Shown here: positions 1 to 64,000 of the stretch, one piece after another
How the letters are laid out: every line of letters starts with the position of its first letter
Numbering within the stretch: the first letter of the stretch is position 1
Source: an uncultured Ectothiorhodospiraceae bacterium
Lineage (GTDB): Bacteria > Pseudomonadota > Gammaproteobacteria > J044
Direction: 5' to 3'
NCBI GenBank assembly: GCA_964641615.1
Contig: CAZXNH010000006.1
Location: forward strand, 14,381 to 78,380
DNA: 64,000 bases
Made by a program: the position numbers and the translations under genes
Notes under the pieces: generated by a model
Seen by the model: only the letters and a program-made list of their open reading frames with translations
Database searches by the model: none
Told to the model about the DNA's origin: nothing

Positions 1-383
1 TACTTAGTATTGTCTGGTTTGGTAGCGTGGCACTGGAAGCAGTCAATACTTACAGAGGCGTAGTTATGACAGGTGCTGCAGAAATGCTCATTGGTACCAT
101 ACTGGGGATATTCTCCCTGTTCGTTTGGCACGACATGGCAATCAATACACTCTACCAGGCTGTGTTTCTTGGTACGAACACCTTCACGCATGGTCGCATC
201 ACGCTGATGCATGAGCATGTCCATGTGGTTTTTACGCATCAGGTCTGTTGGCTCAACGCATTGTTCACCTTTACCCTGAGGAATGCTCGGGGTTGGTGGC
301 GCAGCGAACAGGATGCTTGCAAAGGCAAGAGACACCAGCCCAAGAAGGGCTGATGTCATTTTTTTGCTAAAAGTAAGACGCAC
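1..383 (-). CDS. dsrJ: DsrJ periplasmic triheme cytochrome c (3' end at or beyond the window edge; missed by the ORF track)
   Basis: Manual translation from GTG at 383 (GGAG RBS upstream): MRLTFSKKMTSALLGLVSLAFASILFA...; signal peptide; three heme motifs CIDCH, CSTCH, CFQCH; directly downstream of dsrL. Confidence 0.92.
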   Translation of the reverse strand, partial: MRLTFSKKMTSALLGLVSLAFASILFAAPPTPSIPQGKGEQCVEPTDLMRKNHMDMLMHQRDATMREGVRTKKHSLVECIDCHVVPNEQGEYPQYGTNEHFCSTCHNYASVSIDCFQCHATKPDNTK

Positions 384-397
384 GTTTCGTCTCCTGA

Positions 398-2347
398 TTA
401 TTCGCCCATTGCCATATCGATGTAGCCAGTAGGGCATACATCAGAGCAGATGTGACAACCGATACAACGGTTGTAATCAGTGGCTACGTAACGACCAGTA
501 GTCGCTTCATCCTTCTTGACACGGTAAACAGCATCCTGAGGACAGTAGATGACACAGTTGTCACACTCGAAGCACATACCACAGCTCATGCAGCGACCGG
601 CTTCAGCAACAGCTTCTTCTTCAGACAGAGAAGTCACACGCTCGTGGAAATGCCCCATGACTTCTTCGGCTGTTGGAACGTCTTCAGCACGGTGATGACG
701 AGCTTCAAATCCGAAATGACCAAGGAACAGGCGGTCAGAAGAGATAACTTCTTGCTTAGAGCGATCTTCAAAGTTATGAACTGCGAAGTTGTCACCTGAA
801 GTACCACGCTGGTCACCTACAGAAGAATCATATTCTTTTGGAGACAGACCAGTTTCATTGAGCTTGTCCAACAGGTTGAAGTGATGCTTGTCAACCTTGG
901 GGCGCTTGCCCATTTCCATGTTGTTCAGGTAATGATCAATGCTTTCTGAAGCAATGGACGCCTGACCAATGGCAGTAGTCAGCAGGTGAGGGCGTACAAT
1001 GTCACCACAAACGAAGTGACCCTGTTTGCCAGGCATCTGGTAGAGGCTGTCTGAATCCATCAGACCACGACCGTTGTCGAAAGACTCCAGGCCAGTCAGG
1101 TCACCACTCTGACCGATGGCAGCAACAATCAGGTCAGCCTCTAGTACGCGCTCGGTACCTTCAACTGGCACTGGGCGACCATCTTCCATTGTACAGTCTG
1201 CAATTTTCAGTCCGGTTGCGCGGTTGCCTTCCATAACAAGTGCAACTGGCATAACGCTGGTCAGGATGGTTACACCTTCTTTGGTAGCATCAACGATTTC
1301 ATGCTCTGCAGCAGTCATTTCATCGCGTGGGAACAGAGAGGTCAGGGTAACGTCAGCACCTTGCTTGGCGTTTTCATCGATACCTTCCTGGCTGTTCTTG
1401 CTATTAGAGATTTCCTCAGGAGAGCTGCCGTCAGCAAAGCTGGCAACAGCACCCAGACGACGTGATACAGAAACAACGTCGATAGAGGTATCACCACCAC
1501 CGATACAGACAACCTTAGGACTAACAGCCTTCAGGCGACCTTCGTTGAAGGCTTCCAGGAAGCCAACAGCTGAAATACAGTTTTCAGCTTCTTTCCAGCT
1601 CTCAACAGGCAGATCACGGCCAGTCCAGCAACCGATAGCCCACAGAATAGCATCGTAATCTTTTTCCAGTTCTTCTACGCTTACGTCACGGCCAACGCGG
1701 GTATTGTTGCGAACTTCAATGTTGCCCATGTCGATGATGCGCTGAATTTCGTGATCCAGAACTTCACGAGGCGTACGGTAGCCTGGGATTCCATAGCGCA
1801 TCATGCCGCCGAGTTCTTCGTGATCTTCAAAGATTGTTGAAGCATGCCCCATGCGACGCAGCTGATAAGCAGCAGCCATGCCAGCAGGACCACCACCGAT
1901 GATGGCCACTTTCTTGCCACTCATTTCAGAAGGAGCAGAGAACTTGAAGCCTTCCTTGAATGCGGTGTCACCAATGTACTGTTCGACAGCGTTAATGCCT
2001 ACGAAATCATCAACATCGTTACGGTTACAGCCATCCTGACAAGGAGCAGGGCAAACGCGACCCATCATAGATGGGAAAGGATTAGCGTTGGTTGAGCGCT
2101 GGAAGGCATATTCCTGCATGCTCACGTCGCCAACAGGCTTTTCAATACCACGTACGATATCCAGCCAGCCACGGATATCTTCACCCGAAGGGCAGCTACC
2201 CTGGCAAGGTGGGGTGCGCTGAACGTAAACGGGACATTTGTGAGACTCATCCGCGACAAAGATCTTGTCATGCATGCTATCCCAGGTGTCTACACCGTCG
2301 TCGTACTTACGGAACGTCAATTTGGTATCGTCTTGTGAAGTAGCCAT
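398..2347 (-). CDS. dsrL: DsrL iron-sulfur flavoprotein (NAD(P)H oxidoreductase)
   Basis: N-terminal Fe-S motifs (PCQGSC, GRVCPAPCQDGC), GGGPAG FAD motif, GGGDTSID motif, C-terminal 2x[4Fe-4S] ferredoxin domain; position between dsrK and dsrJ. Confidence 0.95.
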   Translation of the reverse strand: MATSQDDTKLTFRKYDDGVDTWDSMHDKIFVADESHKCPVYVQRTPPCQGSCPSGEDIRGWLDIVRGIEKPVGDVSMQEYAFQRSTNANPFPSMMGRVCPAPCQDGCNRNDVDDFVGINAVEQYIGDTAFKEGFKFSAPSEMSGKKVAIIGGGPAGMAAAYQLRRMGHASTIFEDHEELGGMMRYGIPGYRTPREVLDHEIQRIIDMGNIEVRNNTRVGRDVSVEELEKDYDAILWAIGCWTGRDLPVESWKEAENCISAVGFLEAFNEGRLKAVSPKVVCIGGGDTSIDVVSVSRRLGAVASFADGSSPEEISNSKNSQEGIDENAKQGADVTLTSLFPRDEMTAAEHEIVDATKEGVTILTSVMPVALVMEGNRATGLKIADCTMEDGRPVPVEGTERVLEADLIVAAIGQSGDLTGLESFDNGRGLMDSDSLYQMPGKQGHFVCGDIVRPHLLTTAIGQASIASESIDHYLNNMEMGKRPKVDKHHFNLLDKLNETGLSPKEYDSSVGDQRGTSGDNFAVHNFEDRSKQEVISSDRLFLGHFGFEARHHRAEDVPTAEEVMGHFHERVTSLSEEEAVAEAGRCMSCGMCFECDNCVIYCPQDAVYRVKKDEATTGRYVATDYNRCIGCHICSDVCPTGYIDMAMGE

Positions 2348-2399
2348 TCCTACTCTCCTAATCGATGAATCAGGTAATCTGTTTAATTAGAAACTGCGG

Positions 2400-3947
2400 T
2401 TATGCCGTAGCTTCTTCTGTTTCTTCTTCCTCAACGCCATCAAGCTCAGCTTCCTGTTCGGAGCCTTTGAGCACAATAGCGCTACTGACCAGCTGGTGGA
2501 CACTGACAATCATGTCCATACCAAAGTCGTAGTAAGGAAGAACCTTGCTAAATTGCGATTTACAAATTGCACAGATCGCAGCCATATTTGTAACGCCGTG
2601 ATCTTCAACAACCGTTTTCAGTGCAGCCATACGAGGCATGGCACCCTTAACACGCAGCTCCATAAGGTCGTCTGTCAGCAGACCACCGCCGCCGCCACAG
2701 CAATAAGTAGCGTCATGGATAGTGTCTTGCGGCATGTCGTAATAGTGATTACATACGGTCTTGATAATGTTGCGTGGAATATCAAACTGACCGCCAGGGT
2801 AGGAACCCATACGGCTGCCACGCGCTACGTTACATGAGTCGTGGAAGGTCAGACGCATGTGATCATTCTCTTCAACGTTGAAACGCAGCGTATCTCCCTT
2901 CTGGATGAGGTCCCATGTGAACTCACAGATATGCTGTGGAACAGGATATTTGGGATCCAGGAAGTCGAAGGGACCAGCGAGGGTATTCAGGAAGCTGTAA
3001 GCCACTCGCCAGGCATGCCCACACTCTCCGAAAACAATTCGTTTTACACCGAGTTCCAGGGCAGCTTCTCGGATGCGCATAGCGAGTTTGCGCATATTGG
3101 CATAACTACCAATGAACATACCAAAGTTGGCAGCTTCACTGGCCTTAGAACTCATGGTCCAGCTAACTCCCGCTTCATGGAAAACCTTGCCGTAACCAAT
3201 CAGGCCATCAATATGTGGCTCAGCAAAAAAGTCGGCAGAAGGTGTCACCAGCAGGATGTCTGCACCTTTTTCGTCAAGTGGGTACTTAACGGCAACACCG
3301 GTGTCTTCTTCAACTTCTTCTTCAAGGTCAAGCAGAGTGTCTTTCAACGCAGGCTCTGGCAGACCAAGGTTATTACCCAGGGTCTGCGCCTTAAGAATGA
3401 TTTCGTTACAGTATTTTTGTCCGAGACCAACGGCATCCATGATTTCACGAGCTGCCATGGAAATCTCGGCAGTATCGATGCCATACGGGCAGAATACTGA
3501 ACAACGACGGCACTGTGAGCACTGGTGGAAGTAGCTATACCACTCATCCAGCACATCCTTGGTCAGATCAGTGGCGCCAACCAGGCCAGGGAAGTACTTA
3601 CCAGCAAAAGTAAAGTAACGACGGTAAACCTTGCGCAGCAGGTCCTGACGAGCAACAGGCATGTTCTTAGCATCAGTGGTACCCAGGTAGTAATGACATT
3701 TGTCAGTACAGGCGCCGCATTTTACACACGAATCCAGATAGACCTGGAATGAGCGGTATTTGCCCAGGAGGTCGCCCATTTTTTCAATGGCCTTGTTCTC
3801 CCAGTCATCAACCAGCTCAGTAGGATAGCCAAGGCCTTCCTGGTGAGGGGGCTTCGCAACGAAGGGCGAACTATGCGCCATCGTTCCTTCTTCAAGCTTA
3901 GGAATGATGGGATATTCTGGAATCTTTGGTATATCGAAATCAGCCAC
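2400..3947 (-). CDS. dsrK: DsrK, catalytic Fe-S subunit of DsrMKJOP
   Basis: CVKCGACTDKC and CSQCRRCSVFCP clusters, CCG domain (YCCGGGGG), HdrD-like; operon position. Confidence 0.95.
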   Translation of the reverse strand: MADFDIPKIPEYPIIPKLEEGTMAHSSPFVAKPPHQEGLGYPTELVDDWENKAIEKMGDLLGKYRSFQVYLDSCVKCGACTDKCHYYLGTTDAKNMPVARQDLLRKVYRRYFTFAGKYFPGLVGATDLTKDVLDEWYSYFHQCSQCRRCSVFCPYGIDTAEISMAAREIMDAVGLGQKYCNEIILKAQTLGNNLGLPEPALKDTLLDLEEEVEEDTGVAVKYPLDEKGADILLVTPSADFFAEPHIDGLIGYGKVFHEAGVSWTMSSKASEAANFGMFIGSYANMRKLAMRIREAALELGVKRIVFGECGHAWRVAYSFLNTLAGPFDFLDPKYPVPQHICEFTWDLIQKGDTLRFNVEENDHMRLTFHDSCNVARGSRMGSYPGGQFDIPRNIIKTVCNHYYDMPQDTIHDATYCCGGGGGLLTDDLMELRVKGAMPRMAALKTVVEDHGVTNMAAICAICKSQFSKVLPYYDFGMDMIVSVHQLVSSAIVLKGSEQEAELDGVEEEETEEATA

Positions 3948-3971
3948 TACAGAATCCTCAGTACAACCAAG

Positions 3972-4730
3972 TTATGGTTTGCTTTGCTGCTGGTCACCAG
4001 CAGATTCGAATTCAGCCACAGCCCAGTCAGCAACATGGCGCTGCTCACGTGGGTTGTCCACCTGATTACGGGTGGGGCTAAAGAACACACCAGGAGCATG
4101 CAGAAGCTTGCTGACTGGGAAGATGATCATTAGCACAGCAACCAGGCCCAGGTGGATCAGAAGTAAAGGATCCGAAGGCAGAGGTTGAATGTCGAAGCGC
4201 ATCAGTCCCAGGAAGAAAACTTTAACTGCAACAATGTCGGTGTGCGCAACAAATGTCATAGATGCGCCACTGATACCAATACCAAGGAGTAGAGCGAGCA
4301 TCAGGTGATCAGATGGGGCAGAAATATAGCGAACACGATCCACAAGGAAGCGACGAGCCCATAGGCCAGCCAGGCCGAGAATCATGCCGAACGCTGCGTA
4401 TTTGCCGAAAGGCTGAATGAGATCTACCCACCACCAGACAGGGTCGGTGAAGTATCTCAGGTGACGCAGCAACACAATCAACAGGGTCAAGTGGAAAACC
4501 CAGCCGAACAACCAGATCCACTTGTTTGAGCGGAAAAGGCTGTAAAAGAATACGACTTCTTTAAACATGCGTAACACTACACCACCTTTTGTAACAGGAG
4601 CTGGCGTAGTTGGAATCTTTAAAGGCGCGGGGGTCTTTGCGTATTGACGGATCTTTCTAGCCAGACCAACAACCAGCAGGGCTGTCGCGGCATAAAAAAT
4701 CAGGGCATAAAAAATGCTTAGAAACGACAT
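3972..4730 (-). CDS. dsrM: DsrM membrane cytochrome b (NarI family)
   Basis: Five hydrophobic segments, conserved His in FH, RH, IH and LLH; position between dsrC and dsrK. Confidence 0.93.
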   Translation of the reverse strand: MSFLSIFYALIFYAATALLVVGLARKIRQYAKTPAPLKIPTTPAPVTKGGVVLRMFKEVVFFYSLFRSNKWIWLFGWVFHLTLLIVLLRHLRYFTDPVWWWVDLIQPFGKYAAFGMILGLAGLWARRFLVDRVRYISAPSDHLMLALLLGIGISGASMTFVAHTDIVAVKVFFLGLMRFDIQPLPSDPLLLIHLGLVAVLMIIFPVSKLLHAPGVFFSPTRNQVDNPREQRHVADWAVAEFESAGDQQQSKP

Positions 4731-4777
4731 GTAAGCGTTCCTCTCCCAGTAGCAACCTTAGTGAAGTGGGTGGTTGT

Positions 4778-4801
4778 GGCAGACAGGAGAACCTGTCTGC
4801 C
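4778..4801. other. Perfect 10-bp stem-loop between dsrC and dsrM (terminator/processing/stabiliser candidate)
   Basis: GGCAGACAGG-AGAA-CCTGTCTGCC. Confidence 0.6.
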
Positions 4802-4855
4802 GCACCCGGTTTTTATCTGCCTGCGTAAATCGCAGACCTTACTGATGTCGTAATA

Positions 4856-5191
4856 TTATACGCAACCAGTAGGCTTAGGCAGACCAGCGTACTTACAAGC
4901 CTGTTTAGCAGGACCGTAAGGGAACAGTTCGTACAGGTACTTGCTGTTGCCTTTATCCTTACCCAGCTTCTTGCCGATAGCCTTGGTCAGAACGCGTACA
5001 GCTGGAGCGATCTGGTACTCGTCGTAGTACTCACGCAGGAAGTTGATTACTTCCCAGTGGTTGTCAGAAAGAGGGCAGTCGTCAAGTACAGCCATCTGTG
5101 CACCGATCTCTGGAGTCCAGGTGCTCAGATCTTCCAGGTAACCTTCTTCATCAACTTCAACTGCAGTGCCGTTTACATCAATTGTAGCCAT
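4856..5191 (-). CDS. dsrC: DsrC sulfur carrier (both C-terminal cysteines present)
   Basis: Ends PYGPAKQACKYAGLPKPTGCV (CysB and CysA). Confidence 0.97.
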   Translation of the reverse strand: MATIDVNGTAVEVDEEGYLEDLSTWTPEIGAQMAVLDDCPLSDNHWEVINFLREYYDEYQIAPAVRVLTKAIGKKLGKDKGNSKYLYELFPYGPAKQACKYAGLPKPTGCV

Positions 5192-5234
5192 TTTGTCGCA
5201 CTCCTATGTGGGGCGTTAAAACAAAAAATTTAAT

Positions 5235-5543
5235 TTAAACCCAACTCTGAACGTTATCGTTCTTTGTGGTCAGGTCGACGAAGCCACTGTAGTCAACAAC
5301 AGTGATTCCATCGATCAGCTTGTCTTCACTGATACCGCGTGCCTTCAGGTCTTCACCCAAAACGAACAGAGAGACATTTTCCATTGCACCTTTGACCAGG
5401 TCGGAAACAGCAGTGTTATCTACTGCACCAACAACGCCATCTTCAATCAGAAGAACAGAACTTCCGCTGACCACATGTGCCAGGCAGGATTTCATGGCGT
5501 CACGTTCAAATGGTGACTTGCAAACTGTGTGTAGCATTGCCAT
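5235..5543 (-). CDS. dsrH: DsrH (TusB family)
   Basis: MLHTV.KSPF, LLIEDGV, DLKARG, VDYSGFV motifs; operon position. Confidence 0.95.
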   Translation of the reverse strand: MAMLHTVCKSPFERDAMKSCLAHVVSGSSVLLIEDGVVGAVDNTAVSDLVKGAMENVSLFVLGEDLKARGISEDKLIDGITVVDYSGFVDLTTKNDNVQSWV

Positions 5544-5555
5544 AACAGCAGCTCC

Positions 5556-5963
5556 TTAAAAGCTCAGGACAACATCAGACTGATCCATGATCTCAGCCAT
5601 TTCACTGGCTGAAACCACTCGAATTGAGTCTTTCTCGGCCCAATCATCATCCTCATCTTCCCAGGTGAGGTGCTGAAGATCGTCGAGAGTCAGACCACGT
5701 GCTTCGAGTGACTCTTTTTCAACATAGATCTTGTTGATGTCGTAATCGCCGAGTGCAGAGTAGGTAGGAGAAAAGTTCTTCATACCAATGCCGGCGGTAT
5801 CCTGACCTTTTGTAAGCTGATAAACACCGTCATCAACAAAAGCCAGACTAACGTCCTGTTCAAAGGCTGCACCAATCAGCACGACTTCCAGAGATTCCAG
5901 AGCGTACACAGTGCCGTAGGGCGCCTTACGGTTTACATAAAGAAACTTCTTTACGTCAGACAT
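5556..5963 (-). CDS. dsrF: DsrF (TusC family)
   Basis: KAPYGTVYALESLEVVL, AFVDDGVYQL; likely ATG at 5963 rather than the ORF-track start at 5984. Confidence 0.95.
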   Translation of the reverse strand: MSDVKKFLYVNRKAPYGTVYALESLEVVLIGAAFEQDVSLAFVDDGVYQLTKGQDTAGIGMKNFSPTYSALGDYDINKIYVEKESLEARGLTLDDLQHLTWEDEDDDWAEKDSIRVVSASEMAEIMDQSDVVLSF

Positions 5964-5973
5964 AATGCTCCCC

Positions 5974-6366
5974 TTAATCGCCAAACGTCACAAGACGGTC
6001 ACACTGGATGCCAGCTTCAATCAACTGACCCAGACCTGAGATACGGAAACCCGGGGCAATGTTATCGCCATCCTTGCCCTGACGTTTCGCTTCGTTCTCG
6101 TCCAGGATGCCGCGGCGCTGTGCCGCGGCAATACATACGACCAGATCAATGTTGTGCTTTTCAGCCAACTCAGACCAACGTACCTGGATGTTACGGTCAT
6201 CCTGTGGTGGAACAGTATAACGAGTACTGTTATTTACACCGTCGTGATAAAAGAACACTCGGAAGATCTCATGACCGGCTTCCAGGGCAGCCTCAACAAA
6301 CTTATAAGCTGTATCAGATGCCTGGTGCTGGTAAGGACCTTCGTTGAGCAAAATACCAAACTTCAT
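5974..6366 (-). CDS. dsrE: DsrE sulfurtransferase (TusD family)
   Basis: FFYHDGV and active-site CIAAAQRRG; SGLGQL. Confidence 0.96.
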   Translation of the reverse strand: MKFGILLNEGPYQHQASDTAYKFVEAALEAGHEIFRVFFYHDGVNNSTRYTVPPQDDRNIQVRWSELAEKHNIDLVVCIAAAQRRGILDENEAKRQGKDGDNIAPGFRISGLGQLIEAGIQCDRLVTFGD

Positions 6367-6383
6367 TTCGTATCCTTCCCCGT

Positions 6384-7457
6384 TTAGAAGCGGATATGAG
6401 TTGACGCGTTGAGGCTGTTACGAGAACCGCGCCAGTTGTCAACGTGATACTTGGTGAATGGCAGATTGGTCAGTTCGAAGAAACGAGGCCAGCCAATACG
6501 CTCAATCCAGTCGTTGATACGCTCCCAATCCTTAGCGTCGTTCTTGTAGCAATCAAGAATTCGCTTAACGATGGCAGTAGCTTCAGGCCAACGTGGTGGA
6601 TTGTTAGGTACGCCAGCAGCAACCAGCTTCTGGAATGTAGGCTTGCCACGTGCATTAGAGTGGTTACCACCAACCCAAACGGCCAGCTGAGTATGTTCGT
6701 GGTCGTTGATCTGCATTGGAGGACATGGTGGGTAACAAGCACCACAGCAAATACACTTGCGCTCATCAACTTCCAGTGAAGGCTTTCCGTTTACCATTGC
6801 TGGACGAATCGCAGCTACTGGGCAACGAGCAACAACTGAAGGACGCTCACAGGCGTTACCAACCAGATCGTGGTTGATCTTTGGTGGCTTGGTGTGCTGT
6901 ACGTTGATCGCGATATCACCCTGGCCACCACAGTTGATCTGGCAACAAGAAGTAGTGATATGTACGCGGTTAGGCATGTTGCAGTTGCGGAACTCGTCGA
7001 TGAGTTCATCCATCATGGCCTTAACAACGCCAGAAGCATCGGTGCCAGGAATGTCGCAGTGCAGCCAGCCCTGAGTGTGTGAGAGGGTAGATACTGAGTT
7101 AGCAGTACCACCTACGATGTAACCGGCTTCTTCCAGAGCATCGATCAGTGGCTGAACTTTGGCCTCGTCAGCAACCATGTATTCGATATTACTGCGAATG
7201 GTGAAACGGACGTAGCCGTCACCAAGCTTTTTACCAATTTCATTCAGCTTACGCAGAGAGAAAACGTCCAGGATACGAGTAGTACCCGCTTTAACGGTCC
7301 AGATCTCGTCACCGCTTTCAGCAACGTGCAGCAGAACACCAGGACGTGGATGAGTGTGATACTTCCACTGTCCATAGTTGCGGCGCATAACCGGGTGCAT
7401 GTACTGGAACCCGTCTGGGCAACCGGATTCGATCGGTTGACGCATTTCAGCAGCCAT
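6384..7457 (-). CDS. dsrB: Reverse-type dissimilatory sulfite reductase beta subunit
   Basis: HTQGWLHCDIPGTDASGVVK, TSCCQINCGG siroheme/[4Fe-4S] motif, ferredoxin insert, STHIRF C-terminus. Confidence 0.98.
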   Translation of the reverse strand: MAAEMRQPIESGCPDGFQYMHPVMRRNYGQWKYHTHPRPGVLLHVAESGDEIWTVKAGTTRILDVFSLRKLNEIGKKLGDGYVRFTIRSNIEYMVADEAKVQPLIDALEEAGYIVGGTANSVSTLSHTQGWLHCDIPGTDASGVVKAMMDELIDEFRNCNMPNRVHITTSCCQINCGGQGDIAINVQHTKPPKINHDLVGNACERPSVVARCPVAAIRPAMVNGKPSLEVDERKCICCGACYPPCPPMQINDHEHTQLAVWVGGNHSNARGKPTFQKLVAAGVPNNPPRWPEATAIVKRILDCYKNDAKDWERINDWIERIGWPRFFELTNLPFTKYHVDNWRGSRNSLNASTHIRF

Positions 7458-7490
7458 AATGCCTCCAAATAGTCATTTGTATTCGTGTTG

Positions 7491-7519
7491 AGGCGGAGAG
7501 GCAAATGCCTCTCCCACCT
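7491..7519. other. Stem-loop between dsrA and dsrB
   Basis: AGGCGGAGAGGCA-AA-TGCCTCTCCCACCT (core GGAGAGGCA/TGCCTCTCC). Confidence 0.55.
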
Positions 7520-7543
7520 AAATTAAGGTTCAATCCTTATGGA

Positions 7544-8800
7544 TTAAGCGCTTGCCTGTTCAACTTTACGCTGGAACCACTCTTCTGCAGCTTCATCCCA
7601 GCCATCAGTACGTACGTAAGAAGACTGACGTGGGCTGTTCAGCATGTGTGGATCTACAGGAATGTCGATGCCTTCCAGGAAGTTGACGAGGCCGATACGC
7701 TCGATCATTTCACCGCAGCGCTCATGCTCAAGACCATTCTCAGCCCAGAAATCGATGATTTCTTCAGCCATTTCAATGATCTGCTCGTAATCTTCTTCAG
7801 TCTGCAGCTTCATGAAGGGAACAACAACGGTACCCATCAGGTCACCGATCTTCAGAGTACGCTTACCACCAACCAGGATGGTTACACCCTTGTCGTCGCC
7901 AACGTGCAGAGCCTTGTTCATTACGTTCAGGCAGTGCATACAACGTACGCAGTTGCGGTTATCAACGGTGATGGTGTCATCATCGTTCAGCGCAATTGCG
8001 TTGGTAGGGCAGCGAGAGATAACGTTATCGATAACGTAAGCACGACCCTTGGCTTCAACAAATTCTTTTACTGCAGCCTGGTCAACTTTCATGTCATCGC
8101 GCCAGGTGCCAATGATTGCGAAGTCAGAGCGCTCGATAGCGTTAACACAATCGTTAGGGCAGCCAGATACTTTAAACTTGAACTTGTAAGGCAGAGCGGG
8201 ACGATGAACATCATCAGTGAAGTTGTTCATCAGGTGACGCTGAATGATGGTTTCGCTAGCGCAAGACATTTCGCAACGAGCAGAACCAACACAGCACATG
8301 CCGGTACGTACACAAGGACCAGCACCACCTAGATCCCAGCCATATTCGTTGATTTCATCAAAGAAGTGCTGAGTGTTTTCGGTGGTAGTACCGATGAACA
8401 TGATGTTACCAGTCTGACCATGGAAGGTTACCAGACCCGAACCCCACTTCTCCCAGCTGTCAGCCAGCTGATCCAGCATGTCGGTAGTGTAGAAGTTACC
8501 GGCTGGTGGCTGTACACGAAGGGTGTGAAACTCTTTAGATTCTGGGAAAGCGTTACCAACTTCTGAGAAACGGGGGATGATGCCGCCGCCGTAACCGAAT
8601 ACGGAAACGGTACCGCCTTTCCAGTAACCCATACGGGTTTCGTAAGAATGTTCCAGCTGACCGAGCAGGCCGTTAGCCATGCCGCGGATGCGTTCATCTG
8701 AGTGGTCGTCTCTCAGGCGCTTGAAGCCGCTAATGAAGCTAGGCCAGGGGCCTTCTTCAAGAACGTCAAGCATCGGAGTTGGATACTGCTTATTAGCCAT
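7544..8800 (-). CDS. dsrA: Reverse-type dissimilatory sulfite reductase alpha subunit
   Basis: TPMLDVLEEGPWPSFISG, WKGGTVSVFGYGGG, CVGSARC, KFKFKVSGCPNDC motifs. Confidence 0.98.
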   Translation of the reverse strand: MANKQYPTPMLDVLEEGPWPSFISGFKRLRDDHSDERIRGMANGLLGQLEHSYETRMGYWKGGTVSVFGYGGGIIPRFSEVGNAFPESKEFHTLRVQPPAGNFYTTDMLDQLADSWEKWGSGLVTFHGQTGNIMFIGTTTENTQHFFDEINEYGWDLGGAGPCVRTGMCCVGSARCEMSCASETIIQRHLMNNFTDDVHRPALPYKFKFKVSGCPNDCVNAIERSDFAIIGTWRDDMKVDQAAVKEFVEAKGRAYVIDNVISRCPTNAIALNDDDTITVDNRNCVRCMHCLNVMNKALHVGDDKGVTILVGGKRTLKIGDLMGTVVVPFMKLQTEEDYEQIIEMAEEIIDFWAENGLEHERCGEMIERIGLVNFLEGIDIPVDPHMLNSPRQSSYVRTDGWDEAAEEWFQRKVEQASA

Positions 8801-9301
8801 GGCGATCTCCTTAAATTAGGGATGGCAGATTTCGCAAAAAACCTTATCGACAGTCTTTCTGTCGACATCAAGATCTGAATTGCATCCAGATCCAAAATCT
8901 TTGCTGATAACACTATGGTTATTCAGCCGGACATGAAGTCTAGGCGCCAAACCTGTATCCGAGAACCCTACCCATGGGGTGTTTGCACCACCCCTGTATA
9001 TCTCTTTTGGGATATGCGGACTCAGTCAGGCTAGAAACAAAGGCCAAGACCTGAAACGGCCGCAGAGAATATCACAGTTTTATGATAATGCAATAAAAAC
9101 AGTATATTAGAGTATTTTACTCGGTTATTATGACTCCCTGGAACGTCGCTTTATTACAGATTTATGTATTGAAAACCAAAAACTTAGTCTTACATATGCG
9201 ATAGCTCAATTTTGCGCGTTACAATATGAAGAGTTGTACATCTCAATCATTATCACCACCAGATATTGTGGTGTGTACTTCTGGGAGTTGTTGGGTTAAA
9301 G

Positions 9302-10222
9302 ATGTTGATGATGGATTTGATTGATTTGCGTGGGCGCGGAAACAAAAGTGCGTTTCTTACGGCAAATAGCGGCCAATACCGGGCCTGGCGTGAAGCTAAG
9401 CTTGCCCAGATTCCGGAGGGGCTTGAGAAACTGCTTATTCCGATAGAAAGCCCTCTGCAATTTAATGATCAGGAGATAAGGGCGATCCAGAAAGCTCTGA
9501 TTGCCACCAATATGGCTATCTATGATCTGGGTGGAATACCCGGCGAGAGCAAAGCAGAGCTTGTGCAAAGGAACCGGCAACTGGGATTATGTCGGCTGGA
9601 TGGCAATCTCTGCTCTGATGAAGACAATGTCACATCTTTAAGGGTTAACCAGGAAGGGCGTCATAAGTTCTACATTCCGTATACTAATAGGCGTCTCGTC
9701 TGGCACGCTGATGGCTATTACAACGACAGTGAACACCAGATTCTTGGAATGACGCTACATTGTGTGCAGCAGGCAGCTAGTGGCGGGGAGTCCTTGCTGC
9801 TCGATCATGAGCTGACTTATCTGCATCTACGTGATCAGGATCCGGCCTATATCGATGCTTTTTTTGCTAAGGATGCATTAACAATTCCCCCCAATATTGA
9901 AAATGGTGTGGAAATTAGAGGTGCAAGGACAGGACCTGTATTCTCAGTTTTAGATAATGGCGCACTGCATATGCGGTATTCAGCCAGAAAGAGAAATATT
10001 GAATGGAAGAATGATTCGGTTACCCAGGAGGCGGTAGCCTGTTTGTCGGAATTCCTCGAAGGCTCCAATCCTTATATATACGAATATCGATTGAAGCCTG
10101 GTCAGGGTCTTGTGTGCAACAATATCTTGCATGCAAGAAAGTCCTTCGAGGACGAAGGTCAGGATGAGGCCGCCCGGCTTTTATACAGGGCCAGGTATTA
10201 TGATCGAGTATCCAACACATAG
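9302..10222 (+). CDS. TauD/TfdA-family Fe(II)/2-oxoglutarate dioxygenase-like protein (start uncertain)
   Basis: HxD...H facial triad (WHADGYY; NNILHAR) with C-terminal Arg; divergent from dsrA. Confidence 0.75.
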   Translation: MLMMDLIDLRGRGNKSAFLTANSGQYRAWREAKLAQIPEGLEKLLIPIESPLQFNDQEIRAIQKALIATNMAIYDLGGIPGESKAELVQRNRQLGLCRLDGNLCSDEDNVTSLRVNQEGRHKFYIPYTNRRLVWHADGYYNDSEHQILGMTLHCVQQAASGGESLLLDHELTYLHLRDQDPAYIDAFFAKDALTIPPNIENGVEIRGARTGPVFSVLDNGALHMRYSARKRNIEWKNDSVTQEAVACLSEFLEGSNPYIYEYRLKPGQGLVCNNILHARKSFEDEGQDEAARLLYRARYYDRVSNT

Positions 10223-10248
10223 AATATTGATTAAATAAAGAGCGTAAC

Positions 10249-10434
10249 ATGTTGTATTTAAGTGAAGTATTGATAAAAGAACATGAGCTTGATAGTTATT
10301 CAGAGCTTTGCAGCGTAATTGAAAAATACGCGCGTGATGGCGAGATGCATTTTCAGATCGATGTAAAACCACCCTTTGATGACACGCCTGACAACTGGGA
10401 AGATGATCTGGAAATGGTCTTTTCCAGGGCATGA
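10249..10434 (+). CDS. Small acidic hypothetical protein (61 aa)
   Basis: Compact ORF between the tauD-like and cas6-like genes, 10 bp from the next start; acidic PPFDDTPDNWEDDLE motif. Confidence 0.7.
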   Translation: MLYLSEVLIKEHELDSYSELCSVIEKYARDGEMHFQIDVKPPFDDTPDNWEDDLEMVFSRA

Positions 10435-10444
10435 GGGAACTGCT

Positions 10445-11158
10445 ATGAGTATTTACTGGGAAGAAGATGAGAAAAAGCTGCCTTACCAGGCGCCCGAGGA
10501 CATTGTGGATATCTCCTATGTTCTGTCTGGAAAGACGCTCCCCATCGATCATGCCTATGCATTGTCTAAAGCGATAGAACAGGCATTGCCCTGGTTTATG
10601 GATGAACAGGATACTGGTATTCACAATATCCATGTTGCTGCCTCAATCAATGGCTGGGAAAGGCCGGACGATCTCGAGTCCGGCGTACTGCATTTATCGA
10701 GAAGAACCCGGATGACGCTCCGTATACCTAAGGAGCGCCTCAAGGACGCTGAGGCACTGACCGGCAATGTGCTGAATATTGATGGTAGTCAGATTGAGGT
10801 GGGGAAGAGTAGCGTTAAACCTCTCAGTACCTTACCAACGCTTTTCTCTCGCTACGTATCCACTGAAGAGGGTCAGGAAGAGCCCGACTTCATGGATTAT
10901 TTATATAAAGAATTCAATAAGCTAGGCATTAAAGCTAGAAAGATTCTTTGTGGGAAACAATCCAGTTTCAAGACACCTCAAGGCCTGGTATATACGCGCT
11001 CCGTCATGGTGGCTGACCTGGACCCTGAGCAGTCAGTACGACTCCAGGAGAAAGGTGTTGGAGAATACCGCAAGTATGGATGCGGCCTGTTTTTGCCTCA
11101 TAAGGGCATCAAGCCTGTTGGGGATATGTCCGAAAAACAGCATTTCACAGGAAATTAA
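10445..11158 (+). CDS. cas6: Orphan Cas6/Cmx6 (type I-MYXAN-like) RAMP-fold protein
   Basis: LPIDHAYAL, GIHNIH, NGWERP, LSRRTRMTLRIP and C-terminal glycine-rich loop GVGEYRKYGCGLFLP, typical of the Cas6 Myxan family; likely ATG at 10445. Confidence 0.8.
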   Translation: MSIYWEEDEKKLPYQAPEDIVDISYVLSGKTLPIDHAYALSKAIEQALPWFMDEQDTGIHNIHVAASINGWERPDDLESGVLHLSRRTRMTLRIPKERLKDAEALTGNVLNIDGSQIEVGKSSVKPLSTLPTLFSRYVSTEEGQEEPDFMDYLYKEFNKLGIKARKILCGKQSSFKTPQGLVYTRSVMVADLDPEQSVRLQEKGVGEYRKYGCGLFLPHKGIKPVGDMSEKQHFTGN

Positions 11159-11225
11159 TATTCCCTCTTTTCAAACACATCATTCAGTGGTTTAATTCGG
11201 CGCTGAATTTTTTTGGAGGTTAAAC

Positions 11226-11564
11226 ATGGCTATTGATGTTAACGGTAAATCTATCGAAACCAACGAAAACGGCTACCTGGTAAACCTTGAAGACTGGGAT
11301 GAAGATGTTGCAAAGGCGCTGGCTGCGGTTGAGGGTCTTGAGTTAACCCAGAAGCACTGGGATACCATCAACTACCTTCGTGATGAGTATTTCAACAATG
11401 CAGGTAACCAGCCCAATGAGCGCAATATCGTAAAGGCGATGAGCAAAATCTGGGGCGAGAAGGTTAGCAACAAAGACATGTATGACCTGTTCCCCCTGAT
11501 GACTAGTAAACAGGGTGGTAAGGTTGCAGGCCTGCCAGAAACTCGCCGTAAGGGTGGATACTAA
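11226..11564 (+). CDS. DsrC/TusE-family paralogue lacking all cysteines (RspA-type)
   Basis: GYLVNLEDW, HWDTINYLRDEY, YDLFP, KVAGLP align with DsrC; ends KQGGKVAGLPETRRKGGY; no Cys in the protein. Confidence 0.9.
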   Translation: MAIDVNGKSIETNENGYLVNLEDWDEDVAKALAAVEGLELTQKHWDTINYLRDEYFNNAGNQPNERNIVKAMSKIWGEKVSNKDMYDLFPLMTSKQGGKVAGLPETRRKGGY

Positions 11565-11657
11565 GCGTATTACCCATTCGGGATATGGTAATAGTGGAGC
11601 GCATCCTCTAGAATGCGCTCCAGACTAAATGAACTTCCCCCTTGTGGAGACGAATCA

Positions 11658-11861
11658 ATGAGCGAGAAGAACGATCTGATCAAAGAAATGCTGGAAATGC
11701 AGAAGATGTTCCAGGAATACGAAAGCGCCAATGGCGTTGATCCTCAGGAGTATTACACCCCTCAGGAAGGCGACAAGCTGAATGGCTACCGTGAGAAGTA
11801 TCACGAGCTGGCGGCTAAAGTGCGCGAAATTGCCAGTGAAGAGGTTAACTTCTGGAAGTAA
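11658..11861 (+). CDS. Small hypothetical protein (67 aa)
   Basis: GGAG RBS, ATG at 11658, host-like codon use, followed by a terminator. Confidence 0.7.
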   Translation: MSEKNDLIKEMLEMQKMFQEYESANGVDPQEYYTPQEGDKLNGYREKYHELAAKVREIASEEVNFWK

Positions 11862-11885
11862 TCTCGCCTGAATCGTCAAGATTAT

Positions 11886-11914
11886 AAAAAAGCCGGATTT
11901 AATCCGGCTTTTTT
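11886..11914. terminator. Bidirectional intrinsic terminator
   Basis: AAAAAAGCCGGATT-T-AATCCGGCTTTTTT between convergent genes. Confidence 0.9.
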
Positions 11915-11936
11915 ATTGTCTGCGATTTGTGTGGAC

Positions 11937-12608
11937 TTATAGTTCTGCCCACATTCTGACCAGGTTTATATAAGTAACATCTACCTTTTTAGTCTCGTCA
12001 GCCTCGGGGCTATCCTTTAGAAGCTTTTCTCTGGCCTGATTCAGGTTGAACAGCAACTCCCGCTGTTCTGGAGAGCGGATCATGCTTTGAATCCAGGTAA
12101 CGGCTACCCGGCGTTCACCTGAGGTGACTTCAGCTACATGATGCAGGCTACCCGAGGGATACATCACAGCATCACCAGCCTTCAGCTTTACCTTCTGCGT
12201 TCCAAACTGTGTCTCAATAGTCAGGTCTCCGCCTTCATAACTGTCTGGTTCACTGAGGAAAATGGTTAGTGACAGATCGGTACGATAGCGATCTGGTGCG
12301 CCCATCACAGGATCATCGACATGCGTGCCATAGGTCTGGCCGGGCCCGTATTTTGCGTAGAACGGCGTGGCAACCTTTAAGGGGAGGGCGGCAGACTGAT
12401 AAATTGGGTTTCTGACAAGAGAACCCATAACAAGGTTGTTGAGCTGATTCATGATCTCAGGTGATTCTGAAAGCTCAGTATTGTTCTTTACTCTTCTGGC
12501 AGCCATGCCTGCAGACAGCCTCCCATCTACGAAACGTGCATGGTCCATGATTTCGTTGACAGTTTTCAGTTGATCTGGAGTCAGAACGTTGGGTATTTGA
12601 ATAAGCAT
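11937..12608 (-). CDS. PKHD-type Fe(II)/2OG hydroxylase (PiuC/YbiX family)
   Basis: MLIQIPNVL start, FVDGRLSAG, HVDD, DLSLTIFLS, YEGGDL, YPSGSLHHV, RRVAVTW; real start about 12608, not 12962. Confidence 0.9.
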   Translation of the reverse strand: MLIQIPNVLTPDQLKTVNEIMDHARFVDGRLSAGMAARRVKNNTELSESPEIMNQLNNLVMGSLVRNPIYQSAALPLKVATPFYAKYGPGQTYGTHVDDPVMGAPDRYRTDLSLTIFLSEPDSYEGGDLTIETQFGTQKVKLKAGDAVMYPSGSLHHVAEVTSGERRVAVTWIQSMIRSPEQRELLFNLNQAREKLLKDSPEADETKKVDVTYINLVRMWAEL

Positions 12609-12744
12609 AGATGTGATCCGGGGTGTTTTTGGCGAGTTTATCAAACTCGCTAGCATGATACCGGTTCGACCTTGATATCTCTGGGTTAAATTAAGATCAA
12701 TTCCATGCTTAAATCCCATTTTTATTCTGAACGGATAGAGTCCT

Positions 12745-13068
12745 GTGAAATTAAACGTATTTATTGACGACCAGCCCCAGGCCATAGAGGTTCCGGATTC
12801 CATGATCGCCGAAGGCAAGGAGTTCTTTGCGAAGATGGATGCCGACATGGACAAGGGCTGGCAGATGGGCAGGACCTGGGTTGATAAAGTAACCACTGAG
12901 CAGCGTTGCCAGATAGCTGCAGATCGTCTGCTTACTGCGATTGAAGGTGACAATGAAAGCACGAAATTGCTTATGACGGCCTACATTCTTTATAAGTTAC
13001 CCAAGGCAACTGATGTGCGTATCGACACCAACGGTGAAATGCTGGAAACAGAGTTCATTGCGTACTAA
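12745..13068 (+). CDS. Hypothetical protein
   Basis: GTG start, 107 aa, host-like codon use; 3 bp from the next ORF. Confidence 0.65.
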   Translation: MKLNVFIDDQPQAIEVPDSMIAEGKEFFAKMDADMDKGWQMGRTWVDKVTTEQRCQIAADRLLTAIEGDNESTKLLMTAYILYKLPKATDVRIDTNGEMLETEFIAY

Positions 13069-13071
13069 ACC

Positions 13072-13422
13072 ATGGCCGATATATTTACTGTCAAAACACC
13101 CCTGGCCGTCAGGTTGCCTGACGGACGAAAGAAAATACTCATCGAGTTTTTCCCTCACCCCGAGGGACTTCTTGGCTTCGAATTGTTCTGGGAGCAACAG
13201 GACGACCCTATCTCTCTCATAGAGGTGTATCCAGGAGAACTCAGGGGAGATGGCCCCTGGAAAGTAGGTGATGCCGTGCTAACTGTGCTTGCATGTCATA
13301 GTACTGACTCAGAACTGGCCTCACATTATGCTAACTGGCAGTTCGAACGAGAGATGGGAAAGGTTTATCCTAGCGAGGCGGCTGTTCAGGAGATTGCCCG
13401 AGAGCAGGGCGCTTCAATCTGA
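13072..13422 (+). CDS. Hypothetical protein
   Basis: 116 aa, operonic with the previous ORF, followed by a terminator. Confidence 0.65.
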   Translation: MADIFTVKTPLAVRLPDGRKKILIEFFPHPEGLLGFELFWEQQDDPISLIEVYPGELRGDGPWKVGDAVLTVLACHSTDSELASHYANWQFEREMGKVYPSEAAVQEIAREQGASI

Positions 13423-13446
13423 AGACATGTCAGGATATACAGGTAT

Positions 13447-13478
13447 AAAAAAAGCCGGGTGATGTTCCCCGGCTTTTT
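13447..13478. terminator. Bidirectional intrinsic terminator
   Basis: AAAAAAAGCCGGG-TGATGTT-CCCGGCTTTTTT. Confidence 0.9.
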
Positions 13479-13502
13479 TGTACCTGCTGATACAGATGAT
13501 TG

Positions 13503-15167
13503 CTAGGCAAGTTTCTTGTACTTGATACGGTGGGGCTTGTCTGCTTCATCTCCAAGACGACGCTTCTTGTCTTCTTCATAATCCGAATAGTTGCCTTCGA
13601 ACCAGACCACTTCACTATTACCTTCAAAAGCCAGGATGTGAGTGGCAATACGGTCAAGGAACCAGCGGTCATGCGAAATTACGACGGCGCAGCCCGGGAA
13701 GTCGAGCAGGGCCTCTTCCAGTGCGCGCAGCGTTTCTACGTCAAGATCGTTTGTGGGCTCATCAAGTAATAACAGGTTGCCGCCGCTTTTCAGTAGTTTT
13801 GCCAGGTGTACACGGTTGCGTTCACCACCTGAAAGGTCCTTGATGAATTTCTGCTGATCTGTGCCCTTGAAGTTGAAGCGACCAACATAGGCGCGTGAGG
13901 GTACGACAAAGTTGCCTACGGTAATGTTGTCCAGGCCATCAGATATTTCTTCCCAGACAGTCTTGTTTCCATCAAGCGCATCGCGTGACTGGTCGACATG
14001 GGCAATCTGCACAGTCTCACCAACACGGAATTCTCCACTATCAGGTTGTTCATCACCAGTGAGCATGCGGAACAACGTGGTCTTGCCTGCGCCATTAGGA
14101 CCAATAATGCCCACGATGCCTCCACGAGGCAGGTTAAAGCTCAGGTTTTCATATAGCAGGCGATCACCAAAACCCTTGCTGATATCTTTGGCCTCGATAA
14201 CCAGGTCACCCAGGCGCGGACCAGGTGGAATATAGAGTTCGTTGGTCTCACTGCGTTTCTGGTAATCAGAGCTGGAAAGTTCTTCGAAGCGTTTTAATCG
14301 TGCCTTGCTCTTGGCATGACGACCCTTGGCGTTAGAGCGCACCCATTCCAGCTCGTGCTTCATGGCTTTTACACGGGCGCCTTCTGTCTTTTCTTCCTGC
14401 TCCAGGCGTTTTTCTTTCTGGTCCAGCCAGGAACTGTAGTTTCCTTCCCAGGGAATGCCGTGACCACGATCTAGCTCGAGTATCCAGCCAGCCACATTGT
14501 CGAGAAAATAACGGTCATGGGTTACTGCTACAACCGTACCAGGGAATTCATGTAAGTAACGCTCCAGCCAGGCAATGGATTCTGCATCCAGGTGGTTGGT
14601 TGGCTCATCGAGGATCAGCATGTCGGGGCTGGAAAGAAGCAGACGGCACAGGGCGACACGACGTTTTTCACCACCGGACAGATGTTCGATTTTTGCATCC
14701 CATGGTGGCAGGCGCAGTGCATCGGCAGCAACTTCCAGGGTGTGTTCTATGTTCTGGGAGCCTGAGGCCTGGATGATATTCTCCAGCCTGGCCTGTTCTG
14801 CGGCCAGCGCATCAAAGTCGGCGTCTGGCTCAGCATAGGCAGCATAGACCTTGTCGAGCTCTGCCTGGGCATCAGTAACAACCTGCAGGCCTTCTTCGAC
14901 ATTGCCGCGCACATCTTTACTGGGATCGAGCTGAGGCTCCTGGGGGAGGTAGCCTATATTGATACCCGGCTGCGGGCGGGCTTCGCCAAGGATATCTGTG
15001 TCTACGCCAGCCATAATGCGCAACAGGGTGGATTTACCAGCACCGTTGTAGCCCAGGACGCCAATCTTGGCGCCGGGGAAAAAATTCAGGGAGATGTCTT
15101 TTAGGATTTCTTTCTTGGGCGGAACGATTTTTCCAACCCGGTTCATCGTATAAATGTACTGTGCCAT
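13503..15167 (-). CDS. ettA: Energy-dependent translational throttle ABC-F protein EttA
   Basis: [19 protein letters not shown] start, two ABC domains, HRIKYKKL end, 554 aa. Confidence 0.96.
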
Positions 15168-15242
15168 GGGAATCCGTTATTTCAAACCAACAGTGAACAT
15201 ATTATGCTTGGGTTTTAATCGATACCAAAGGGGAAAATCGTC

Positions 15243-16133
15243 ATGATCAGGTATTTAGCAAGCTTCCTGCTTCTGTTTGTTTTATCCGGCGTTCAGGCTG
15301 AAGAGGTTTTCCTCGAAGATAATGGCATGCGCCTAAATGCTCAGCTCTCGCTGGCTGATGGAAAGTCAGTAAAAGATGGTGTCGTCCTGATGCTTCACGG
15401 CACCTTTGCGCACAACCAGATGGAGATCATGCAGACGGTAGCTGACCTGTTAAATGAACAGGGCTACAGCACACTGGCCATCACACTGGGGCTTAATGTC
15501 GATAACCGTCATGGCATGCTCGACTGCGGTATTACCCATACACATCAGCATACCGATGCACTGAAAGAGATTGGTCTATGGATGGAATGGCTGAAGGAGC
15601 AGGGTGCAGGCAAGGTAGCCCTGCTTGGCCACTCCCGCGGTGGTAACCAGATAGCATGGTATGCCGCTAAAAATTCCGATCCACTCGTAGAGTCTGTAGT
15701 GCTTATCGCTCCAGCAACATGGGATATCAAATACGAAACCGCTGATTATAAAAAGCGCTACAACGAAGAGCTGAAAACCATCATGGACCGCGCCCTGGAG
15801 CAGCAAAAGAGAGGTAATGGAGAGGCGATTATTCGCCCAGTCGGCTTTGTTTATTGCCCTGAAGCCGCGGTTAGTGCCGACAGCTTTGTTGATTACTACA
15901 CAGACAGACCAGAGCGGAATACGCCAACTGTTATTCAGGATATCAAAGTACCCGTTCTGGTGTTCGCGGGCAGCGAGGATGATGTAGTAAAGGACCTGAT
16001 ACCCCAGGTCGAGGCCATCCAGAAGCCTGGCAAGATCGACATGGTGATCATCGATGGTTCAGACCACTTCTTCCGTGATCTCTATGCCGAAGACCTGGTA
16101 GATGAAGCAACTGCCTATCTAGGTTGGGATTAA
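15243..16133 (+). CDS. Exported alpha/beta hydrolase
   Basis: Signal peptide; GHSRGG nucleophile elbow; GSEDD acid; DHFF His. Confidence 0.85.
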   Translation: MIRYLASFLLLFVLSGVQAEEVFLEDNGMRLNAQLSLADGKSVKDGVVLMLHGTFAHNQMEIMQTVADLLNEQGYSTLAITLGLNVDNRHGMLDCGITHTHQHTDALKEIGLWMEWLKEQGAGKVALLGHSRGGNQIAWYAAKNSDPLVESVVLIAPATWDIKYETADYKKRYNEELKTIMDRALEQQKRGNGEAIIRPVGFVYCPEAAVSADSFVDYYTDRPERNTPTVIQDIKVPVLVFAGSEDDVVKDLIPQVEAIQKPGKIDMVIIDGSDHFFRDLYAEDLVDEATAYLGWD

Positions 16134-16136
16134 GCC

Positions 16137-16814
16137 TCAGAAATCCTGCGCGAATCGCAGGTAAAGACTGTTTCTTGCACCCCATTCGCCGTGGAGGCCA
16201 ATTGTGCCTCCACCGGCCACAAAATCAATGCCCGCCATTCCGCTGACATTGTCGACTGTCGATATTTTTGAGTTCTGGCTTAAGAAATCGTCGTTGTATT
16301 TCTCTGTTCCATCGATGTACTGATAATTCGCGCCTAAAGACAGCTGGACTGGATCAAATTTCAGAATACCCTTGGCGTATATCAGACCCTCGGTCCAGCT
16401 GGTTTCCACATCCCTGTCTGTCTCACTTTTGCTGGTCAGGTTATATGAGAGGGTGCCGCCCGCATCGACATCAAATCGGGTGGTTTTAACGGGGAACCCC
16501 CTGAGGATCAGGCCCAGATGAGCACCGGACTGGCTCAGGCCAGCAGTTCTTGCGTAATCCGTTTGTGTAAGCCCTGAATAGCCGCCAAATAGCCCTGCAT
16601 GGAAGCGTTCTGAGAAGTGCTGCGTAAATGCCGCCCCAAAACGGCTTATTTCCGTATCCGCAGTCTCATCTCCAATCTCCCAGTCACTCTGGGTCCGATC
16701 CACATAGACCCAGAAACTCACGGGCACATCCATCAGGGAGGGCGAGCTTCTGGCGAAGGCCGCCGGACTAAAGGCCAGGGTGAGTATTGCCAGGGTGATT
16801 AAGGGCCAGCGCAT
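16137..16814 (-). CDS. Putative outer-membrane beta-barrel protein
   Basis: Signal peptide (…AFA), alternating beta-strand pattern, C-terminal LYLRFAQDF. Confidence 0.6.
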   Translation of the reverse strand: MRWPLITLAILTLAFSPAAFARSSPSLMDVPVSFWVYVDRTQSDWEIGDETADTEISRFGAAFTQHFSERFHAGLFGGYSGLTQTDYARTAGLSQSGAHLGLILRGFPVKTTRFDVDAGGTLSYNLTSKSETDRDVETSWTEGLIYAKGILKFDPVQLSLGANYQYIDGTEKYNDDFLSQNSKISTVDNVSGMAGIDFVAGGGTIGLHGEWGARNSLYLRFAQDF

Positions 16815-16919
16815 TAGTATTCTCCGGGTTGGATAAGCGATTTCATCGAAATTCTAACAATATTGCCTGCGGTAAATACAAAGTATTGTATGTGTGGTTC
16901 TGTAAACCCCCATCTCGGG

Positions 16920-16930
16920 TATAATGCGCG
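16920..16930 (+). promoter_or_regulatory. Putative sigma70 -10 box with GC-rich discriminator upstream of glyA
   Basis: TATAAT at 16920 followed by GCGCG; -35 is weak. Confidence 0.4.
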
Positions 16931-16960
16931 TTTTCCTCAAGACAGAAGCTGGAGTTAGGC

Positions 16961-18229
16961 ATGTTTTCTATCCATATGGGTATCGCGGGCTATGATGACG
17001 AACTGTGGGAAGCCATTGAAAATGAGGCGCGCAGACAGGAAGAACACATCGAGCTGATTGCCTCAGAAAATTATGCCAGTCCTCGTGTCATGGAAGCCCA
17101 GGGCTCGGTTCTGACCAATAAATATGCCGAGGGTTATCCTCACAAACGTTATTACGGTGGCTGTGAATATGTCGATGTGGCCGAGCAGTTGGCCATAGAC
17201 CGCGCTAAAGAACTCTTTGGTGCAGACTATGCTAACGTCCAGCCTCACTCAGGCTCTCAGGCAAACGCTGCTGTCTACATGGCACTGCTTGAACCAGGCG
17301 ATCACGTTCTGGGTATGAGTCTTGCGCACGGCGGGCATCTAACCCACGGTTCCCACGTTAATTTCTCTGGCAAGATCTATAACGCCGTCCAGTATGGTCT
17401 GAACCCAGATACCGGTGAAATCGATTACCAAGAAGTCGAGCGCCTGGCTGATGAGCATCAGCCTAAAATGATTGTTGCCGGTTTCTCTGCTTATTCTCGT
17501 GTCGTTGACTGGCAGCGTTTCCGTGATATCGCGGACAAGGTTGGTGCCTATCTCCTCGTTGATATGGCCCACGTTGCAGGCCTGGTCGCCACCGGTGAAT
17601 ATCCCAATCCTGTTAACATAGCTGATGTTACCACCTCAACCACCCATAAAACCCTGCGTGGTCCACGCGGTGGCATTATCCTGGCCAAATCCAACCCGGA
17701 AATCGAAAAGAAGCTGAATTCACTGGTATTCCCAGGCACCCAGGGTGGCCCCCTGATGCATGTCATCGCAGCCAAGGCTGTGGCATTCAAGGAGGCACTG
17801 GAGCCTGAATTCGCTGAATATCAGAAACAGGTCGTCATCAATGCGCGCGCTATGGCAGACACCCTGAAAGATCGCGGTTACAACATCGTATCTGGTGGTA
17901 CCGATAATCATCTCTTCCTGGTTGACCTGATTGAGAAGGGTCTTACCGGCAAGGAAGCCGATGCAGCCCTTGGTGCAGCCAATATCACCGTAAACAAGAA
18001 CACCGTTCCCAATGATCCGCAGTCACCCTTTGTGACCAGCGGTATTCGCATTGGTACGCCTGCCATCACTACACGTGGCTTTAATGAGCAGGATTGTCGT
18101 GAACTGGCCGGATGGATTGCCGATGTGCTGGATGATGTGAACAATCAGCAGACCATCGAATCGGTTAAGGCGAAGGTTCTGGATATCTGTTCAAGACTGC
18201 CAGTTTACGGCCTGGAAGAAGAGGCCTAA
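16961..18229 (+). CDS. glyA: Serine hydroxymethyltransferase
   Basis: [31 protein letters not shown] (PLP lysine). Confidence 0.98.
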
Positions 18230-18240
18230 GGGACAATCTG

Positions 18241-18738
18241 ATGCTTTGTCCTTTCTGCGGAGCCCAGGATACCAAAGTCATTGACTCGCGACTGGCCAAT
18301 GAAGGCGCCCAGGTACGTCGCCGTCGCGAATGCCTGTCCTGTTCCGAGCGCTTTACTACTTATGAGTCTGCAGAGTTAAACCTTCCCAGGGTGGTGAAGT
18401 CTGACGGCACACGTGAACCGTTTACGATCGATAAGCTCCGTCGCGGCATGTTGCATGCGCTCGAAAAGCGCCCCGTTGCCACAGACCGAGTGGAGGATGC
18501 AATTGACCGTATCCGTCACAAGCTTCTGGCCCAGGGCGATCGTGAAATTGAATCACGCAAACTGGGCGACTGGGTTATGGATGAGTTACATGCCCTTGAC
18601 CAGGTCGCCTATATTCGATTTGCCTCGGTATACCTGTCATTCGAAGATGTGGATGCATTCCGCGAACTCATAGAGCGACTGGAAAAGGATCTCACGCCGG
18701 AAATGCGTCGCAACCAGATACCGCTCATTACAGACTAA
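18241..18738 (+). CDS. nrdR: Transcriptional repressor NrdR
   Basis: CPFC...RRRREC..C zinc ribbon, ATP cone, [10 protein letters not shown]. Confidence 0.97.
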
Positions 18739-18743
18739 TCTCA

Positions 18744-19862
18744 ATGCCCCAGTTTTCCGTAGAGGATCACCAGTTCATGGCCAGGGCAATCAGGCTGGCC
18801 AGAAAGGGCTTGTACTCAACACACCCTAATCCCCGTGTTGGCTGTGTCCTGGTAAAAGATGGGCAGGTCGTTGGCGAGGGCTTTCACCAGGTGGCCGGAG
18901 AAGGGCATGCCGAAGTGCTGGCACTTCGCGACGCCGGGGAAAAGGCGGCGAATGCTACAGCCTATGTCACCCTGGAGCCCTGTAGTCATCATGGTAAAAC
19001 CCCTCCCTGTGCAGATGCCCTGGTTTCTTCTGGCGTTGCTCGCGTTGTTATTGCCGCTGACGATCCAAATCCACTGGTTTCAGGGAAGGGTATTGAGCGT
19101 TTAAGAGCATCAGGTATCCAGGCAGATACTGGACTGATGCAGCAGGAAGCGATTGAGCTGAATCCTGGCTTTCATAAACGCATGGAGTCTGGATTACCCT
19201 GGGTGCGCGTAAAACTGGCAATGAGCCTGGATGGCCGCACGGCCATGCCCTCAGGTGAATCTCAGTGGATCACGGGCGAACTGGCCCGTAGAGATGTGCA
19301 GTTATTGCGCGCACGCAGCGAGGCCATTCTGACGGGAACTGGAACGGTCAGGGCTGACAATCCCTCTCTTAATGTCCGCCTGTCCTCAGAAGAACTTGGC
19401 ATCGAACAAAACGTCATACAGCCGCTGCGTGTCGTGGTCGACTCAGAGCTCAAAACGCCACAGGATGCACGCATGTTTTCACTCGATGGGTCAATACTTC
19501 TGGTGTCCGGCCGTGAAGGACTGGGGCAGGAGCAGAAACTAAAAAAGGCTGGCGCCGAGCTTGTCTGTTGCCCGGGTGAGGGTGGCAGAGTAAACCTGGA
19601 AGCCATGCTAAAGGAACTGGCCTCGCGCGAGGTTAATGAAGTCCATGTAGAGGCAGGCGAGCAACTATGCGGTGCCCTGCTGGAAAAAGGCCTGGTTGAT
19701 GAAGTTGTCATCTACATGGCCGGACATATTATGGGCAGCTCTGGCAAAGGGTTGTTTGATATGCCATCTATTCAGAGCATGTCGCAGCGCAAGGCCATGA
19801 AGGTCATTGATATCCGGGCAGTTGGTGATGACTGGCGTATCACTGTCAGGCCCGAGCATTAA
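18744..19862 (+). CDS. ribD: Riboflavin deaminase/reductase RibD
   Basis: PNPRVGC, HAE, TLEPCSHHGKTPPC, SLDGRTA. Confidence 0.97.
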   Translation: MPQFSVEDHQFMARAIRLARKGLYSTHPNPRVGCVLVKDGQVVGEGFHQVAGEGHAEVLALRDAGEKAANATAYVTLEPCSHHGKTPPCADALVSSGVARVVIAADDPNPLVSGKGIERLRASGIQADTGLMQQEAIELNPGFHKRMESGLPWVRVKLAMSLDGRTAMPSGESQWITGELARRDVQLLRARSEAILTGTGTVRADNPSLNVRLSSEELGIEQNVIQPLRVVVDSELKTPQDARMFSLDGSILLVSGREGLGQEQKLKKAGAELVCCPGEGGRVNLEAMLKELASREVNEVHVEAGEQLCGALLEKGLVDEVVIYMAGHIMGSSGKGLFDMPSIQSMSQRKAMKVIDIRAVGDDWRITVRPEH

Positions 19863-19873
19863 GGAATAGAGTT

Positions 19874-20455
19874 ATGTCGACACTGGTCGCTGTACGAAAA
19901 AACAACAAGATCTGTATCGCAGGAGATAGCCTGACCACCTTTGGGGATACCCGGCTTTCGTCCGAATACGATGCCGCCAGTGACAAGATTCATCCTTATG
20001 CTGATAGCTTTATTGGTGTTGTCGGCAGTGCAGCTCATGCGCTGGTCCTGCAGAGCGTTTTTGACAACAAGGCCGCCCATAAGCATGACCTGTCCAGTCG
20101 GCAGGCTATATTCGAGACATTTCGCGCTCTGCATCCTAAATTAAAAGAGGAATACTTTCTTAACCCTAAAGAGGATGAGGAAGATGCCTATGAGTCATCA
20201 CGCATGGATGTGCTTATCGTGAATGCCAGTGGCATCTTTGGTGTTTATTCTCTGCGCGAAGTCTTTGAATATTCGCGTTTCTGGGCGCTGGGATCGGGTG
20301 CTGAGTTTGCCCTCGGCGCCATGTTTGCTTTGTATGATCGCAGTGACGACGCCGAAGAGATTGCCAGGGCAGGTGTAGAGGCTGGAGCCGAGTTTAATAG
20401 CGCATCTTCACTGCCGCTGACACATTACACAATAGATATGAATGCAGGAGCCTAA
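19874..20455 (+). CDS. Ntn-hydrolase of the HslV/proteasome-beta fold (BPH-like)
   Basis: N-terminus (M)STLVAVRK...AGDSLTTFG parallels HslV TTIVSVRR...AGDGQATLG; Asp17, a Lys33-equivalent (DKI) and the GSG motif are present. Confidence 0.75.
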   Translation: MSTLVAVRKNNKICIAGDSLTTFGDTRLSSEYDAASDKIHPYADSFIGVVGSAAHALVLQSVFDNKAAHKHDLSSRQAIFETFRALHPKLKEEYFLNPKEDEEDAYESSRMDVLIVNASGIFGVYSLREVFEYSRFWALGSGAEFALGAMFALYDRSDDAEEIARAGVEAGAEFNSASSLPLTHYTIDMNAGA

Positions 20456-20458
20456 GCC

Positions 20459-21133
20459 ATGTTTACAGGCATTATTGAAGACGTCGGTAGTATCGCGCGC
20501 CTGGATAAGCGCGGCAGCGATGCCCGCATCTCCGTACAGGTCGGCAAACTCGACATGTCGGACGTGGCGCTGGGCGACAGTATTGCAGTAAACGGAGTCT
20601 GCCTGACGGCAGTTGAGCTCGATGACAGCCACTTTGTTGCTGATGTCTCGGGTGAAACACTGTCAAAAACCGCACTCGGCAACCTGGGTACTGGAAGTGA
20701 GGTAAACCTGGAAAAGGCCCTGACACCAACCACGCGTCTGGGCGGACACCTGGTCAGCGGTCATGTCGACGGCGTTGGTAAGGTGCTGGAGATCAGAGAT
20801 GAAGGGCAGGCGATCTTTATCCGTATCGAGGCGCCGGCTGAGCTGGCCAAATATATCGCTATGAAGGGTTCGATCTGTATCGACGGGGTAAGCCTGACGG
20901 TTAACGGTGTGAATGGCGCTGAATTCGATCTGACAATCGTGCCACACACCCAGCAGGAAACTACCATAAAACATTACCGCCAGGGCACAGCAGTCAACCT
21001 TGAGGTGGACCTGATTGCCCGTTACCTGGAGCGTCTGATTCTGGGCGAACAGGCGGCACATGCAGATGGTACTGGCATTACCGAGGCCTTTCTGGAGCAA
21101 GCGGGCCTGGCATCTGGCAGCAACAAAACCTGA
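20459..21133 (+). CDS. ribE: Riboflavin synthase
   Basis: MFTGIIE start, GDSIAVNGVCLTA, GHLVSGHVDG, VNLEVD. Confidence 0.97.
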   Translation: MFTGIIEDVGSIARLDKRGSDARISVQVGKLDMSDVALGDSIAVNGVCLTAVELDDSHFVADVSGETLSKTALGNLGTGSEVNLEKALTPTTRLGGHLVSGHVDGVGKVLEIRDEGQAIFIRIEAPAELAKYIAMKGSICIDGVSLTVNGVNGAEFDLTIVPHTQQETTIKHYRQGTAVNLEVDLIARYLERLILGEQAAHADGTGITEAFLEQAGLASGSNKT

Positions 21134-21230
21134 CTATCTGAATAAAAAACCGCGCGGAAGCCATTGAAAATATAGTAAGTATCACCTACAGGAGATACTA
21201 TACGCCCTCAAATTGTTAAACGAACACATC

Positions 21231-22343
21231 ATGGCCATAAACACCACCGAAGAAATTATTGAAGACCTCAGAGCAGGGAAAATGGTCATCATCGTTGATG
21301 ACGAGGATCGTGAGAATGAGGGCGATCTTCTCATGCTGGCCTCCTGGGTTCGTCCGGAAGATATCAACTTTATGGCGACTCATGGCCGCGGCCTGATTTG
21401 TCTGACACTTACCCGCGAGCGTTGCGAACAGTTAAACCTGCCTTTAATGGTCGGACAGACCAATGACACCCACGGCACTAATTTCACCGTCTCCATTGAA
21501 GCAGCCGAGGGCGTTACCACGGGTATTTCTGCCTATGACCGGGCGCATACTGTACGAACTGCGGTAGCGCCAAATGCCCAGCCGTCGAACATTGTTCAGC
21601 CTGGGCATATATTCCCACTAATGGCACAGCCCGGTGGTGTTATGACCCGCGCCGGTCACACCGAGGCAGGCTGTGACCTGGCAAGGCTGGCTGACTCTGA
21701 GCCTTCGGCTGTTATTGTCGAGATCCTGAATGAAGACGGCACCATGGCGCGTCGTGACGATCTAGAGGTCTTTGCTAAAGAGCATGGCCTGAAGATTGGC
21801 ACCATTGAAGACCTGATTCGCTACCGCATTGAAAACGAGGGCACGGTTAAACGTGTTGTCGAAACCACACTGAAGACGGAAATGGGTGATTTCGAACTTT
21901 ACGCCTATCAGGATGTTATCGACAAAAGTACGCATCTGGCCCTGGTGAAAGGAAAGATCAATTCAGACGAGCCCGTGGTAGTACGTGTGCATCTTGAGAA
22001 CACAATCTGTGATGTCCTGCCTACGATCAGCCCAAGCTGTGGCTGGCCACTCAGAGATGCCCTGAAGCGTATTGCTGATGAAGAACTGGGTGTCGTCGTT
22101 GTCCTCAGGAAACCAGAATCTGAAGATCAGCTGCTAAACCAGCTCAGACAGATTCAGTTTGGCACCGGTGGTGATGCCCGCCCGGAAAGCGGTGACTCGC
22201 CAGATGATCTGCGTACCCATGGTATCGGCGCCCAGATCCTGCACGATCTGGGTGTGCGCAAAATGCGCCTACTGAGTGCGCCCAAGCGTTTCCATGGGCT
22301 GGGTGGCTTTGACCTTGAAGTGGTGGATTACATCTGGGAGTAG
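21231..22343 (+). CDS. ribB: DHBP synthase fused to a degenerate GTP cyclohydrolase II domain (RibBX-type)
   Basis: [10 protein letters not shown] and RAGHTEA motifs intact; C-terminal domain [20 protein letters not shown] lacks the canonical Zn-binding Cys set. Confidence 0.9.
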
Positions 22344-22390
22344 CGCACGGCCTGCGTTACAATCCGCTATTACGTTTTACAGGTGAGAAA

Positions 22391-22864
22391 ATGAGCAAAA
22401 TGACCGAGATTTCAGGCGATTTTACCAAGGCAGATGCCCGTTACGGCATTATCGTTTCACGCTTTAACGGCTTCGTCGTGGAAAGCCTTCTTGCCGGAGC
22501 CCTGGATGCACTCAAACGTCAGGGCGTCAGCGAAAAGAATATCTCGGTTATTCGTGTGCCTGGCGCATTCGAGATCCCGGTTACTGCCCAGAAAATGGCG
22601 CAGTCTGGAAAATTCGATGCCATTGTTGCCCTCGGCGCTATCATTCGCGGCGCTACACCGCACTTTGATATTGTCGCTAATGAGAGCGCTAAAGGCCTGT
22701 CCAGCGTGGCCCTGTCTTCAGGAATACCTGTTATCAACGGCATCCTCACCACTGACACCATCGAACAGTCTATTGAACGCGCCGGAACCAAGGCTGGTAA
22801 CAAGGGCGCCGAAGCAGCGCTGGGCGCGATCGAGATGATCTCAGTCCTGAAGCAACTGGGCTGA
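22391..22864 (+). CDS. ribH: Lumazine synthase
   Basis: [31 protein letters not shown]. Confidence 0.97.
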
Positions 22865-22867
22865 TAT

Positions 22868-23317
22868 ATGTCTGCTGCTGATCCAAGGCGACTGGCCGCA
22901 GAACGCCGTCGCTCACGTCGACTCGCCATGCAGGCCCTCTATCAGTGGCAGATGGCGGGTGAAAACGTCCAGGAAATCATTAACCAGTTTCTCGCCGAAC
23001 AGGATGTTAAGGGTGCGGACCTGGGCTATTTCCGCGAATTAATCGAAAAGATTACCCAGTCTACTGACGAGCTTGATGAGGCAATTTCGCCACTACTGAA
23101 TCGCCCAATTGAAGAGCTCGGTGCCGTAGAACGCGGCATACTGTACATTGGCATGTATGAACTCCTGCATCGTATCGATATCCCCTTCAAGGTCGTGATT
23201 AGTGAAGCCGTCGCGCTGACCAAGAAGTTTGGCGCTGATCAGGCACACAAGTTTGTTAATGGCGTTCTTGATCGCGCGGCAAAAGAATCACGCAAGCTGG
23301 AGCAGGGCAGCTTCTAA
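22868..23317 (+). CDS. nusB: Antitermination factor NusB
   Basis: RRRSRRLAMQALYQW, EAVALTKKFG, FVNGVLD. Confidence 0.96.
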   Translation: MSAADPRRLAAERRRSRRLAMQALYQWQMAGENVQEIINQFLAEQDVKGADLGYFRELIEKITQSTDELDEAISPLLNRPIEELGAVERGILYIGMYELLHRIDIPFKVVISEAVALTKKFGADQAHKFVNGVLDRAAKESRKLEQGSF

Positions 23318-23325
23318 GTTCCGAC

Positions 23326-24285
23326 ATGGCCTCGGAATTCGAACTTATTCACAAGTATTTCCAGTCCACAGACCTGCCGGACAACGTCACGCTTGGCGTT
23401 GGTGATGATGCCGCGCTGCTGAATATGCCTGAGGGGCATCAACTCGTGGTTACGGTTGATACGCTCATCGAAGGCGTCCATTTTCCCGTAAATACTTCCC
23501 CGGAAGATATTGGCCACAAGGCGCTAGCCGTCAATCTTAGTGATCTCGCGGCCATGGGGGCTTCTCCGCGTTGGGTGACACTTGCCCTGTCCCTGCCTTC
23601 TGCAGATGAGGGCTGGGTAGAAAAATTTGCCCAGGACTTCATGGCGCTGGCTCAAAAGCATGGCGTTAGTCTTGTTGGTGGAGATACTACTCGCGGCACT
23701 CTGAGCATTACCGTTCAGGCCATGGGCTGGGCAAACAATGCCATGTCTTTGCTGCGATCAGCGGCTAGTGAAGGAGACGATATCTATGTTTCTGGAACCA
23801 TCGGAGACGCAGGGCTGGCCCTGCAAATGCTATCAGAGCGGGGGGTGATCCCCGATTCACTGTTAAAGGCCCTGAATCGCCCTGAGCCCAGGATCGACCT
23901 GGGTATGGCCCTGAGCGGCATAGCCAATGCCTGCATCGATGTTTCGGACGGATTGATTGCAGACCTTGGACACATTCTTGAAGCGAGCGAGGTTGGCGCT
24001 GAGCTTTCACTTGACTCCCTGCCGTACGGCAGTTTTGTCAAACAGTGGCTGTATGCAGGCAATGACCCAACATTGCCCCTGACCTGGGGAGATGACTACG
24101 AGCTCTTATTCACGGCATCACCCGAACAGGCCTCCACCATTCAGGCACTGTCAGTCAACCTGGGCCTTCCGTTAACCCGTATTGGTAAAATCACCGAACA
24201 ACCGGGGTTGCACATCTTTACCCCTGAAGGTGAAATCGCTAATGTGGCTGGTACCGGCTACGATCATTTTGGAAATCACGCATGA
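23326..24285 (+). CDS. thiL: Thiamine-monophosphate kinase
   Basis: EFELI, GDDAA, NLSDLAAMGA, GGDT, DVSDGL, GDDYELLF. Confidence 0.97.
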   Translation: MASEFELIHKYFQSTDLPDNVTLGVGDDAALLNMPEGHQLVVTVDTLIEGVHFPVNTSPEDIGHKALAVNLSDLAAMGASPRWVTLALSLPSADEGWVEKFAQDFMALAQKHGVSLVGGDTTRGTLSITVQAMGWANNAMSLLRSAASEGDDIYVSGTIGDAGLALQMLSERGVIPDSLLKALNRPEPRIDLGMALSGIANACIDVSDGLIADLGHILEASEVGAELSLDSLPYGSFVKQWLYAGNDPTLPLTWGDDYELLFTASPEQASTIQALSVNLGLPLTRIGKITEQPGLHIFTPEGEIANVAGTGYDHFGNHA

Positions 24286-24782
24286 GACCACTCAATCAGC
24301 CGCCCGCAAAGGTCGTCCTGACCAATCCCGTACATTTCCTGGCCTTCGGCTTTGGCTCAGGACTCTCTCCTGTAGCTCCAGGCACCACCGGCACTATGGC
24401 CGCTATACCGATTGCCTGGTTAATGGCTGAATACCTGACATTGCCGCTTTATCTGGCCGTTACGCTGATTGCCATGGTAGTGGGTTTCTGGATCTGTGGA
24501 CGATCCTCGGAGATGCTGGGCGTGCATGACCATCGCGGCATCGTCTGGGATGAGTTTGTGGGTTATTTCATTACCATGATTGCCGTACCCCAGACCTGGT
24601 ACTGGATGCTGCTGGGTTTCCTGCTGTTCCGATTCTTCGATATCTTCAAACCCTGGCCTGCCAAGCAGTTCGATGCCTCTCTGCATAATGGCGTGGGTAT
24701 TATGATTGATGATGTGATTGCCGGTCTGTACGCGCTGGCCTGTATGCATCTGTGTATTTATGGCTACAATCACTGGCTATGA
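24282..24782 (+). CDS. pgpA: Phosphatidylglycerophosphatase A
   Basis: GSGLSPVAPGTTG, IVWDEFVG, FRFFDIFKPWP, GIMIDD. Confidence 0.96.
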   Translation: MRPLNQPPAKVVLTNPVHFLAFGFGSGLSPVAPGTTGTMAAIPIAWLMAEYLTLPLYLAVTLIAMVVGFWICGRSSEMLGVHDHRGIVWDEFVGYFITMIAVPQTWYWMLLGFLLFRFFDIFKPWPAKQFDASLHNGVGIMIDDVIAGLYALACMHLCIYGYNHWL

Positions 24783-25867
24783 TTCAGGGTTTTAATATAT
24801 CGGCAATTGAAAGCTTTCTGCTTGAGTTACTCGGGCAATTGACAGCGCTTGATATACTCATACTCGTAATTGCCTTTATCCTGCTTCTTTCATCACCCTT
24901 GCTTGCCAAATATTTTCATGGCGGCAATAAGGCTGTCAGGGCAAAAATCGGGATATTTCGCGCCATAAATATCCTCATTATTGGCGTCATGCTCTTTTAT
25001 CACCTCCTGGTACCTAATCTTGCTGAGTCCTGGGTGCTGCGGGCTATATCCAGTTTCGTAACGATTTACTTTGCTTATCTTTTGATTCACATAACGTCGT
25101 TTTTTATTAAACGTCGGTATGGACGCAAACACGAAGTCAACGGTGAGGTGCTGCATACAGTTACTTACCACAGTCGATTGCTCTCATTGATTGCCGGCAC
25201 CCTGATTACGATTGTTGCACTGATTGCTGTAATACGGATTCTGGGTTTCGAAAGCCTCCTTGAGGCGGGCGGTGTACTGGGGGTTATTGGTGTCATCCTG
25301 GCGTTGTCCCAGGCTTCCTGGGCCCCGGATTTAATCGCAGGCCTTATTATTTTGAATAGCAGCCTGGTGGAAGAGGGAGATGTCATTGAGATATCTGGTA
25401 ATGATGCTCTGACAGGAAGCATTTTCAAAACCAAGATATTTCATACCGAAATACTGAATCTGGCCAATAATCATCGCGTCATGATACGTAATACCCAGTT
25501 GCGTAATTATGCGATCAATAATCTTTCCAAGTTTACATCGGCTCGTGGTTTGCGCGAAAAGCTCGTCTTCAAGATTGGTTATGAAGTACCACCTGAAAAA
25601 GTACGCGACTTCTTTTTGCGGGTATACGAGTCTGCCAGTAAGTTCGATGAGCTTTCGATCGAAAAAGATTGTCCCTTTGAGGTCAGTGTGGCTGATACCG
25701 CTGACTATGCTGTAGTTTGGTCCCTCGGCTATTACACAAAAGACGTTAAATCTGTCTTAAAGACCAGGGTTCAGCTACGCGAACTGGTGCTGAAGATGTC
25801 TTTTGATTCAGGCATACAATTAGCTACACCAACACAACTTATGATGCAAAATGAGGTGGCGTCTTGA
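24779..25867 (+). CDS. MscS-family mechanosensitive channel
   Basis: N-terminal transmembrane helices, DLIAGLIIL...EGDVIEI, INNLS; ATGA overlap with pgpA. Confidence 0.8.
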   Translation: MIQGFNISAIESFLLELLGQLTALDILILVIAFILLLSSPLLAKYFHGGNKAVRAKIGIFRAINILIIGVMLFYHLLVPNLAESWVLRAISSFVTIYFAYLLIHITSFFIKRRYGRKHEVNGEVLHTVTYHSRLLSLIAGTLITIVALIAVIRILGFESLLEAGGVLGVIGVILALSQASWAPDLIAGLIILNSSLVEEGDVIEISGNDALTGSIFKTKIFHTEILNLANNHRVMIRNTQLRNYAINNLSKFTSARGLREKLVFKIGYEVPPEKVRDFFLRVYESASKFDELSIEKDCPFEVSVADTADYAVVWSLGYYTKDVKSVLKTRVQLRELVLKMSFDSGIQLATPTQLMMQNEVAS

Positions 25868-26502
25868 AAGTCCTGTCCCTCACGCTGTTACTTGCTTTAT
25901 TGATTGGCAACGCTCACGCCGTCAGCAAGATCGAGATTGTTGCCCTGTTCACCGGTAAGGCGGTCATACTTGTCGATGGAAAACGCCAGCTCATTGCAGA
26001 TGGCGATATCACGGAAGAGGGTGTCGAGGCAGTACGTATCAATAGCTCGCGCGCCATTCTCAGGGTAGATGGCGAAGAACTGGTTCTGACCCTGAATAAT
26101 CGTATTGGTGGTCCTTATCAGAAGAAAAAGGTCATTACTGAATCTGTCTACAAGCTCAGAAACGGACAATACATTGCAGCAGGCGGTATCAATGGCGTAC
26201 CCGTACAGTTCATGATCGATACGGGTGCAAGCCGGGTGGCTATTTCAGCCAACGAGGCGCGCCGTATCGGTATCGATTACGAGAAAAAGGGTACGCCCAT
26301 AGAAGTCAGCACGGCTTCGCATCGCTGGCCCGCCTATGCCCTGAACTTTGACAAGGTGCGTCTGGGGCAGATTGAGCTTCGCAATGTCGCGGGTATTGTC
26401 GTTGATAGCAACAAGCCCGATGTGCCTTTGCTGGGCATGTCTTTTCTGAACCAGGTAGAGGTCTCTACACAGGGTCAGGTCATGACCCTGACCTACGATT
26501 AG
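25864..26502 (+). CDS. Clan AA retropepsin-like aspartic protease
   Basis: FMIDTGAS catalytic motif, LLGMSFL; signal peptide. Confidence 0.9.
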   Translation: MKVLSLTLLLALLIGNAHAVSKIEIVALFTGKAVILVDGKRQLIADGDITEEGVEAVRINSSRAILRVDGEELVLTLNNRIGGPYQKKKVITESVYKLRNGQYIAAGGINGVPVQFMIDTGASRVAISANEARRIGIDYEKKGTPIEVSTASHRWPAYALNFDKVRLGQIELRNVAGIVVDSNKPDVPLLGMSFLNQVEVSTQGQVMTLTYD

Positions 26503-26558
26503 GGCCGTTTTGGACGCCACCTCCGCAGTGAACCATGGTATTATTCTTTCCGCGTTTA

Positions 26559-26675
26559 TGGTGGCCTGCATTGGTTCCCTCGCGACGAAAAGCTGTGAAC
26601 CCCGCCAGGCCCGGAAGGGAGCAACGGTAACAGTGGACTCGGGTGCCGGGGTGTAGCTGGTGCGGGTCGCCACCC
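26559..26675 (+). ncRNA. ffs: Signal recognition particle 4.5S RNA
   Basis: Domain IV GCCAGG-CCCGGAAGGG-AGCA; complementary ends GGTGGC/GCCACC; upstream of dnaX; extended -10 TGgTATTAT at 26536-26544. Confidence 0.93.
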
Positions 26676-26730
26676 AATTACAATAATGATAATTATCAAT
26701 TCGTTACAAGGCACTCTTTGAGCTTATTCT

Positions 26731-28365
26731 ATGAGCTATCAGGTACTTGCCCGTAAGTGGCGCTCTCGCAATTTCGAAGAACTGGTCGGCCAGACACATG
26801 TACGCCGCGCACTCGTAAATGCGCTCGAGGAAGACCGTCTCCATCACGCCTATTTATTCACGGGTACCCGTGGGGTCGGCAAGACTACGATTGCCCGAAT
26901 CTTTGCCAAGTGCCTGAACTGCGATACCGGCGTAACTGCCACGCCCTGTGGTGTATGTGAGTCCTGCAAGGCCATTGATGAAGGACGCTTTGTCGACCTG
27001 ATCGAGGTGGATGCTGCCTCACGCACCAAAGTTGAGGACACCCGCGAACTGCTGGATAACGTGCAGTACGCGCCTACACGCGGTCGCTTCAAGGTCTACC
27101 TGATCGATGAGGTGCACATGCTCTCAGGGCATAGTTTCAATGCTCTGCTCAAGACACTGGAAGAGCCGCCTCCGCATGTTAAATTCCTGCTTGCAACGAC
27201 TGATCCGCAGAAACTTCCGGTAACGGTTCTCTCACGTTGTCTTCAGTTCAACCTGAAGCGCATGGCGCCTCAGATGATCGTCGATCATCTACAGCATATC
27301 CTGAAGGAAGAGGGGATTGAACACGAGTTGCCCGCGCTGAACATGATTGCTCGTGCAGCCGATGGCAGTATGCGTGATGGCCTGAGCCTGCTGGACCAGG
27401 CAATCGCCTTCTGTGGCGGCAAGGTAAAGACTGACGAAGTCTCCGAAATGCTGGGCACGGTTTCACGAGAGCACCTCTATCGCATTGCAGAAGCGCTGAT
27501 TGCTCAGAATCCCGGCCAGGTTATGAGCGTCGTTGCTGAGCTCGCGGAACAAGCCCCTGATTTTGAAGATGTGCTGGCCGATCTGATCACGCTCTTGCAC
27601 CAGGTAGCCCTGATGCAGACCGTCCCTGCGGCCCTGGAGCTACCGGATGAAGACAGGGTAAGGCTGGAGACCCTGGCTAATGGCATACACCCTGAAGACC
27701 TGCAGCTGTACTATCAGATAGCCCTACAGGGCCGTAAAGACATGCCTGTTGCACCTGACCTGAAGGATGCCTTCGAGATGGTGCTACTGCGAATGCTGGT
27801 TTTTCGCCCAGCCGGTGATGCAGAACTCGCAGCACCGGCAGCACAGGGTACGGCCCAGACTGTAGCAAGGCCCGAACCCCAGGCAAAAACTGCAAGCACA
27901 CCCGAGCCTGTCTCAGCCCCTGAACAAAAGCCTGTTGCTCCCTCTCCGGCGCCAGAAGCTCCTAGGGTTGCGCATTCTTTAGAAGAATTTAAAGACTGGG
28001 TGACGTTACTTCCCAATCTTGGACTTAGCGCCATGGTGAAGGAACTAGCCAATAACTGCTTCGTAGAAACCTGGAATGAAGAGCAGGTCGTACTGGGTAT
28101 CGATAAGAGCAAGGAATACCTGGCAACAGACAAATCCCGTGAGCGTATTGCTCAGTGCATATGCGATTACTTCGGACAGAACATAGCAGTGAAAATTCAG
28201 GCCTCTGAGGCCCAGATTGAAACACCAGCCATGTCCAGAGAAAGGGCTGCTGAAGAGAAGCAGAAGGCCGCAGAATCATCTGTCGAACATGATGACTTTA
28301 TCCAGGCCATGCAGGATGCATTCGATGCTGAGGTCGTACCAGGTACCGTAAAACCCAACTCATAG
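26731..28365 (+). CDS. dnaX: DNA polymerase III subunit gamma/tau
   Basis: MSYQVLARKWR, GTRGVGKTT, CGVCESC, DEVHMLS, SRC; Pro/Ala linker; tau C-terminal domain. Confidence 0.98.
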   Translation: MSYQVLARKWRSRNFEELVGQTHVRRALVNALEEDRLHHAYLFTGTRGVGKTTIARIFAKCLNCDTGVTATPCGVCESCKAIDEGRFVDLIEVDAASRTKVEDTRELLDNVQYAPTRGRFKVYLIDEVHMLSGHSFNALLKTLEEPPPHVKFLLATTDPQKLPVTVLSRCLQFNLKRMAPQMIVDHLQHILKEEGIEHELPALNMIARAADGSMRDGLSLLDQAIAFCGGKVKTDEVSEMLGTVSREHLYRIAEALIAQNPGQVMSVVAELAEQAPDFEDVLADLITLLHQVALMQTVPAALELPDEDRVRLETLANGIHPEDLQLYYQIALQGRKDMPVAPDLKDAFEMVLLRMLVFRPAGDAELAAPAAQGTAQTVARPEPQAKTASTPEPVSAPEQKPVAPSPAPEAPRVAHSLEEFKDWVTLLPNLGLSAMVKELANNCFVETWNEEQVVLGIDKSKEYLATDKSRERIAQCICDYFGQNIAVKIQASEAQIETPAMSRERAAEEKQKAAESSVEHDDFIQAMQDAFDAEVVPGTVKPNS

Positions 28366-28428
28366 TTTCGACGGTTAGCTTGCCAAAGAAACTTTTTCTT
28401 GTCGGCAAGTTATGTTCGGATTAAACAT

Positions 28429-29046
28429 CTAGAGTATCCCAAACAATCCTAGCGACTCTTTGAATAACATTAGAGCGAAAACACACATCACAACGCCAAG
28501 CATACGCATGGTATTCACATAGATTTTACCCTGTAGGAACGCTCTCGATTGTCCGACAAGTGCGGCCAGAAGAATCTTGGCGCCTATCAGGCAGACATAA
28601 AACCCCAGGATAAATACAAAAGGCAAGGCCATGCTGGTTTTCATCGCCTTACTAAGAATAGGCGTGCCCACGGTCAACCAGAAGATATAGGGGTGCGGGC
28701 TGAGCGCATTGGCCACGATGCCTTTAGCCAGAGACCTGGGAGGCTCGGGTGGCTGCTCGAAGATGTTCTGTTTTATCCGCAGGCTGGATATCCCCAACCA
28801 GAGAACAAAACCACTGCCCAGCAGGGCGATCACGCCGATAACTGGCTTCGCATCAGCGAGCAATACGGAGAGTAAAAAGGTGAGGGTAATAATGGGGATA
28901 TCCGTGATGAGCGGGGCCAGCGCCACCCTCATGCCCGATCCGACACCATGTCGCAGGGTTTCGCTAATAACGAGGGCTAGCAAGGGCCCAGGAGCAAACC
29001 CGGCAGAGAGCCCGAGAATTATTCCAGCTGTTATTAATTCGATCAT
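28429..29046 (-). CDS. LysE-family translocator
   Basis: APGP, G...ALAPLITD, NALSPHPYIFW; six hydrophobic segments. Confidence 0.85.
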   Translation of the reverse strand: MIELITAGIILGLSAGFAPGPLLALVISETLRHGVGSGMRVALAPLITDIPIITLTFLLSVLLADAKPVIGVIALLGSGFVLWLGISSLRIKQNIFEQPPEPPRSLAKGIVANALSPHPYIFWLTVGTPILSKAMKTSMALPFVFILGFYVCLIGAKILLAALVGQSRAFLQGKIYVNTMRMLGVVMCVFALMLFKESLGLFGIL

Positions 29047-29133
29047 GAGTACATCACTAAGCGTCCAGACCTCATCATAGGTGGTATTTTCCTGGAATGA
29101 CTAGTGCTTCAGACATTCTGGTATTCTTTCCCT

Positions 29134-30012
29134 ATGCAACAGCCAATTCTAAAGCTCCTTGCAGTCCTATTCCCTCTCTTCTGGCTGGTTGCCTGCGCGA
29201 GCCTGCCAGATGAGGAGCCTGAGCCACGGGTTGTTATACCTATGGACAGACCACATCAGGGATCACTCAGCGTCCTGAGCCTCAATCTGGCGCACGGCCG
29301 CAAGGACGCGGTTAATCAACTTTTTCTTTCCAGGGAAGACTTTGAAAACAACCTGTCAGAAATCGCAGACCTGATTATAGAGACTGATGCAGATATCGTA
29401 GCCCTGCAGGAGGCAGACGGTCCCTCACGCTGGAGTGGGGGATTTGACCATGTTGCCGCACTAGCTGAAGATGCCGACTATCCCTGGTTTGAACGGGCCA
29501 GCCATGCCCGGAGCTGGTTGTTTGATTACGGTACGGCATTGCTTTCCAGGCAACCCTTTGAAGAAGTTCTGAATCATACCTTCGAGCCCTCGCCCCCCAC
29601 CATGAATAAGGGACTGATGCTTGGCCAGATTTCCTGGCAGAAGGAGGAAGGCAACAAGCCTTTGCTGGTAGATATCATCTCGGTGCATCTGGACTTTTCT
29701 CGTCAGAGTGTTCGCGAGAAACAAATCGAAGAACTGGGAAACACACTTAAGGGGCGCAATAATCCTGTTGTCATCCTGGGGGACTTCAACAGCGACTGGT
29801 TCTCAGAGGCCTCTATCGTTCAGTCCCTTGCAGATAAGGCTGGGTTGCAGGTATACAGGCCAGAGGCTACTGATCTCGGCACGTACAAAGAAGGACAAAA
29901 GCGCCTGGACTGGATTCTGATCTCAAATGAACTGAAGTTTGTTGAATACACGGTACTGCCTACAGGTGTGTCAGACCATTTTCCAGTCTATGCAGAGATA
30001 GTGATTCGCTAA
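29134..30012 (+). CDS. Endonuclease/exonuclease/phosphatase-family lipoprotein
   Basis: Lipobox LVAC; LNL, DIVALQE, SVHL, LGDFN, LDWIL, SDHFPV. Confidence 0.88.
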   Translation: MQQPILKLLAVLFPLFWLVACASLPDEEPEPRVVIPMDRPHQGSLSVLSLNLAHGRKDAVNQLFLSREDFENNLSEIADLIIETDADIVALQEADGPSRWSGGFDHVAALAEDADYPWFERASHARSWLFDYGTALLSRQPFEEVLNHTFEPSPPTMNKGLMLGQISWQKEEGNKPLLVDIISVHLDFSRQSVREKQIEELGNTLKGRNNPVVILGDFNSDWFSEASIVQSLADKAGLQVYRPEATDLGTYKEGQKRLDWILISNELKFVEYTVLPTGVSDHFPVYAEIVIR

Positions 30013-30061
30013 ATAATGCTACGCTTTAAATAGAGATAACGGAACAGATTGCGAGGGTTAG

Positions 30062-31930
30062 ATGCATATTGTCAGAGGCATATTATCAGCATCACTTATT
30101 TTATTACTTGCTTCCTGCGCAACCACAGAGCAAAAGCCTGTCTCTACACCATTCGATGCCCTTGAAAAGTTGTCAGGCCCTGCAGTCAGGAATGATAAAG
30201 ATGCCTTCATGCAGCAACTCTATATTTCCAGGACATTTCTACCCCATAAACAACTTAAGCATGATCCGATAGCGCTATCCAAACAATCAGAAGCCCCCAT
30301 TAATAATGCACAGGCCAAGATCATTGGTCCTTCCTACCAGGATTCATTGCGCTCGTTAGCGGCAAAGCTCTGGATGATTGAGCATGCTGAGCACACGCTG
30401 GATCTGACCTATTACATCTACAAGTATGACCCAACCGGTTATGCCCTGATTGGCGCCCTGTGTGACGCTGTTAAACGCGGTGTCGATATACGCATCATGG
30501 TGGATTCATTAGGTTCCATGAGCAGCAACCATGCGCCAATGCGCGCCCTGGAGACCTGCGCGGAAGATGCTGGCTACATGCGTGATGCCTATAAAAAGGA
30601 AACACCGCATAAAGCCCGCGTGCAGTTTGTCATTATCAACGCCCTGACCAGTTGGAGTAGCTGGTCAAACCGACGTTCTCACGACAAGCTGATTATCAAA
30701 GACGGCAGCTTTCCTGGAAAAGATATGGTCATGACCGGGGGCAGGAACATTTCGGTCGATTACTACGGTATTAACAAGGATGGCAGCAGAAACAAGGACA
30801 CTTACCTGGATCTCGAGATTCTGCTTAGATCAGACGGCGGGGTAGAGACCAACCTTGGTGAAATCACTGTAGGTGACGTCAGCAGTGTTTATTACACGCT
30901 TTTATTCCTGCATAAGGGCAATCGCCGCATTCACCCGGTCTCCAACGATGGCGATGATAGTGCCTTTGGGCTGCTAGATCCCTATGCCAATTATCGGCAG
31001 AAGGCCCAGGAAGCCCTGGCATTCATCAAAAATGTACCTGCCATTAAGTCAGCCTTTGAGGAGATGCCTGAATATCTTAATTCAGGATATCGCTCATCAG
31101 AGGTTCGTCTTGCTCATGAACTTGGCAACCTGGTCAGTACGGATGTAGTCAGCGATGTCGTAGAAATTAAGTCCCGGAACACCAATTCCATCGAGGCCAT
31201 CCTGGCCAACGCTGTTCAGGAAGCAGAAAGAGAAGGTGATTTAACAGGAACCCTGCGTATTATTTCCCCTTATCTCTTTATCGCTCAGTACAAAAACAAG
31301 GAAGGAGAGATCTTTTACGATGGTGCGCAACGCATGCTGGAAATGCTGGAGCAATACCCGGGGCTATCGTTTGAGATCATTACGAATTCTGTGCTCACCA
31401 GCGATAACTTCTATACACAGAGTGTTATCGATATGGACACCGCGCCTCGTCTGCTACTCACGGAAGAAATGCAGGCAACCTGGTTAAAAAATCGTAAAGA
31501 TAGCGAGTTCAATCCGGAATTCGTCAACAGCGAGGAATGGGTGCGCCTGATCAATCATCCTCGTATAGGTATATACCAGACCGGTTTACTCGATTCTGCT
31601 CTGATCGGTGGAACAGAAAGTTACGGGAAGCTACATGCAAAGACCTTCTTCGATGATGATTTTGGCTTTGTAGGCACTTCGAATTTTGATTACCGGTCAC
31701 GCCTCTACAATAACGAGATGGGTTTTTACTTTGTTGATCCTGAGCTTGCGAGTGACCTGAACAAGGTATTCGAGGAGCTCAAGTCAATTTCACTACGCTG
31801 GGGTACGCCCGAGTGGCTGGAAATGCGTAAAAAACTTATCGCGTCAGGTGGCTTTAAGGGATATACCACTGGTACCCAGAGAGGGCGCTACAAGTTTTTG
31901 AAGAGCACCGGCTTAATCTGGCTGTTCTAA
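30062..31930 (+). CDS. Phospholipase D-family lipoprotein (ClsC/YmdC-like)
   Basis: Lipobox LASC; two HKD motifs (HDKLIIKD, HAKTFFDD); GGRN; GTSNFDYRS. Confidence 0.88.
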   Translation: MHIVRGILSASLILLLASCATTEQKPVSTPFDALEKLSGPAVRNDKDAFMQQLYISRTFLPHKQLKHDPIALSKQSEAPINNAQAKIIGPSYQDSLRSLAAKLWMIEHAEHTLDLTYYIYKYDPTGYALIGALCDAVKRGVDIRIMVDSLGSMSSNHAPMRALETCAEDAGYMRDAYKKETPHKARVQFVIINALTSWSSWSNRRSHDKLIIKDGSFPGKDMVMTGGRNISVDYYGINKDGSRNKDTYLDLEILLRSDGGVETNLGEITVGDVSSVYYTLLFLHKGNRRIHPVSNDGDDSAFGLLDPYANYRQKAQEALAFIKNVPAIKSAFEEMPEYLNSGYRSSEVRLAHELGNLVSTDVVSDVVEIKSRNTNSIEAILANAVQEAEREGDLTGTLRIISPYLFIAQYKNKEGEIFYDGAQRMLEMLEQYPGLSFEIITNSVLTSDNFYTQSVIDMDTAPRLLLTEEMQATWLKNRKDSEFNPEFVNSEEWVRLINHPRIGIYQTGLLDSALIGGTESYGKLHAKTFFDDDFGFVGTSNFDYRSRLYNNEMGFYFVDPELASDLNKVFEELKSISLRWGTPEWLEMRKKLIASGGFKGYTTGTQRGRYKFLKSTGLIWLF

Positions 31931-33327
31931 TTAAGTTCGATCACGTCATCGATTGCAGGGCATAATGCATCCAGCCCGTAACGTTCCTTAATAGCAAGCT
32001 TCAGCGCCGTACGCTCTTCATCCTCTCCATGGATCAGGATGATCTGTGGCTCTGAGGGTGCCACATCACTGAGCCAGTCGAGCAGCTCTGAATGACCAGC
32101 ATGAGCAGAAAACCCGTCCAGCATGTGAATGCGAGCATTGACCGCTACGGTTTCACCAAAGATTTCTACCCGTTTCTCGCCATCAGCAAGCCTGCGGCCC
32201 AACGTATCCTCAGCCATGTAACCCACGAGGAGTACATTGACATTTTCACGCCACAGATTATGGCGTAGGTGATGAATGATACGGCCACCTTCGCACATAC
32301 CAGAGGCGCTGATGATAATGCAGGACTGTTCGCTGTAATTAAGCTCGATAGACTCTGCCACATCCTCGATAACAACCAGGCCTTCCAGGTCCTGCTGTAA
32401 CTGCTGATTCCTGGCTAATTCAGTGAGTTCCTCATCATAGAGCTCTGGGTGGCGGACAACGATTTCTGTCGCCTTCGTGGCCATAGGACTATCCAGGTAG
32501 ATAGGGAATTCCTTCGGGATGAGTCCCTCGCGTACTGCCTCGGCAATGTAGTACAGGATGATCTGGGTACGGCCTACCGCGAAGGCAGGAATGATGATGC
32601 GTTCCTGTTTATCCCAGGCCTCCTTGAGTAGTTGTTTGAAGCCTGACACCGTTTCATCCTGAGGGGTGCGTTCACGACCTCCATAGGTGGACTCCAGAAA
32701 AACAAGGTCGCCCTGTGTCGGACGTACCGGGTCACGAAGAATAGGAGCGGCGCAAGGGCCAACATCACCAGAAAAGACCAGAACGCGCTTTTCACCCTCA
32801 TGTTCTATGGTCAGTTCAACACTGGTGGATCCCAGTATATGACCGGCCTCGAAGAGCCTTACCTCAACACCTGGCGCCACCGTCTCTGGCCGGTTGTAAT
32901 GGAGTCGTTCATGCCAGGAGCGTATGGCTTTAACATCCTGAACGGTATACACAGGTTTTTGTATTTCCTCTCCTGCACGTCTTCTTTCGCGGTTTTCGCG
33001 TTTGATGCTTTCTTCCTCGATCTTTGCCATGTCTTCAAGCAGGACCCTGGTCGTATCCAGCGTTCCGTGCGTGGCATAGAGGGGGCCTTCGTAACCAGAG
33101 GCATAGAGGAGGGGGAGACGCCCCGAGTGGTCCAGGTGCGCATGACTAAGAATCACGGCATCCAGCCTGGATGGATCTACAGGACCAAGTGAACGACTTC
33201 GTTCACGGCTACTACGACCACCCTGAAAAATGCCAAAGTCGACCAGTACCTGGGCATCGGGTGTTTCTACCAGGTAACCAGAGCCAGTCACTTCACCTGC
33301 GGCACCACAAAGTCGCACCTTGATCAT
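31927..33327 (-). CDS. Metallo-beta-lactamase/beta-CASP nuclease (Ysh1-like)
   Basis: SHAHLDH, AGHILGS, FSGD, ESTYG, FSAHA, HGE motifs all present. Confidence 0.92.
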   Translation of the reverse strand: MIKVRLCGAAGEVTGSGYLVETPDAQVLVDFGIFQGGRSSRERSRSLGPVDPSRLDAVILSHAHLDHSGRLPLLYASGYEGPLYATHGTLDTTRVLLEDMAKIEEESIKRENRERRRAGEEIQKPVYTVQDVKAIRSWHERLHYNRPETVAPGVEVRLFEAGHILGSTSVELTIEHEGEKRVLVFSGDVGPCAAPILRDPVRPTQGDLVFLESTYGGRERTPQDETVSGFKQLLKEAWDKQERIIIPAFAVGRTQIILYYIAEAVREGLIPKEFPIYLDSPMATKATEIVVRHPELYDEELTELARNQQLQQDLEGLVVIEDVAESIELNYSEQSCIIISASGMCEGGRIIHHLRHNLWRENVNVLLVGYMAEDTLGRRLADGEKRVEIFGETVAVNARIHMLDGFSAHAGHSELLDWLSDVAPSEPQIILIHGEDEERTALKLAIKERYGLDALCPAIDDVIELN

Positions 33328-35066
33328 AACGGGTCTCCTTGTTTCTTCTGGTCTGGCTGTCTGGTTGAATGTTCATCACCATTCATCGCATGGCGTGCCG
33401 GGGCCTCACGCGCCAGTCGCACGCAGGTCTCAACCAGCTTGTTCATAACAACAGGAATACCAGGTGAGTCGTCCTCGGAAACGGCCTCTACAACACTCAG
33501 GGCCAGATAGGGTTTGGACCGCTTTTTAACCGCCTGGCGAATAACCTGTGCGGGTGAGCTATTCCTTAATGCAGCAGGAGATAGCCGAGAATGATGCTCG
33601 TAGACGCCTGAATAACCGTTTTCCCAGAAACAGTGCTCAATATCCAGGTCACAGAGCAGGGTGATGTGATCGCTTTCTTCACGATCTCCAAGAAACTCTC
33701 TGCCAGTCTCCAGGTAATGCTGGCCCGCATCATCACCATCTGCCAGCAGGTGCCATTCGATCCCCAGTTCCCGTGCTGCTTTTATTAGCGGATCCAGACC
33801 ACATTGGGCAAACTCGATACAGCTAATGCCTTCCAGGGCGAACTCATAGCCCATCAAACGGGCAATCTGTGGCACTACCCAGAACTCGGATTCGCCCTCT
33901 ACCAGTAGCCATAAGCGTGAAAAACTCGCCACGCTATTGCGCGTACGCTGGTGATACCCCAGTCTTCTGAGGTCTTCTAACGACAGGGCATGCTCCCTCA
34001 CTCGGTACTGATGCACAATACCGTTATAACGGGTAAGGCGACGGATCCGTTTCAGGGGAACGGCAGCCAGGAAGTCTCCTGAATGAGTGGTAACAATTTT
34101 CTGCCAGTCGATATGACCTAACATCAGGGCAAGCGAGGCCAGTGTCATTGGATGTAAATGGGCCTCAGGATCTTCGATAATCCATATCGGTTCAGCATGA
34201 GGAAGGAACCCTTCCGGATGCTCGCGTAGTAAGGCTGCCACGAGCAATAAAAATCCCAGCTTTTCAGCGTAGCTTCCAGACTCATTCAGGGCTATGGAAC
34301 TGGATTGCAAATCTTTCAGGTCTTTACCCAGTATCTCGCCGATGGCTTTATCCAGAGCCAGCATGCCCCAGTCGATGTAATTATCCCTGGTTTCCATCAG
34401 TTCACGAGCAGCCGCAAAACCATTGTCGAGCTCCGCAGACATGCTGGAGGTGTTTCTCGAGAGTAATGCTGAGGTTGATTCCAGTATGCGCTGGATTAGC
34501 TGGGCAATTTCAGGAGAGGGCGCTGTCTTAGACGGGCTGGTTTCAGTGTCAGGCTCGTGGTTAATCTCGTGGCCTGTGAGCATGCCGCCGGTAATTCGTA
34601 TGATGGGCGCCATCTGGCGCAACCACTGAAAAACGGCAGAATCCGATGTTTTTCTGTGGGAGCCAGGAGACTCTAACTGCCATGTTGCCTGGGAGCTTCC
34701 TTCATTAACCGCGTCGGCCTGCAGGTCAAGGTAGAGTTTTCGTGGCTTCCTGCTGATTTCGGGTAATAATTCAGCTATGGGTTGGTAGGCCTTGTCAGAC
34801 CATTCACCAGGTCGGCGCTCCTCAAAGCCTAGCCGGATCCTGATAGGACCAGAAGCCGTGTCTTTCCCCTTTTCATGATGGAATTCCCTGGCCTCAAACG
34901 TCAGTCCACCATCTTCGGTATCATCATCAAGAACCCGAGCCAGGGAATCTAGCAGACTAGATTTGCCGCAGTCATTTTCTCCAATGAGCACCGTGGTGTT
35001 ATCAAAGTCCAGCTCGGCGCTACGTACCGCCCGATAGTTTTCGACTTTTAGGGTGCTCAAATACAA
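33324..35066 (-). CDS. OLD-family ATP-dependent nuclease (YbjD-like; ABC ATPase + TOPRIM)
   Basis: GENDCGKSS Walker A, EDPEAHLHP, TTHS, LVEGESE, ADGDDAG; TTG start. Confidence 0.88.
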   Translation of the reverse strand: MYLSTLKVENYRAVRSAELDFDNTTVLIGENDCGKSSLLDSLARVLDDDTEDGGLTFEAREFHHEKGKDTASGPIRIRLGFEERRPGEWSDKAYQPIAELLPEISRKPRKLYLDLQADAVNEGSSQATWQLESPGSHRKTSDSAVFQWLRQMAPIIRITGGMLTGHEINHEPDTETSPSKTAPSPEIAQLIQRILESTSALLSRNTSSMSAELDNGFAAARELMETRDNYIDWGMLALDKAIGEILGKDLKDLQSSSIALNESGSYAEKLGFLLLVAALLREHPEGFLPHAEPIWIIEDPEAHLHPMTLASLALMLGHIDWQKIVTTHSGDFLAAVPLKRIRRLTRYNGIVHQYRVREHALSLEDLRRLGYHQRTRNSVASFSRLWLLVEGESEFWVVPQIARLMGYEFALEGISCIEFAQCGLDPLIKAARELGIEWHLLADGDDAGQHYLETGREFLGDREESDHITLLCDLDIEHCFWENGYSGVYEHHSRLSPAALRNSSPAQVIRQAVKKRSKPYLALSVVEAVSEDDSPGIPVVMNKLVETCVRLAREAPARHAMNGDEHSTRQPDQKKQGDPL

Positions 35067-35396
35067 AGACTATGTGCTCCCATGACCCTTTATTGTGCAA
35101 TATTCATATTTGTAATTTAGCATGACTTACTGTTTGGTTGCCGGGTTGGTCAAAGTCATAAAACATCATATACCTCGACTTTATTTAACTTATCAACAAA
35201 GAAGGATGCGGCTAATGAATAAGAATATCTTGATGTCCCTGAGTATCGCCGCCCTGGCGGCTTCCCTTGGTTCAGCAACAGTGCGTGCTCAGCTACCTCT
35301 GCCTCCCGACAAACAATCCCTTGTCTCTTGCTAATACTTACTTATACGGGCAAATCCTATATATGAACTGATCATTTCCCTGGCTGAGGCGGAAAA

Positions 35397-36203
35397 ATGC
35401 AGAAAACGATACTGATTACCGGCTCAACCGATGGCATTGGCCTGGAAACAGCTAAAGCCCTGGCCTCCATGGGCCACAATGTACTTCTGCATGGGCGTAA
35501 TTCAGCAAAGCTTGAGCAGGCCAAGAGGACTGTCTCCGAGCTAGCGGAAGGAGGGCGCATTGAGAGCTACCTGGCAGACCTGTCGCGCATGGCTGATGTC
35601 GACGCACTGGCAAAGGCGGTAATGGACAAGCACGATAGTCTTGATGTGCTGATTAATAATGCCGGTATCTATAAGACACCAAAACCAATCACGAAGGATG
35701 GCCTGGATGTGCGCTTTGTAGTGAACACCATAGCCCCGTATCTGCTCACGAAACGCCTGATGCCGCTGATTGGGTCATCTTCACGGGTAGTCAATCTATC
35801 TTCTGCCGCCCAGTCATCAGTAAATTCAGAGGCGCTGGCAGGAAGAGTCAGGCTATCTGATGACTTCGAAGCCTACGCTCAAAGCAAGTTGGCCATCACC
35901 ATGTGGTCACACAGTATGGCGCTTTCCTTCAAAGATGACGGCCCTGTCATTGTCGCCATTAATCCCGGATCATTACTTGCCACCAAGATGGTGAAAGAGG
36001 GCTTTGGCATGCCTGGAAAAGATATTCACATCGGCTCAGAGATACTGGTCCGTGCGGCCTTGTCAGATGAATTCACTGCCGCTTCTGGCATGTATTTCGA
36101 TAACGACATAGGCCAGTTTGGATCGCCCCATCCGAATGCACTGGACCTGGAAAAATGTCGAGAGATAGAGCAGGCAATCGAGACTATTTTGTCTGCCTAT
36201 TAA
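35397..36203 (+). CDS. Short-chain dehydrogenase/reductase
   Basis: ITGSTDGIG, NNAG, YAQSK. Confidence 0.92.
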   Translation: MQKTILITGSTDGIGLETAKALASMGHNVLLHGRNSAKLEQAKRTVSELAEGGRIESYLADLSRMADVDALAKAVMDKHDSLDVLINNAGIYKTPKPITKDGLDVRFVVNTIAPYLLTKRLMPLIGSSSRVVNLSSAAQSSVNSEALAGRVRLSDDFEAYAQSKLAITMWSHSMALSFKDDGPVIVAINPGSLLATKMVKEGFGMPGKDIHIGSEILVRAALSDEFTAASGMYFDNDIGQFGSPHPNALDLEKCREIEQAIETILSAY

Positions 36204-36241
36204 CGTTTCGCTTATGTTTTAGATGTGGCTAACAAGGTATT

Positions 36242-37222
36242 TCAAAGTGCAGTTCGTGTATAGATAAAGAGCATCAGGGCCAGCAGGGTCACAAACCAGC
36301 CAATCAGATAGATGCGCATGGCCTTCCTGGCCTTTTCCTTCTCGTACCAGGTCCTGGGGCTCACGCCCTTGGCCCAGAACACGATCTTACTGGCCAGGTT
36401 GACCGAAACGATGTTAACGGCAAGTAACAGGCCGGCATCCATTGCAAAATCAAAGTTCCCTTTGCCCAGCATGATGCCAAGCGTGGTCGCAGGCGGGAGC
36501 AGGGCGACCGCAACCATAACGCCTACCAGGACACTCGATAATCGAGTTGTCAGTGAGAGTGCGGCTGCAGCACCAGAAGCCAGCGCAAGTACCGCTGAGT
36601 CGATGCCTACAATCGTTCGGGACATCAGCTCGGGACTGAAGTTTTCAAAGTTCCAGAAAAAGCCAATGGCTGTCGATAATGTAATCGCCAGTAGAATACC
36701 AGCGGCAAGGGTCTTAGCTGATTTCGCCATCAGCGCTGTATCACCGAGGGCAGTACCCACGCTCAGGGCCAGGTTAGGGCCAAGGAGGGGCGCAATCACC
36801 ATCGCCCCAATGACGACCGCCACATTGTTTTCAATCAATGCGATGGCCGCTACGATGGTCGATAAAACGACCAGCACGATGTAATTTCGATCAAGCTCTG
36901 CACTGGTCTTTACTTCCTCGTACAGGGCTTCGCGAGCGGCAAGCTTGCTGGTTTTCTTCTTACGTTCTACTTGCTCTTCAGACTTGGGCAGGGACATCTC
37001 AACGGGCAGCACGGTAATGCGCGCGGTTGGTTGAGCACCAAGGATATGCTGCAATTTATCGATAACGACCTGTAATACATCGTCCTCAACAAGGATGCGC
37101 GTCAGCTGCATACCATCTTCTCCGGAAACGCCCAGGCGTAAGTCCTCAGCTTTAGCCTGGTCGGCAATAGCGCGAATGGTGTCAGAGCTGCCTGACTCCG
37201 CAATCACTTCAACGTACTTCAT
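36242..37222 (-). CDS. TIGR00341/DUF389-family membrane protein
   Basis: VVIGAMVIAPLLGP, VGVMVAVALLPP; likely ATG at 37222. Confidence 0.85.
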   Translation of the reverse strand: MKYVEVIAESGSSDTIRAIADQAKAEDLRLGVSGEDGMQLTRILVEDDVLQVVIDKLQHILGAQPTARITVLPVEMSLPKSEEQVERKKKTSKLAAREALYEEVKTSAELDRNYIVLVVLSTIVAAIALIENNVAVVIGAMVIAPLLGPNLALSVGTALGDTALMAKSAKTLAAGILLAITLSTAIGFFWNFENFSPELMSRTIVGIDSAVLALASGAAAALSLTTRLSSVLVGVMVAVALLPPATTLGIMLGKGNFDFAMDAGLLLAVNIVSVNLASKIVFWAKGVSPRTWYEKEKARKAMRIYLIGWFVTLLALMLFIYTRTAL

Positions 37223-37358
37223 GTATTCAGGTCCCCGGGGAATACTTAGCAATTAACTGTTATGAATCATGGGCAAACAATCATTACCTTAACATTTCTT
37301 AGCCGCAACGCTGATATGATTGAGTTAAGGCACACAAATTGATGTGGAGGAATCGACA

Positions 37359-38048
37359 ATGACTGCCAGTAACAAGCCTGGGCCATTCCCCAGAATTCGC
37401 AGAACCTTTCTTGCAGGCCTGCTTGCAGCCTTACCTTTGGCGCTTACGGTAACCGTCATCATATGGTTAGCTGAGTATATACAGCGATTCCTGGGTCGAA
37501 ACAGCGCCTTTGGCAAGTTCATGGAGTCTTTTGGGCTCAAGTTTGTGTCTTCTGAAATCAGTGCCTATCTGCTGGGTGTCCTGGCAGTGCTGCTGCTGAT
37601 TTACGTGCTGGGTGTTTTCGTAGAAGCGGGCATGAAGAACCGCTGGCAGGCCCTGATTGATGGAATACTCAACCGCGTGCCTCTGGTCGGCACGCTTTAT
37701 AACGCACTCAATAAGCTGATCCGCATGTTCGACACCAAGGATCAGGCAGATATCCAGTCGATGGGTGCCGTGATGTGTTTCTTTGGTGGAAAAGAGGGCA
37801 GTACGGGTGTGCTGGCCCTGCTGACCAGCCCCGAAAAGATCAATATGAATGGCGTAGATTATTATTCGATTATGATCCCCACTGCACCAGTACCGTTCGG
37901 CGGTGCCATTTTGTTTGTTCCAGTAGACTGGGTTGAGCATGTCGATATTGAATTTGACGGGTTATTGAATATCTACATGTCGATGGGCATCACGTCACCG
38001 GAATATTTCAATCAGCCTAAAACCAGCCGGACAGAGAAAGCTAGTTAA
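37359..38048 (+). CDS. DUF502-family membrane protein
   Basis: RVPLVGTLY, IPTAPVPFGG, YMSMG. Confidence 0.82.
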   Translation: MTASNKPGPFPRIRRTFLAGLLAALPLALTVTVIIWLAEYIQRFLGRNSAFGKFMESFGLKFVSSEISAYLLGVLAVLLLIYVLGVFVEAGMKNRWQALIDGILNRVPLVGTLYNALNKLIRMFDTKDQADIQSMGAVMCFFGGKEGSTGVLALLTSPEKINMNGVDYYSIMIPTAPVPFGGAILFVPVDWVEHVDIEFDGLLNIYMSMGITSPEYFNQPKTSRTEKAS

Positions 38049-40128
38049 CATTGCGAAGGCTATCAATAGTGTCTTGTGTTTTCTGTTGTTGCCTTTGTTT
38101 CAGTTGGGAGATGTATTTCCGGTCAAATAGTTTTTCGCAATAAGCACTACCGTCACTTGGTATACTGCCTTCAAATATCCAGCGGGCGGGAACATGCAAT
38201 GGACTGGTTACAAACGACAAAACACCGCCTGCAATATCCAGCGGGGTGGTTCTTAAGCGCGTCTTGTTAAACTCGCCTTCCACTCTGATTGGCGTTTTCA
38301 GGGAATAGAGCCGGGCAGTTTTGGATTTTGGGAATAAGGCCAGAGAGATGTATTCCTCATTAAAATCGACTGTAAGATTTCCATCCATCCAGACCTTGCT
38401 TGTATCTAGTGCCAGGTAGTCCTCTTTCACTATGCCGTCATTAATATCTAACAGGGCGACGCCGCAATTGAATTTAGATTCGTTCTTGGTGATCTCGGGC
38501 AACAGAACGAGATAAAGGTTCACGCTCCAAAGATCAAATACCCTGGCGCGTGTATCCACGGGCCACAACGCCACATCCAGTTTTCCAGTAGCATTATCGA
38601 ACAAATGATCAAAGGTCTCACCATCCAATGCCAGGTCTATGCGGCTACTCATAAGTCCCCTCATGGTTGTTTCCGGTTTTATAAGCCTTGCCAGAACACC
38701 ATAGTCTATTTTTTCTGCGTCGAGCTCCAAATGACCTTTCAGGCTAACCTCACTGGCATGCAGGAATAACCTGGCATCCAGGCTCCCCTCCAACAGAGTG
38801 ATTTTGAGTTGATCTATATTGAGCTTGTCGTCCCCAAGTTTCAGAGAAATAAACGCAGTACCCAGCTGCTCTGGCCCTTCATGGATTTGCTCTGCACGCA
38901 GATCCAATTGCAGTGAGGCATCGAAGTTTCGTAATGTCTTTCTTACTATTGCTCTACGAACATTGATATCTTCATGTGTCAGGGTATCTGTAACAGAGGA
39001 TTTGGAGCTTGACGAATTCTGGGTTTTTAACCAGAACCCAATTGGATAATCACTTAACTGAATGAGAGGTGTGGTAAGAGATACCTTCCATTGAGACTCC
39101 GGCCTGGATGTATCCAGGTCAACACTCCCGGTAATCTTCAAATCGTCTATCTGCGCATCTATATCGCTAAAGCGAACCCTTTTGCTGGCAAACTCAAGCT
39201 CAGATCTCAGGCTGTAATGAGTAACGATCGGGACATGTATATTCAGTGCCTGAGCCATTTCATGAAGGTTTCTACCCGACAGGTAAAGAGAGAATTCCTG
39301 CTCACTATCTTTTGCAGGTAGTTGTATAGAGCTTTTCAATTGTAGATTGGTGCCTGCCAATGTCAGTTTGAAATCCAGTTCGTGGCTGTCACGGACAGAG
39401 CCAGGGTTAACACGTAAAGAAGTCTCGAAGGGCTTATTTGCGATTTGGCCGGTTCCATGAAGCACCCAGTCCTTGTTGCCAAACATGGATTTAAACGGAT
39501 TGGCGGTCAGTTCGGCAGAATAGGGCACCTCTTTGAACGTGGCCGATATGCTTAGCCTGACTTCATCTGAATTAACTGCATCAAGCGTGAGACTGTTGAG
39601 GTAATCCGTATAGCTTCTACCAACCATCTCATCCCGCACTTCAAAAGTTATATTGGACAGGTGGAACTGATCGATACTCAGCTTTTCCTTAAGTGGCTTT
39701 GTACTGCCCTCCTTGTGTTCACTGGACTTATGAAAAGCCCAGTTAAATGAGCCATCAGGTTTTCTATGCAGGTTCACCAGTACATCGTTAGATGAAATCT
39801 CCGTGAAATGAAAGTCTCCACGGATTAAGGCGAGTAAAGAAAGGTGAGCCTCCGCCCGGGAGATTCGTAAGGAGTAATCGTCGGGAAAACCTTCCGGATT
39901 TCGGGCATACAAATTCTCGACGTAAAGGGCAGGGAAGAGGCCTGAAGAGAGGCGAAAATCTCCTTCAATACTAACCTCTCGACCTAGCGTGTTACTTAAA
40001 GCGCTAACCAGTACGGGACGGACCTTGTCCAGCGGGATGGAGATATTAGAAACGATCAGCAGGCCAACAATCAGAAACAAGCCGAAAAGGGCAAGAAGGT
40101 TACGTACGATGTGCGTTCTGAAGCGCAT
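38041..40128 (-). CDS. AsmA-family protein
   Basis: N-terminal transmembrane helix, LGREVSIEGD, beta-taco pattern, C-terminal AsmA region (FNCG, LDTS, PIRVEG). Confidence 0.8.
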   Translation of the reverse strand: MRFRTHIVRNLLALFGLFLIVGLLIVSNISIPLDKVRPVLVSALSNTLGREVSIEGDFRLSSGLFPALYVENLYARNPEGFPDDYSLRISRAEAHLSLLALIRGDFHFTEISSNDVLVNLHRKPDGSFNWAFHKSSEHKEGSTKPLKEKLSIDQFHLSNITFEVRDEMVGRSYTDYLNSLTLDAVNSDEVRLSISATFKEVPYSAELTANPFKSMFGNKDWVLHGTGQIANKPFETSLRVNPGSVRDSHELDFKLTLAGTNLQLKSSIQLPAKDSEQEFSLYLSGRNLHEMAQALNIHVPIVTHYSLRSELEFASKRVRFSDIDAQIDDLKITGSVDLDTSRPESQWKVSLTTPLIQLSDYPIGFWLKTQNSSSSKSSVTDTLTHEDINVRRAIVRKTLRNFDASLQLDLRAEQIHEGPEQLGTAFISLKLGDDKLNIDQLKITLLEGSLDARLFLHASEVSLKGHLELDAEKIDYGVLARLIKPETTMRGLMSSRIDLALDGETFDHLFDNATGKLDVALWPVDTRARVFDLWSVNLYLVLLPEITKNESKFNCGVALLDINDGIVKEDYLALDTSKVWMDGNLTVDFNEEYISLALFPKSKTARLYSLKTPIRVEGEFNKTRLRTTPLDIAGGVLSFVTSPLHVPARWIFEGSIPSDGSAYCEKLFDRKYISQLKQRQQQKTQDTIDSLRNVN

Positions 40129-40187
40129 ATCAATAGTCTAAACCATGCCCGGCCAAATTATTTGATTGGCTACTGAATGCGATATCC

Positions 40188-40622
40188 AGGGATTACCAAC
40201 AGTTTGACATTAATAAATATCATGCCTTTGTTAGATACTGGCATCCACTCGGTGAAAAATTTGCGCTTGGTTTGCGTGGAGACGGCCAGAAACTTTCTGA
40301 TGGTCCTGCAACATTTTACGAGTACCCATTCGTCGAATTACGGGCTATCTCGATTATGAGTTACCAGGGAGAAGAGGTCCTGGTCGGTGAGGCAGAACTT
40401 CGCTGGGATGTAAATAGTCGCTGGAGCCTGGTGGGTTTCGGTGGTGCTGGACAAACATCAGGTGGAATACGGGAGACGACTGAGGAAAACGTATACAGCA
40501 AGGGGATTGGTTTTCGTTACCTGGTTGCCCGCCGCTATGGCCTGAGAGTAGGTATAGATATCGCACGAGGCCCTGAAGATACAGCCTTTTATATCCAGGT
40601 GGATAATGCCTGGGCGCGGTAA
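40188..40622 (+). pseudogene. 5'-truncated remnant of a BamA/TamA (Omp85)-family outer-membrane protein
   Basis: Frame stays open upstream of the called TTG (RDYQQFDINKYHAFVRYWHPLGEKFALGLRGDG...) back to a TAG at 40134 with no in-frame ATG; C-terminal GIGFRYLVARRYGLRVGIDIARGPE barrel strands. Confidence 0.65.
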
Positions 40623-40789
40623 TACCTCGTTGCATTTAAAGCCATTGATTGAAGATGTCTGAACGAATGACAATCAAATAGAATTAAAAAGATAATATAC
40701 ATTAAATAACATGTATATCTTTTTGATTAATTTGTAATATTAGCCATATAAAAACCCATACCAATTAAGGAGTATCTACACTTAATAAC

Positions 40790-42001
40790 TCATGCCAACC
40801 AGTTAAGCATCTGAAAGATAAGCAATCCTACAGAGCTCAGCAGGCCTGCAACAGGTACCCAGAGCGGGTTATTCATCACGCCAGAAACTGCAGGGCTTCT
40901 CAATTTAATAGAAATGAGCGCTGCATTGACCAGTGAGAAGATGAGCAACAACAGAAAACTGGTTGTTTTAGCCAGCTCGACCAGGGGAACCCATAAAGCC
41001 AGGCACAGAATGATGGCAATGACGATCAAACTTGAGTTCACCGGTGTCTGAGTTTTCGCGTTTATCTTGGCAAATTTATGCCAGATCCAGCCTTTAGAAG
41101 CCATTCCATACAACATCCTCGATACCATGATCATCTGGATCAAAGCGCCATTGATGATGGCAAATATGCTGATCAGGGTAATCAGAGAAGGATTAATGTC
41201 CGAAGTAGCAACAATGACATCTGTAAGCGGCGCATGGCTACCGGCCAGGGTTTCCTGATCTAAGCTGAGAATCGCGACAAGGGCTACCAGAGAATAAAGG
41301 AAAGTAGCGATTACCAGGGACAGGATGATACCTGATGGTAGTGTTTTTGCTGGCTCTTTGACTTCCTCGGCGATGGTGACCATGTCTTCAAAGCCGGTAA
41401 ACGCGAAAAAAGCCAGGAATGCTCCAAGCATTATGCCCACCCATATACCTGAATCGCTGCCAGGCATTAGCAAAGGAAGACTAGCCGGAATGGTAAGCAG
41501 GGTGTCTTTTCCTGCCCAGATAACAAGCAAAAGCCCAAATATCTCAACCAAAGTCATAGTTGCTACAGCCGCAACTGATTGTGTAATACCCCAGATGGTG
41601 AGGATTCCCAGTACCAGTACCAGGGAGGAAATACTCAGCCATTCGGGCACAGACAGGAAAATGCTCAAATAGCCATGAAATCCACGAGCAATGGTTGCCG
41701 AGGTAACAATGCCAACAGAGGCCACCAGTAAACCAGTCAATCTAGTCAGGTTTAAGGTATGGAAGCCTTCATCTATGTAAGACGCGACACCAGAGGAATA
41801 GGAATATCGCGCGGATAGCTCGCTGTAGGTAAATGCACTTAATGCAGCAACAAGGGCCGCAATCAGAAAAGCGATGGGTGTATAGAGTCCGGCCTCAGCA
41901 GCGATCTGACCAATCAGAACATAGATACCGGCGCCCAGGATATTGCCGAGACCAAAAAACAATAAAAGGGGCAATCCGATTGAACGCTTTAATTCATTCA
42001 C
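40790..42001 (-). CDS. APC-family amino acid permease
   Basis: GNILGAGIY, FAFTGFE, AEEVKEP; about 12 transmembrane segments; GTG start. Confidence 0.9.
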   Translation of the reverse strand: MNELKRSIGLPLLLFFGLGNILGAGIYVLIGQIAAEAGLYTPIAFLIAALVAALSAFTYSELSARYSYSSGVASYIDEGFHTLNLTRLTGLLVASVGIVTSATIARGFHGYLSIFLSVPEWLSISSLVLVLGILTIWGITQSVAAVATMTLVEIFGLLLVIWAGKDTLLTIPASLPLLMPGSDSGIWVGIMLGAFLAFFAFTGFEDMVTIAEEVKEPAKTLPSGIILSLVIATFLYSLVALVAILSLDQETLAGSHAPLTDVIVATSDINPSLITLISIFAIINGALIQMIMVSRMLYGMASKGWIWHKFAKINAKTQTPVNSSLIVIAIILCLALWVPLVELAKTTSFLLLLIFSLVNAALISIKLRSPAVSGVMNNPLWVPVAGLLSSVGLLIFQMLNWLA

Positions 42002-42114
42002 GTTTATTCTGAACAGGTTGGCTGGTCAATAGACGCTAGATTATGCGCTACGCGCTCGGATGTCTGCTAAAAAGCGTTTTTGTGCTTAACCGATGCAATC
42101 TAAGCCCATCCATA

Positions 42115-42142
42115 TATGCGCATAATATATATTATGTTAAAT
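42115..42142 (+). other. dif site (XerC/XerD chromosome dimer resolution site)
   Basis: TATGCGCATAA-TATATA-TTATGTTAAAT versus E. coli dif GGTGCGCATAA-TGTATA-TTATGTTAAAT: XerD arm identical, 3 differences in 28 bp; intergenic. Confidence 0.9.
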
Positions 42143-42175
42143 CGTATTATTCAGGCTGCTGGGCATGGCTAGCAG

Positions 42176-42248
42176 TGTGGACGACCACGCAAAGTACTAA
42201 AGTTTTCCAAGCAAAGTACTTAATTTCCACACAAAGTACTAAATCTGT
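42176..42248 (+). repeat. Tn7-like transposon end: terminal TGTGGACG plus three tandem TnsB-binding-type repeats
   Basis: CAAAGTACT(A/T)AA cores at 42190, 42212 and 42232 (22- and 20-bp spacing); resembles Tn7 ends (TGTGGGCG...AAAGTCTTAAA); candidate 5-bp target duplication AGCAG at 42171-42175. Confidence 0.85.
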
Positions 42249-42275
42249 CGTACATTTAAACCCTCTTTCTTCGAG

Positions 42276-42806
42276 ATGATTGAAAATATGCTTGATGAGG
42301 TTCTTGATAAGCATAAGCAAGATTTTGATGAAATTAGGCGCTTATGCTTGCTGTGTCATGGCCTAGATTTAACGAGTACACATTTATTCAATAGTCCTAG
42401 TTACCCTGAACCATCATCTAGAACTAGGTCAATGCTACACAGCATGCTATCCAGCTCTCTTTTAAATCTTGCTGTCTCAATCCGAATAAATATTTACCAG
42501 GGAGTTATAAATGATTATGACGCCCCCCTTGATCGTATGATTGCGAGTATTTATCAAGACAAAGAATTAATTGAGAAATCAGTAACCATTAAAGACGTTT
42601 GTGACAAGATTATTCATGCAGACACAATAACCAAACCTATTTTTCCCAATGATCAGATCGAACCCGATGTAAAAATCACGTTTCAATTCAAAGGAGTCCA
42701 TCGAAACAAAGCTTGGACATTAGATATTTGTTTAGATCTATTTGCTGAGGCGGTACTAAAACTACTAGATGAAATTGAGAAAACCGATGTTAATCCGTTA
42801 AAATAA
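42276..42806 (+). CDS. Hypothetical cargo protein (possible degenerate HEPN-like CDKIIH motif)
   Basis: 176-aa AT-rich ORF immediately inside the transposon end. Confidence 0.6.
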   Translation: MIENMLDEVLDKHKQDFDEIRRLCLLCHGLDLTSTHLFNSPSYPEPSSRTRSMLHSMLSSSLLNLAVSIRINIYQGVINDYDAPLDRMIASIYQDKELIEKSVTIKDVCDKIIHADTITKPIFPNDQIEPDVKITFQFKGVHRNKAWTLDICLDLFAEAVLKLLDEIEKTDVNPLK

Positions 42807-42849
42807 CATTATTACGGATTAGGTTTCTGCCCTATTTCGAGGTTCGACC

Positions 42850-43623
42850 ATGCCCAAATCTGGCCAAGCACGCGTTCCCACAGCTGAGCAGCAACGACAT
42901 CTCTTTGAAGTAATTCAGCATAATCGTCACCCTGAAAAGAACACGGCAATTATGCAGATCAGCTTTAAGCTGGGATTACGCGCCCAGGAGATCGCCCTGC
43001 TCCAAATCAAGGAAGTGGCGCAGCTGAATTCAACAGGTACCGGATTCAAGCTACATGAAGTTATGAGCCTCCCTGCTGCCTACACCAAGGGTGCTGATGC
43101 CATTCAGCGATCCAAGAGTCAGTACCAAAGAACGACTATAAGTTTTGATATCGATAGCTTTAACAAGGTCGTCAAGCAGATCGAAAAGCTGGCCAGATCT
43201 TGTGCAGATGTGAATCCAGCAGATTTCTATCCGCCTGTTAAAAAGCACAAAGGTAAATCAAGAGATTTACCGATGGTTGATGATCAGCTACGTAGAGCTT
43301 TAGTCAATTACATCAGATTGAGAATTGCTAACGATGTAATCCTCAAACCCTCCTCCCCTCTTTTTGTTACTCAGAAAGGTGGTCCTTACTCTCCTAACAC
43401 ATTACAAGAGCATATGGCTTTGATGCTTCGCGACTGGGCCGGTATTGAGAAAGCCAGTTCACACAGTGGCCGGCGCTCGCTAATTACGAATATCATCCAT
43501 AAGCAGAAAAAATCCGTGAAAATAGCCCAGAAGATTGCTGGCCACGTTAATCCCTCGACGACGCTGATATATGAAGAGCCTCCAGAAGAAGTCTTAGAAG
43601 GGGCACTAAAAAATTTAGATTAG
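42850..43623 (+). CDS. Tyrosine recombinase (catalytic domain only)
   Basis: GLRAQEI (R), SHSGRRS (HxxR), AGH, TTLIY (Y); no N-terminal core-binding domain apparent. Confidence 0.9.
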   Translation: MPKSGQARVPTAEQQRHLFEVIQHNRHPEKNTAIMQISFKLGLRAQEIALLQIKEVAQLNSTGTGFKLHEVMSLPAAYTKGADAIQRSKSQYQRTTISFDIDSFNKVVKQIEKLARSCADVNPADFYPPVKKHKGKSRDLPMVDDQLRRALVNYIRLRIANDVILKPSSPLFVTQKGGPYSPNTLQEHMALMLRDWAGIEKASSHSGRRSLITNIIHKQKKSVKIAQKIAGHVNPSTTLIYEEPPEEVLEGALKNLD

Positions 43624-43715
43624 ACCATTTCCAGCCAAAAGTTGACAATGAGCCAATCGAACTGTCACAAAATTCCTACCTCAAAGGGCGATGTGAATAA
43701 GAGGCCAAATGCAAC

Positions 43716-44828
43716 CTATAAAGATTGAAGCACGCCAAGCGCTCCAGATACAGATGAGCAAACTGCACATGAATATTTCTTATCATATCCGGTAGCTTTC
43801 TGTGTAATCAAATGAGCCAACCTCTTCTCGGTGAAAAACGCATCACAGTAAGGAAGCGCTGATGCGGCGTGTCTAATATCGTGAAGATCATTATCTTGGT
43901 ATTTTTGGCTTTTGTCCCACCGGATCGACGCATGCAGCCCTGAAATTACAACAAATGTTGGAAAGTAGCTCTTTGCCTTATTCTGTTTGAATAAATTGTA
44001 AATTGCATAACGCAGCCACTTACCTGATTCAGAATTTATCTTTTCTTCCTCTGAGATAGTTTTTCCAGTTTCTGCCATATACATATCTTCCATACATTTA
44101 GCAATAATATCTCCATATCCATCTAATGACCCGGCAAGCTCACTAAGAAACATTTTCTTAAATGAGTTATTCTCATGCTCGTGATTAAACTTACCTTCGT
44201 TGAGCTTTTCAGAAATTCCAGGCATATTCAATGAAGAAATATCGCCATTTTCACTGATAATATTGATTATATCCGATAAAGATATATTCCACATTTGATC
44301 GATAAACGCCTTTTGGATCACCTTGTCCGTCTCTGGCTCAATGTTTTTATTTGAGGGGGTAACAAAACCCATATTGTATGCCAGCTTAGTCCAAGCCATA
44401 TCACGACAGTCATAGACGCTTTTTCCTGTACTAGAGTACAGAAAATATTTTATTTCTAACTCCAGCCTTTCCTCAAAATTGATTAAAGAAACCCCGCAAG
44501 AAAGCTTATCTATTAACTGAACAGTTTGATTTAAGGTTTCTGGATCGGATTGCTTAATAACTTCTAGTAAAACATCTTGGCTAATTGGAAATATAAGTCG
44601 ATTTTCTTCCGACATCTGCATGATTTCTTTATAAAACTCTTGCTCTAAGACACTCCTAGAGCGGCCTAAAACAATATCTCTAACGATCAACCAGAATTTC
44701 GTGTCAAAATACACGACCTTTTTCGCATTAACCGCTCGACTGAGATCGATACATTTTGATCGGATGTACTGTTCTACACTTATCTCCGGGCTCTTGATAT
44801 GGTGATCAAATGTAAATACGTAATCCAT
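43716..44828 (-). CDS. Hypothetical protein with PIN-like nuclease motifs
   Basis: VVYFDTKFW, PISQDVLLE, NDLHDIRHAASALPYCDAFFTEKRL follow the PIN acidic-residue pattern; ATG at 44828 lies 7 bp after the HEPN gene stop. Confidence 0.55.
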   Translation of the reverse strand: MDYVFTFDHHIKSPEISVEQYIRSKCIDLSRAVNAKKVVYFDTKFWLIVRDIVLGRSRSVLEQEFYKEIMQMSEENRLIFPISQDVLLEVIKQSDPETLNQTVQLIDKLSCGVSLINFEERLELEIKYFLYSSTGKSVYDCRDMAWTKLAYNMGFVTPSNKNIEPETDKVIQKAFIDQMWNISLSDIINIISENGDISSLNMPGISEKLNEGKFNHEHENNSFKKMFLSELAGSLDGYGDIIAKCMEDMYMAETGKTISEEEKINSESGKWLRYAIYNLFKQNKAKSYFPTFVVISGLHASIRWDKSQKYQDNDLHDIRHAASALPYCDAFFTEKRLAHLITQKATGYDKKYSCAVCSSVSGALGVLQSL

Positions 44829-44835
44829 AACAATA

Positions 44836-46413
44836 TCAACCTTTCCGCTTCCACTGATCATCCCACGTATCAAGGAACATTGGAGCAGTTATCTTGCCTG
44901 GATCACGACTCTCGGATCGACGCTTTTCTTCCACATGGATGGCAAGTGAAAGGTAAATAATTGCTGATCTCGCGAGCTTTACTTGACGGAGTGTTTTTCT
45001 TACCAGATCATCAACAGAAATGTCGAATATTCCCGTCTTTGGAGTTTCCATGCGATTGGGCGATACGGCTCTATAAAAGCCATCATGAACAGATACAAAC
45101 TTGTGCTCCAAATGATTTCTTAATTCATATAAATCCTTAGAGTCCGGCTCTGTCGACTCTCGAAAAGAACTTTCAAAAATATCCTTTGACAACCAGAACA
45201 AACCGCGTAACGGCCAGTTTTTAAGGGTGTTAAGGGCGGGATGGAGGTCTCTTTTTGAAGTTAACCAAACATTTCGGAAGTTCACATGCCTTTCCGAATG
45301 TTTCATGTCCAGATAAACGTTGAGCAAAAATGCAAGCTTGTCAAAAACGGCATAAGCCCCGCGAAATGCCATTTTAATGCGTTCGACAGCAAAACCATGT
45401 GCGGGATAGTCAAGCGTATTATAGAGTAGAACTTTTCTATCTGAAAAATGCACACCCTCGTAGACTAACCCTTCATATAATGCATAGCGTGCCGAGCAAA
45501 ATTCCTGTTTGATTAAATTGAAGTAATGAATTACTACTGGGAGGTCCGGCCCGTCATCAATATGTATTGTTAATGATGGAAGCGTCAGTATATCTTGCGC
45601 CGCAATAGGATACGGACCAATATCGTTGAGAGAGTTTAGAAACAGGCGATTTCCAAGACACCATTGCCGATATTCTCGCTCTTTCTTTCCCCTTCCCATA
45701 GGATGATTTTCAAAATCCGTATTTGCGGATATGTTGGGAATATCATAGTGGGACCAAATCGCGCCCATCTTCCTTGAAAACTCTTCAAGTATATTGGCCT
45801 GATAGAAGCTATCAAAAATTGCATCTTCGTCGCACGCTTCGCCAAAAGAGCCAAAGGCGGCCATCATAAGAACTGCTTCGTGCCCTGGATCATAATGCGC
45901 CCCCGCATAGTGGCCAAGACCAAAACCACGATTACCGCATGCCATTGCAAATTTAGGGACTGCGGCTATTGCTCGATCCCAATATTCAATCGCCTCGATA
46001 AAGCGACCAATATGGTTTAGCGCGTTACCCAAATTAGTGTATATTTGTGCTCTCTCCAGTGCTGGCAACCCTGGAAAAGCCTCATGACTCAAAGCCTTAC
46101 GCAGTTCTAGTAACTCTTGGTCAAAAACCTCGCTTTTCCATACCCATTCTTTGTTTTCTCCTGAAAGCTGGTATCTTGCTGACCATATATTTGCGCGAAA
46201 ATAATGCGCGCGGCAGGCATGATAATCTGAAACTCCACCCGCAATGATCCTATCTATAAGACTTTCGGCATAATCAAGCCCTTCTAGAGATTTCACGTCG
46301 CCAGAAATATCAACAATTTTAGCCGCCAACTGCATCGCCTCTTGCTCAGATAAATCCGAAACAACAGTGCTCATTAGTGAAGATAAAGTTATTTCATGCT
46401 CTGCATTTCTCAT
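44836..46413 (-). CDS. LA2681-family HEPN-domain protein with N-terminal TPR-like repeats
   Basis: YTNLGNALNHIGRFIEAIEYWDRAI (TPR-like); FNLIKQEFCSARY, DYP, NWPLRGLFWLSKD; HEPN RxxxxH motif RNHLEH; ATG at 46413 preferred to TTG at 46527. Confidence 0.8.
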   Translation of the reverse strand: MRNAEHEITLSSLMSTVVSDLSEQEAMQLAAKIVDISGDVKSLEGLDYAESLIDRIIAGGVSDYHACRAHYFRANIWSARYQLSGENKEWVWKSEVFDQELLELRKALSHEAFPGLPALERAQIYTNLGNALNHIGRFIEAIEYWDRAIAAVPKFAMACGNRGFGLGHYAGAHYDPGHEAVLMMAAFGSFGEACDEDAIFDSFYQANILEEFSRKMGAIWSHYDIPNISANTDFENHPMGRGKKEREYRQWCLGNRLFLNSLNDIGPYPIAAQDILTLPSLTIHIDDGPDLPVVIHYFNLIKQEFCSARYALYEGLVYEGVHFSDRKVLLYNTLDYPAHGFAVERIKMAFRGAYAVFDKLAFLLNVYLDMKHSERHVNFRNVWLTSKRDLHPALNTLKNWPLRGLFWLSKDIFESSFRESTEPDSKDLYELRNHLEHKFVSVHDGFYRAVSPNRMETPKTGIFDISVDDLVRKTLRQVKLARSAIIYLSLAIHVEEKRRSESRDPGKITAPMFLDTWDDQWKRKG

Positions 46414-46542
46414 TATTGGATTACTAGAAACAGTATAATTAACTCGCTGTGTGTTACTTCTGCCTCTCTGGTTATCTGCCAACAGAGGAGTCTCTGAATT
46501 TCCGAAAGCAGAAAATTGAAGGGACAATTTTCCATGGTATAT

Positions 46543-48423
46543 CTAATCCAGTAGATGAATATTTTCTGCTTCAAACAAACCTTTGGCTGCAATAGCTCTT
46601 TGCATGTTCTCCGGGTCATCCGTAAAGACCATAACCACAAGATCAGAACGTGCACGAGAACAGCACACGTAGAAAAGACGTCTCGTACGATCTATGACTG
46701 AATCTTTTCCGGAGGCAATGTTATCCTCATCAGTATCGGAAAGAGGTGTAACTCCGAAATACTTACCATACGAATAACCAGGTAACTGTCGTTCTTTGTC
46801 ATCTACTACAACTAAGACTTTGTCGAACTCGGCTCCTTTTATGCCCTGTTGTGTTGCAAATGGTGACAGTTTTTCAATGTAGAGACGATACCCCCATAGC
46901 TCAGTCGCCTCACATTGCATGAATCTTAAAGCTGCATTAATGGGATCAGGATCGACAACAGGTTCTGCCCCTATAAAATCCTCAATTAGTTGTAGATAAC
47001 GGTCATCCAAAGTATACATTCGCTTATCCCTAAGCAACTTCACCACATCACCAATATGGACTCTACTTTCTAGACCCAGCATTTCATCGAGAGTTTGTAT
47101 ATCATGTTGCAGCTCATGCAAAACATTGGAAGTATTCACGACAGTAAGACCATCAGATTGCAGTTTTTGGCAATATTTTCTAAGCAGACGCATAACGTCA
47201 AAGTGACGGTTTTCTCGATGTGCTAGTACCAATGGCAATATGAATGTTAGGAAAGGTCGCAACACCCAAGCTGTTCCATCAATAACACCAGAGCTCAAAC
47301 TTTCTGTTGATTTGTCATTTAGTGCTGAATATAGGTTTGGGAAGCCGAGCCTTGTGGCAGACACTCGGTGGACGAGGACAAGCAGGCGTAATGTTTCTTC
47401 GTCTTCATCCTCTAACCAATTATTGTCATCATCTACTTCAGACAACCAACGCCGAGCTGCGTCGAGGCGCTCTTGACGCCGATCATCATCCGGCATGATC
47501 AGAACACGTGCTGTTCCTTCTATTGCTACTAACTCACCATTCTCTTGCTGGTGGCGACCTCGGGTTTGCACTAGACCATCATCTTCTGCCCTAATGCGAT
47601 TGATAACTCGCAATACACTTTGGGGGCATCTAAAGTTTTCTGGCTTCTCAAGAAGCCGCCACCCTTCTTCGATTGGAATCGGACCGGCACCCTGCATGTA
47701 AATTTTTTGAACGGGATCGCCAAAAAATCCAACACAGAAATCGTTCTGAGTTTCATTTGCAACCGTACGTAAAGCCTCCACGAATTTAGGGGCAGTATCC
47801 TGGCTCTCATCTACAAAGATTACAGGATAGCACCGAGCTATTACACGGCGCATCAATAGCTGCTCTCGTATAATGGTTGGACCGATTTTCAGTACATCGC
47901 TGTGTCCTAGTATCCCATTGGGATAATCACTTCCAGTACCATATATAAAATATTTTACGCTATCTATTTGTACCAGTTGACGTTGATACCGGGCAATGTC
48001 TTCAGCAGCACGCTCTTTTGTTGTTTGACGAGTTCGTTTGTTATCTAGTTTTTCCTGAGCTTCCGCTATTTTGTCGTTTAGACGTCTACACACCCATTCC
48101 TTAATGTTGTTCTGAAAAGGCTTGATGTTTTCCCAAAGAAAGCTGTGAAAAGTGGAAACATGATATAGCGGGTCGGTGCCAACATCAGAACGAATTTCAT
48201 TGACAGCAACTTCGGTAAAAGTAATGCAGGCAATCTTTTGACCAGCTCGACGCAAAATTGAGCCCTGATCCTGTTCTAGATATGCCAGTGCTTTCACTAA
48301 GGAAGTTGTTTTTCCGGACCCTGCTCCTGCCACCATAACAAAATGACGGCTTCCAGCCGCACTTAAGCGATCACGTAGCTCTATGTCCGTATCTGTATCG
48401 GGTTTTCCTATCCGGCTCGTCAT
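46543..48423 (-). CDS. gajB: UvrD-like helicase, Gabija GajB-like
   Basis: AGAGSGKTT, VDESQD, FGDPVQKIY, NFRC, KGAEFD, LFYVCCSRA; 4-bp overlap with the upstream OLD gene. Confidence 0.85.
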   Translation of the reverse strand: MTSRIGKPDTDTDIELRDRLSAAGSRHFVMVAGAGSGKTTSLVKALAYLEQDQGSILRRAGQKIACITFTEVAVNEIRSDVGTDPLYHVSTFHSFLWENIKPFQNNIKEWVCRRLNDKIAEAQEKLDNKRTRQTTKERAAEDIARYQRQLVQIDSVKYFIYGTGSDYPNGILGHSDVLKIGPTIIREQLLMRRVIARCYPVIFVDESQDTAPKFVEALRTVANETQNDFCVGFFGDPVQKIYMQGAGPIPIEEGWRLLEKPENFRCPQSVLRVINRIRAEDDGLVQTRGRHQQENGELVAIEGTARVLIMPDDDRRQERLDAARRWLSEVDDDNNWLEDEDEETLRLLVLVHRVSATRLGFPNLYSALNDKSTESLSSGVIDGTAWVLRPFLTFILPLVLAHRENRHFDVMRLLRKYCQKLQSDGLTVVNTSNVLHELQHDIQTLDEMLGLESRVHIGDVVKLLRDKRMYTLDDRYLQLIEDFIGAEPVVDPDPINAALRFMQCEATELWGYRLYIEKLSPFATQQGIKGAEFDKVLVVVDDKERQLPGYSYGKYFGVTPLSDTDEDNIASGKDSVIDRTRRLFYVCCSRARSDLVVMVFTDDPENMQRAIAAKGLFEAENIHLLD

Positions 48424-50663
48424 GCCACCTTATTTCCTTGCTTGTCGCCATCACCTTCATCATCAACTTCCGAAACGCCAAGCGTCGTTTCCAGCCATTG
48501 CAAACCTTCTTCGATATATTGTGGGACAGACCATACTGTAGGGTTTTTGGTCAGCAAGGCCAATGCAAAGTCAGTCTTCTTAAAGCTGTCTTTATGTATC
48601 TTGTTATGAAGCCGTAATGCTAGGTCGGCCACATCCGCTGCCCCGGGTATTCTAAGCTTTAAATCTCGATTATCGTATTGCTGAGTCCAATCTAGGTTCT
48701 CGAAAGCAAACGCTGCTTCAAGAGTCCGCCCGGCTCGGTTAACCGTAGCACCATTCCAGTTCAGCTCAACATTACAGGGATAAGTCACTCGTACAGCGCC
48801 AAGGCCGTTAGCACCAGGCGGTAGCTCTTTTGCATCTGGTGGAAGATCGAGTAGTTCGTCGATCTTTTCGCATCCTGGAAGCCACTGGATAAGCATTTGG
48901 TTGGATGTTAATGCTTCGGGCATCTCCGGAGTACAGGTCTTTTTCTTTCTACGCGTAGTGTTATTTTCGTCTATTTCCTTGGCATCCCTTGCCTCCAGAG
49001 CGTCATCTTCCTCATCAGTTTCTCCGGGCACTGCTTCTGTGAAATATACGCTGTCGAGATCAGTGATGATCAGTGTAGTTATTCCAAGGTATTCAATCAA
49101 AGTACGAAATTGATGGCCGAATGCTCCACCAATCTCAAGGACGCTAAGGTAACTTGATCGTAGACCAGGCGCTGCTTTCAGAATCATTTGTGGCATAAGG
49201 AGTCGTTCGACATTGCCTTCAACAAGTACCGCAGCGTCTGCAAAGAATAGGTCGCAGTGTGTGAGCTTGAGATAACGTTCCAAAAAGTCTCTGCTTGGAT
49301 TTGCCGTCTTCTGATAGAACTCTGACAAATTCAATACCTGGGAGGTTTGTTCCACCCCAGTTTTTTCTCGCCGGAAATACCTAATTGACTTGAAGCCACG
49401 CTCGTACAAGATGTGGGGCGAGTGAGTGGTTAGAATAAGCTGCGTTCGAAACGTCTCTGAATCATCTGCTTCTTCACGAAGTATATCAAGCACCTTGTTC
49501 ACGAATACTTGTTGTAGCTGCGCATGCAAATGTGCCTCAGGCTCTTCAACAAAAACAAGATGAAGAGGTGGGCGGTTGTCGTCGATGGCCATCCACTGAG
49601 CATTTAAGTCTAGCAACTCTACTACCATATAAATCAGGTTTTTAAAGCCGAGACCGTTATACTTATCGGGTAGCGTAAGCGCGTCATTTCCATCGTGGAG
49701 AGCATAATGTACGTGTGCTCCGTCTTGACTATTCATAACCGCAGCCGGATTTAGCGCTGACTTGATCAACAGGCGAGGGTTTGCAAAACCTGGGTATCCA
49801 AGCTGTTCCAGTCGTTTGAGCGTTTCTGCAAAGACCTGCGCTAAGTGTTGGTTCAAGAGGTCTTCCGATACAGCTAGAGCTCTTATAGCGTTGTAATCTT
49901 CTCCATGCTGTTCAAGATTGCGCGTATAGTATCGACTTAGATGGCGCGAAAGCTCTTCTGTACGGCTGCCTCCGGAACTGTCTGACAGATGTCGCTGCGC
50001 GTGCAAGAAATCTACCTTCAACAAAGAATTAACAATATCTTTGCCAGTACGACCATGCTCTTTAAGAAATTCCTGTGGTTCGTAACCTTCTTTCGGATCT
50101 AAATTATCATCAAATTGACCCTCATCAAGAACGTAGTATTTGAACTCATACTCATGGTGTAATTCTGTTTCCAGAAATTCTCGAAGCGTTCTTGGCGGAG
50201 CTATATATAGCTCTCCATATTCTTCGACAGGGACATCTGCAGACAGTTGCTGAGCTTGTGCATATCGCTCCCGAAAGCGAGCGAGTGTTTCGTCCTGATT
50301 TCGTGGTGCGAAAGTGATCTTGATGCCGACATGGGTTCCCTGCCAATCAAGTCGCGGTAGAAGATCAATCACACGGTGAAGGTCTTCCTCTTCTACAGCG
50401 AACCACAGTTCGATAGCCATTTCAGGAAGAGCAGCACCTTCTTCTTTGTTAGCAAAGGATTCTACCTCCGCCCAGCAACATGCACTAATATCATGGAATG
50501 AAAAGCGATCACGAGTACCCGAGAGAAACAAATGCATAGCTTGTGCAACTGAAGTCTTACCGCTGTTGTTAGCTCCCACGAAGATCGAAATATCCTTGTC
50601 CAATCCAATAGACACGTTGGACAACCGACGAAAGTTACTTAATTTAACTCTGCTTAAATACAT
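48420..50663 (-). CDS. gajA: OLD-family ABC ATPase-TOPRIM nuclease, Gabija GajA-like
   Basis: GANNSGKTS, EEPEAHLH, TTHSPH, FFADAAVLVEGNVE, ITDLD. Confidence 0.88.
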   Translation of the reverse strand: MYLSRVKLSNFRRLSNVSIGLDKDISIFVGANNSGKTSVAQAMHLFLSGTRDRFSFHDISACCWAEVESFANKEEGAALPEMAIELWFAVEEEDLHRVIDLLPRLDWQGTHVGIKITFAPRNQDETLARFRERYAQAQQLSADVPVEEYGELYIAPPRTLREFLETELHHEYEFKYYVLDEGQFDDNLDPKEGYEPQEFLKEHGRTGKDIVNSLLKVDFLHAQRHLSDSSGGSRTEELSRHLSRYYTRNLEQHGEDYNAIRALAVSEDLLNQHLAQVFAETLKRLEQLGYPGFANPRLLIKSALNPAAVMNSQDGAHVHYALHDGNDALTLPDKYNGLGFKNLIYMVVELLDLNAQWMAIDDNRPPLHLVFVEEPEAHLHAQLQQVFVNKVLDILREEADDSETFRTQLILTTHSPHILYERGFKSIRYFRREKTGVEQTSQVLNLSEFYQKTANPSRDFLERYLKLTHCDLFFADAAVLVEGNVERLLMPQMILKAAPGLRSSYLSVLEIGGAFGHQFRTLIEYLGITTLIITDLDSVYFTEAVPGETDEEDDALEARDAKEIDENNTTRRKKKTCTPEMPEALTSNQMLIQWLPGCEKIDELLDLPPDAKELPPGANGLGAVRVTYPCNVELNWNGATVNRAGRTLEAAFAFENLDWTQQYDNRDLKLRIPGAADVADLALRLHNKIHKDSFKKTDFALALLTKNPTVWSVPQYIEEGLQWLETTLGVSEVDDEGDGDKQGNKVA

Positions 50664-50777
50664 TTAATGTCCCAATCTCCTTTCAGCATTATATAAAAAA
50701 GTGACTTCGTTCTATGTCCGTTTTGAGTCTAATAAAAACACATTGCTGAGCATCCACTTTGGGGCGAATGCAGACAT

Positions 50778-51512
50778 TTAATGAAAATCCACCCCTTCCA
50801 GGAAATGTCCCCCGTCGATCGTGAGTACATTGGTGTAGATCTCGGTGCTATCCATCGACTTGTGCCCCAGAAGTTGACTGACATATTTGAGCGGCCTTCC
50901 ATGTAGCAGCAGATGTATGGCAAACGAATGCCTGAAAGTATGACTACTGATGGAAAAAGGTGCACCCCCTACCCGCTCCACCAATGAACTGATATGACGA
51001 TTTACGGTCTGACGCGCCATCGGGAAGATGCGCTCCGTCTTTCTAAAGTTCCCTGCATAGAGATAACTCTGAATACGATCCTGCAGCATCAGATCCATGA
51101 TCGGCACATAACGCTTGGGTGAACGCTGCAGGGCCGCCTTTCTAGGGCGCCCAGGACGTTGTTTCAGCGTCTTTAAGACCACACCGTAGTCATATCCATC
51201 ATCGATGAAGCTCGACGGCGTCAGCGCCAGTATTTCGGAGATACGCGCCCCGGTGGTCCACATCAGGTCCAGGATCAGCCGATACGTCGGGTGTTTCTCC
51301 GCATCCAGCAATGCCAGCACTTCGGGCTTGAGCAGATAAGTCGGCATGTCATCGATGGTGTCTAACACGGTCTGGCGTTTGGCCACCAGCCGATCCCAGT
51401 CGATATCGATCGTGCGAATGGGAAATGTTACCGAGGGCTCGATACGCGGCTCGAACAGACGCCTGGGCCGCCTAGCTGGAAATAGGTTGTCTGAAGAAGG
51501 TATTTGTACCAT
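50778..51512 (-). CDS. ResD-like tyrosine recombinase (plasmid resolvase family)
   Basis: PTYLLKPEVLALL and WTTGARISEILAL match F-plasmid ResD-type motifs; HTFRHSFA, LLGH, STEIY; divergent from tnsA. Confidence 0.85.
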   Translation of the reverse strand: MVQIPSSDNLFPARRPRRLFEPRIEPSVTFPIRTIDIDWDRLVAKRQTVLDTIDDMPTYLLKPEVLALLDAEKHPTYRLILDLMWTTGARISEILALTPSSFIDDGYDYGVVLKTLKQRPGRPRKAALQRSPKRYVPIMDLMLQDRIQSYLYAGNFRKTERIFPMARQTVNRHISSLVERVGGAPFSISSHTFRHSFAIHLLLHGRPLKYVSQLLGHKSMDSTEIYTNVLTIDGGHFLEGVDFH

Positions 51513-51721
51513 TTGCCTTGTACCTTTGGTGCATATTTAGCATAATTATAGACAGTAAAAGCCACTCCTACTGCCAATAATATATACGAAAAGCAAGCAA
51601 AAGTAGCGTTTTTACCCGAATGATCCAAAATATCTGAAAATGGTGCAAAATAATGTAGCCTTTTGTTTTTCAGCGTCTATACTCCATCGGTCCTAGCCTT
51701 CGCATTTTTTGGAGGTAAGCC

Positions 51722-52435
51722 ATGAACACGGACCGTCGGCAACACGCCGTTCTCTTAAACCACCTGGCCTCAGTCACGGCCGACACCCTGGTGCCGCGTC
51801 AGCACCCAACACCGATGAGTCTGCAGGTCAGTAGGAATTTTTTTCAGCAGCATCTGATCAAGCACCCCCATATCTCCGATTTCCATTCCCTGCCGAAATA
51901 CCTGCACGCTGGCCTGCTTGAAGCCGACCCAGCCGTCTCGAGCTTCGTCCCGCAACCCTTTTTGCTCAGGATCGGTAGGCGGCGCTATACACCTGATTGC
52001 TATGTCGTGGCGGACCACAGCCCACGACGCGTCATAGAACTCAAACCTCGAGGAGAAATGGACGAGGCACTCAAGGGACCGCTGCAAGCCTTTTTTGCCC
52101 AGCACAATATGCGCTTTGAAGTGATCAGCAATGAATCGGTGCTCGAACGTCGCATAGAGGCTCAGAACTGGCTGGAGATCGTGCGCATCCTGTACCTGGG
52201 GCATGCTATGGATACGCAGGGGGCAGAAAACATCCTTCTGGATCGTTTTGCATCAGTGCCTGAACAGGAACTGGGGAGCCTCATCGACCCAGGCGATCGC
52301 GATGCGACCTATCTCACTGAAATTGCCCTCTTCCGCCTGCTCCACCGAGGCGTTATCCGCGCCGATCTGGCGGACCAGTGGCTCGATTACGAGACGAAAT
52401 TTTGGATGAGTGACCATGTGGCTCAGATGGCATGA
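51722..52435 (+). CDS. tnsA: TnsA-like PD-(D/E)xK endonuclease
   Basis: LLEADPAV..F.PQP, YTPD, IELKP; C-terminal winged-helix-like region; GGAGG RBS. Confidence 0.82.
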   Translation: MNTDRRQHAVLLNHLASVTADTLVPRQHPTPMSLQVSRNFFQQHLIKHPHISDFHSLPKYLHAGLLEADPAVSSFVPQPFLLRIGRRRYTPDCYVVADHSPRRVIELKPRGEMDEALKGPLQAFFAQHNMRFEVISNESVLERRIEAQNWLEIVRILYLGHAMDTQGAENILLDRFASVPEQELGSLIDPGDRDATYLTEIALFRLLHRGVIRADLADQWLDYETKFWMSDHVAQMA

Positions 52436-54305
52436 ACGGCTAGCACATGAGCCCCATCTGGGCGAGTTTACGAACTGGCCAGAGATCCCAGTCGATGAGG
52501 TGCCTAATAATAAGCGCCAAAAATATATGCGCAATCGGCATATCATCGCCGGCGCACTCTCAGGCCAGCCACTCAAACAGGCCGCCAAAGCCAATGGCGT
52601 CAGCCCGGGGTTGGTAACCCAGCTACTCAACCGTTGCCTGGGGGGCGATGGTTCCTGCCCCCCTGCTCTCACCCATGGGCTAATTCCGTATGCACAAACC
52701 AGCCCGGGGCGACGCAAACACCCCCTCCCCACCCTGACTGCCCCCTCGGGTGCGCGTTATGCCTTTCTGGAATTACTAGAAGTTGTACCTGGGCTCAAGA
52801 AAGGCCTGGATCAGGTCATTCTGAGCAAACTCGAAGATCAACCGACGGCACAACGCCTGACACCACGGGCATTTCATGGCGCATTTAAGCTCCTACTCGC
52901 CGAAGCCCACTGGCCCACGGATCGTTATCCATTTACTGAGCCAAGCATTGCTTATGAATCAGTACGTCGTTATCTCCGTGACCGGGCCCAGACACTTGAT
53001 GCTGAGCGCCAGATGCCCAAACGAAGATCCGAATTGACACAAGGTATGTTCATACAAAGTCAGCACTCTGTATTAGGCAAGATCCAACTGGATGAGCATC
53101 TCCTTGATGTGAGAAAGCATGTACAACTCCTACTCGACGAGCAATTTGCGCGGATTCCGATTGCTCGGGTCAGCGTGTTGGTCATGGTAGAAGTTGAATG
53201 CAGCTGCATTCTGGGGTTTTACGTCGCACTGACAAGCCATCCAGATCGGCTGGATTTACTTAATCTAATCGATCTCTGTATCAACCCTTGGCAGCCAATG
53301 ACCTTAACCACCCCAGGGCTGAGTTATCTCAAAGGGGCAATGTTCCCAAGCAGTCTCTCAGATGACCTGCCGATTACCTTCGGAACTGTCCAACTTGATA
53401 ACGCCATGATGCATCGGGCGCGTGCCGTCAAAGAAGTATTCTGCGATCAACTGGGCGCCACGTTGAACTACGGTTTCCCAGCCATGCCCAAGATTCGCGC
53501 CCTGGTTGAATCCGTGTTCCGTTACATTAATGAGCATTGCACGCATCAATTTGCCTCAACCACCGGTTCGCATCCCAAGGACCCCATCAGGGAATCTAAA
53601 AAAAACCACAAAAATATTCCCGTCATCAGTTTGCGTACCTTGGAAGAAGCCCTCAGCGTAATCTTGAGCGAATACAATGCCAGACCAAGGGCTGAGTTAG
53701 GTAACGCTACCCCACTGGAAGCATTCCGCCGGCTGAGTCAGGCCCACTATGTACGTCATATTCCCCCAGATTTTGCACAATCCTGGCAACCGTTTATGGG
53801 GAAAAAGGTTGTACCTCTTAAATGGTATCGCCACGAGAAACGTGGCCCGTGTGTGAACTTTTTGTACCTGCGCTACCAGGGACATGGTTTGATCAATGTA
53901 CAAGGTCACAAGAAGAGGGTCTTGATCCAGTACGATCGCAGGGATATTCGCACCATTCACGCTTATACCCTGGAGGGAGATGACCTGGGAGAATTGCATG
54001 CACCGAAAACCTGGCAACGCTTTGCACACAGCGTTTTAACGAGAAAGGTCATCTACAAAGAGCTAAAAGCCGGTCGCTTGCAAATGCGTGATCCTTTAGG
54101 CGGTTATTTTAGAAACCTAATTGCTGATAAGGATACACCAAAGCACGCCTTACAGATAATACGAATCTATAAGGAATATACCCAGAATGAACAGAAGCCA
54201 CTTAATCTTGGCCACCTTACCAGAGATAACGCGATTATCGAGTCCGGTTTTAAGCATCAATCGGTTTCATGGAGTACAGATACAGCAAATCGGAGGAAGT
54301 CATGA
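52416..54305 (+). CDS. tnsB: TnsB-like DDE transposase
   Basis: IQLDEH, ILGFY, QLDNAMMH, LVESVFR (D-D-E), Mu-transposase C-terminal beta domain (YDRRDIRTI). Confidence 0.88.
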   Translation: MWLRWHERLAHEPHLGEFTNWPEIPVDEVPNNKRQKYMRNRHIIAGALSGQPLKQAAKANGVSPGLVTQLLNRCLGGDGSCPPALTHGLIPYAQTSPGRRKHPLPTLTAPSGARYAFLELLEVVPGLKKGLDQVILSKLEDQPTAQRLTPRAFHGAFKLLLAEAHWPTDRYPFTEPSIAYESVRRYLRDRAQTLDAERQMPKRRSELTQGMFIQSQHSVLGKIQLDEHLLDVRKHVQLLLDEQFARIPIARVSVLVMVEVECSCILGFYVALTSHPDRLDLLNLIDLCINPWQPMTLTTPGLSYLKGAMFPSSLSDDLPITFGTVQLDNAMMHRARAVKEVFCDQLGATLNYGFPAMPKIRALVESVFRYINEHCTHQFASTTGSHPKDPIRESKKNHKNIPVISLRTLEEALSVILSEYNARPRAELGNATPLEAFRRLSQAHYVRHIPPDFAQSWQPFMGKKVVPLKWYRHEKRGPCVNFLYLRYQGHGLINVQGHKKRVLIQYDRRDIRTIHAYTLEGDDLGELHAPKTWQRFAHSVLTRKVIYKELKAGRLQMRDPLGGYFRNLIADKDTPKHALQIIRIYKEYTQNEQKPLNLGHLTRDNAIIESGFKHQSVSWSTDTANRRKS

Positions 54306-55267
54306 TGAGCAATACGGAGCACAGTCATTCGGCCAGTATTTATGATGATCATCCTATTTTTAATCCACTAAAGTTAAGGATAACAACACCGGCAGTTGAG
54401 CAGTTAAAAGAGGATATCCATCGTTGGGTTTGGACGGGCGTAACAGGCGCAATATTATCGGGAACGGCTCGAGTTGGAAAAACGACGGCAATTGAGATGC
54501 TGTGCGATCAGATTTGTACGCGAGGTAACAAGCAGCTTCCCTGCTTTTATGTATCCAACTCAGACCGAGATCAAAAAACGATAGCATCAATCTTCCGCAA
54601 TCTATGCTGGAACTCTAACCTGAAGGTTAATAGAGCAGATAATGCAGATCACATGTCTGACCGGTTTGTACATTTTGTGGTTGACCAGGCGGCTGAAGCA
54701 AAATGTCCACATGTGGTGATTATAGTTGATGAGATGCAGCGATTATTACCCAAACAATTCAATGCGTTCGCAGAGATCTACGATAAACTAAGTTTATTTA
54801 AAATTGCTTCTACGACCTTGTTTATAGGGAATGACCCCGAATATAGGGATTTACTAAAGCAAGTCCAGTCAACAAAGTATGCACATATCCGTGGCCGCTT
54901 TTTTACTCAAGCTGCAGTATTTAAAGGCCTGACTTCGGCTAAAGAGGTTGAATTTTGCCTAAAACAATATGATCAGCTGCGTTTTCCTGAAGATGGAGAT
55001 ACTTATACGGAATTCTTTTTGCCCGATGCCGTTCATCAGGGTTGGCAGTTATCATCGCTGAGTCACAGGCTGTGGAGGGTATTTCGAGAATATCAAAAAA
55101 TCTACAACTTCGAATCTTGGGGTATGCAGTACTTCACGGCAACAATCAGTACTTTATTGGCAGATTATTTAACACGATATGGTGTTGAAGATATTCCAGA
55201 TCAGATAATCCGTGAGTCTATAACGCTTTCTGGACTCATTAGTTCATCAATACTTATAGACTCATGA
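54302..55267 (+). CDS. tnsC: TnsC/TniB-like AAA+ ATPase
   Basis: GTARVGKT Walker A, IIVDEMQ Walker B; ATGA overlaps with both tnsB and tnsD. Confidence 0.88.
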   Translation: MMSNTEHSHSASIYDDHPIFNPLKLRITTPAVEQLKEDIHRWVWTGVTGAILSGTARVGKTTAIEMLCDQICTRGNKQLPCFYVSNSDRDQKTIASIFRNLCWNSNLKVNRADNADHMSDRFVHFVVDQAAEAKCPHVVIIVDEMQRLLPKQFNAFAEIYDKLSLFKIASTTLFIGNDPEYRDLLKQVQSTKYAHIRGRFFTQAAVFKGLTSAKEVEFCLKQYDQLRFPEDGDTYTEFFLPDAVHQGWQLSSLSHRLWRVFREYQKIYNFESWGMQYFTATISTLLADYLTRYGVEDIPDQIIRESITLSGLISSSILIDS

Positions 55268-56868
55268 AATGGATTCACCTTAATAAAGGGCTCTATTTTG
55301 AACGCCCTTATGAAAGCGAATATTCAACTATACGTCGTTTTTTACTCGCAAACCCCGGTATCTCCATGGCTATGTTGTCCAGAATTCTGAAAAATCAAAA
55401 TTCTGGAAGTGGGTTTTCTACGCGGATGCAATCATTTCTAGGTAGAAGTGAGGCCAACTTTCCATATTTAAATATTGATAGTACTTATAAAAGACAGTGC
55501 CCAGAATGTGCCAAGGAATTTTATCACAGTGATGTGTATGCGCTACCCTGGGTATTGCGATGTCCTATTCATCATTGTGAATTTACTGCCGTGTGTCCAA
55601 CCTGTAACAAGGAGTGGCCGAATAAAAAAATGATAGAAAAACGAAGCTGCGCAACTTGTGGCAGGCCACTGATTAAGGACATACCTAGTTCATCAATACT
55701 GCAGGATAAGGGTAAATACCTACCAATAAAAATATTATATGAACTCATACAGTCACCGAATCATAAAAAGTATATTCGTAGTACGAAATATTGGCTTCGG
55801 GACGAAATAGATATTTCTAGCCCACTATATCCTTCATTTAAATTGCATGGTGTTATGAATCAAGATCATGAGATTCGCAAGGCAAATGATATACACATCA
55901 TTCATTTGTATGAGAAATCATTCAAGCTACTTACAATGATTGAATATAAGAGGCAAAGGCGTGAGCTTCTGATGCCATTTTGGGATGATAATTACCAATA
56001 TCGCAATCACCGATTTCAATATCAGTATGAGACTATTCAGGAAATACTTGAATGGATAGACAAGAAAAGTACAAAAGGACATAATTGCTATGTTGCAAAT
56101 CATGAGTATTTAACTGCTCAGCATTTGGCTATATCACCGAAACCTTGCCCATTTTGCATTGCATTAAGCATATGGTTGTTTTTCATAGTAACCAATGACT
56201 TTAATAAAAAACTATGGTCTGTTGCTGACAAATACCCATTTTGCTATTTTCATGGCTTAGATTCTTTTGATAATGTACATGAAGAAAATATAGTAGAGGT
56301 TAGTGGGCTAAAGACGATAAATAATTATTCCTATAAGGTTGGTTATTCATTATCGTTATTGCCTGACCATGAGTTTTCTAAATGGCTCTATAAGCGAAGG
56401 CTAAAAATATTTTTTATTAAAACGTTTTCTTTTATCAAATCATTAATTGAGGCAATGGATAGAGAATCGCTCATCAATCAGCCATTGGTTATTGGCAAAC
56501 CACAGATTGAAAATAAGTATTATTTATCGGATCACCATGAAGCATTCGTTGAAGATAACAAGCTCACACTTGTTTATACGTATGAAAACCCCTTTGATGA
56601 ATTATCAAATCTGAAATTCGATGGCGATTATCAATGTCAGGATTATCATCAACACCTTGGTGAGATAAAATATCTGTCATGCTGCCATTTCGTAGAAACA
56701 ATAAATAATACACGCTTCACCTACGAAGAGTTTTCTGCCCTCTATCAAAAGCTATGTCAACATGCCCCATATCTTAGGTGGAAATGCAGCCCATGGTACT
56801 CATCAAAACACAGAGAAAATACATTTCAGCACCTTCAAGAAGCCATGGAATCAATGCCATTATTTTAA
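55264..56868 (+). CDS. tnsD: TniQ/TnsD target selector (534 aa, TnsD length)
   Basis: RPYESEYS N-terminus; Zn ligands CPEC, CPIH, CPTC, CATC; long C-terminal extension. Confidence 0.82.
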   Translation: MKWIHLNKGLYFERPYESEYSTIRRFLLANPGISMAMLSRILKNQNSGSGFSTRMQSFLGRSEANFPYLNIDSTYKRQCPECAKEFYHSDVYALPWVLRCPIHHCEFTAVCPTCNKEWPNKKMIEKRSCATCGRPLIKDIPSSSILQDKGKYLPIKILYELIQSPNHKKYIRSTKYWLRDEIDISSPLYPSFKLHGVMNQDHEIRKANDIHIIHLYEKSFKLLTMIEYKRQRRELLMPFWDDNYQYRNHRFQYQYETIQEILEWIDKKSTKGHNCYVANHEYLTAQHLAISPKPCPFCIALSIWLFFIVTNDFNKKLWSVADKYPFCYFHGLDSFDNVHEENIVEVSGLKTINNYSYKVGYSLSLLPDHEFSKWLYKRRLKIFFIKTFSFIKSLIEAMDRESLINQPLVIGKPQIENKYYLSDHHEAFVEDNKLTLVYTYENPFDELSNLKFDGDYQCQDYHQHLGEIKYLSCCHFVETINNTRFTYEEFSALYQKLCQHAPYLRWKCSPWYSSKHRENTFQHLQEAMESMPLF

Positions 56869-57098
56869 CCATGATGACATTTTATGTATTGGTTATAGAG
56901 TTCGAAGCACTACCGTTCGCCTAGATGAATCTTTTCGGTTTTCGGCGCATTTATCATGTCGCGACCTTGATCATCGCAGCTGGCTGCCAGGCGGCATTTG
57001 GAAGGCAGATTAAATGAATGGGCGCGCAGGATGGCAAAGAGATATCAAATAATGTATCGATTTACGCCTGCACTGTTATCCGAACAACCTAAATGTGA

Positions 57099-58223
57099 TT
57101 AGCCATTTGCTACAGATTTTCTAAACATTTTAGAGGCTGCAAAAAATAATACTGTTCCGATCATAAGCAGAATAACAAACTGTTGCCAGACGATCTCAAT
57201 CCCGGCACCACGATAGAGAATTGCCTGGGCGAAACTGACATAATGTGTATTTGGTGAAACCAGCATCAAGTCCTGAATGACTTCGGGCATGCTTTCTCTC
57301 GGTGTAATCCCCCCGGAAAGCATTTGCATCGGCAGAATGATCAGAATAATTAACAAGCCTAGCTGAGGCATGGATCGTGCAATAGTGCCGAGGAATACAC
57401 CCAGGGATGTACTTGCGAACAGGTGAAAGGTTGTCCCCAGCATAAATAGGGCAAGTGAGCCATGAATGGGAACCCCGAGCGCTCCCTGAACAATGAAGAT
57501 CAGCGAAAACAAAACAGCAATCCAGACAACAAATCCGTTGGTGAGGATTTTAGCGGAGACTATCTGCACCGGCGTAACCGGCATGACCAGCAAATGCTCG
57601 AGGGTACCATGCTCGCGTTCACGGATAACTGCGGCACCAGTTAAAATGACAGACAGCATGGTGACGTTACTGATGATTTCCATGATGCTCGAGAACCAGT
57701 CGCTCGTTAAGTTGGGATTAAATTTGTACCTTGGAACCACCTTAACCGTTGAGTTTGCATCGGAAAGCTGGCCGCTAAGGAAATGAGTTAGCTCGTCGCT
57801 GATGATGTTCTGTATATAACCATCGCCGATAAATGCCTGACTCATACGCGTGGCGTCAATATTGATCTGAATCGTTGGTTGTTTACCGGCAACCAGGTCG
57901 CGTTCAAAGCCATTTGGGATAATAAGTACAAAGGTATAAAGCCCTGAATCAAGCACTCCATCGACCTGGTTGAAATCAATGTATTCAGGCCTCTTGAAAT
58001 ATGGTTCGTAAAAGGCATCGACAATTGTTTTTGATAGCGGAGAATGATCTTCGTCAACGATGGCGATCGCGGCATTATGGAGGTCCTGTGTCTTAGCCGT
58101 GGCGGCAACGTAGATTCCACCGGTAAATGCCCAGATGATGAAAAGGAAGAGTATTTTATCGAACCACAGTCCTCGAAATTCCTTGTAGCAGAGATTTAGA
58201 ATATTCCCGAGCACAGCCTTCAT
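57099..58223 (-). CDS. ABC-2 transporter permease (YhhJ-like)
   Basis: IVDEDHS, REREHGTLEHLLVMP, SGGITPRESMP. Confidence 0.9.
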   Translation of the reverse strand: MKAVLGNILNLCYKEFRGLWFDKILFLFIIWAFTGGIYVAATAKTQDLHNAAIAIVDEDHSPLSKTIVDAFYEPYFKRPEYIDFNQVDGVLDSGLYTFVLIIPNGFERDLVAGKQPTIQINIDATRMSQAFIGDGYIQNIISDELTHFLSGQLSDANSTVKVVPRYKFNPNLTSDWFSSIMEIISNVTMLSVILTGAAVIREREHGTLEHLLVMPVTPVQIVSAKILTNGFVVWIAVLFSLIFIVQGALGVPIHGSLALFMLGTTFHLFASTSLGVFLGTIARSMPQLGLLIILIILPMQMLSGGITPRESMPEVIQDLMLVSPNTHYVSFAQAILYRGAGIEIVWQQFVILLMIGTVLFFAASKMFRKSVANG

Positions 58224-60949
58224 TGACCCTGTCTCCTGAGCAGGAAGACACTCAATACAGTGATAATCAGCGGGAAGATGAGAAGATGCTGAAACTCCGG
58301 GATGAGGTCACTAAATCCCAGTCCTTTCGTAAACACGCCGCGAACTACTGTAATGAAATACGTGGCAGGCCAGTTTTCACCAATCACCCGACCGATCCCT
58401 TCCAGAGAGCTGACAGGGTCTTGCAGGCCGGAAAAACTGACGGTCGCAAGCATGGTGACGATAGCGGTTGCTGCAAGTGCTGCAATCTGTGTTCGAGTGA
58501 ACGCGGACATGAACAGACCAATGCCTGTAGAGATAGTCACATAAAGAAAGGCGGCCAGTGCAAGGGCAGAAAGCTCGCCCTTTAATGGTACCTGGAACAG
58601 AAAGACTGCACTGATGGTCAGGATGGCAAAGCTTAGCATGCTGATAATAATGTAGGGGATTTGTTTGCCGAGCAGAAACTCGAGTCGATTGGCCGGGCTG
58701 ACATAGAGATTCACGATCGAGCCAAGTTCTTTTTCCCGCACCACGGACAGGGCTGTGAGTATGGCCGGGATAAACATCAGGAGCAGGGGGATGACCGTAG
58801 GCACCATTGCATAGATGCTCTTGAAATCCTGGTTGTAGCGGTAACGTGATTCCAGATTGGCCGGCATAATCGATACGTTGTCACCGGAAGAACGCATTGC
58901 AAGTTCAACCATATATTCTGCGTGCATGCCCTGGGCATAGCCAGAGATGGTCGAGGCGATGAAAGGCATTGCGCCATCGATCCACAGTGCGATTTCTGCA
59001 TCCCGCCCCCTTTTAAGCGCCGTGCTGAAACCCGGTGGTATTTCAATCGCAAGGCTGAGCTCACCGCTTTTCATACGCTGATCGAGCTCCCTGAGATCGT
59101 GAAGGGGTGGCTGTTCGATAAAATAGCGTGAACCGGCAATATTCTGGATATAGTCGCGGCTAAGTGGACTTTGATCACGATCAAGCACAGCAAACCTAAG
59201 ATCTTCGACATCCATGGAAATTCCGAAACCAAGCACGGTCATTAGCAGGGCGGAACCAATCAGCGCGAATGTTAGCCTGATGGGATCGCGTACAACCTCC
59301 AGTGATTCTCGAATGCTATATCCAAACAGTCGCCTGAAGCTGAACATCTGATGGGTCTGTATCTTTGTAGTCTTCATGACCAGCTCGGTTCCATCGGGCT
59401 CGGTTTCCTGTTCCTTTTCCTCGTCTTTGAGATAATTTATAAAAGCATCTTCAAGCGTTTCGCTGTTGCGTGATGCCATGATCGCTTGTGGGGTGTCGCT
59501 GACGAGTACCTTTCCACTGTGCATCAGCGAAATACAATCACATCTTTGTGCCTCGTTCATGAAGTGGGTGGAAATAAAAATGGTGACACCCTGGGAACGG
59601 GACAGGTCGATTAGCAATGACCAGAAAGTATCCCTGGCAATCGGGTCGACCCCGGAAGTGGGTTCATCCAGGATTAGCAACTCTGGCTCATGAACGACAG
59701 CGACCGCCAGTGAAAGGCGCTGGCGGATTCCGAGTGGTAAGGCACTGGAAATCTCGTTGCTAAATGAATGCAGGTCAAACAGCTCGATCAGTTGTGCGGC
59801 CCGGTCTTTTACCCTCTCAGGGGGAATACCATAAAGCCTGGCATGAAGTCTCAGGTTCTGAATGACCGTTAGTTCTTCGTACAAAGAGAAAGACTGGGAC
59901 ATGTAACCGACACGTTTTCGGACCTGCATTGACTGTGCATCGACGGTCGAACCAAATAACTCAGCCTGGCCTTCAGTTGCAGGCAACAGACCAGTCAGCA
60001 TCTTCATGGTCGTGGTTTTGCCGCAACCGTTCGAGCCGAGGAAACCGAATATCTCTCCGCGGTGGATATCCAGGTCGACATGATCGACCGCTGTAAAATC
60101 ACCAAAACGCTTGGTCAGGCCCTGAGCGGAGATCGCGACATCCCTGCCCTCCTGGGCCTGTAGCTCGGGAATTGAAACCTTTTGATGTTTGTTGCGGATG
60201 TGTTCTGGAAGCAGCGCAATGAATGCGCTTTCGAGGTCGTTGGTTGCGGTGAGCTGTTTCAGCTCTGCTGCGGTCCCACGGGTCAGGATCTGACCATTAT
60301 TCATGGGGACCAGCCAGTCGAAGCCCTCCGCTTCGTCCATGTACGCGGTCGCGATTATCACCGTCATGTCGGGTCGTCGCACACGAATGCGATCTACCAG
60401 TTCCCAGAACTGCCGACGCGACAGGGGGTCAACGCCCGTCGTCGGCTCGTCAAGAATCAGTAGGTCCGGGTCATGAATGAGCGCACAGCAGAGTCCCAGT
60501 TTCTGCTTCATGCCGCCCGAGAGTTTTCCGGCAGGCCGATCCCGAAATGGCGTCAGCCCGGTGGCATCGAGTAATTCGTTTATCTGCTTCTGTCTTTGCT
60601 GACCCGAGATGCTGAACAGACGCCCGAAAAAATCGATATTTTCATTGACCGACAGGGTCGCATAGAGATTCTTACCCAGCCCCTGCGGCATAAACGCAAT
60701 ACGTGGCGCGATGCGGCTACGATAGTGATGATCGGTGATATCTCCACCGAATACCTCGATGTCGCCTTCCTGTATTTTGATCGCGCCTGCAATCAGGCTA
60801 AGCAGGGTGGATTTGCCGACGCCGTCCGGGCCGATGAGCCCGGTAATCTTTCCGGCCGGTACCGACAGATCGATCCTGTCTAGTGCCAGAGTGTCACGAT
60901 AGGTGTGACGGATACCTGAAACGATGATTGGCGCGACGCTCTGTTCCAT
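58220..60949 (-). CDS. rbbA: RbbA-type double ABC ATPase fused to a permease
   Basis: GPDGVGKST...LSGGMKQKL and GSNGCGKTT...LPLGIRQRL ABC domains; C-terminal ABC-2 membrane domain; 909 aa. Confidence 0.9.
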   Translation of the reverse strand: MEQSVAPIIVSGIRHTYRDTLALDRIDLSVPAGKITGLIGPDGVGKSTLLSLIAGAIKIQEGDIEVFGGDITDHHYRSRIAPRIAFMPQGLGKNLYATLSVNENIDFFGRLFSISGQQRQKQINELLDATGLTPFRDRPAGKLSGGMKQKLGLCCALIHDPDLLILDEPTTGVDPLSRRQFWELVDRIRVRRPDMTVIIATAYMDEAEGFDWLVPMNNGQILTRGTAAELKQLTATNDLESAFIALLPEHIRNKHQKVSIPELQAQEGRDVAISAQGLTKRFGDFTAVDHVDLDIHRGEIFGFLGSNGCGKTTTMKMLTGLLPATEGQAELFGSTVDAQSMQVRKRVGYMSQSFSLYEELTVIQNLRLHARLYGIPPERVKDRAAQLIELFDLHSFSNEISSALPLGIRQRLSLAVAVVHEPELLILDEPTSGVDPIARDTFWSLLIDLSRSQGVTIFISTHFMNEAQRCDCISLMHSGKVLVSDTPQAIMASRNSETLEDAFINYLKDEEKEQETEPDGTELVMKTTKIQTHQMFSFRRLFGYSIRESLEVVRDPIRLTFALIGSALLMTVLGFGISMDVEDLRFAVLDRDQSPLSRDYIQNIAGSRYFIEQPPLHDLRELDQRMKSGELSLAIEIPPGFSTALKRGRDAEIALWIDGAMPFIASTISGYAQGMHAEYMVELAMRSSGDNVSIMPANLESRYRYNQDFKSIYAMVPTVIPLLLMFIPAILTALSVVREKELGSIVNLYVSPANRLEFLLGKQIPYIIISMLSFAILTISAVFLFQVPLKGELSALALAAFLYVTISTGIGLFMSAFTRTQIAALAATAIVTMLATVSFSGLQDPVSSLEGIGRVIGENWPATYFITVVRGVFTKGLGFSDLIPEFQHLLIFPLIITVLSVFLLRRQGQ

Positions 60950-61944
60950 TAGGGCAGGTTAACCTTCAGGTAGTCAGGCCATTGCTTATTCCTGTCGAGG
61001 AGAATAAATGCCTCGCCGGGTACGCCAGTTTTGACGACATCGATATGTTCCTTTAGCAGGGTTGGATCGACACGGACCTTGACACGAAACATGAGTTTTT
61101 CCCGCTCAGTACGTGTTTCCACCGCCTTGGGTGTGAACTGGGTTCGTGGTGCGACGAAGGAAACTTTGGCGGGGATGATGTATTCCGGCGCCGCATCGAG
61201 GATGATTCTTGCATCAGCGCCAATGGCAATTTTTCCGGCCTGTTCAGTAGGCAGGAAAATGGTCATGTAAACATCAGTCAGGTCTAGTATGGAGAAGACC
61301 TTGCCGCCAGCTCCCAGCACTTCACCAGTTTGGGCAAGTTTATACAGGGCCCTACCCTGCACCGGGGACAACAGGCGCATTTCGGTGAGTTCAGCCTCAA
61401 GGCGTTCCAGGCGGGCCGTGGCAGCCTCGATGCTGGATTTTGCCTGGGTGACCTGGATGCGCGCTGCCTTAACAGTAGCTCTGGCGGTCTGATAGTTTGT
61501 TTTGGCCTGGTCTAGTTCTTCCTGCGAGACATGGCCTGCCCCGGCGAGTTTCAAAACGCGGTCGTGATCGCGCTTGGCATAATTGAGTTCACTCTTGCGG
61601 ACCTCTAGCATAGCAAGGGCATATTCACGGCTTTCCTCGGTCTCAACCAGGCTGGCTTTCGCCTCTCTGATCTGAGTATCCAGGTCGCGGGTATCCATCA
61701 GTGCAACAACCTGGTTTCTATTTATCATATCGCCCTCTTCGGCCAGTACCTCAGCCAGCCGGCCAGCGTACTTGGTGGCAATATCGTATTCAGTCGCCTC
61801 AATACGTCCGTTGCCCGAGGCTATGTAGGCAGGCAATGTCAGGGTTTGATTCTGCTGGTACATGTACCAGCCGATCACCGTCGCAATAATGGCTATGGCA
61901 ACGGTGATTTGAGTAAGAACAGTCTGTTTCCTTATCATGCGCAT
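60949..61944 (-). CDS. HlyD-family membrane fusion protein (YhiI-like)
   Basis: SGNGRIEATE, AQFTPK-like TQFTPKAVET; likely start at 61944 just after the TetR stop. Confidence 0.88.
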   Translation of the reverse strand: MRMIRKQTVLTQITVAIAIIATVIGWYMYQQNQTLTLPAYIASGNGRIEATEYDIATKYAGRLAEVLAEEGDMINRNQVVALMDTRDLDTQIREAKASLVETEESREYALAMLEVRKSELNYAKRDHDRVLKLAGAGHVSQEELDQAKTNYQTARATVKAARIQVTQAKSSIEAATARLERLEAELTEMRLLSPVQGRALYKLAQTGEVLGAGGKVFSILDLTDVYMTIFLPTEQAGKIAIGADARIILDAAPEYIIPAKVSFVAPRTQFTPKAVETRTEREKLMFRVKVRVDPTLLKEHIDVVKTGVPGEAFILLDRNKQWPDYLKVNLP

Positions 61945-61948
61945 TACC

Positions 61949-62584
61949 CTATTGCCCGTTCCCGGGTCTGAGAATAGAAGATAGAAGGAGGTCCACCAGT
62001 TCCTCGGCGTTGATTTCCAGAAACCCCTTGTAACCGCCAGGTTCAAGATGACTATGGATCAGTCCGTATAAATAACTTATGACAGCATGCGCAAGTACGG
62101 TAGGGTCCAGTCCGCTCACGAGCAGATCTTTTTCCCGAAGCAGGTTTAAGGCATAAACAATGGCGTCAAAAAAGCGGTCACGTTTTTCGCGCAAGAAGGC
62201 ATGAAGCTCCGTTTGTTCTTCAGTGAATTCGATGTTGTGCATGGAGATGCGGACGGCCTGTCCGACTTCGGGTTCACGGATCACGCGGGTGATCATATCA
62301 AGAAGAAGCTGGCGAAAATGTTTGGACGGATTCGCCTCGTCCAGGCTTTCTACATCGAGGATAAACGAATCAAACAAGGCGTCTGTATTTCTCTCCCATA
62401 ACGCCCTTATCACATCATCCTTATTTTCAAAGTGCCAGTAAATTGCTCCCCGCGTCATGCCGGCATGCTCGGCGATTTCGTTCAGGGTCGTCTTCGCGAT
62501 CCCCTGCCTCAGGAATAATTCTGCCGCCGAACCCAGAAGGATCTGGAAGGTACGTTCGGCTTCTTCTTTTGTTTTGCGTGCCAT
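61949..62584 (-). CDS. TetR/AcrR-family regulator
   Basis: MARKTKEEAERT, AGMTRGAIYWHF. Confidence 0.93.
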   Translation of the reverse strand: MARKTKEEAERTFQILLGSAAELFLRQGIAKTTLNEIAEHAGMTRGAIYWHFENKDDVIRALWERNTDALFDSFILDVESLDEANPSKHFRQLLLDMITRVIREPEVGQAVRISMHNIEFTEEQTELHAFLREKRDRFFDAIVYALNLLREKDLLVSGLDPTVLAHAVISYLYGLIHSHLEPGGYKGFLEINAEELVDLLLSSILRPGNGQ

Positions 62585-62707
62585 AAGCAGAATTGTACTG
62601 GTAAATAATAATACTTGTTATTATTATACATTCTTACATGTATGTATATGAGGTAATATAGACTATGCCTCATATCGAATTGTAGAACTGCTTGTTGAGT
62701 TTACTAT

Positions 62708-63820
62708 ATGAAATTTAATACATCTTTATTAATAAGCATGTTGGGCTTGCCGCTATTTCTGCTTACCCAGCTGACCGGCTGCAATAGCGGCGAAGGTAAC
62801 CTTCAGAACACATCTGAGACCCTGATCAGGCCCGCCAAGATCGTTTTTGCGCAGCCTGCGGGTATCGTCGCCGTACGTTCCTATCCTGGCTCCCTGGAGG
62901 CCTCAAGAAAAACAGAACTTGCCTTTCGTGTCGGGGGTGAACTTGAAGCCCTACCCGCTAGGGCTGGTATGCGCGTCAAAAAGGGAGAACTTCTCGCACA
63001 ACTGGATGATGAGGAATACAAAAAGGATTTTGATGAGGCACGCGCACGTCAGGAACTGGCCGAAATACAGTTCAAACAATATAAAAAGCTTCTTGAGCAA
63101 AAGCTTGCCAGTCGGTTGCAGTTCGATCAGGCGAATGCCGAGTTGAAATCTGCAACCGCGGCACTCGAACGTGCTCGAAATAATGTTGCCTATACGAAAT
63201 TGCTCGCACCGTTTGATGGTGCCATAGCCCAGGTTTCCGTTGAGAATTACCAGGCGGTCTCTGCAAACACTCCAATAATCCAATTTCATAGTCAAAAAAC
63301 ACTTGATGTTCGGGTTAGCATTCCTGAATCGATGATCTCCAGATTGCTGCCGGACAGTAATTCAATTCCAATCGACCAGTTCTGTGGCAAAGTCTATTTT
63401 CAAAGCCACCCGGGCAAAGCCTATCAGGCCTGCCACAAAGAACATGAGTTTATCCCCGATCCTGTTACACGAAATTATTCAGCCGTCTTCACTCTGCAAC
63501 CATTATCCGATTTTGTCGCCTTGCCCGGGATGACGGTCAAACTTGTCCTTGATTTCTCGCCCTTCATGGCAAGTCAGTCGCCTGAGGCCGTTCTTATTCC
63601 AGTCGAATCCATTTTCTACGACGATGGTGGGCAGTGGGTATGGGCCGTTGGTAAGGATATGAAGGTTCACCGTACTGCAGTCGATATCGATCAGGTACAG
63701 GGGGAAATGATCAGGGTGTCCCACGGCATCATGCAGGACCAGCCGATTGTAGCTGCCGGGGTCAGTTACCTTCGCGAAGGGATTAAGGTTCGCCCCATGC
63801 GGAAGGAACGGGGCCTGTAG
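62708..63820 (+). CDS. RND efflux periplasmic adaptor (lipoprotein)
   Basis: Lipobox LTGC, LAFRVGG, LLAPFDG, PGMT, AGVSYLREG. Confidence 0.9.
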   Translation: MKFNTSLLISMLGLPLFLLTQLTGCNSGEGNLQNTSETLIRPAKIVFAQPAGIVAVRSYPGSLEASRKTELAFRVGGELEALPARAGMRVKKGELLAQLDDEEYKKDFDEARARQELAEIQFKQYKKLLEQKLASRLQFDQANAELKSATAALERARNNVAYTKLLAPFDGAIAQVSVENYQAVSANTPIIQFHSQKTLDVRVSIPESMISRLLPDSNSIPIDQFCGKVYFQSHPGKAYQACHKEHEFIPDPVTRNYSAVFTLQPLSDFVALPGMTVKLVLDFSPFMASQSPEAVLIPVESIFYDDGGQWVWAVGKDMKVHRTAVDIDQVQGEMIRVSHGIMQDQPIVAAGVSYLREGIKVRPMRKERGL

Positions 63821-63831
63821 GAAATGCTGCC

Positions 63832-64000
63832 ATGAAACTGACAGAATATTCGATTCGTAATCCAAGCATTAGCTGGATGATCATCCTCTTGTTAATCGCC
63901 GGAGGCACACTTTCCTTCATGGAACTCGGGCGCCTCGAAGATCCGGCATTCACTATTAAGCAGGCAATGATCGTCACCCAGTATCCAGGTGCATCATCAC
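63832..64000 (+). CDS. RND efflux permease, AcrB/AcrD/AcrF family (5' part only)
   Basis: Manual translation MKLTEYSIRNPSISWMIILLLIAGGTLSFMELGRLEDPAFTIKQAMIVTQYPGASS, running off the window edge. Confidence 0.88.
   Translation, partial: MKLTEYSIRNPSISWMIILLLIAGGTLSFMELGRLEDPAFTIKQAMIVTQYPGASS

Follow-up and report, generated by a model that had tools for sequence, protein, structure and literature searches.

The 64-kb stretch of DNA analyzed here (the window) carries an oxidative-type dsrABEFHCMKL operon on its minus strand (398-8800), with dsrA (7544-8800) and dsrB (6384-7457), recognized by TIGR02064/TIGR02066, at its head; these are followed by dsrE, dsrF, dsrC, dsrM, dsrK, and dsrL (Pfam: DsrE, DsrE, DsrC, and DsrM-, DsrK-, and DsrL-like). 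Divergent from dsrA and dsrB, on the plus strand, lies a cluster whose first gene (9302-10222) encodes a TauD/TfdA-family Fe(II)/2-oxoglutarate dioxygenase (PF02668, 60 bits). This protein is weakly similar to TmpA and to gamma-butyrobetaine and trimethyllysine dioxygenases, and it has the features of its family, since both the iron triad, H135-x-D137...H277, and the 2-oxoglutarate-binding Arg (R292/R296) are invariant in 10 relatives. The second gene (10249-10434, plus strand) encodes a small acidic protein (61 aa, pI 4.15) with the invariant motif D-x2-P-P-x2-D-T-P-x2-W-E and no match in Pfam, NCBIfam, PHROGs, or the PDB. It ends 10 nt before the start of the third gene (10445-11158, plus strand), which encodes a Cas6/Cmx6-family protein of 237 aa. 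A TTG at 10376 was rejected as the start of this gene in favor of the ATG at 10445 because the M-x-x-W-x-E N-terminus is conserved in relatives.

The fourth gene (11226-11564, plus strand) encodes a paralog of DsrC/TusE (PF04358, 111 bits; TIGR03342, 95 bits). It shares family membership, length, and a C-terminal arm with the DsrC/TusE/RspA proteins, for which both the name and the motif of the functional sulfur carrier have been set out (PMC8477390). However, both functional cysteines are missing, as is any other Cys, and the arm ends in GLPETRRKGGY, with RKGGY invariant, whereas the true DsrC of the dsr operon (4856-5191, minus strand) ends in AGLPKPTGCV. Because it has no Cys and an RKGGY rather than a GCV end, the paralog fits the RspA-type branch, and without Cys it cannot itself carry sulfur. 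A fifth small ORF (67 aa; 11658-11861, plus strand) is matched by tblastn in most relatives, and profile searches gave no protein-family match for it. Its start is most likely the ATG at 11658 instead of the mechanically assigned 11613, because relatives align only from residue 16 and because positions 11595-11622, between the DsrC-like gene and this ORF, form a 10-bp hairpin on the plus strand (UGGAGCGCAU-N8-AUGCGCUCCA). The segment 11562-11626 folds at -23.6 kcal/mol (z -3.5). The cluster is closed by a bidirectional intrinsic terminator, AAAAAAGCCGGAUUUAAUCCGGCUUUUUU (11884-11916; -21.1 kcal/mol, z -7.7), which is common to the convergent gene for a PKHD/YbiX-type Fe(II) hydroxylase (11937-12608, minus strand; NF003974, 253 bits, from residue 119 of a long ORF). 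An Rfam scan of 8700-12000 gave only sub-threshold matches, over this terminator.

The initial annotation had described five genes, with a Cas6 packed among a TauD-like gene, an acidic ORF, and a Cys-less DsrC paralog, divergent from dsrA and ending in a terminator. All of these are present, together with internal hairpins at 11595-11622 and at 11182-11215, the latter followed by U7. The limit of five genes, however, is too narrow for the conserved neighborhood, which also includes the PKHD hydroxylase, orf107 (12745-13068, plus strand), and orf116 (13072-13422, plus strand), all three being syntenic in most loci.

The protein encoded at 10445-11158 is a genuine member of the Cas6 family, whose usual task is the cutting of CRISPR RNA, and it has a Cas6 fold, as the initial annotation had proposed. 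It scores 204.4 bits against PF09559 (cutoff, 26.7) and 137.1 bits against TIGR02807 cas6_cmx6 (cutoff, 98.85), and its sequence matches 8fcj_B in the PDB (E 1e-14). An MSA-based AF2 model (pLDDT 86.5) contains the beta-alpha-beta elements of two ferredoxin-like (RAMP) domains. The top Foldseek matches of this model are 8fcu_B and 8fcj_B, the Cas6 of a type I-B CRISPR-associated transposon (CAST), at TM 0.74-0.81 (for 8fcu_B, E 7e-18 and TM 0.74/0.81), with only other Cas6 and RAMP (Cascade/Cmr) chains coming after them. Furthermore, the alignment shows that the C-terminal Gly-rich loop is intact (G204-x-G206...G212-C-G214-x-F216), with G204, G206, and G214 invariant.

Comparison with Cas6/Cmx6 of type I-B/I-MYXAN systems, including the type I-B CAST, nevertheless sets the dsr-type proteins clearly apart as a group of their own. 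The two groups have in common the Gly-rich loop, H60, R93, R136, and R209, but they are only 24-31% identical. Four more basic residues (R73, R87, K166, and K220) are invariant within the dsr-type clade, which also has an added acidic N-terminus with a clade-specific, near-invariant W5 and a likewise near-invariant inserted 10-residue loop of the N-G-W-x-R-P type (S67-x-N69-G70-W71-x-R73-P74), whose conformation in the AF2 model is of low confidence. Its members are acidic (median pI 5.5-6.5, net charge -2 to -8) and the CRISPR-linked relatives basic (pI 9.25, charge +6), a loss of about 8-14 net positive charges. In addition, Y38 and H52, which are invariant in the CRISPR-linked relatives, are not conserved in the dsr-type clade, and H36, at the start of helix 1, is specific to it, the CRISPR-linked proteins having N at this position. 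Consequently, catalysis by the dsr-type protein may have been lost or rebuilt, although this is judged from sequence comparison and no literature definition of the catalytic residues of the Cas6/Cmx6 subfamily was found. A dN/dS of about 0.04 between the window gene and a relative (L031) indicates that the gene is under purifying selection.

The neighborhood was surveyed in 17 species-level genomes, 9 further contigs, and 80 metagenome contigs (about 110 related loci), using for the metagenomes a scan built on a 12-sequence alignment; the denominators of the counts that follow vary by partner. The acidic protein is the most constant partner, lying directly upstream of Cas6 in 68 of 71 metagenome loci and in all genome loci, and being found beside it even in a locus without dsr genes (L019). 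A DsrC-like gene is next to Cas6 in every one of the 45 loci with enough flank, inverted and placed after the small ORF in 9 of these. The TauD-like gene is present in 46 of 50 loci and dsrA in 30 of 34, and synteny with dsr is kept across orders. Other cas genes were found in none of the 80 metagenome loci, and none were called adjoining Cas6 in the annotated genome and contig loci. Thus, the statement in the initial annotation that this arrangement recurs in rDsr sulfur oxidizers is borne out, and among these recurrences is Sulfuricaulis limicola HA5, which carries the module. In many relatives, a gene for a 235-aa protein lies between those for the acidic protein and Cas6. Searches of the PDB and PHROGs gave no match for this protein, and the idea that it is a second Cas6 was rejected (hhalign probability, 1%). 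A rhodanese is found among the neighbors in Sulfuricaulis-type loci.

The window itself has no CRISPR array by TRF, a repeat finder, Rfam, or a k-mer scan. Searches by tblastn with proteins from two CRISPR-linked relatives (I-MYXAN/I-B) found no Cas3, Cas8/DevT, Cas7/DevR, Cas5, Cas4-Cas1, or Cas2, and PADLOC gave no cas match among ten ORFs in the low-GC islands of the window. The CRISPR-linked relatives, in contrast, are accompanied by cas8-cas7-cas5 and arrays. The dsr-type Cas6, with no adjacent cas8, cas7, cas5, cas3, tniQ, or array, sits instead in a sulfur-oxidation locus. There it forms the center of a conserved module that is linked to the oxidative dsr operon in sulfur-oxidizing gammaproteobacteria. 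This module consists of the small acidic protein and Cas6, almost always with the Cys-less DsrC/RspA paralog, and usually with the TauD-like dioxygenase. Hundreds of gammaproteobacterial sequences carry the Cas6 gene beside dsr genes and away from any CRISPR system; a literature search found no description of a dsr-linked Cas6. Because a strongly selected Cas6 adjoins dsr genes in the absence of such a system, it has probably been recruited to a role in sulfur metabolism. The CRISPR-associated transposons, to which the closest solved relative belongs, likewise kept a Cas component after its link to immunity was lost or changed. However, they retain a whole Cascade and an array, whereas here there is a lone Cas6 with metabolic neighbors and no guide-RNA locus.

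What this role might be is suggested by a palindrome, consensus TATCCC-N4-GGGATA, that occurs at two fixed places per locus. Site 1, TATCTCTTTTGGGATA (8999-9014), lies in the divergent dsrA/TauD intergenic region, upstream of dsrA, and its position is conserved across 14 aligned loci; near it is a related site with a 2-nt spacer (TAYCCC-N2-GGG), TACCCATGGGG (8969-8979). Site 3 follows the DsrC-like gene; in the window its equivalent is TTACCCATTCGGGATA (11570-11585, plus strand), and in relatives it reads TATTCC-N4-GGGGTA and forms the tip of an 11-14 bp hairpin that is followed by a U-run. At no more than one mismatch, the palindrome is found only at sites 1 and 3 in 433 kb, where there are 49 strand hits vs 5.5 in shuffles, and the metagenome loci supply 35 more copies. 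The hairpin GAUGCC-N4-GGCGUU, which is common to three independent CRISPR arrays beside PF09559 Cas6 genes, matches the dsr-locus sites in its 6-bp stem and 4-nt loop, with three identical base pairs. Given this resemblance to the repeat hairpin of the CRISPR-linked relatives, the palindrome could be a Cas6-type RNA hairpin; on its sequence, it could equally be a DNA operator of the CsoR/CstR type.

These findings have led to a model in which a vertically inherited Cas6-family protein that is no longer part of a CRISPR system acts as an RNA-hairpin-binding regulator, a model we hold tentatively, at somewhat less than an even chance. The initial annotation had suggested a comparable function, in which Cas6 would process or stabilize the dsr mRNA or would regulate by binding RNA together with the Cys-less DsrC; the conserved hairpins speak for that proposal, and the charge loss, the unconserved Y38 and H52, the lack of the motif inside the dsr operon, and the operator reading speak against it. 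The protein would have kept its ancestral skill of recognizing one short stem-loop and would bind UAUCCC-N4-GGGAUA-type hairpins in transcripts of the locus, perhaps cutting at their 3' base. One candidate target is the hairpin upstream of dsrA, and the other caps the terminator-like hairpin that follows the DsrC-like gene. Through binding, the protein would set the stability or read-through of the dsr transcript and of the cluster that encodes Cas6 itself. At the RNA-binding face, the acidic protein could be either a partner or a competitor, and an oxygen or sulfur input could come from the dioxygenase and the DsrC-like protein. The Cas6 fold and family membership, the shared Gly-rich loop and basic residues, the absence of a CRISPR context, the linkage to dsr, the purifying selection, and the two fixed candidate hairpins speak for this model. 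Against it are the acidity of a clade whose CRISPR-linked relatives are basic and the failure to conserve Y38 and H52. Furthermore, the dsr operon has no copy of the motif in its interior, just one of the two half-sites is good in the copy that precedes the DsrC-like gene in relatives, and two non-dsr loci (L019 and L028) carry Cas6 without the motif. A fuller version is doubtful. In it, a domesticated Cas6 would serve dissimilatory sulfur oxidation as a dedicated riboregulator, recognizing solitary, repeat-derived hairpins in the dsrA leader and its own operon, with the acidic protein gating the RNA-binding face and the dioxygenase and Cys-less DsrC feeding in redox or sulfur status; if true, it would be the first time that one Cas protein by itself was enlisted to control a core pathway of energy metabolism.

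The strongest competing explanation concerns the palindromes, which may say nothing about the target of Cas6 but instead be DNA operators of the persulfide-sensing CsoR/CstR family or of another dimeric regulator, a reading whose chances fall just short of even. Type 2 operators of CsoR/RcnR proteins have AT-rich inverted repeats outside two G/C tracts that lie 2-4 nt apart, often in tandem, as in ATATACCCCTNAGGGGTATAT (PMC3902906), and this is the architecture of both TATCCC-N4-GGGATA and TAYCCC-N2-GGG. In addition, a CsoR-family protein controls sulfur-oxidation (sox) genes in Thermus thermophilus (PMC10318464). The position of site 1 in a divergent promoter region fits an operator, as does the related site beside it, which cannot be a hairpin because its spacer is 2 nt. 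The symmetry of site 1 also fits: its deviations fall in either half and its strand bias is mixed (2 loci favor the plus strand and 4 the minus strand, with the window copy forming an 11-bp hairpin on the plus strand only). Likewise, site 1 is missing in a lineage whose cluster does not adjoin dsrA, and the copies other than site 1 lie about 20-35 nt upstream of -10-like boxes. However, a motif search for the R-L-x-R-I-x-G-Q signature revealed no CsoR-like ORF, and so no cognate regulator gene nearby, in the window or in the roughly 110 loci. The gene of such a regulator could lie elsewhere, or the DsrC paralog, which bears a helix-turn-helix, could play this part. Grimm et al. (2010), on dsr regulation, reportedly found that DsrC binds DNA. 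Site 3 is harder to accommodate as an operator, being the tip of a long hairpin in sense-strand RNA, followed by a U-run. Its stem of 11-14 bp has many G.U pairs (44 G.U cells), which are valid only on the plus strand, and it keeps its pairing in the sense-strand RNA at both deviations from the palindrome. In geometry, the palindrome is also close to the crRNA repeat hairpin used by this Cas6 family, as noted above.

A further explanation dispenses with RNA altogether. The Cas6 fold may have been reused as a protein-binding subunit of a complex with the acidic protein and the Cys-less DsrC paralog and, in many lineages, the 235-aa protein, the TauD-like dioxygenase, and the rhodanese. Such a complex would either traffic sulfur to DsrAB or serve as a sensor, for example, through an oxygen-dependent hydroxylation switch. 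The lost positive charge, the clade-specific W5 and inserted loop, the constant presence of the acidic protein's gene 10 nt away, the sulfur-relay neighbors, and the loss of Y38 and H52 from the conserved set are all consistent with it. Nonetheless, the Gly-rich loop and basic residues of the RNA-binding relatives are strictly kept, and the DsrC paralog has no Cys with which to carry sulfur. This explanation seems rather unlikely. Should the protein still bind RNA, it would illustrate how a Cas6 can be turned, in nature, to controlling host genes, and it would double as a small sequence-specific tool for binding RNA whose short ligand is known; should RNA binding be gone, it would show a RAMP fold converted to a new role. 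Either outcome is directly testable because a cultured carrier with a complete genome, S. limicola HA5, exists. The question has some weight, as many environmentally dominant bacteria have the dsr locus as their central machinery for oxidizing sulfur, and little is understood of how it is regulated.

Genome pipelines label the module a "type I-MYXAN CRISPR-associated protein," which misleads twice, since CRISPR counts come out too high and a set of dsr accessory genes is hidden from view. That this is an ordinary crRNA-processing Cas6 serving a distant array in trans is suggested by the family name, by HMM membership, and by an array end 9.8 kb upstream in one non-dsr locus (L019/L020), but it is very improbable. 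Arrays were seen near a dsr-type Cas6 only in L019/L020, and the repeat there lacks the GAUGCC-N4-GGCGUU hairpin typical of PF09559-linked arrays. For S. limicola, in-trans use by a cognate array is removed, since its complete genome is reported with 0 CRISPR (PMC5024460). The lack of an array or other cas genes in the window, which the initial annotation had also stated, the lack of other cas genes in the metagenome loci, the conserved synteny with dsr, and the distinct, acidic clade also argue against it. Finally, there is a negligible chance that the gene is an annotation artefact or the decaying relic of a CRISPR system since lost. Only its isolation from other cas genes speaks for this, and it is contradicted by a dN of 0.024 against a dS of 0.567 in the comparison with L031, by the confident fold model, by at least 150 clusters at 50% identity, and by 42 invariant columns among 12 diverse members.

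The initial annotation had described a five-gene cluster divergent from dsrA and closed by a single terminator, and this arrangement stands. Five tightly spaced genes on the + strand (window 9302-11861) encode a TauD/TfdA-family dioxygenase (9302-10222; PF02668), a 61-aa acidic protein of pI 4.15 with no family assigned (10249-10434), Cas6 (10445-11158; PF09559, TIGR02807), a Cys-less DsrC-family protein (11226-11564; PF04358, 111 bits; C-terminus RKGGY), and a small ORF ending at 11861. Two of the annotated gene starts have been corrected: that of Cas6 to the ATG at 10445, on the strength of a conserved N-terminal M-x-x-W-x-E, and that of the fifth ORF, most likely, to 11658. A strong bidirectional terminator (11884-11916; -21.1 kcal/mol, z -7.7) ends both the cluster and a convergent PKHD-type hydroxylase gene. 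On the other side, dsrA (7544-8800, - strand) is the first gene of an oxidative-type dsrAB-EF(H)-C-MKL operon, whose own DsrC (4856-5191) has the C-terminus PKPTGCV. Because it retains the iron triad H135, D137, and H277 together with Arg residues, the TauD-like enzyme is probably active. The PKHD/YbiX-type hydroxylase is a second Fe(II)/2-oxoglutarate oxygenase; its mechanical ORF (11937-12962, - strand, 341 aa) is over-extended: its match to the family model begins at residue 119, which puts the probable gene start at 12608. In the Cys-less DsrC paralogue, the terminal R-K-G-G-Y is invariant in the window and in the homologues at all loci. It is pure speculation that this Gly-Gly plus one terminal residue recalls sulfur-carrier/ubiquitin-like tails, and equally so that the tail might be a target of the adjacent dioxygenase.

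The product of 10445-11158 is a real Cas6. It scores 204 bits against PF09559 and 137 bits against the NCBI equivalog for type I-MYXAN Cas6/Cmx6, TIGR02807 (cutoff 98.85), and only one homologue of solved structure is recovered by sequence, a Cas6 that belongs to a type I-B CRISPR-associated transposon (8fcj_B, E 1e-14). An AlphaFold2 model built from an 81-sequence alignment (pLDDT 86.5) has the Cas6 fold; in Foldseek it matches 8fcu_B/8fcj_B best (E 7e-18, TM 0.74/0.81), followed by Cas6 from Pyrococcus, Thermus, and E. coli. The protein retains an intact Gly-rich loop. The profile search and structure prediction that the initial annotation had suggested as checks agree with its Cas6-like RAMP protein, and the absence of CRISPR repeats and other cas genes that it reported for the 64 kb has held as well. 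Four methods found no CRISPR array in the window, and tblastn of the window with Cas3, Cas8/DevT, Cas7/DevR, Cas5, Cas4-Cas1, and Cas2 from CRISPR-linked relatives gave no match; other cas genes were found in none of the 80 metagenome loci. The complete genome of Sulfuricaulis limicola HA5 is reported to have 0 CRISPR repeats, and SCL_1279 is listed there as a copy of dsrC that lies five genes away from dsrA, SCL_1274 (PMC5024460), an arrangement that agrees with the S. limicola locus seen here. The window Cas6 is not CRISPR-associated.

Recurrence of this neighbourhood in rDsr sulfur oxidisers, put forward in the initial annotation, is borne out by genomes, further contigs, and the 80 metagenome loci. 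A one-genome-per-species scan yielded 17 loci, all in gammaproteobacterial MAGs. In nearly all of these, dsrB-dsrA run leftward and are followed by rightward TauD, acidic protein, Cas6, DsrC-like gene, and small ORF, and then by the PKHD hydroxylase, which runs leftward, and by orf107 and orf116; in most loci the last three are syntenic to the cluster. More distant members, S. limicola HA5 (AP014879.1) and other contigs, share the core of the module; in these loci, Cas6 is preceded by an additional 235-aa protein, and a rhodanese follows the DsrC-like gene. Among the metagenome loci, the acidic protein accompanies Cas6 in 68 of 71 (80 were scanned, and the flank is too short in the three without it), the DsrC-like gene in 45 of 45 (inverted, after the small ORF, in nine), TauD in 46 of 50, and dsrA in 30 of 34. 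One lineage (L001, L038, L041, and L043) carries the cluster away from dsrAB. At two loci, Cas6 occurs in other surroundings: beside a SpoU methylase in L028, and with the acidic protein only in L019/L020. In L019/L020, the end of a CRISPR array (L019:2-181; 37-nt repeat beginning TTCAATTGCCGTAATTGGCACCCCCGGTTCAAAC) lies 9.8 kb upstream of this non-dsr pair, with transposase and methylase genes in between; its repeat does not contain GAUGCC-N4-GGCGUU, the hairpin that goes with the PF09559 family. The extra protein ahead of Cas6, conserved and 233-239 aa long, lies between the acidic protein and Cas6 in many relatives outside the window's lineage (L018:9162-9869, L021:9290-9997, L022:9296-9997, L023:2679-3386, L024:9191-9910, L008:9292-9999, and L029:4554-5255). 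It has no match in Pfam, PDB, or PHROGs, and its candidacy as a Cas6 paralogue was rejected.

The dsr-type Cas6 proteins form a clade of their own and are under selection. Exhaustive profile-free searching gave 1069 clusters (50% identity) at E <= 1e-3, 169 of them at E <= 1e-30. The best 150 clusters share 33-68% identity with known dsr-linked members, context having been checked directly for part of the clade, and the named carriers, Sulfuricaulis and Beggiatoa, are all sulfur oxidisers. Cyanobacterial CRISPR-linked members show only 24-31% identity and part at the first split in distance clustering, which supports a separation of dsr-linked copies from CRISPR-linked Cmx6, a question raised in the initial annotation. 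Between the window and L031, a 95% identical relative, dN is 0.024 and dS 0.567. Signatures of the dsr type are an acidic extension of the N-terminus that includes W5, H36 (D-H-A) where CRISPR-linked proteins have D-N-G, W50, R87, E146, H219-K220, and an inserted loop S-x-N-G-W-x-R-P (67-74) of low model confidence. H60, R93, R136, R209, and the Gly-rich loop are common to both groups, but Y38 and H52, invariant in CRISPR-linked members, are not conserved in the dsr-type clade. With a median pI of 5.5-6.5 and a net charge of -2 to -8, the dsr-type proteins are acidic, against a pI of 9.25 and a net charge of +6 in the CRISPR-linked group.

Taken together, the dsr locus carries, in the absence of CRISPR, a Cas6-fold protein that is under selection and co-inherited with an acidic protein and a DsrC paralogue lacking Cys. 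A known protein family thus occurs here in a genetic system that is new, conserved, and separate from CRISPR. Publicly, these proteins are annotated as 'type I-MYXAN CRISPR-associated protein Cas6/Cmx6' or 'CRISPR-associated protein', and a full-text literature search, over a collection with few subscription journals, returned no description of a solo Cas6 that is linked to dsr or domesticated in some other way. Our best guess, a tentative one, is that the dsr-type Cas6 would still recognise a short stem-loop and act on transcripts of the locus. The main rival, in which the Cas6 fold would now be a protein-binding subunit complexed with its constant neighbours, seems somewhat less likely.

A candidate for such a stem-loop came from aligning dsrA-TauD spacers, which contain the palindrome TATCCC-N4-GGGATA (window copy 8999-9014, TATCTCTTTTGGGATA) and, about 20 nt from it, a related TAYCCC-N2-GGG site. 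A second copy, TATTCC-N4-GGGGTA, follows the DsrC-like gene (degenerate in the window, 11570-11585). In 433 kb of loci, the motif (<=1 mismatch) is found only at these two positions, with 49 strand hits versus 5.5 +/- 2 in shuffles; of the copies in the 80 metagenome loci, 35 are at the first site, 12 at the second, and 8 at other positions. Where the Cas6/DsrC-like spacer is long, relatives have a third copy, with one good half-site, 5' of the DsrC-like gene. This spacer, 67 nt in the window, reaches 340-550 nt in some relatives, inflated by REP-like palindromic elements GGGGACAGAGC...GGUCUGUCCCC (L009, L010, L014, L015, and L017). An extended -10-like box (TGnTATATT) pointing to dsrA is conserved, at ~9066-9081 in the window and as the block GTGCTATATTATT (- strand) in 11 of 14 relatives, at a distance of some 55-65 nt from the first palindrome; if it is the dsrA promoter, that palindrome would fall within a dsrA leader of about 260 nt.

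On one reading, the element may be an RNA ligand of Cas6. The second copy forms the apex of an 11-14 bp hairpin that leads into a U-run, and where it departs from the palindrome it has G.U pairs, workable only in sense-strand RNA (44 G.U cells). Furthermore, three independent arrays beside PF09559 Cas6 genes (L025, L026, and L030) have a repeat hairpin in common, GAUGCC-N4-GGCGUU, and next to it a handle of UGxxCAC type in two and UGCUCAA in L025; this hairpin and the dsr-locus sites alike have a stem of 6 bp and a loop of 4 nt, with three base pairs identical. Alternatively, the element could be a DNA operator of the CsoR/RcnR 'type 2' kind, in which AT-rich inverted repeats lie outside two G/C tracts 2-4 nt apart, often in tandem (PMC3902906); in Thermus, a CsoR-family protein controls sox genes (PMC10318464). 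Consistent with this reading are the symmetry of the first site, which lacks a consistent strand bias, the 2-nt spacer of its neighbour, and the position of other motif copies ~20-35 nt upstream of -10-like boxes; however, a search confined to the loci showed no CsoR-like gene in any of them. Processing of the polycistronic dsr mRNA at internal sites by Cas6, as originally proposed, is unsupported because the motif has no copy within the dsr operon.

Elsewhere in the window, a low-GC island (GC 0.40-0.43) holds a complete Gabija anti-phage pair (46543-50663, - strand), consisting of GajA (48420-50663; PADLOC E 1.7e-254) and GajB (46543-48423; E 9e-226); PADLOC gave no match for the flanking ORFs at 43716-46527. 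A 20-nt tandem repeat of 2.9 copies, CCACGCAAAGTACTAAATTT, lies at the island edge (42185-42244). Rfam gave a single above-threshold match for the window, a bacterial small SRP RNA (26569-26665, + strand; RF00169, 66.9 bits).

Follow-up and report, generated by a model that had tools for sequence, protein, structure and literature searches.

The question raised by this locus is whether a Tn7-like transposon can use dif, the site at which chromosome dimers are resolved, as its attachment site. The dif sequence is short and non-coding, is found in most bacteria, and is nearly invariant across Proteobacteria, occurring once per chromosome. In the window (the whole 64,000-nucleotide stretch of DNA analysed here) a transposon end stands beside a dif sequence, and the original prediction proposed that the TnsD protein of the element recognises dif DNA, or the XerCD recombinase bound to it. 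The junction consists of three features:

42115..42142, no strand assigned: chromosomal dif, with XerC arm TATGCGCATAA, centre TATATA and XerD arm TTATGTTAAAT
42143..42175, no strand assigned: spacer, 33 bp long if counted from dif to TGT and 35 bp if counted to the TGG block of the transposon end
42176..42246, plus strand: right end of the Tn7-like element, with terminus TG-TGGACGACCAC followed by three packed TnsB-type sites

The near-canonical dif at 42115-42142 (TATGCGCATAATATATATTATGTTAAAT) is identical to E. coli dif at 25 of 28 positions and is the sole match in the 64 kb, where no second dif-like 28-mer is found with up to 8 mismatches allowed. KOPS motifs (GGGNAGGG) occur four times on the plus strand and once on the minus strand to the left of dif, and three times to the right of the island, all on the minus strand; the relaxed motif GNGNAGGG displays a 15:1 strand ratio to the left of dif. 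This polarity converges on 42115-42142, which is consistent with a genuine terminus dif. Elements that exploit Xer recombination, such as filamentous phages and islands, enter the chromosome through XerCD crossover within dif itself, which leaves a dif-like site on each flank. The element described here likewise resides at dif, but its dif is intact, single and separated from the transposon end by a spacer; the far boundary of the island was searched for another dif-like site, and none was found. The corresponding dif of Spongiibacter relatives is occupied by integrated filamentous phages.

On the side of the XerD arm, TGTGGACG begins at 42176, directly after the 33-bp spacer. Three direct repeats follow at 42185-42204, 42207-42226 and 42227-42246 (spacing 22 and 20 bp), so that spacer, end and repeats are all located as predicted. 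The repeat core CAAAGTACT is present in three exact copies and nowhere else in the 64 kb, and the TnsB-type site motif of the end reads CCAnnCAAAGTACTwAA. Homologous right ends are found at three other loci (L044, L048 and L068). In the six end copies compared, the conserved block TGG(A/T)C(G/A)AC starts at the TGG (42178 in the window). The TGT predicted as the terminus is present at 42176, but the two bases preceding TGG are variable, and the true terminus may therefore lie 2 nt further in.

The same motif occurs in a Thiodiazotropha locus (L012), where it is inverted, with copies 59-67 bp apart, and forms a left end beside tnsD; this left end lies 0.9-1.1 kb downstream of that gene. Since one motif builds both the right end in the window and the left end in Thiodiazotropha, the repeats are the TnsB sites of the family. 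Identity between the window and Thiodiazotropha proteins is 53, 43, 40 and 32% for TnsA, TnsB, TnsC and TnsD, respectively. Other candidate ends were discarded: a putative right-end relic beside the Spongiibacter dif aligned with a score below the 95th percentile of shuffled sequences, and arrays of the same 12-mer in GC-rich contigs (L059 and L065) were judged unrelated, since copies in opposite orientations occur within 200 bp and both the terminal block and dif are missing.

The transposition genes are located further inside the element:

51722..52435, plus strand: tnsA (237 aa), AlphaFold2 fold match, weak Pfam and NCBIfam matches
52410..54305, plus strand: tnsB (about 601-631 aa, according to which start codon is used), remote plasmid homologues, weak Pfam match
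54269..55267, plus strand: tnsC (AAA+ ATPase, 321-332 aa), Pfam AAA_22 with E = 2e-11
55264..56868, plus strand: tnsD (534 aa), with an N-terminal TniQ zinc-finger domain and an uncharacterised Cys-rich C-terminal region

The four genes form intact, overlapping ORFs across 51722-56868. The Pfam and NCBIfam matches behind their family assignment are weak, and the window Tns proteins have diverged so far that sequence searches with them find no solved TnsA, TnsB or TnsC. The AlphaFold2 model of TnsA (pLDDT 94) has Tn7 TnsA as its top three PDB matches (1t0f_B, 1t0f_A and 1f1z_A; E = 4e-6 to 8e-6 over the full length, probability 1.0), which places it among TnsA-type endonuclease subunits. TnsB aligns over 85-90% of its length, at 24-26% identity, with plasmid genes that are annotated as DDE or Mu-type transposases and adjoin TnsA genes (E down to 4e-39), and is 37-53% identical to family members; its Pfam Mu-transpos_C match (E = 0.002) falls below the cut-off, and a sequence search of PDB gave no match. 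TnsC is encoded between tnsB and tnsD in all loci and is an AAA+ regulator. For TnsD, the Pfam TniQ match (E = 0.003) and a PDB match to TnsD are weak; the six best Foldseek matches of its model are all TniQ proteins (8bd5_Q with probability 0.98, although E is only 0.1-2), and CxxC and CPIHH zinc motifs are conserved, which together place it among TniQ/TnsD target selectors. The TnsA and TniQ folds, the AAA+ TnsC and the putative DDE/Mu-type TnsB support the presence of Tn7-type machinery. Neither tnsE nor cas genes are seen in the window, as had been reported.

As in Tn7, the family combines a predicted heteromeric TnsA+TnsB transposase, an AAA+ TnsC and a TniQ-family TnsD with a packed-repeat right end, a spaced-repeat left end (in a relative), a fixed distance and orientation to a conserved sequence, and defence cargo. 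In attTn7 the right end faces the TnsD site, and TnsD of Tn7 binds glmS. The cargo arrangement differs from Tn7: here it is placed between the right end and tnsA, and two conserved Xer-like recombinases are built in. The end at dif had been described as tnsA-proximal; it does lie on the tnsA side, yet 9.5 kb away, with the cargo and the two tyrosine-recombinase genes between. A right end immediately upstream of tnsA was sought and is absent both in the window and in Thiodiazotropha.

The position of the end beside dif recurs across genomes. Besides the window, a right end is visible in a Thioalkalispiraceae MAG (L044, found with a search pattern that required dif), a TARA scaffold (L048, found with a pattern without dif), an NCBI MAG with the full architecture (L068, retrieved by way of its TnsA homologue) and L072 (also retrieved through TnsA). 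The end faces dif in 5/5 of these genomes, and the gap from the dif edge to the TGG block is 35, 37, 35, 37 and 37 bp in the window, L044, L048, L068 and L072, respectively. The element lies on the side of the XerD arm in three genomes and of the XerC arm in two, at equal distance. The flanking genes and spacer sequences of the five loci are unrelated, and locus GC content lies between 38 and 50%. In L044, two right ends stand in tandem, which is expected if one attachment site is used repeatedly. The constant distance, the unrelated flanks and spacers, and the use of both arms make dif very likely the attachment site of this Tn7-like family, read pseudo-symmetrically; this part of the original prediction is strongly supported. 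In the family members of Thiodiazotropha, Halofilum, Marinobacter, L069 and L070, the right end lies beyond the 10-kb flank, within which no dif is seen; the Thiodiazotropha right end was not reached from TnsA-centred loci.

The constant spacing could also stem from common ancestry, if a single ancient insertion near dif had been inherited vertically with no active targeting. The deep, star-like divergence of the Tns proteins would agree with such a history, as would the lack of a recognisable left end in the window, L068 and L072 and the degenerate inner repeats of L068. Vertical inheritance, however, would have to reconcile fully randomised spacer sequences with a spacer length kept within 2 bp, and it does not account for opposite dif arms being occupied in different genomes with differing host flanking genes, for the distinct repeat motif of L072 (ACATAACTCACTTATA), or for the tandem ends of L044. 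TnsA homologues, of which there are 205 representatives, are moreover spread over several gammaproteobacterial orders with GC contents of 38-64%. We regard a single ancient insertion as very improbable, and infer from the constant spacing that dif is actively targeted.

Between the right end and tnsA, the window contains the following features:

42276..42806, plus strand: 176-aa ORF, occupying the variable stretch that separates the end from the recombinase site
42792..42820, no strand assigned: 29-bp palindromic core-type site AATCCGTTAAAATAACATTATTACGGATT, 29 bp ahead of the yrec257 start codon
42850..43623, plus strand: Yrec257, small tyrosine recombinase with the catalytic domain only (Pfam Phage_integrase)
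43716..46527, minus strand: cargo, 385-aa protein + 563-aa TPR + LA2681-like HEPN protein (Pfam)
46543..50663, minus strand: Gabija anti-phage system (PADLOC, Pfam)
46543-48423, minus strand: GajB helicase (PADLOC E = 9e-226)
48420-50663, minus strand: GajA OLD-type ATPase/TOPRIM (PADLOC E = 2e-254)
50778..51512, minus strand: Yrec244, small Xer-like tyrosine recombinase (Pfam), divergent from tnsA
51621..51647, no strand assigned: second palindromic site, between yrec244 and tnsA (family consensus TGCACCAAAATAnCnGnAAAnGGTGCA; TGATCC...GGTGCA in the window)

The Gabija/HEPN cargo is thus flanked by two Xer-like recombinases, each with its own palindromic site; the original prediction makes no mention of these enzymes. 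Yrec257 possesses the R, HxxR, H and Y motifs, and its matches to Xer-type NCBIfam models are far below the cut-offs; 835 homologues were found, with 76-86% identity across genera. Its site is identical in L048 and L072 and has 1-3 mismatches in L066, L067 and the Spongiibacter loci. Yrec244 likewise has intact catalytic motifs, and matches XerC-like, XerD and XerA sequences in PDB as well as an NCBIfam model. It is 61-81% identical across loci and lies about 200 bp from tnsA in every member seen. The second site emerged from an alignment of seven intergenic regions, including that of L066, which is without tns genes. Whereas TnsD is only 27-34% identical between elements, the recombinases retain 61-86% identity across the family, and both are conserved, apparently active enzymes. 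The segment between the end and the Yrec257 site differs in L048, L068 and L072; in the window, its 176-aa ORF has no Pfam, PADLOC or NCBIfam match. The 385-aa cargo protein, which has no assigned function, and the HEPN protein have no match in PADLOC.

These recombinases offer another account of the locus: the association with dif could belong to the tyrosine-recombinase module, with a defence island bounded by Yrec257 and Yrec244 residing at dif and the Tn7-like parts as its passengers or relics. In Aurantivibrio, Simiduia and Spongiibacter, where both a transposon end and tns genes are lacking, Yrec257 and its palindromic site are separated from dif by 6 bp to 1.1 kb. Aurantivibrio, whose Yrec257 is 86% identical, has a full Yrec257-cargo-Yrec246 island, and the stretch from dif to the recombinase gene contains no transposon end; such an end therefore does not accompany Yrec257 everywhere. 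Thiodiazotropha strains with identical tnsD differ in cargo and integrase, with breakpoints at the integrase gene. Since Yrec257 accompanies dif in many genomes lacking Tn7 parts, the association could partly be that of the module. In contrast to the Yrec257 site, whose separation from dif ranges between 6 bp and 1.3 kb, the transposon end keeps a constant 35-37 bp from dif, and L044 has an end at dif with no yrec257 within 3.7 kb. An element integrated by Xer recombination would leave a second flanking site, but the window holds only a single dif-like site; the fixed spacing at which Yrec244 and tnsA stay linked in hosts with 42-64% GC also argues against tns genes as mere passengers. Attribution of the dif association to the recombinase module is unlikely, and transposon-encoded targeting remains our preferred reading.

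We consider it probable, if some way from certain, that a divergent Tn7-like family uses dif as its attachment site by means of a pseudo-symmetric selector complex and TnsA/TnsB positioned by TnsC. An element of this family comprises the right end, a variable segment, Yrec257 with its site, defence cargo, Yrec244 with its site, and tnsA-B-C-D, followed, as in a relative, by more cargo and the left end. The target-selector complex would recognise dif pseudo-symmetrically, and TnsC would then place the TnsA/TnsB transposase, so that insertion would occur on either side of the 28-bp dif, about 35 bp beyond its edge, and the right end would always be the one closest to dif. By analogy with Tn7, TnsC may be the component that measures this distance.

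The reader of dif could be TnsD binding the DNA directly, or TnsD docked on a tyrosine-recombinase dimer at dif, formed by host XerCD or by the Yrec proteins of the element itself, in the manner of TnsF-TniQ of Tn6022. Insertion on either side at the same distance points to a pseudo-symmetric reader: a recombinase dimer, XerCD, or a protein reading the palindromic core. The reading role given to TnsD in the original prediction is a less well supported proposal than the targeting of dif: TnsD is the least conserved component of the machinery, and the C-terminal part of its model (about 370 residues) matched no solved DNA-binding fold. Nevertheless, TnsD might read dif on its own through its Cys-rich C-terminal region with no need for a recombinase, as Tn7 TnsD does at glmS. 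It is the sole TniQ-family protein of the operon, its length in the family (498-546 aa; 354 representatives) leaves room for a DNA-binding region, and the right end directed toward the site at about 35 bp resembles attTn7. BLAST had suggested unrelated C-termini, which was overturned by the multiple alignment: members of the TnsD family can be aligned along their whole length, and Cys, His and Trp columns are invariant in the C-terminal half. On the other hand, dif-adjacent elements share just 27-31% identity in TnsD although dif itself is nearly invariant, and two-sided insertion would require binding in both orientations to a partly palindromic site. Reading by TnsD alone is thus a tentative proposal. 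Similarly tentative is a coupling of Tn7-type transposition to Xer-type recombinases, in which a tyrosine-recombinase dimer on dif (host XerCD or the catalytic-domain-only Yrec proteins of the element) would serve as the platform for TnsD and TnsC, and the two Yrec proteins, each with its palindromic site, would in addition move defence cargo into and out of the transposon. Such a platform would explain symmetric insertion on either side of dif, and would combine transposon and cassette functions at the replication terminus.

Known Tn7-like elements with TnsD/TniQ targeting attach at glmS, parE, comM, tRNA genes, ffs, guaC and rsmJ (PMC11014353). The site used here is a 28-bp non-coding recombination site in place of a gene or RNA-gene end, and either side of it is used; we found no paper describing dif as the attachment site of a Tn7-like element. 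The closest precedent is the IS1202 family (ISAjo2-type), whose TnsB-like DDE transposase and TGT...ACA ends target dif or plasmid pdif in a fixed orientation, and for which interaction with the site-bound Xer protein was proposed (PMC10132070). IS1202 elements are 1.5 kb long, encode one transposase, lack TnsA, TnsC and TniQ, and insert 5 bp from the XerC arm only (PMC10132070). The dif family, by contrast, carries tnsABCD, stands about 35 bp away (spacer of 33-37 bp) and uses both arms, and does not belong to IS1202.

Tn6022 resembles this family in being a Tn7-like element with tyrosine-recombinase-type proteins. Its target selector TnsF is an inactivated tyrosine recombinase that binds the target and hands over to TniQ (PMC10293859, PMC11014353). 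TnsF is a 498-aa protein with a zinc finger, tandem core-binding domains and a dead, partial catalytic domain, encoded in an operon with tniQ and targeting comM (PMC10293859), and some Tn6022 elements carry an XerC-like gene and a hybrid dif-like site (PMC10293859, PMC11014353). The Yrec proteins, in contrast, are 244-257 aa long, comprise just the catalytic domain, have no core-binding domains, retain R/HxxR/H/Y intact, and are encoded outside the tnsD operon, each beside its own palindromic site; they are not of the TnsF type.

If TnsABCD elements home to dif, this site would add a new class to the attachment sites of Tn7-like elements and would offer a natural case of protein-guided insertion beside a recombination site, possibly of use as a broad-host safe-harbour tool. 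It also raises the questions of how insertion about 35 bp from dif is compatible with dimer resolution by FtsK/XerCD, whether a dif-bound recombinase could stand in for the part of TnsD that reads DNA, a step beyond the TnsF precedent, and why defence islands with swappable cargo reside at the terminus in marine Gammaproteobacteria. Relatives were not found in viral contigs, where a two-site DNA pattern gave 29 matches, all of them unrelated repeats or phage sequence, and a TnsA alignment gave none; the L032 locus has no protein in common with the window. A search of plasmids with TnsB yielded only remote Tn7-like TnsB genes (about 25% identity).

The window copy itself is incomplete, and its remaining boundary is the following:

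56869..57098, no strand assigned: junction to a host ABC-2 transporter gene, with no left end

Searches of the window for inverted 9-, 12-, 18- and 20-mers and for the terminus returned nothing, and local alignment of the tnsD-downstream region against the right end revealed no left end; none is found in L001, which extends 2.8 kb beyond the window, in L068 up to 5.7 kb past tnsD, or in L072. As no inverted repeat or copy of the terminus is present anywhere in the window, the left end is absent from it. The tnsA-B-C-D core described as complete does have intact ORFs, but the element is one-ended within the window. The family as a whole does possess two ends, with packed right and spaced left TnsB sites and TG...CA termini, since the left end in Thiodiazotropha is built from the same motif; the window copy does not. 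Among the recovered loci, none shows both ends of one element, so that a complete copy with a 5-bp target duplication at dif is not among them, and none is an isogenic empty site. The junction at 56869..57098 recurs in all 13 metagenome contigs of the source organism. With its left end lost, the window copy is probably a fixed, immobile island, which now probably provides its host with Gabija and HEPN defence genes beside the terminus.

The 28-mer TATGCGCATAATATATATTATGTTAAAT at 42115-42142 agrees with E. coli dif at 25/28 positions, and no second dif-like sequence at up to 8 mismatches is found elsewhere in the window. The FtsK-orienting motif GGGNAGGG favours the + strand by 4:1 left of dif (15:1 for a relaxed motif) and stands at 0:3 right of the island; by this polarity around it, the 28-mer looks like the true terminus dif and not a chance look-alike. 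KOPS-like motifs change strand at the dif/island region (window 12381-62949), and the three within the island (45690, 50967, 52723) are all directed at dif. In one sample, a 2-kb Logan contig (L011, window 40102-42142) has the final base of dif as its end and does not extend to the transposon end, which hints at strain heterogeneity beginning right at the dif edge, e.g. through Xer-mediated events.

Features of the dif-adjacent island (window positions)
42115-42142: dif, followed by a 33-bp spacer up to the transposon end
42176: start of the end, TGTGGACG
42185, 42207 and 42227: three direct repeats, CCAnnCAAAGTACTwAA
42792-42820: palindromic site of 29 bp (7+15+7 bp), upstream of yrec257 (257-aa tyrosine recombinase)
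43716-50663: cargo, comprising Gabija (GajA, GajB), a TPR + LA2681-like HEPN protein and a 385-aa protein
51621-51647: palindromic site of 27 bp (6+15+6 bp), between yrec244 and tnsA, upstream of yrec244 (244-aa tyrosine recombinase, divergent from tnsA)
51722-56868: tnsA, tnsB, tnsC and tnsD, four overlapping ORFs of fitting sizes and order

The original prediction of a dif, a 33-bp spacer and a Tn7-type end is borne out by the dif match, the KOPS polarity and the three direct repeats; exact CAAAGTACT occurs in three copies, with no others in the window. The end facing dif does lie on the tnsA side, as proposed, yet it is not adjacent to tnsA: 9.5 kb separate them, occupied in order by a 176-aa ORF, Yrec257, the 385-aa protein, the TPR-HEPN protein, GajB, GajA and Yrec244. 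At the other extremity, the tnsD stop codon is just 230 bp from a host ABC-2 transporter gene. This 230-bp stretch contains no end-like sequence, no inverted copy of the repeats is present anywhere in the window, and the tnsD/host junction recurs in 13/13 metagenome contigs bearing the window TnsD. The window copy thus has a single end and is probably immobile: a truncated relic rich in cargo.

The predicted tnsA-tnsB-tnsC-tnsD core finds support, stronger from structure and remote homology than from library matches, which are weak. Sequence searches with the window proteins did not reach the solved TnsA, TnsB and TnsC. The AlphaFold2 model of TnsA (pLDDT 94) has Tn7 TnsA as its best match; the six best matches of the TnsD model (pLDDT 80) are all TniQ proteins, with weak E-values. 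TnsC carries an AAA_22 domain, and the alignment of TnsB to plasmid genes that adjoin TnsA genes and carry a DDE or Mu-type transposase annotation spans ~87% of TnsB. A word-indexed search returned one TnsD relative, from Candidatus Thiodiazotropha taylori, and exhaustive HMMER 354 representatives, all at ≤33% identity.

Thiodiazotropha loci share the same core, with an integrase divergent from tnsABCD and cargo varying by strain; their TnsA/B/C/D are 53/43/40/32% identical to those of the window. Four spaced inverted copies of the window repeat motif (CAAAGTACTAAAG) lie ~0.9-1.1 kb downstream of tnsD and form a typical left end; the window repeats belong to this Tns family. Several of these loci (L012, L013, L014, L083-L085) have identical TnsD and differ in integrases and cargo (Gabija vs SMC-like/DUF4062); the breakpoints fall either at the 3' end of the integrase or ~1 kb upstream of tnsA. 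Fragments of ParD antitoxin turn up more than once, close to the left end and at the island's far left.

A genome scan for a XerD arm followed by two repeat sites within 35-65 bp gave one match, L044, a Thioalkalispiraceae MAG whose flanks are unrelated and whose order is dif, spacer, TGTGGTCGACCAC, three sites. A second right-end copy lies ~265 bp further in; these tandem ends beside dif (L044 3372-3704), the inner beginning TTTGG, are consistent with recurrent insertion into a single site and later decay, or with a miniature derivative. Scanning metagenomes with a pattern omitting dif yielded, amid mostly tandem-repeat noise, two genuine ends: the L044 organism again and a TARA scaffold (L048), whose end also adjoins dif, the dif itself being in the opposite orientation. 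Loci of TnsA homologues added two further dif-adjacent ends: an NCBI MAG (L068) of full architecture with CBASS cargo, and L072, with another repeat motif, ACATAACTCACTTATA. The gap from the 28-mer edge to a conserved TGG(A/T)C(G/A)AC block is 35, 37, 35, 37 and 37 bp (n=5), the spacer sequences are unrelated, and the arm facing the element is XerD in 3/5 and XerC in 2/5. This tally covers five loci; those of Thiodiazotropha, Halofilum, Marinobacter and L069/L070 are neutral on the pattern, because their right ends were beyond reach. Dif targeting by the family is well supported.

Of the proposed dif-targeting TnsD pathway, the targeting is supported by five right ends with a gap of 35-37 bp; TnsD as the reader is unproven. 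The equal distance on either side of dif implies a reader symmetric about the dif centre. Across loci of 38 to 64% GC, TnsD is the least conserved protein.

Pairwise protein identity across loci
Yrec257: 76-86% (52-57% for L048)
Yrec244: 61-81%
TnsA: 43-62%
TnsB: 37-53%
TnsC: 34-58%
TnsD: 27-34%

A full-length alignment of the TnsD family nevertheless shows invariant Cys, His and Trp columns, and so TnsD is still a candidate reader; among solved structures, none matched its C-terminal part. Since the tyrosine-recombinase-derived TnsF is able to serve as a selector via TniQ (PMC10293859), we retain two alternatives: TnsD alone, or TnsD together with a dif-bound recombinase onto which it docks.

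Yrec257 is also found near dif without the transposon. It has 835 homologues (76-86% identity), and those of Aurantivibrio, Simiduia and Spongiibacter (L066, L067, L076-L082) are within ~1 kb of dif. Spongiibacter has it as a fixed gene of the chromosome, ~0.8 kb from dif and with Tn7 parts absent; in Aurantivibrio a Yrec257-cargo-Yrec246 island begins 6 bp from dif and lacks the end and tns genes; the Simiduia gene and an inverted dif are 1.1 kb apart. Two readings are available: these loci are remnants that became domesticated, or the island bounded by recombinases is an independent module that the transposon also carries. The dif-to-end distance is constant and the dif-to-recombinase-site distance variable, and L044 has an end at dif, yet no yrec257 within 3.7 kb, which indicates that the transposon end is the part anchored to dif. 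The length of sequence right after dif varies among Spongiibacter strains, some of which carry filamentous or other small ssDNA phage genomes integrated beside dif (L077, with Zot, CRI replication protein and gp8 coat; L082, with REP_ORF2-G2P replication protein).

The R, HxxR, H and Y motifs are present in both Yrec257 and Yrec244, which lack the core-binding domain and are most like Xer proteins. The two palindromic core-type sites differ in sequence and are kept across genera: the 29-bp site is the same in L048 and L072 and near-identical elsewhere, and the 27-bp site is conserved, also in one locus without tns genes. They may serve as operators, or as sites at which recombination exchanges cargo. 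The 385-aa protein has no family match, and may form an uncharacterised defence pair with the TPR + LA2681-like HEPN protein.

In full-text literature searches, no paper turned up that describes a Tn7-like element with TnsD using dif for attachment; the nearest published cases are the XerC-like/dif-like module of Tn6022 (PMC11014353) and the IS1202 family (PMC10132070). The dif-adjacent Tn7-like family merits experimental follow-up. Two GC-rich metagenome contigs (L059, L065) with CCACAAAGTACTAAA arrays in both orientations within 200 bp and no dif nearby probably represent an unrelated repeat element. In a viral-collection contig sharing no detectable protein with the window (L032, 8990-9060), four CAAAGTACT-type sites stand beside ORFs sized like tnsA/B/C/tniQ, on the opposite strand.
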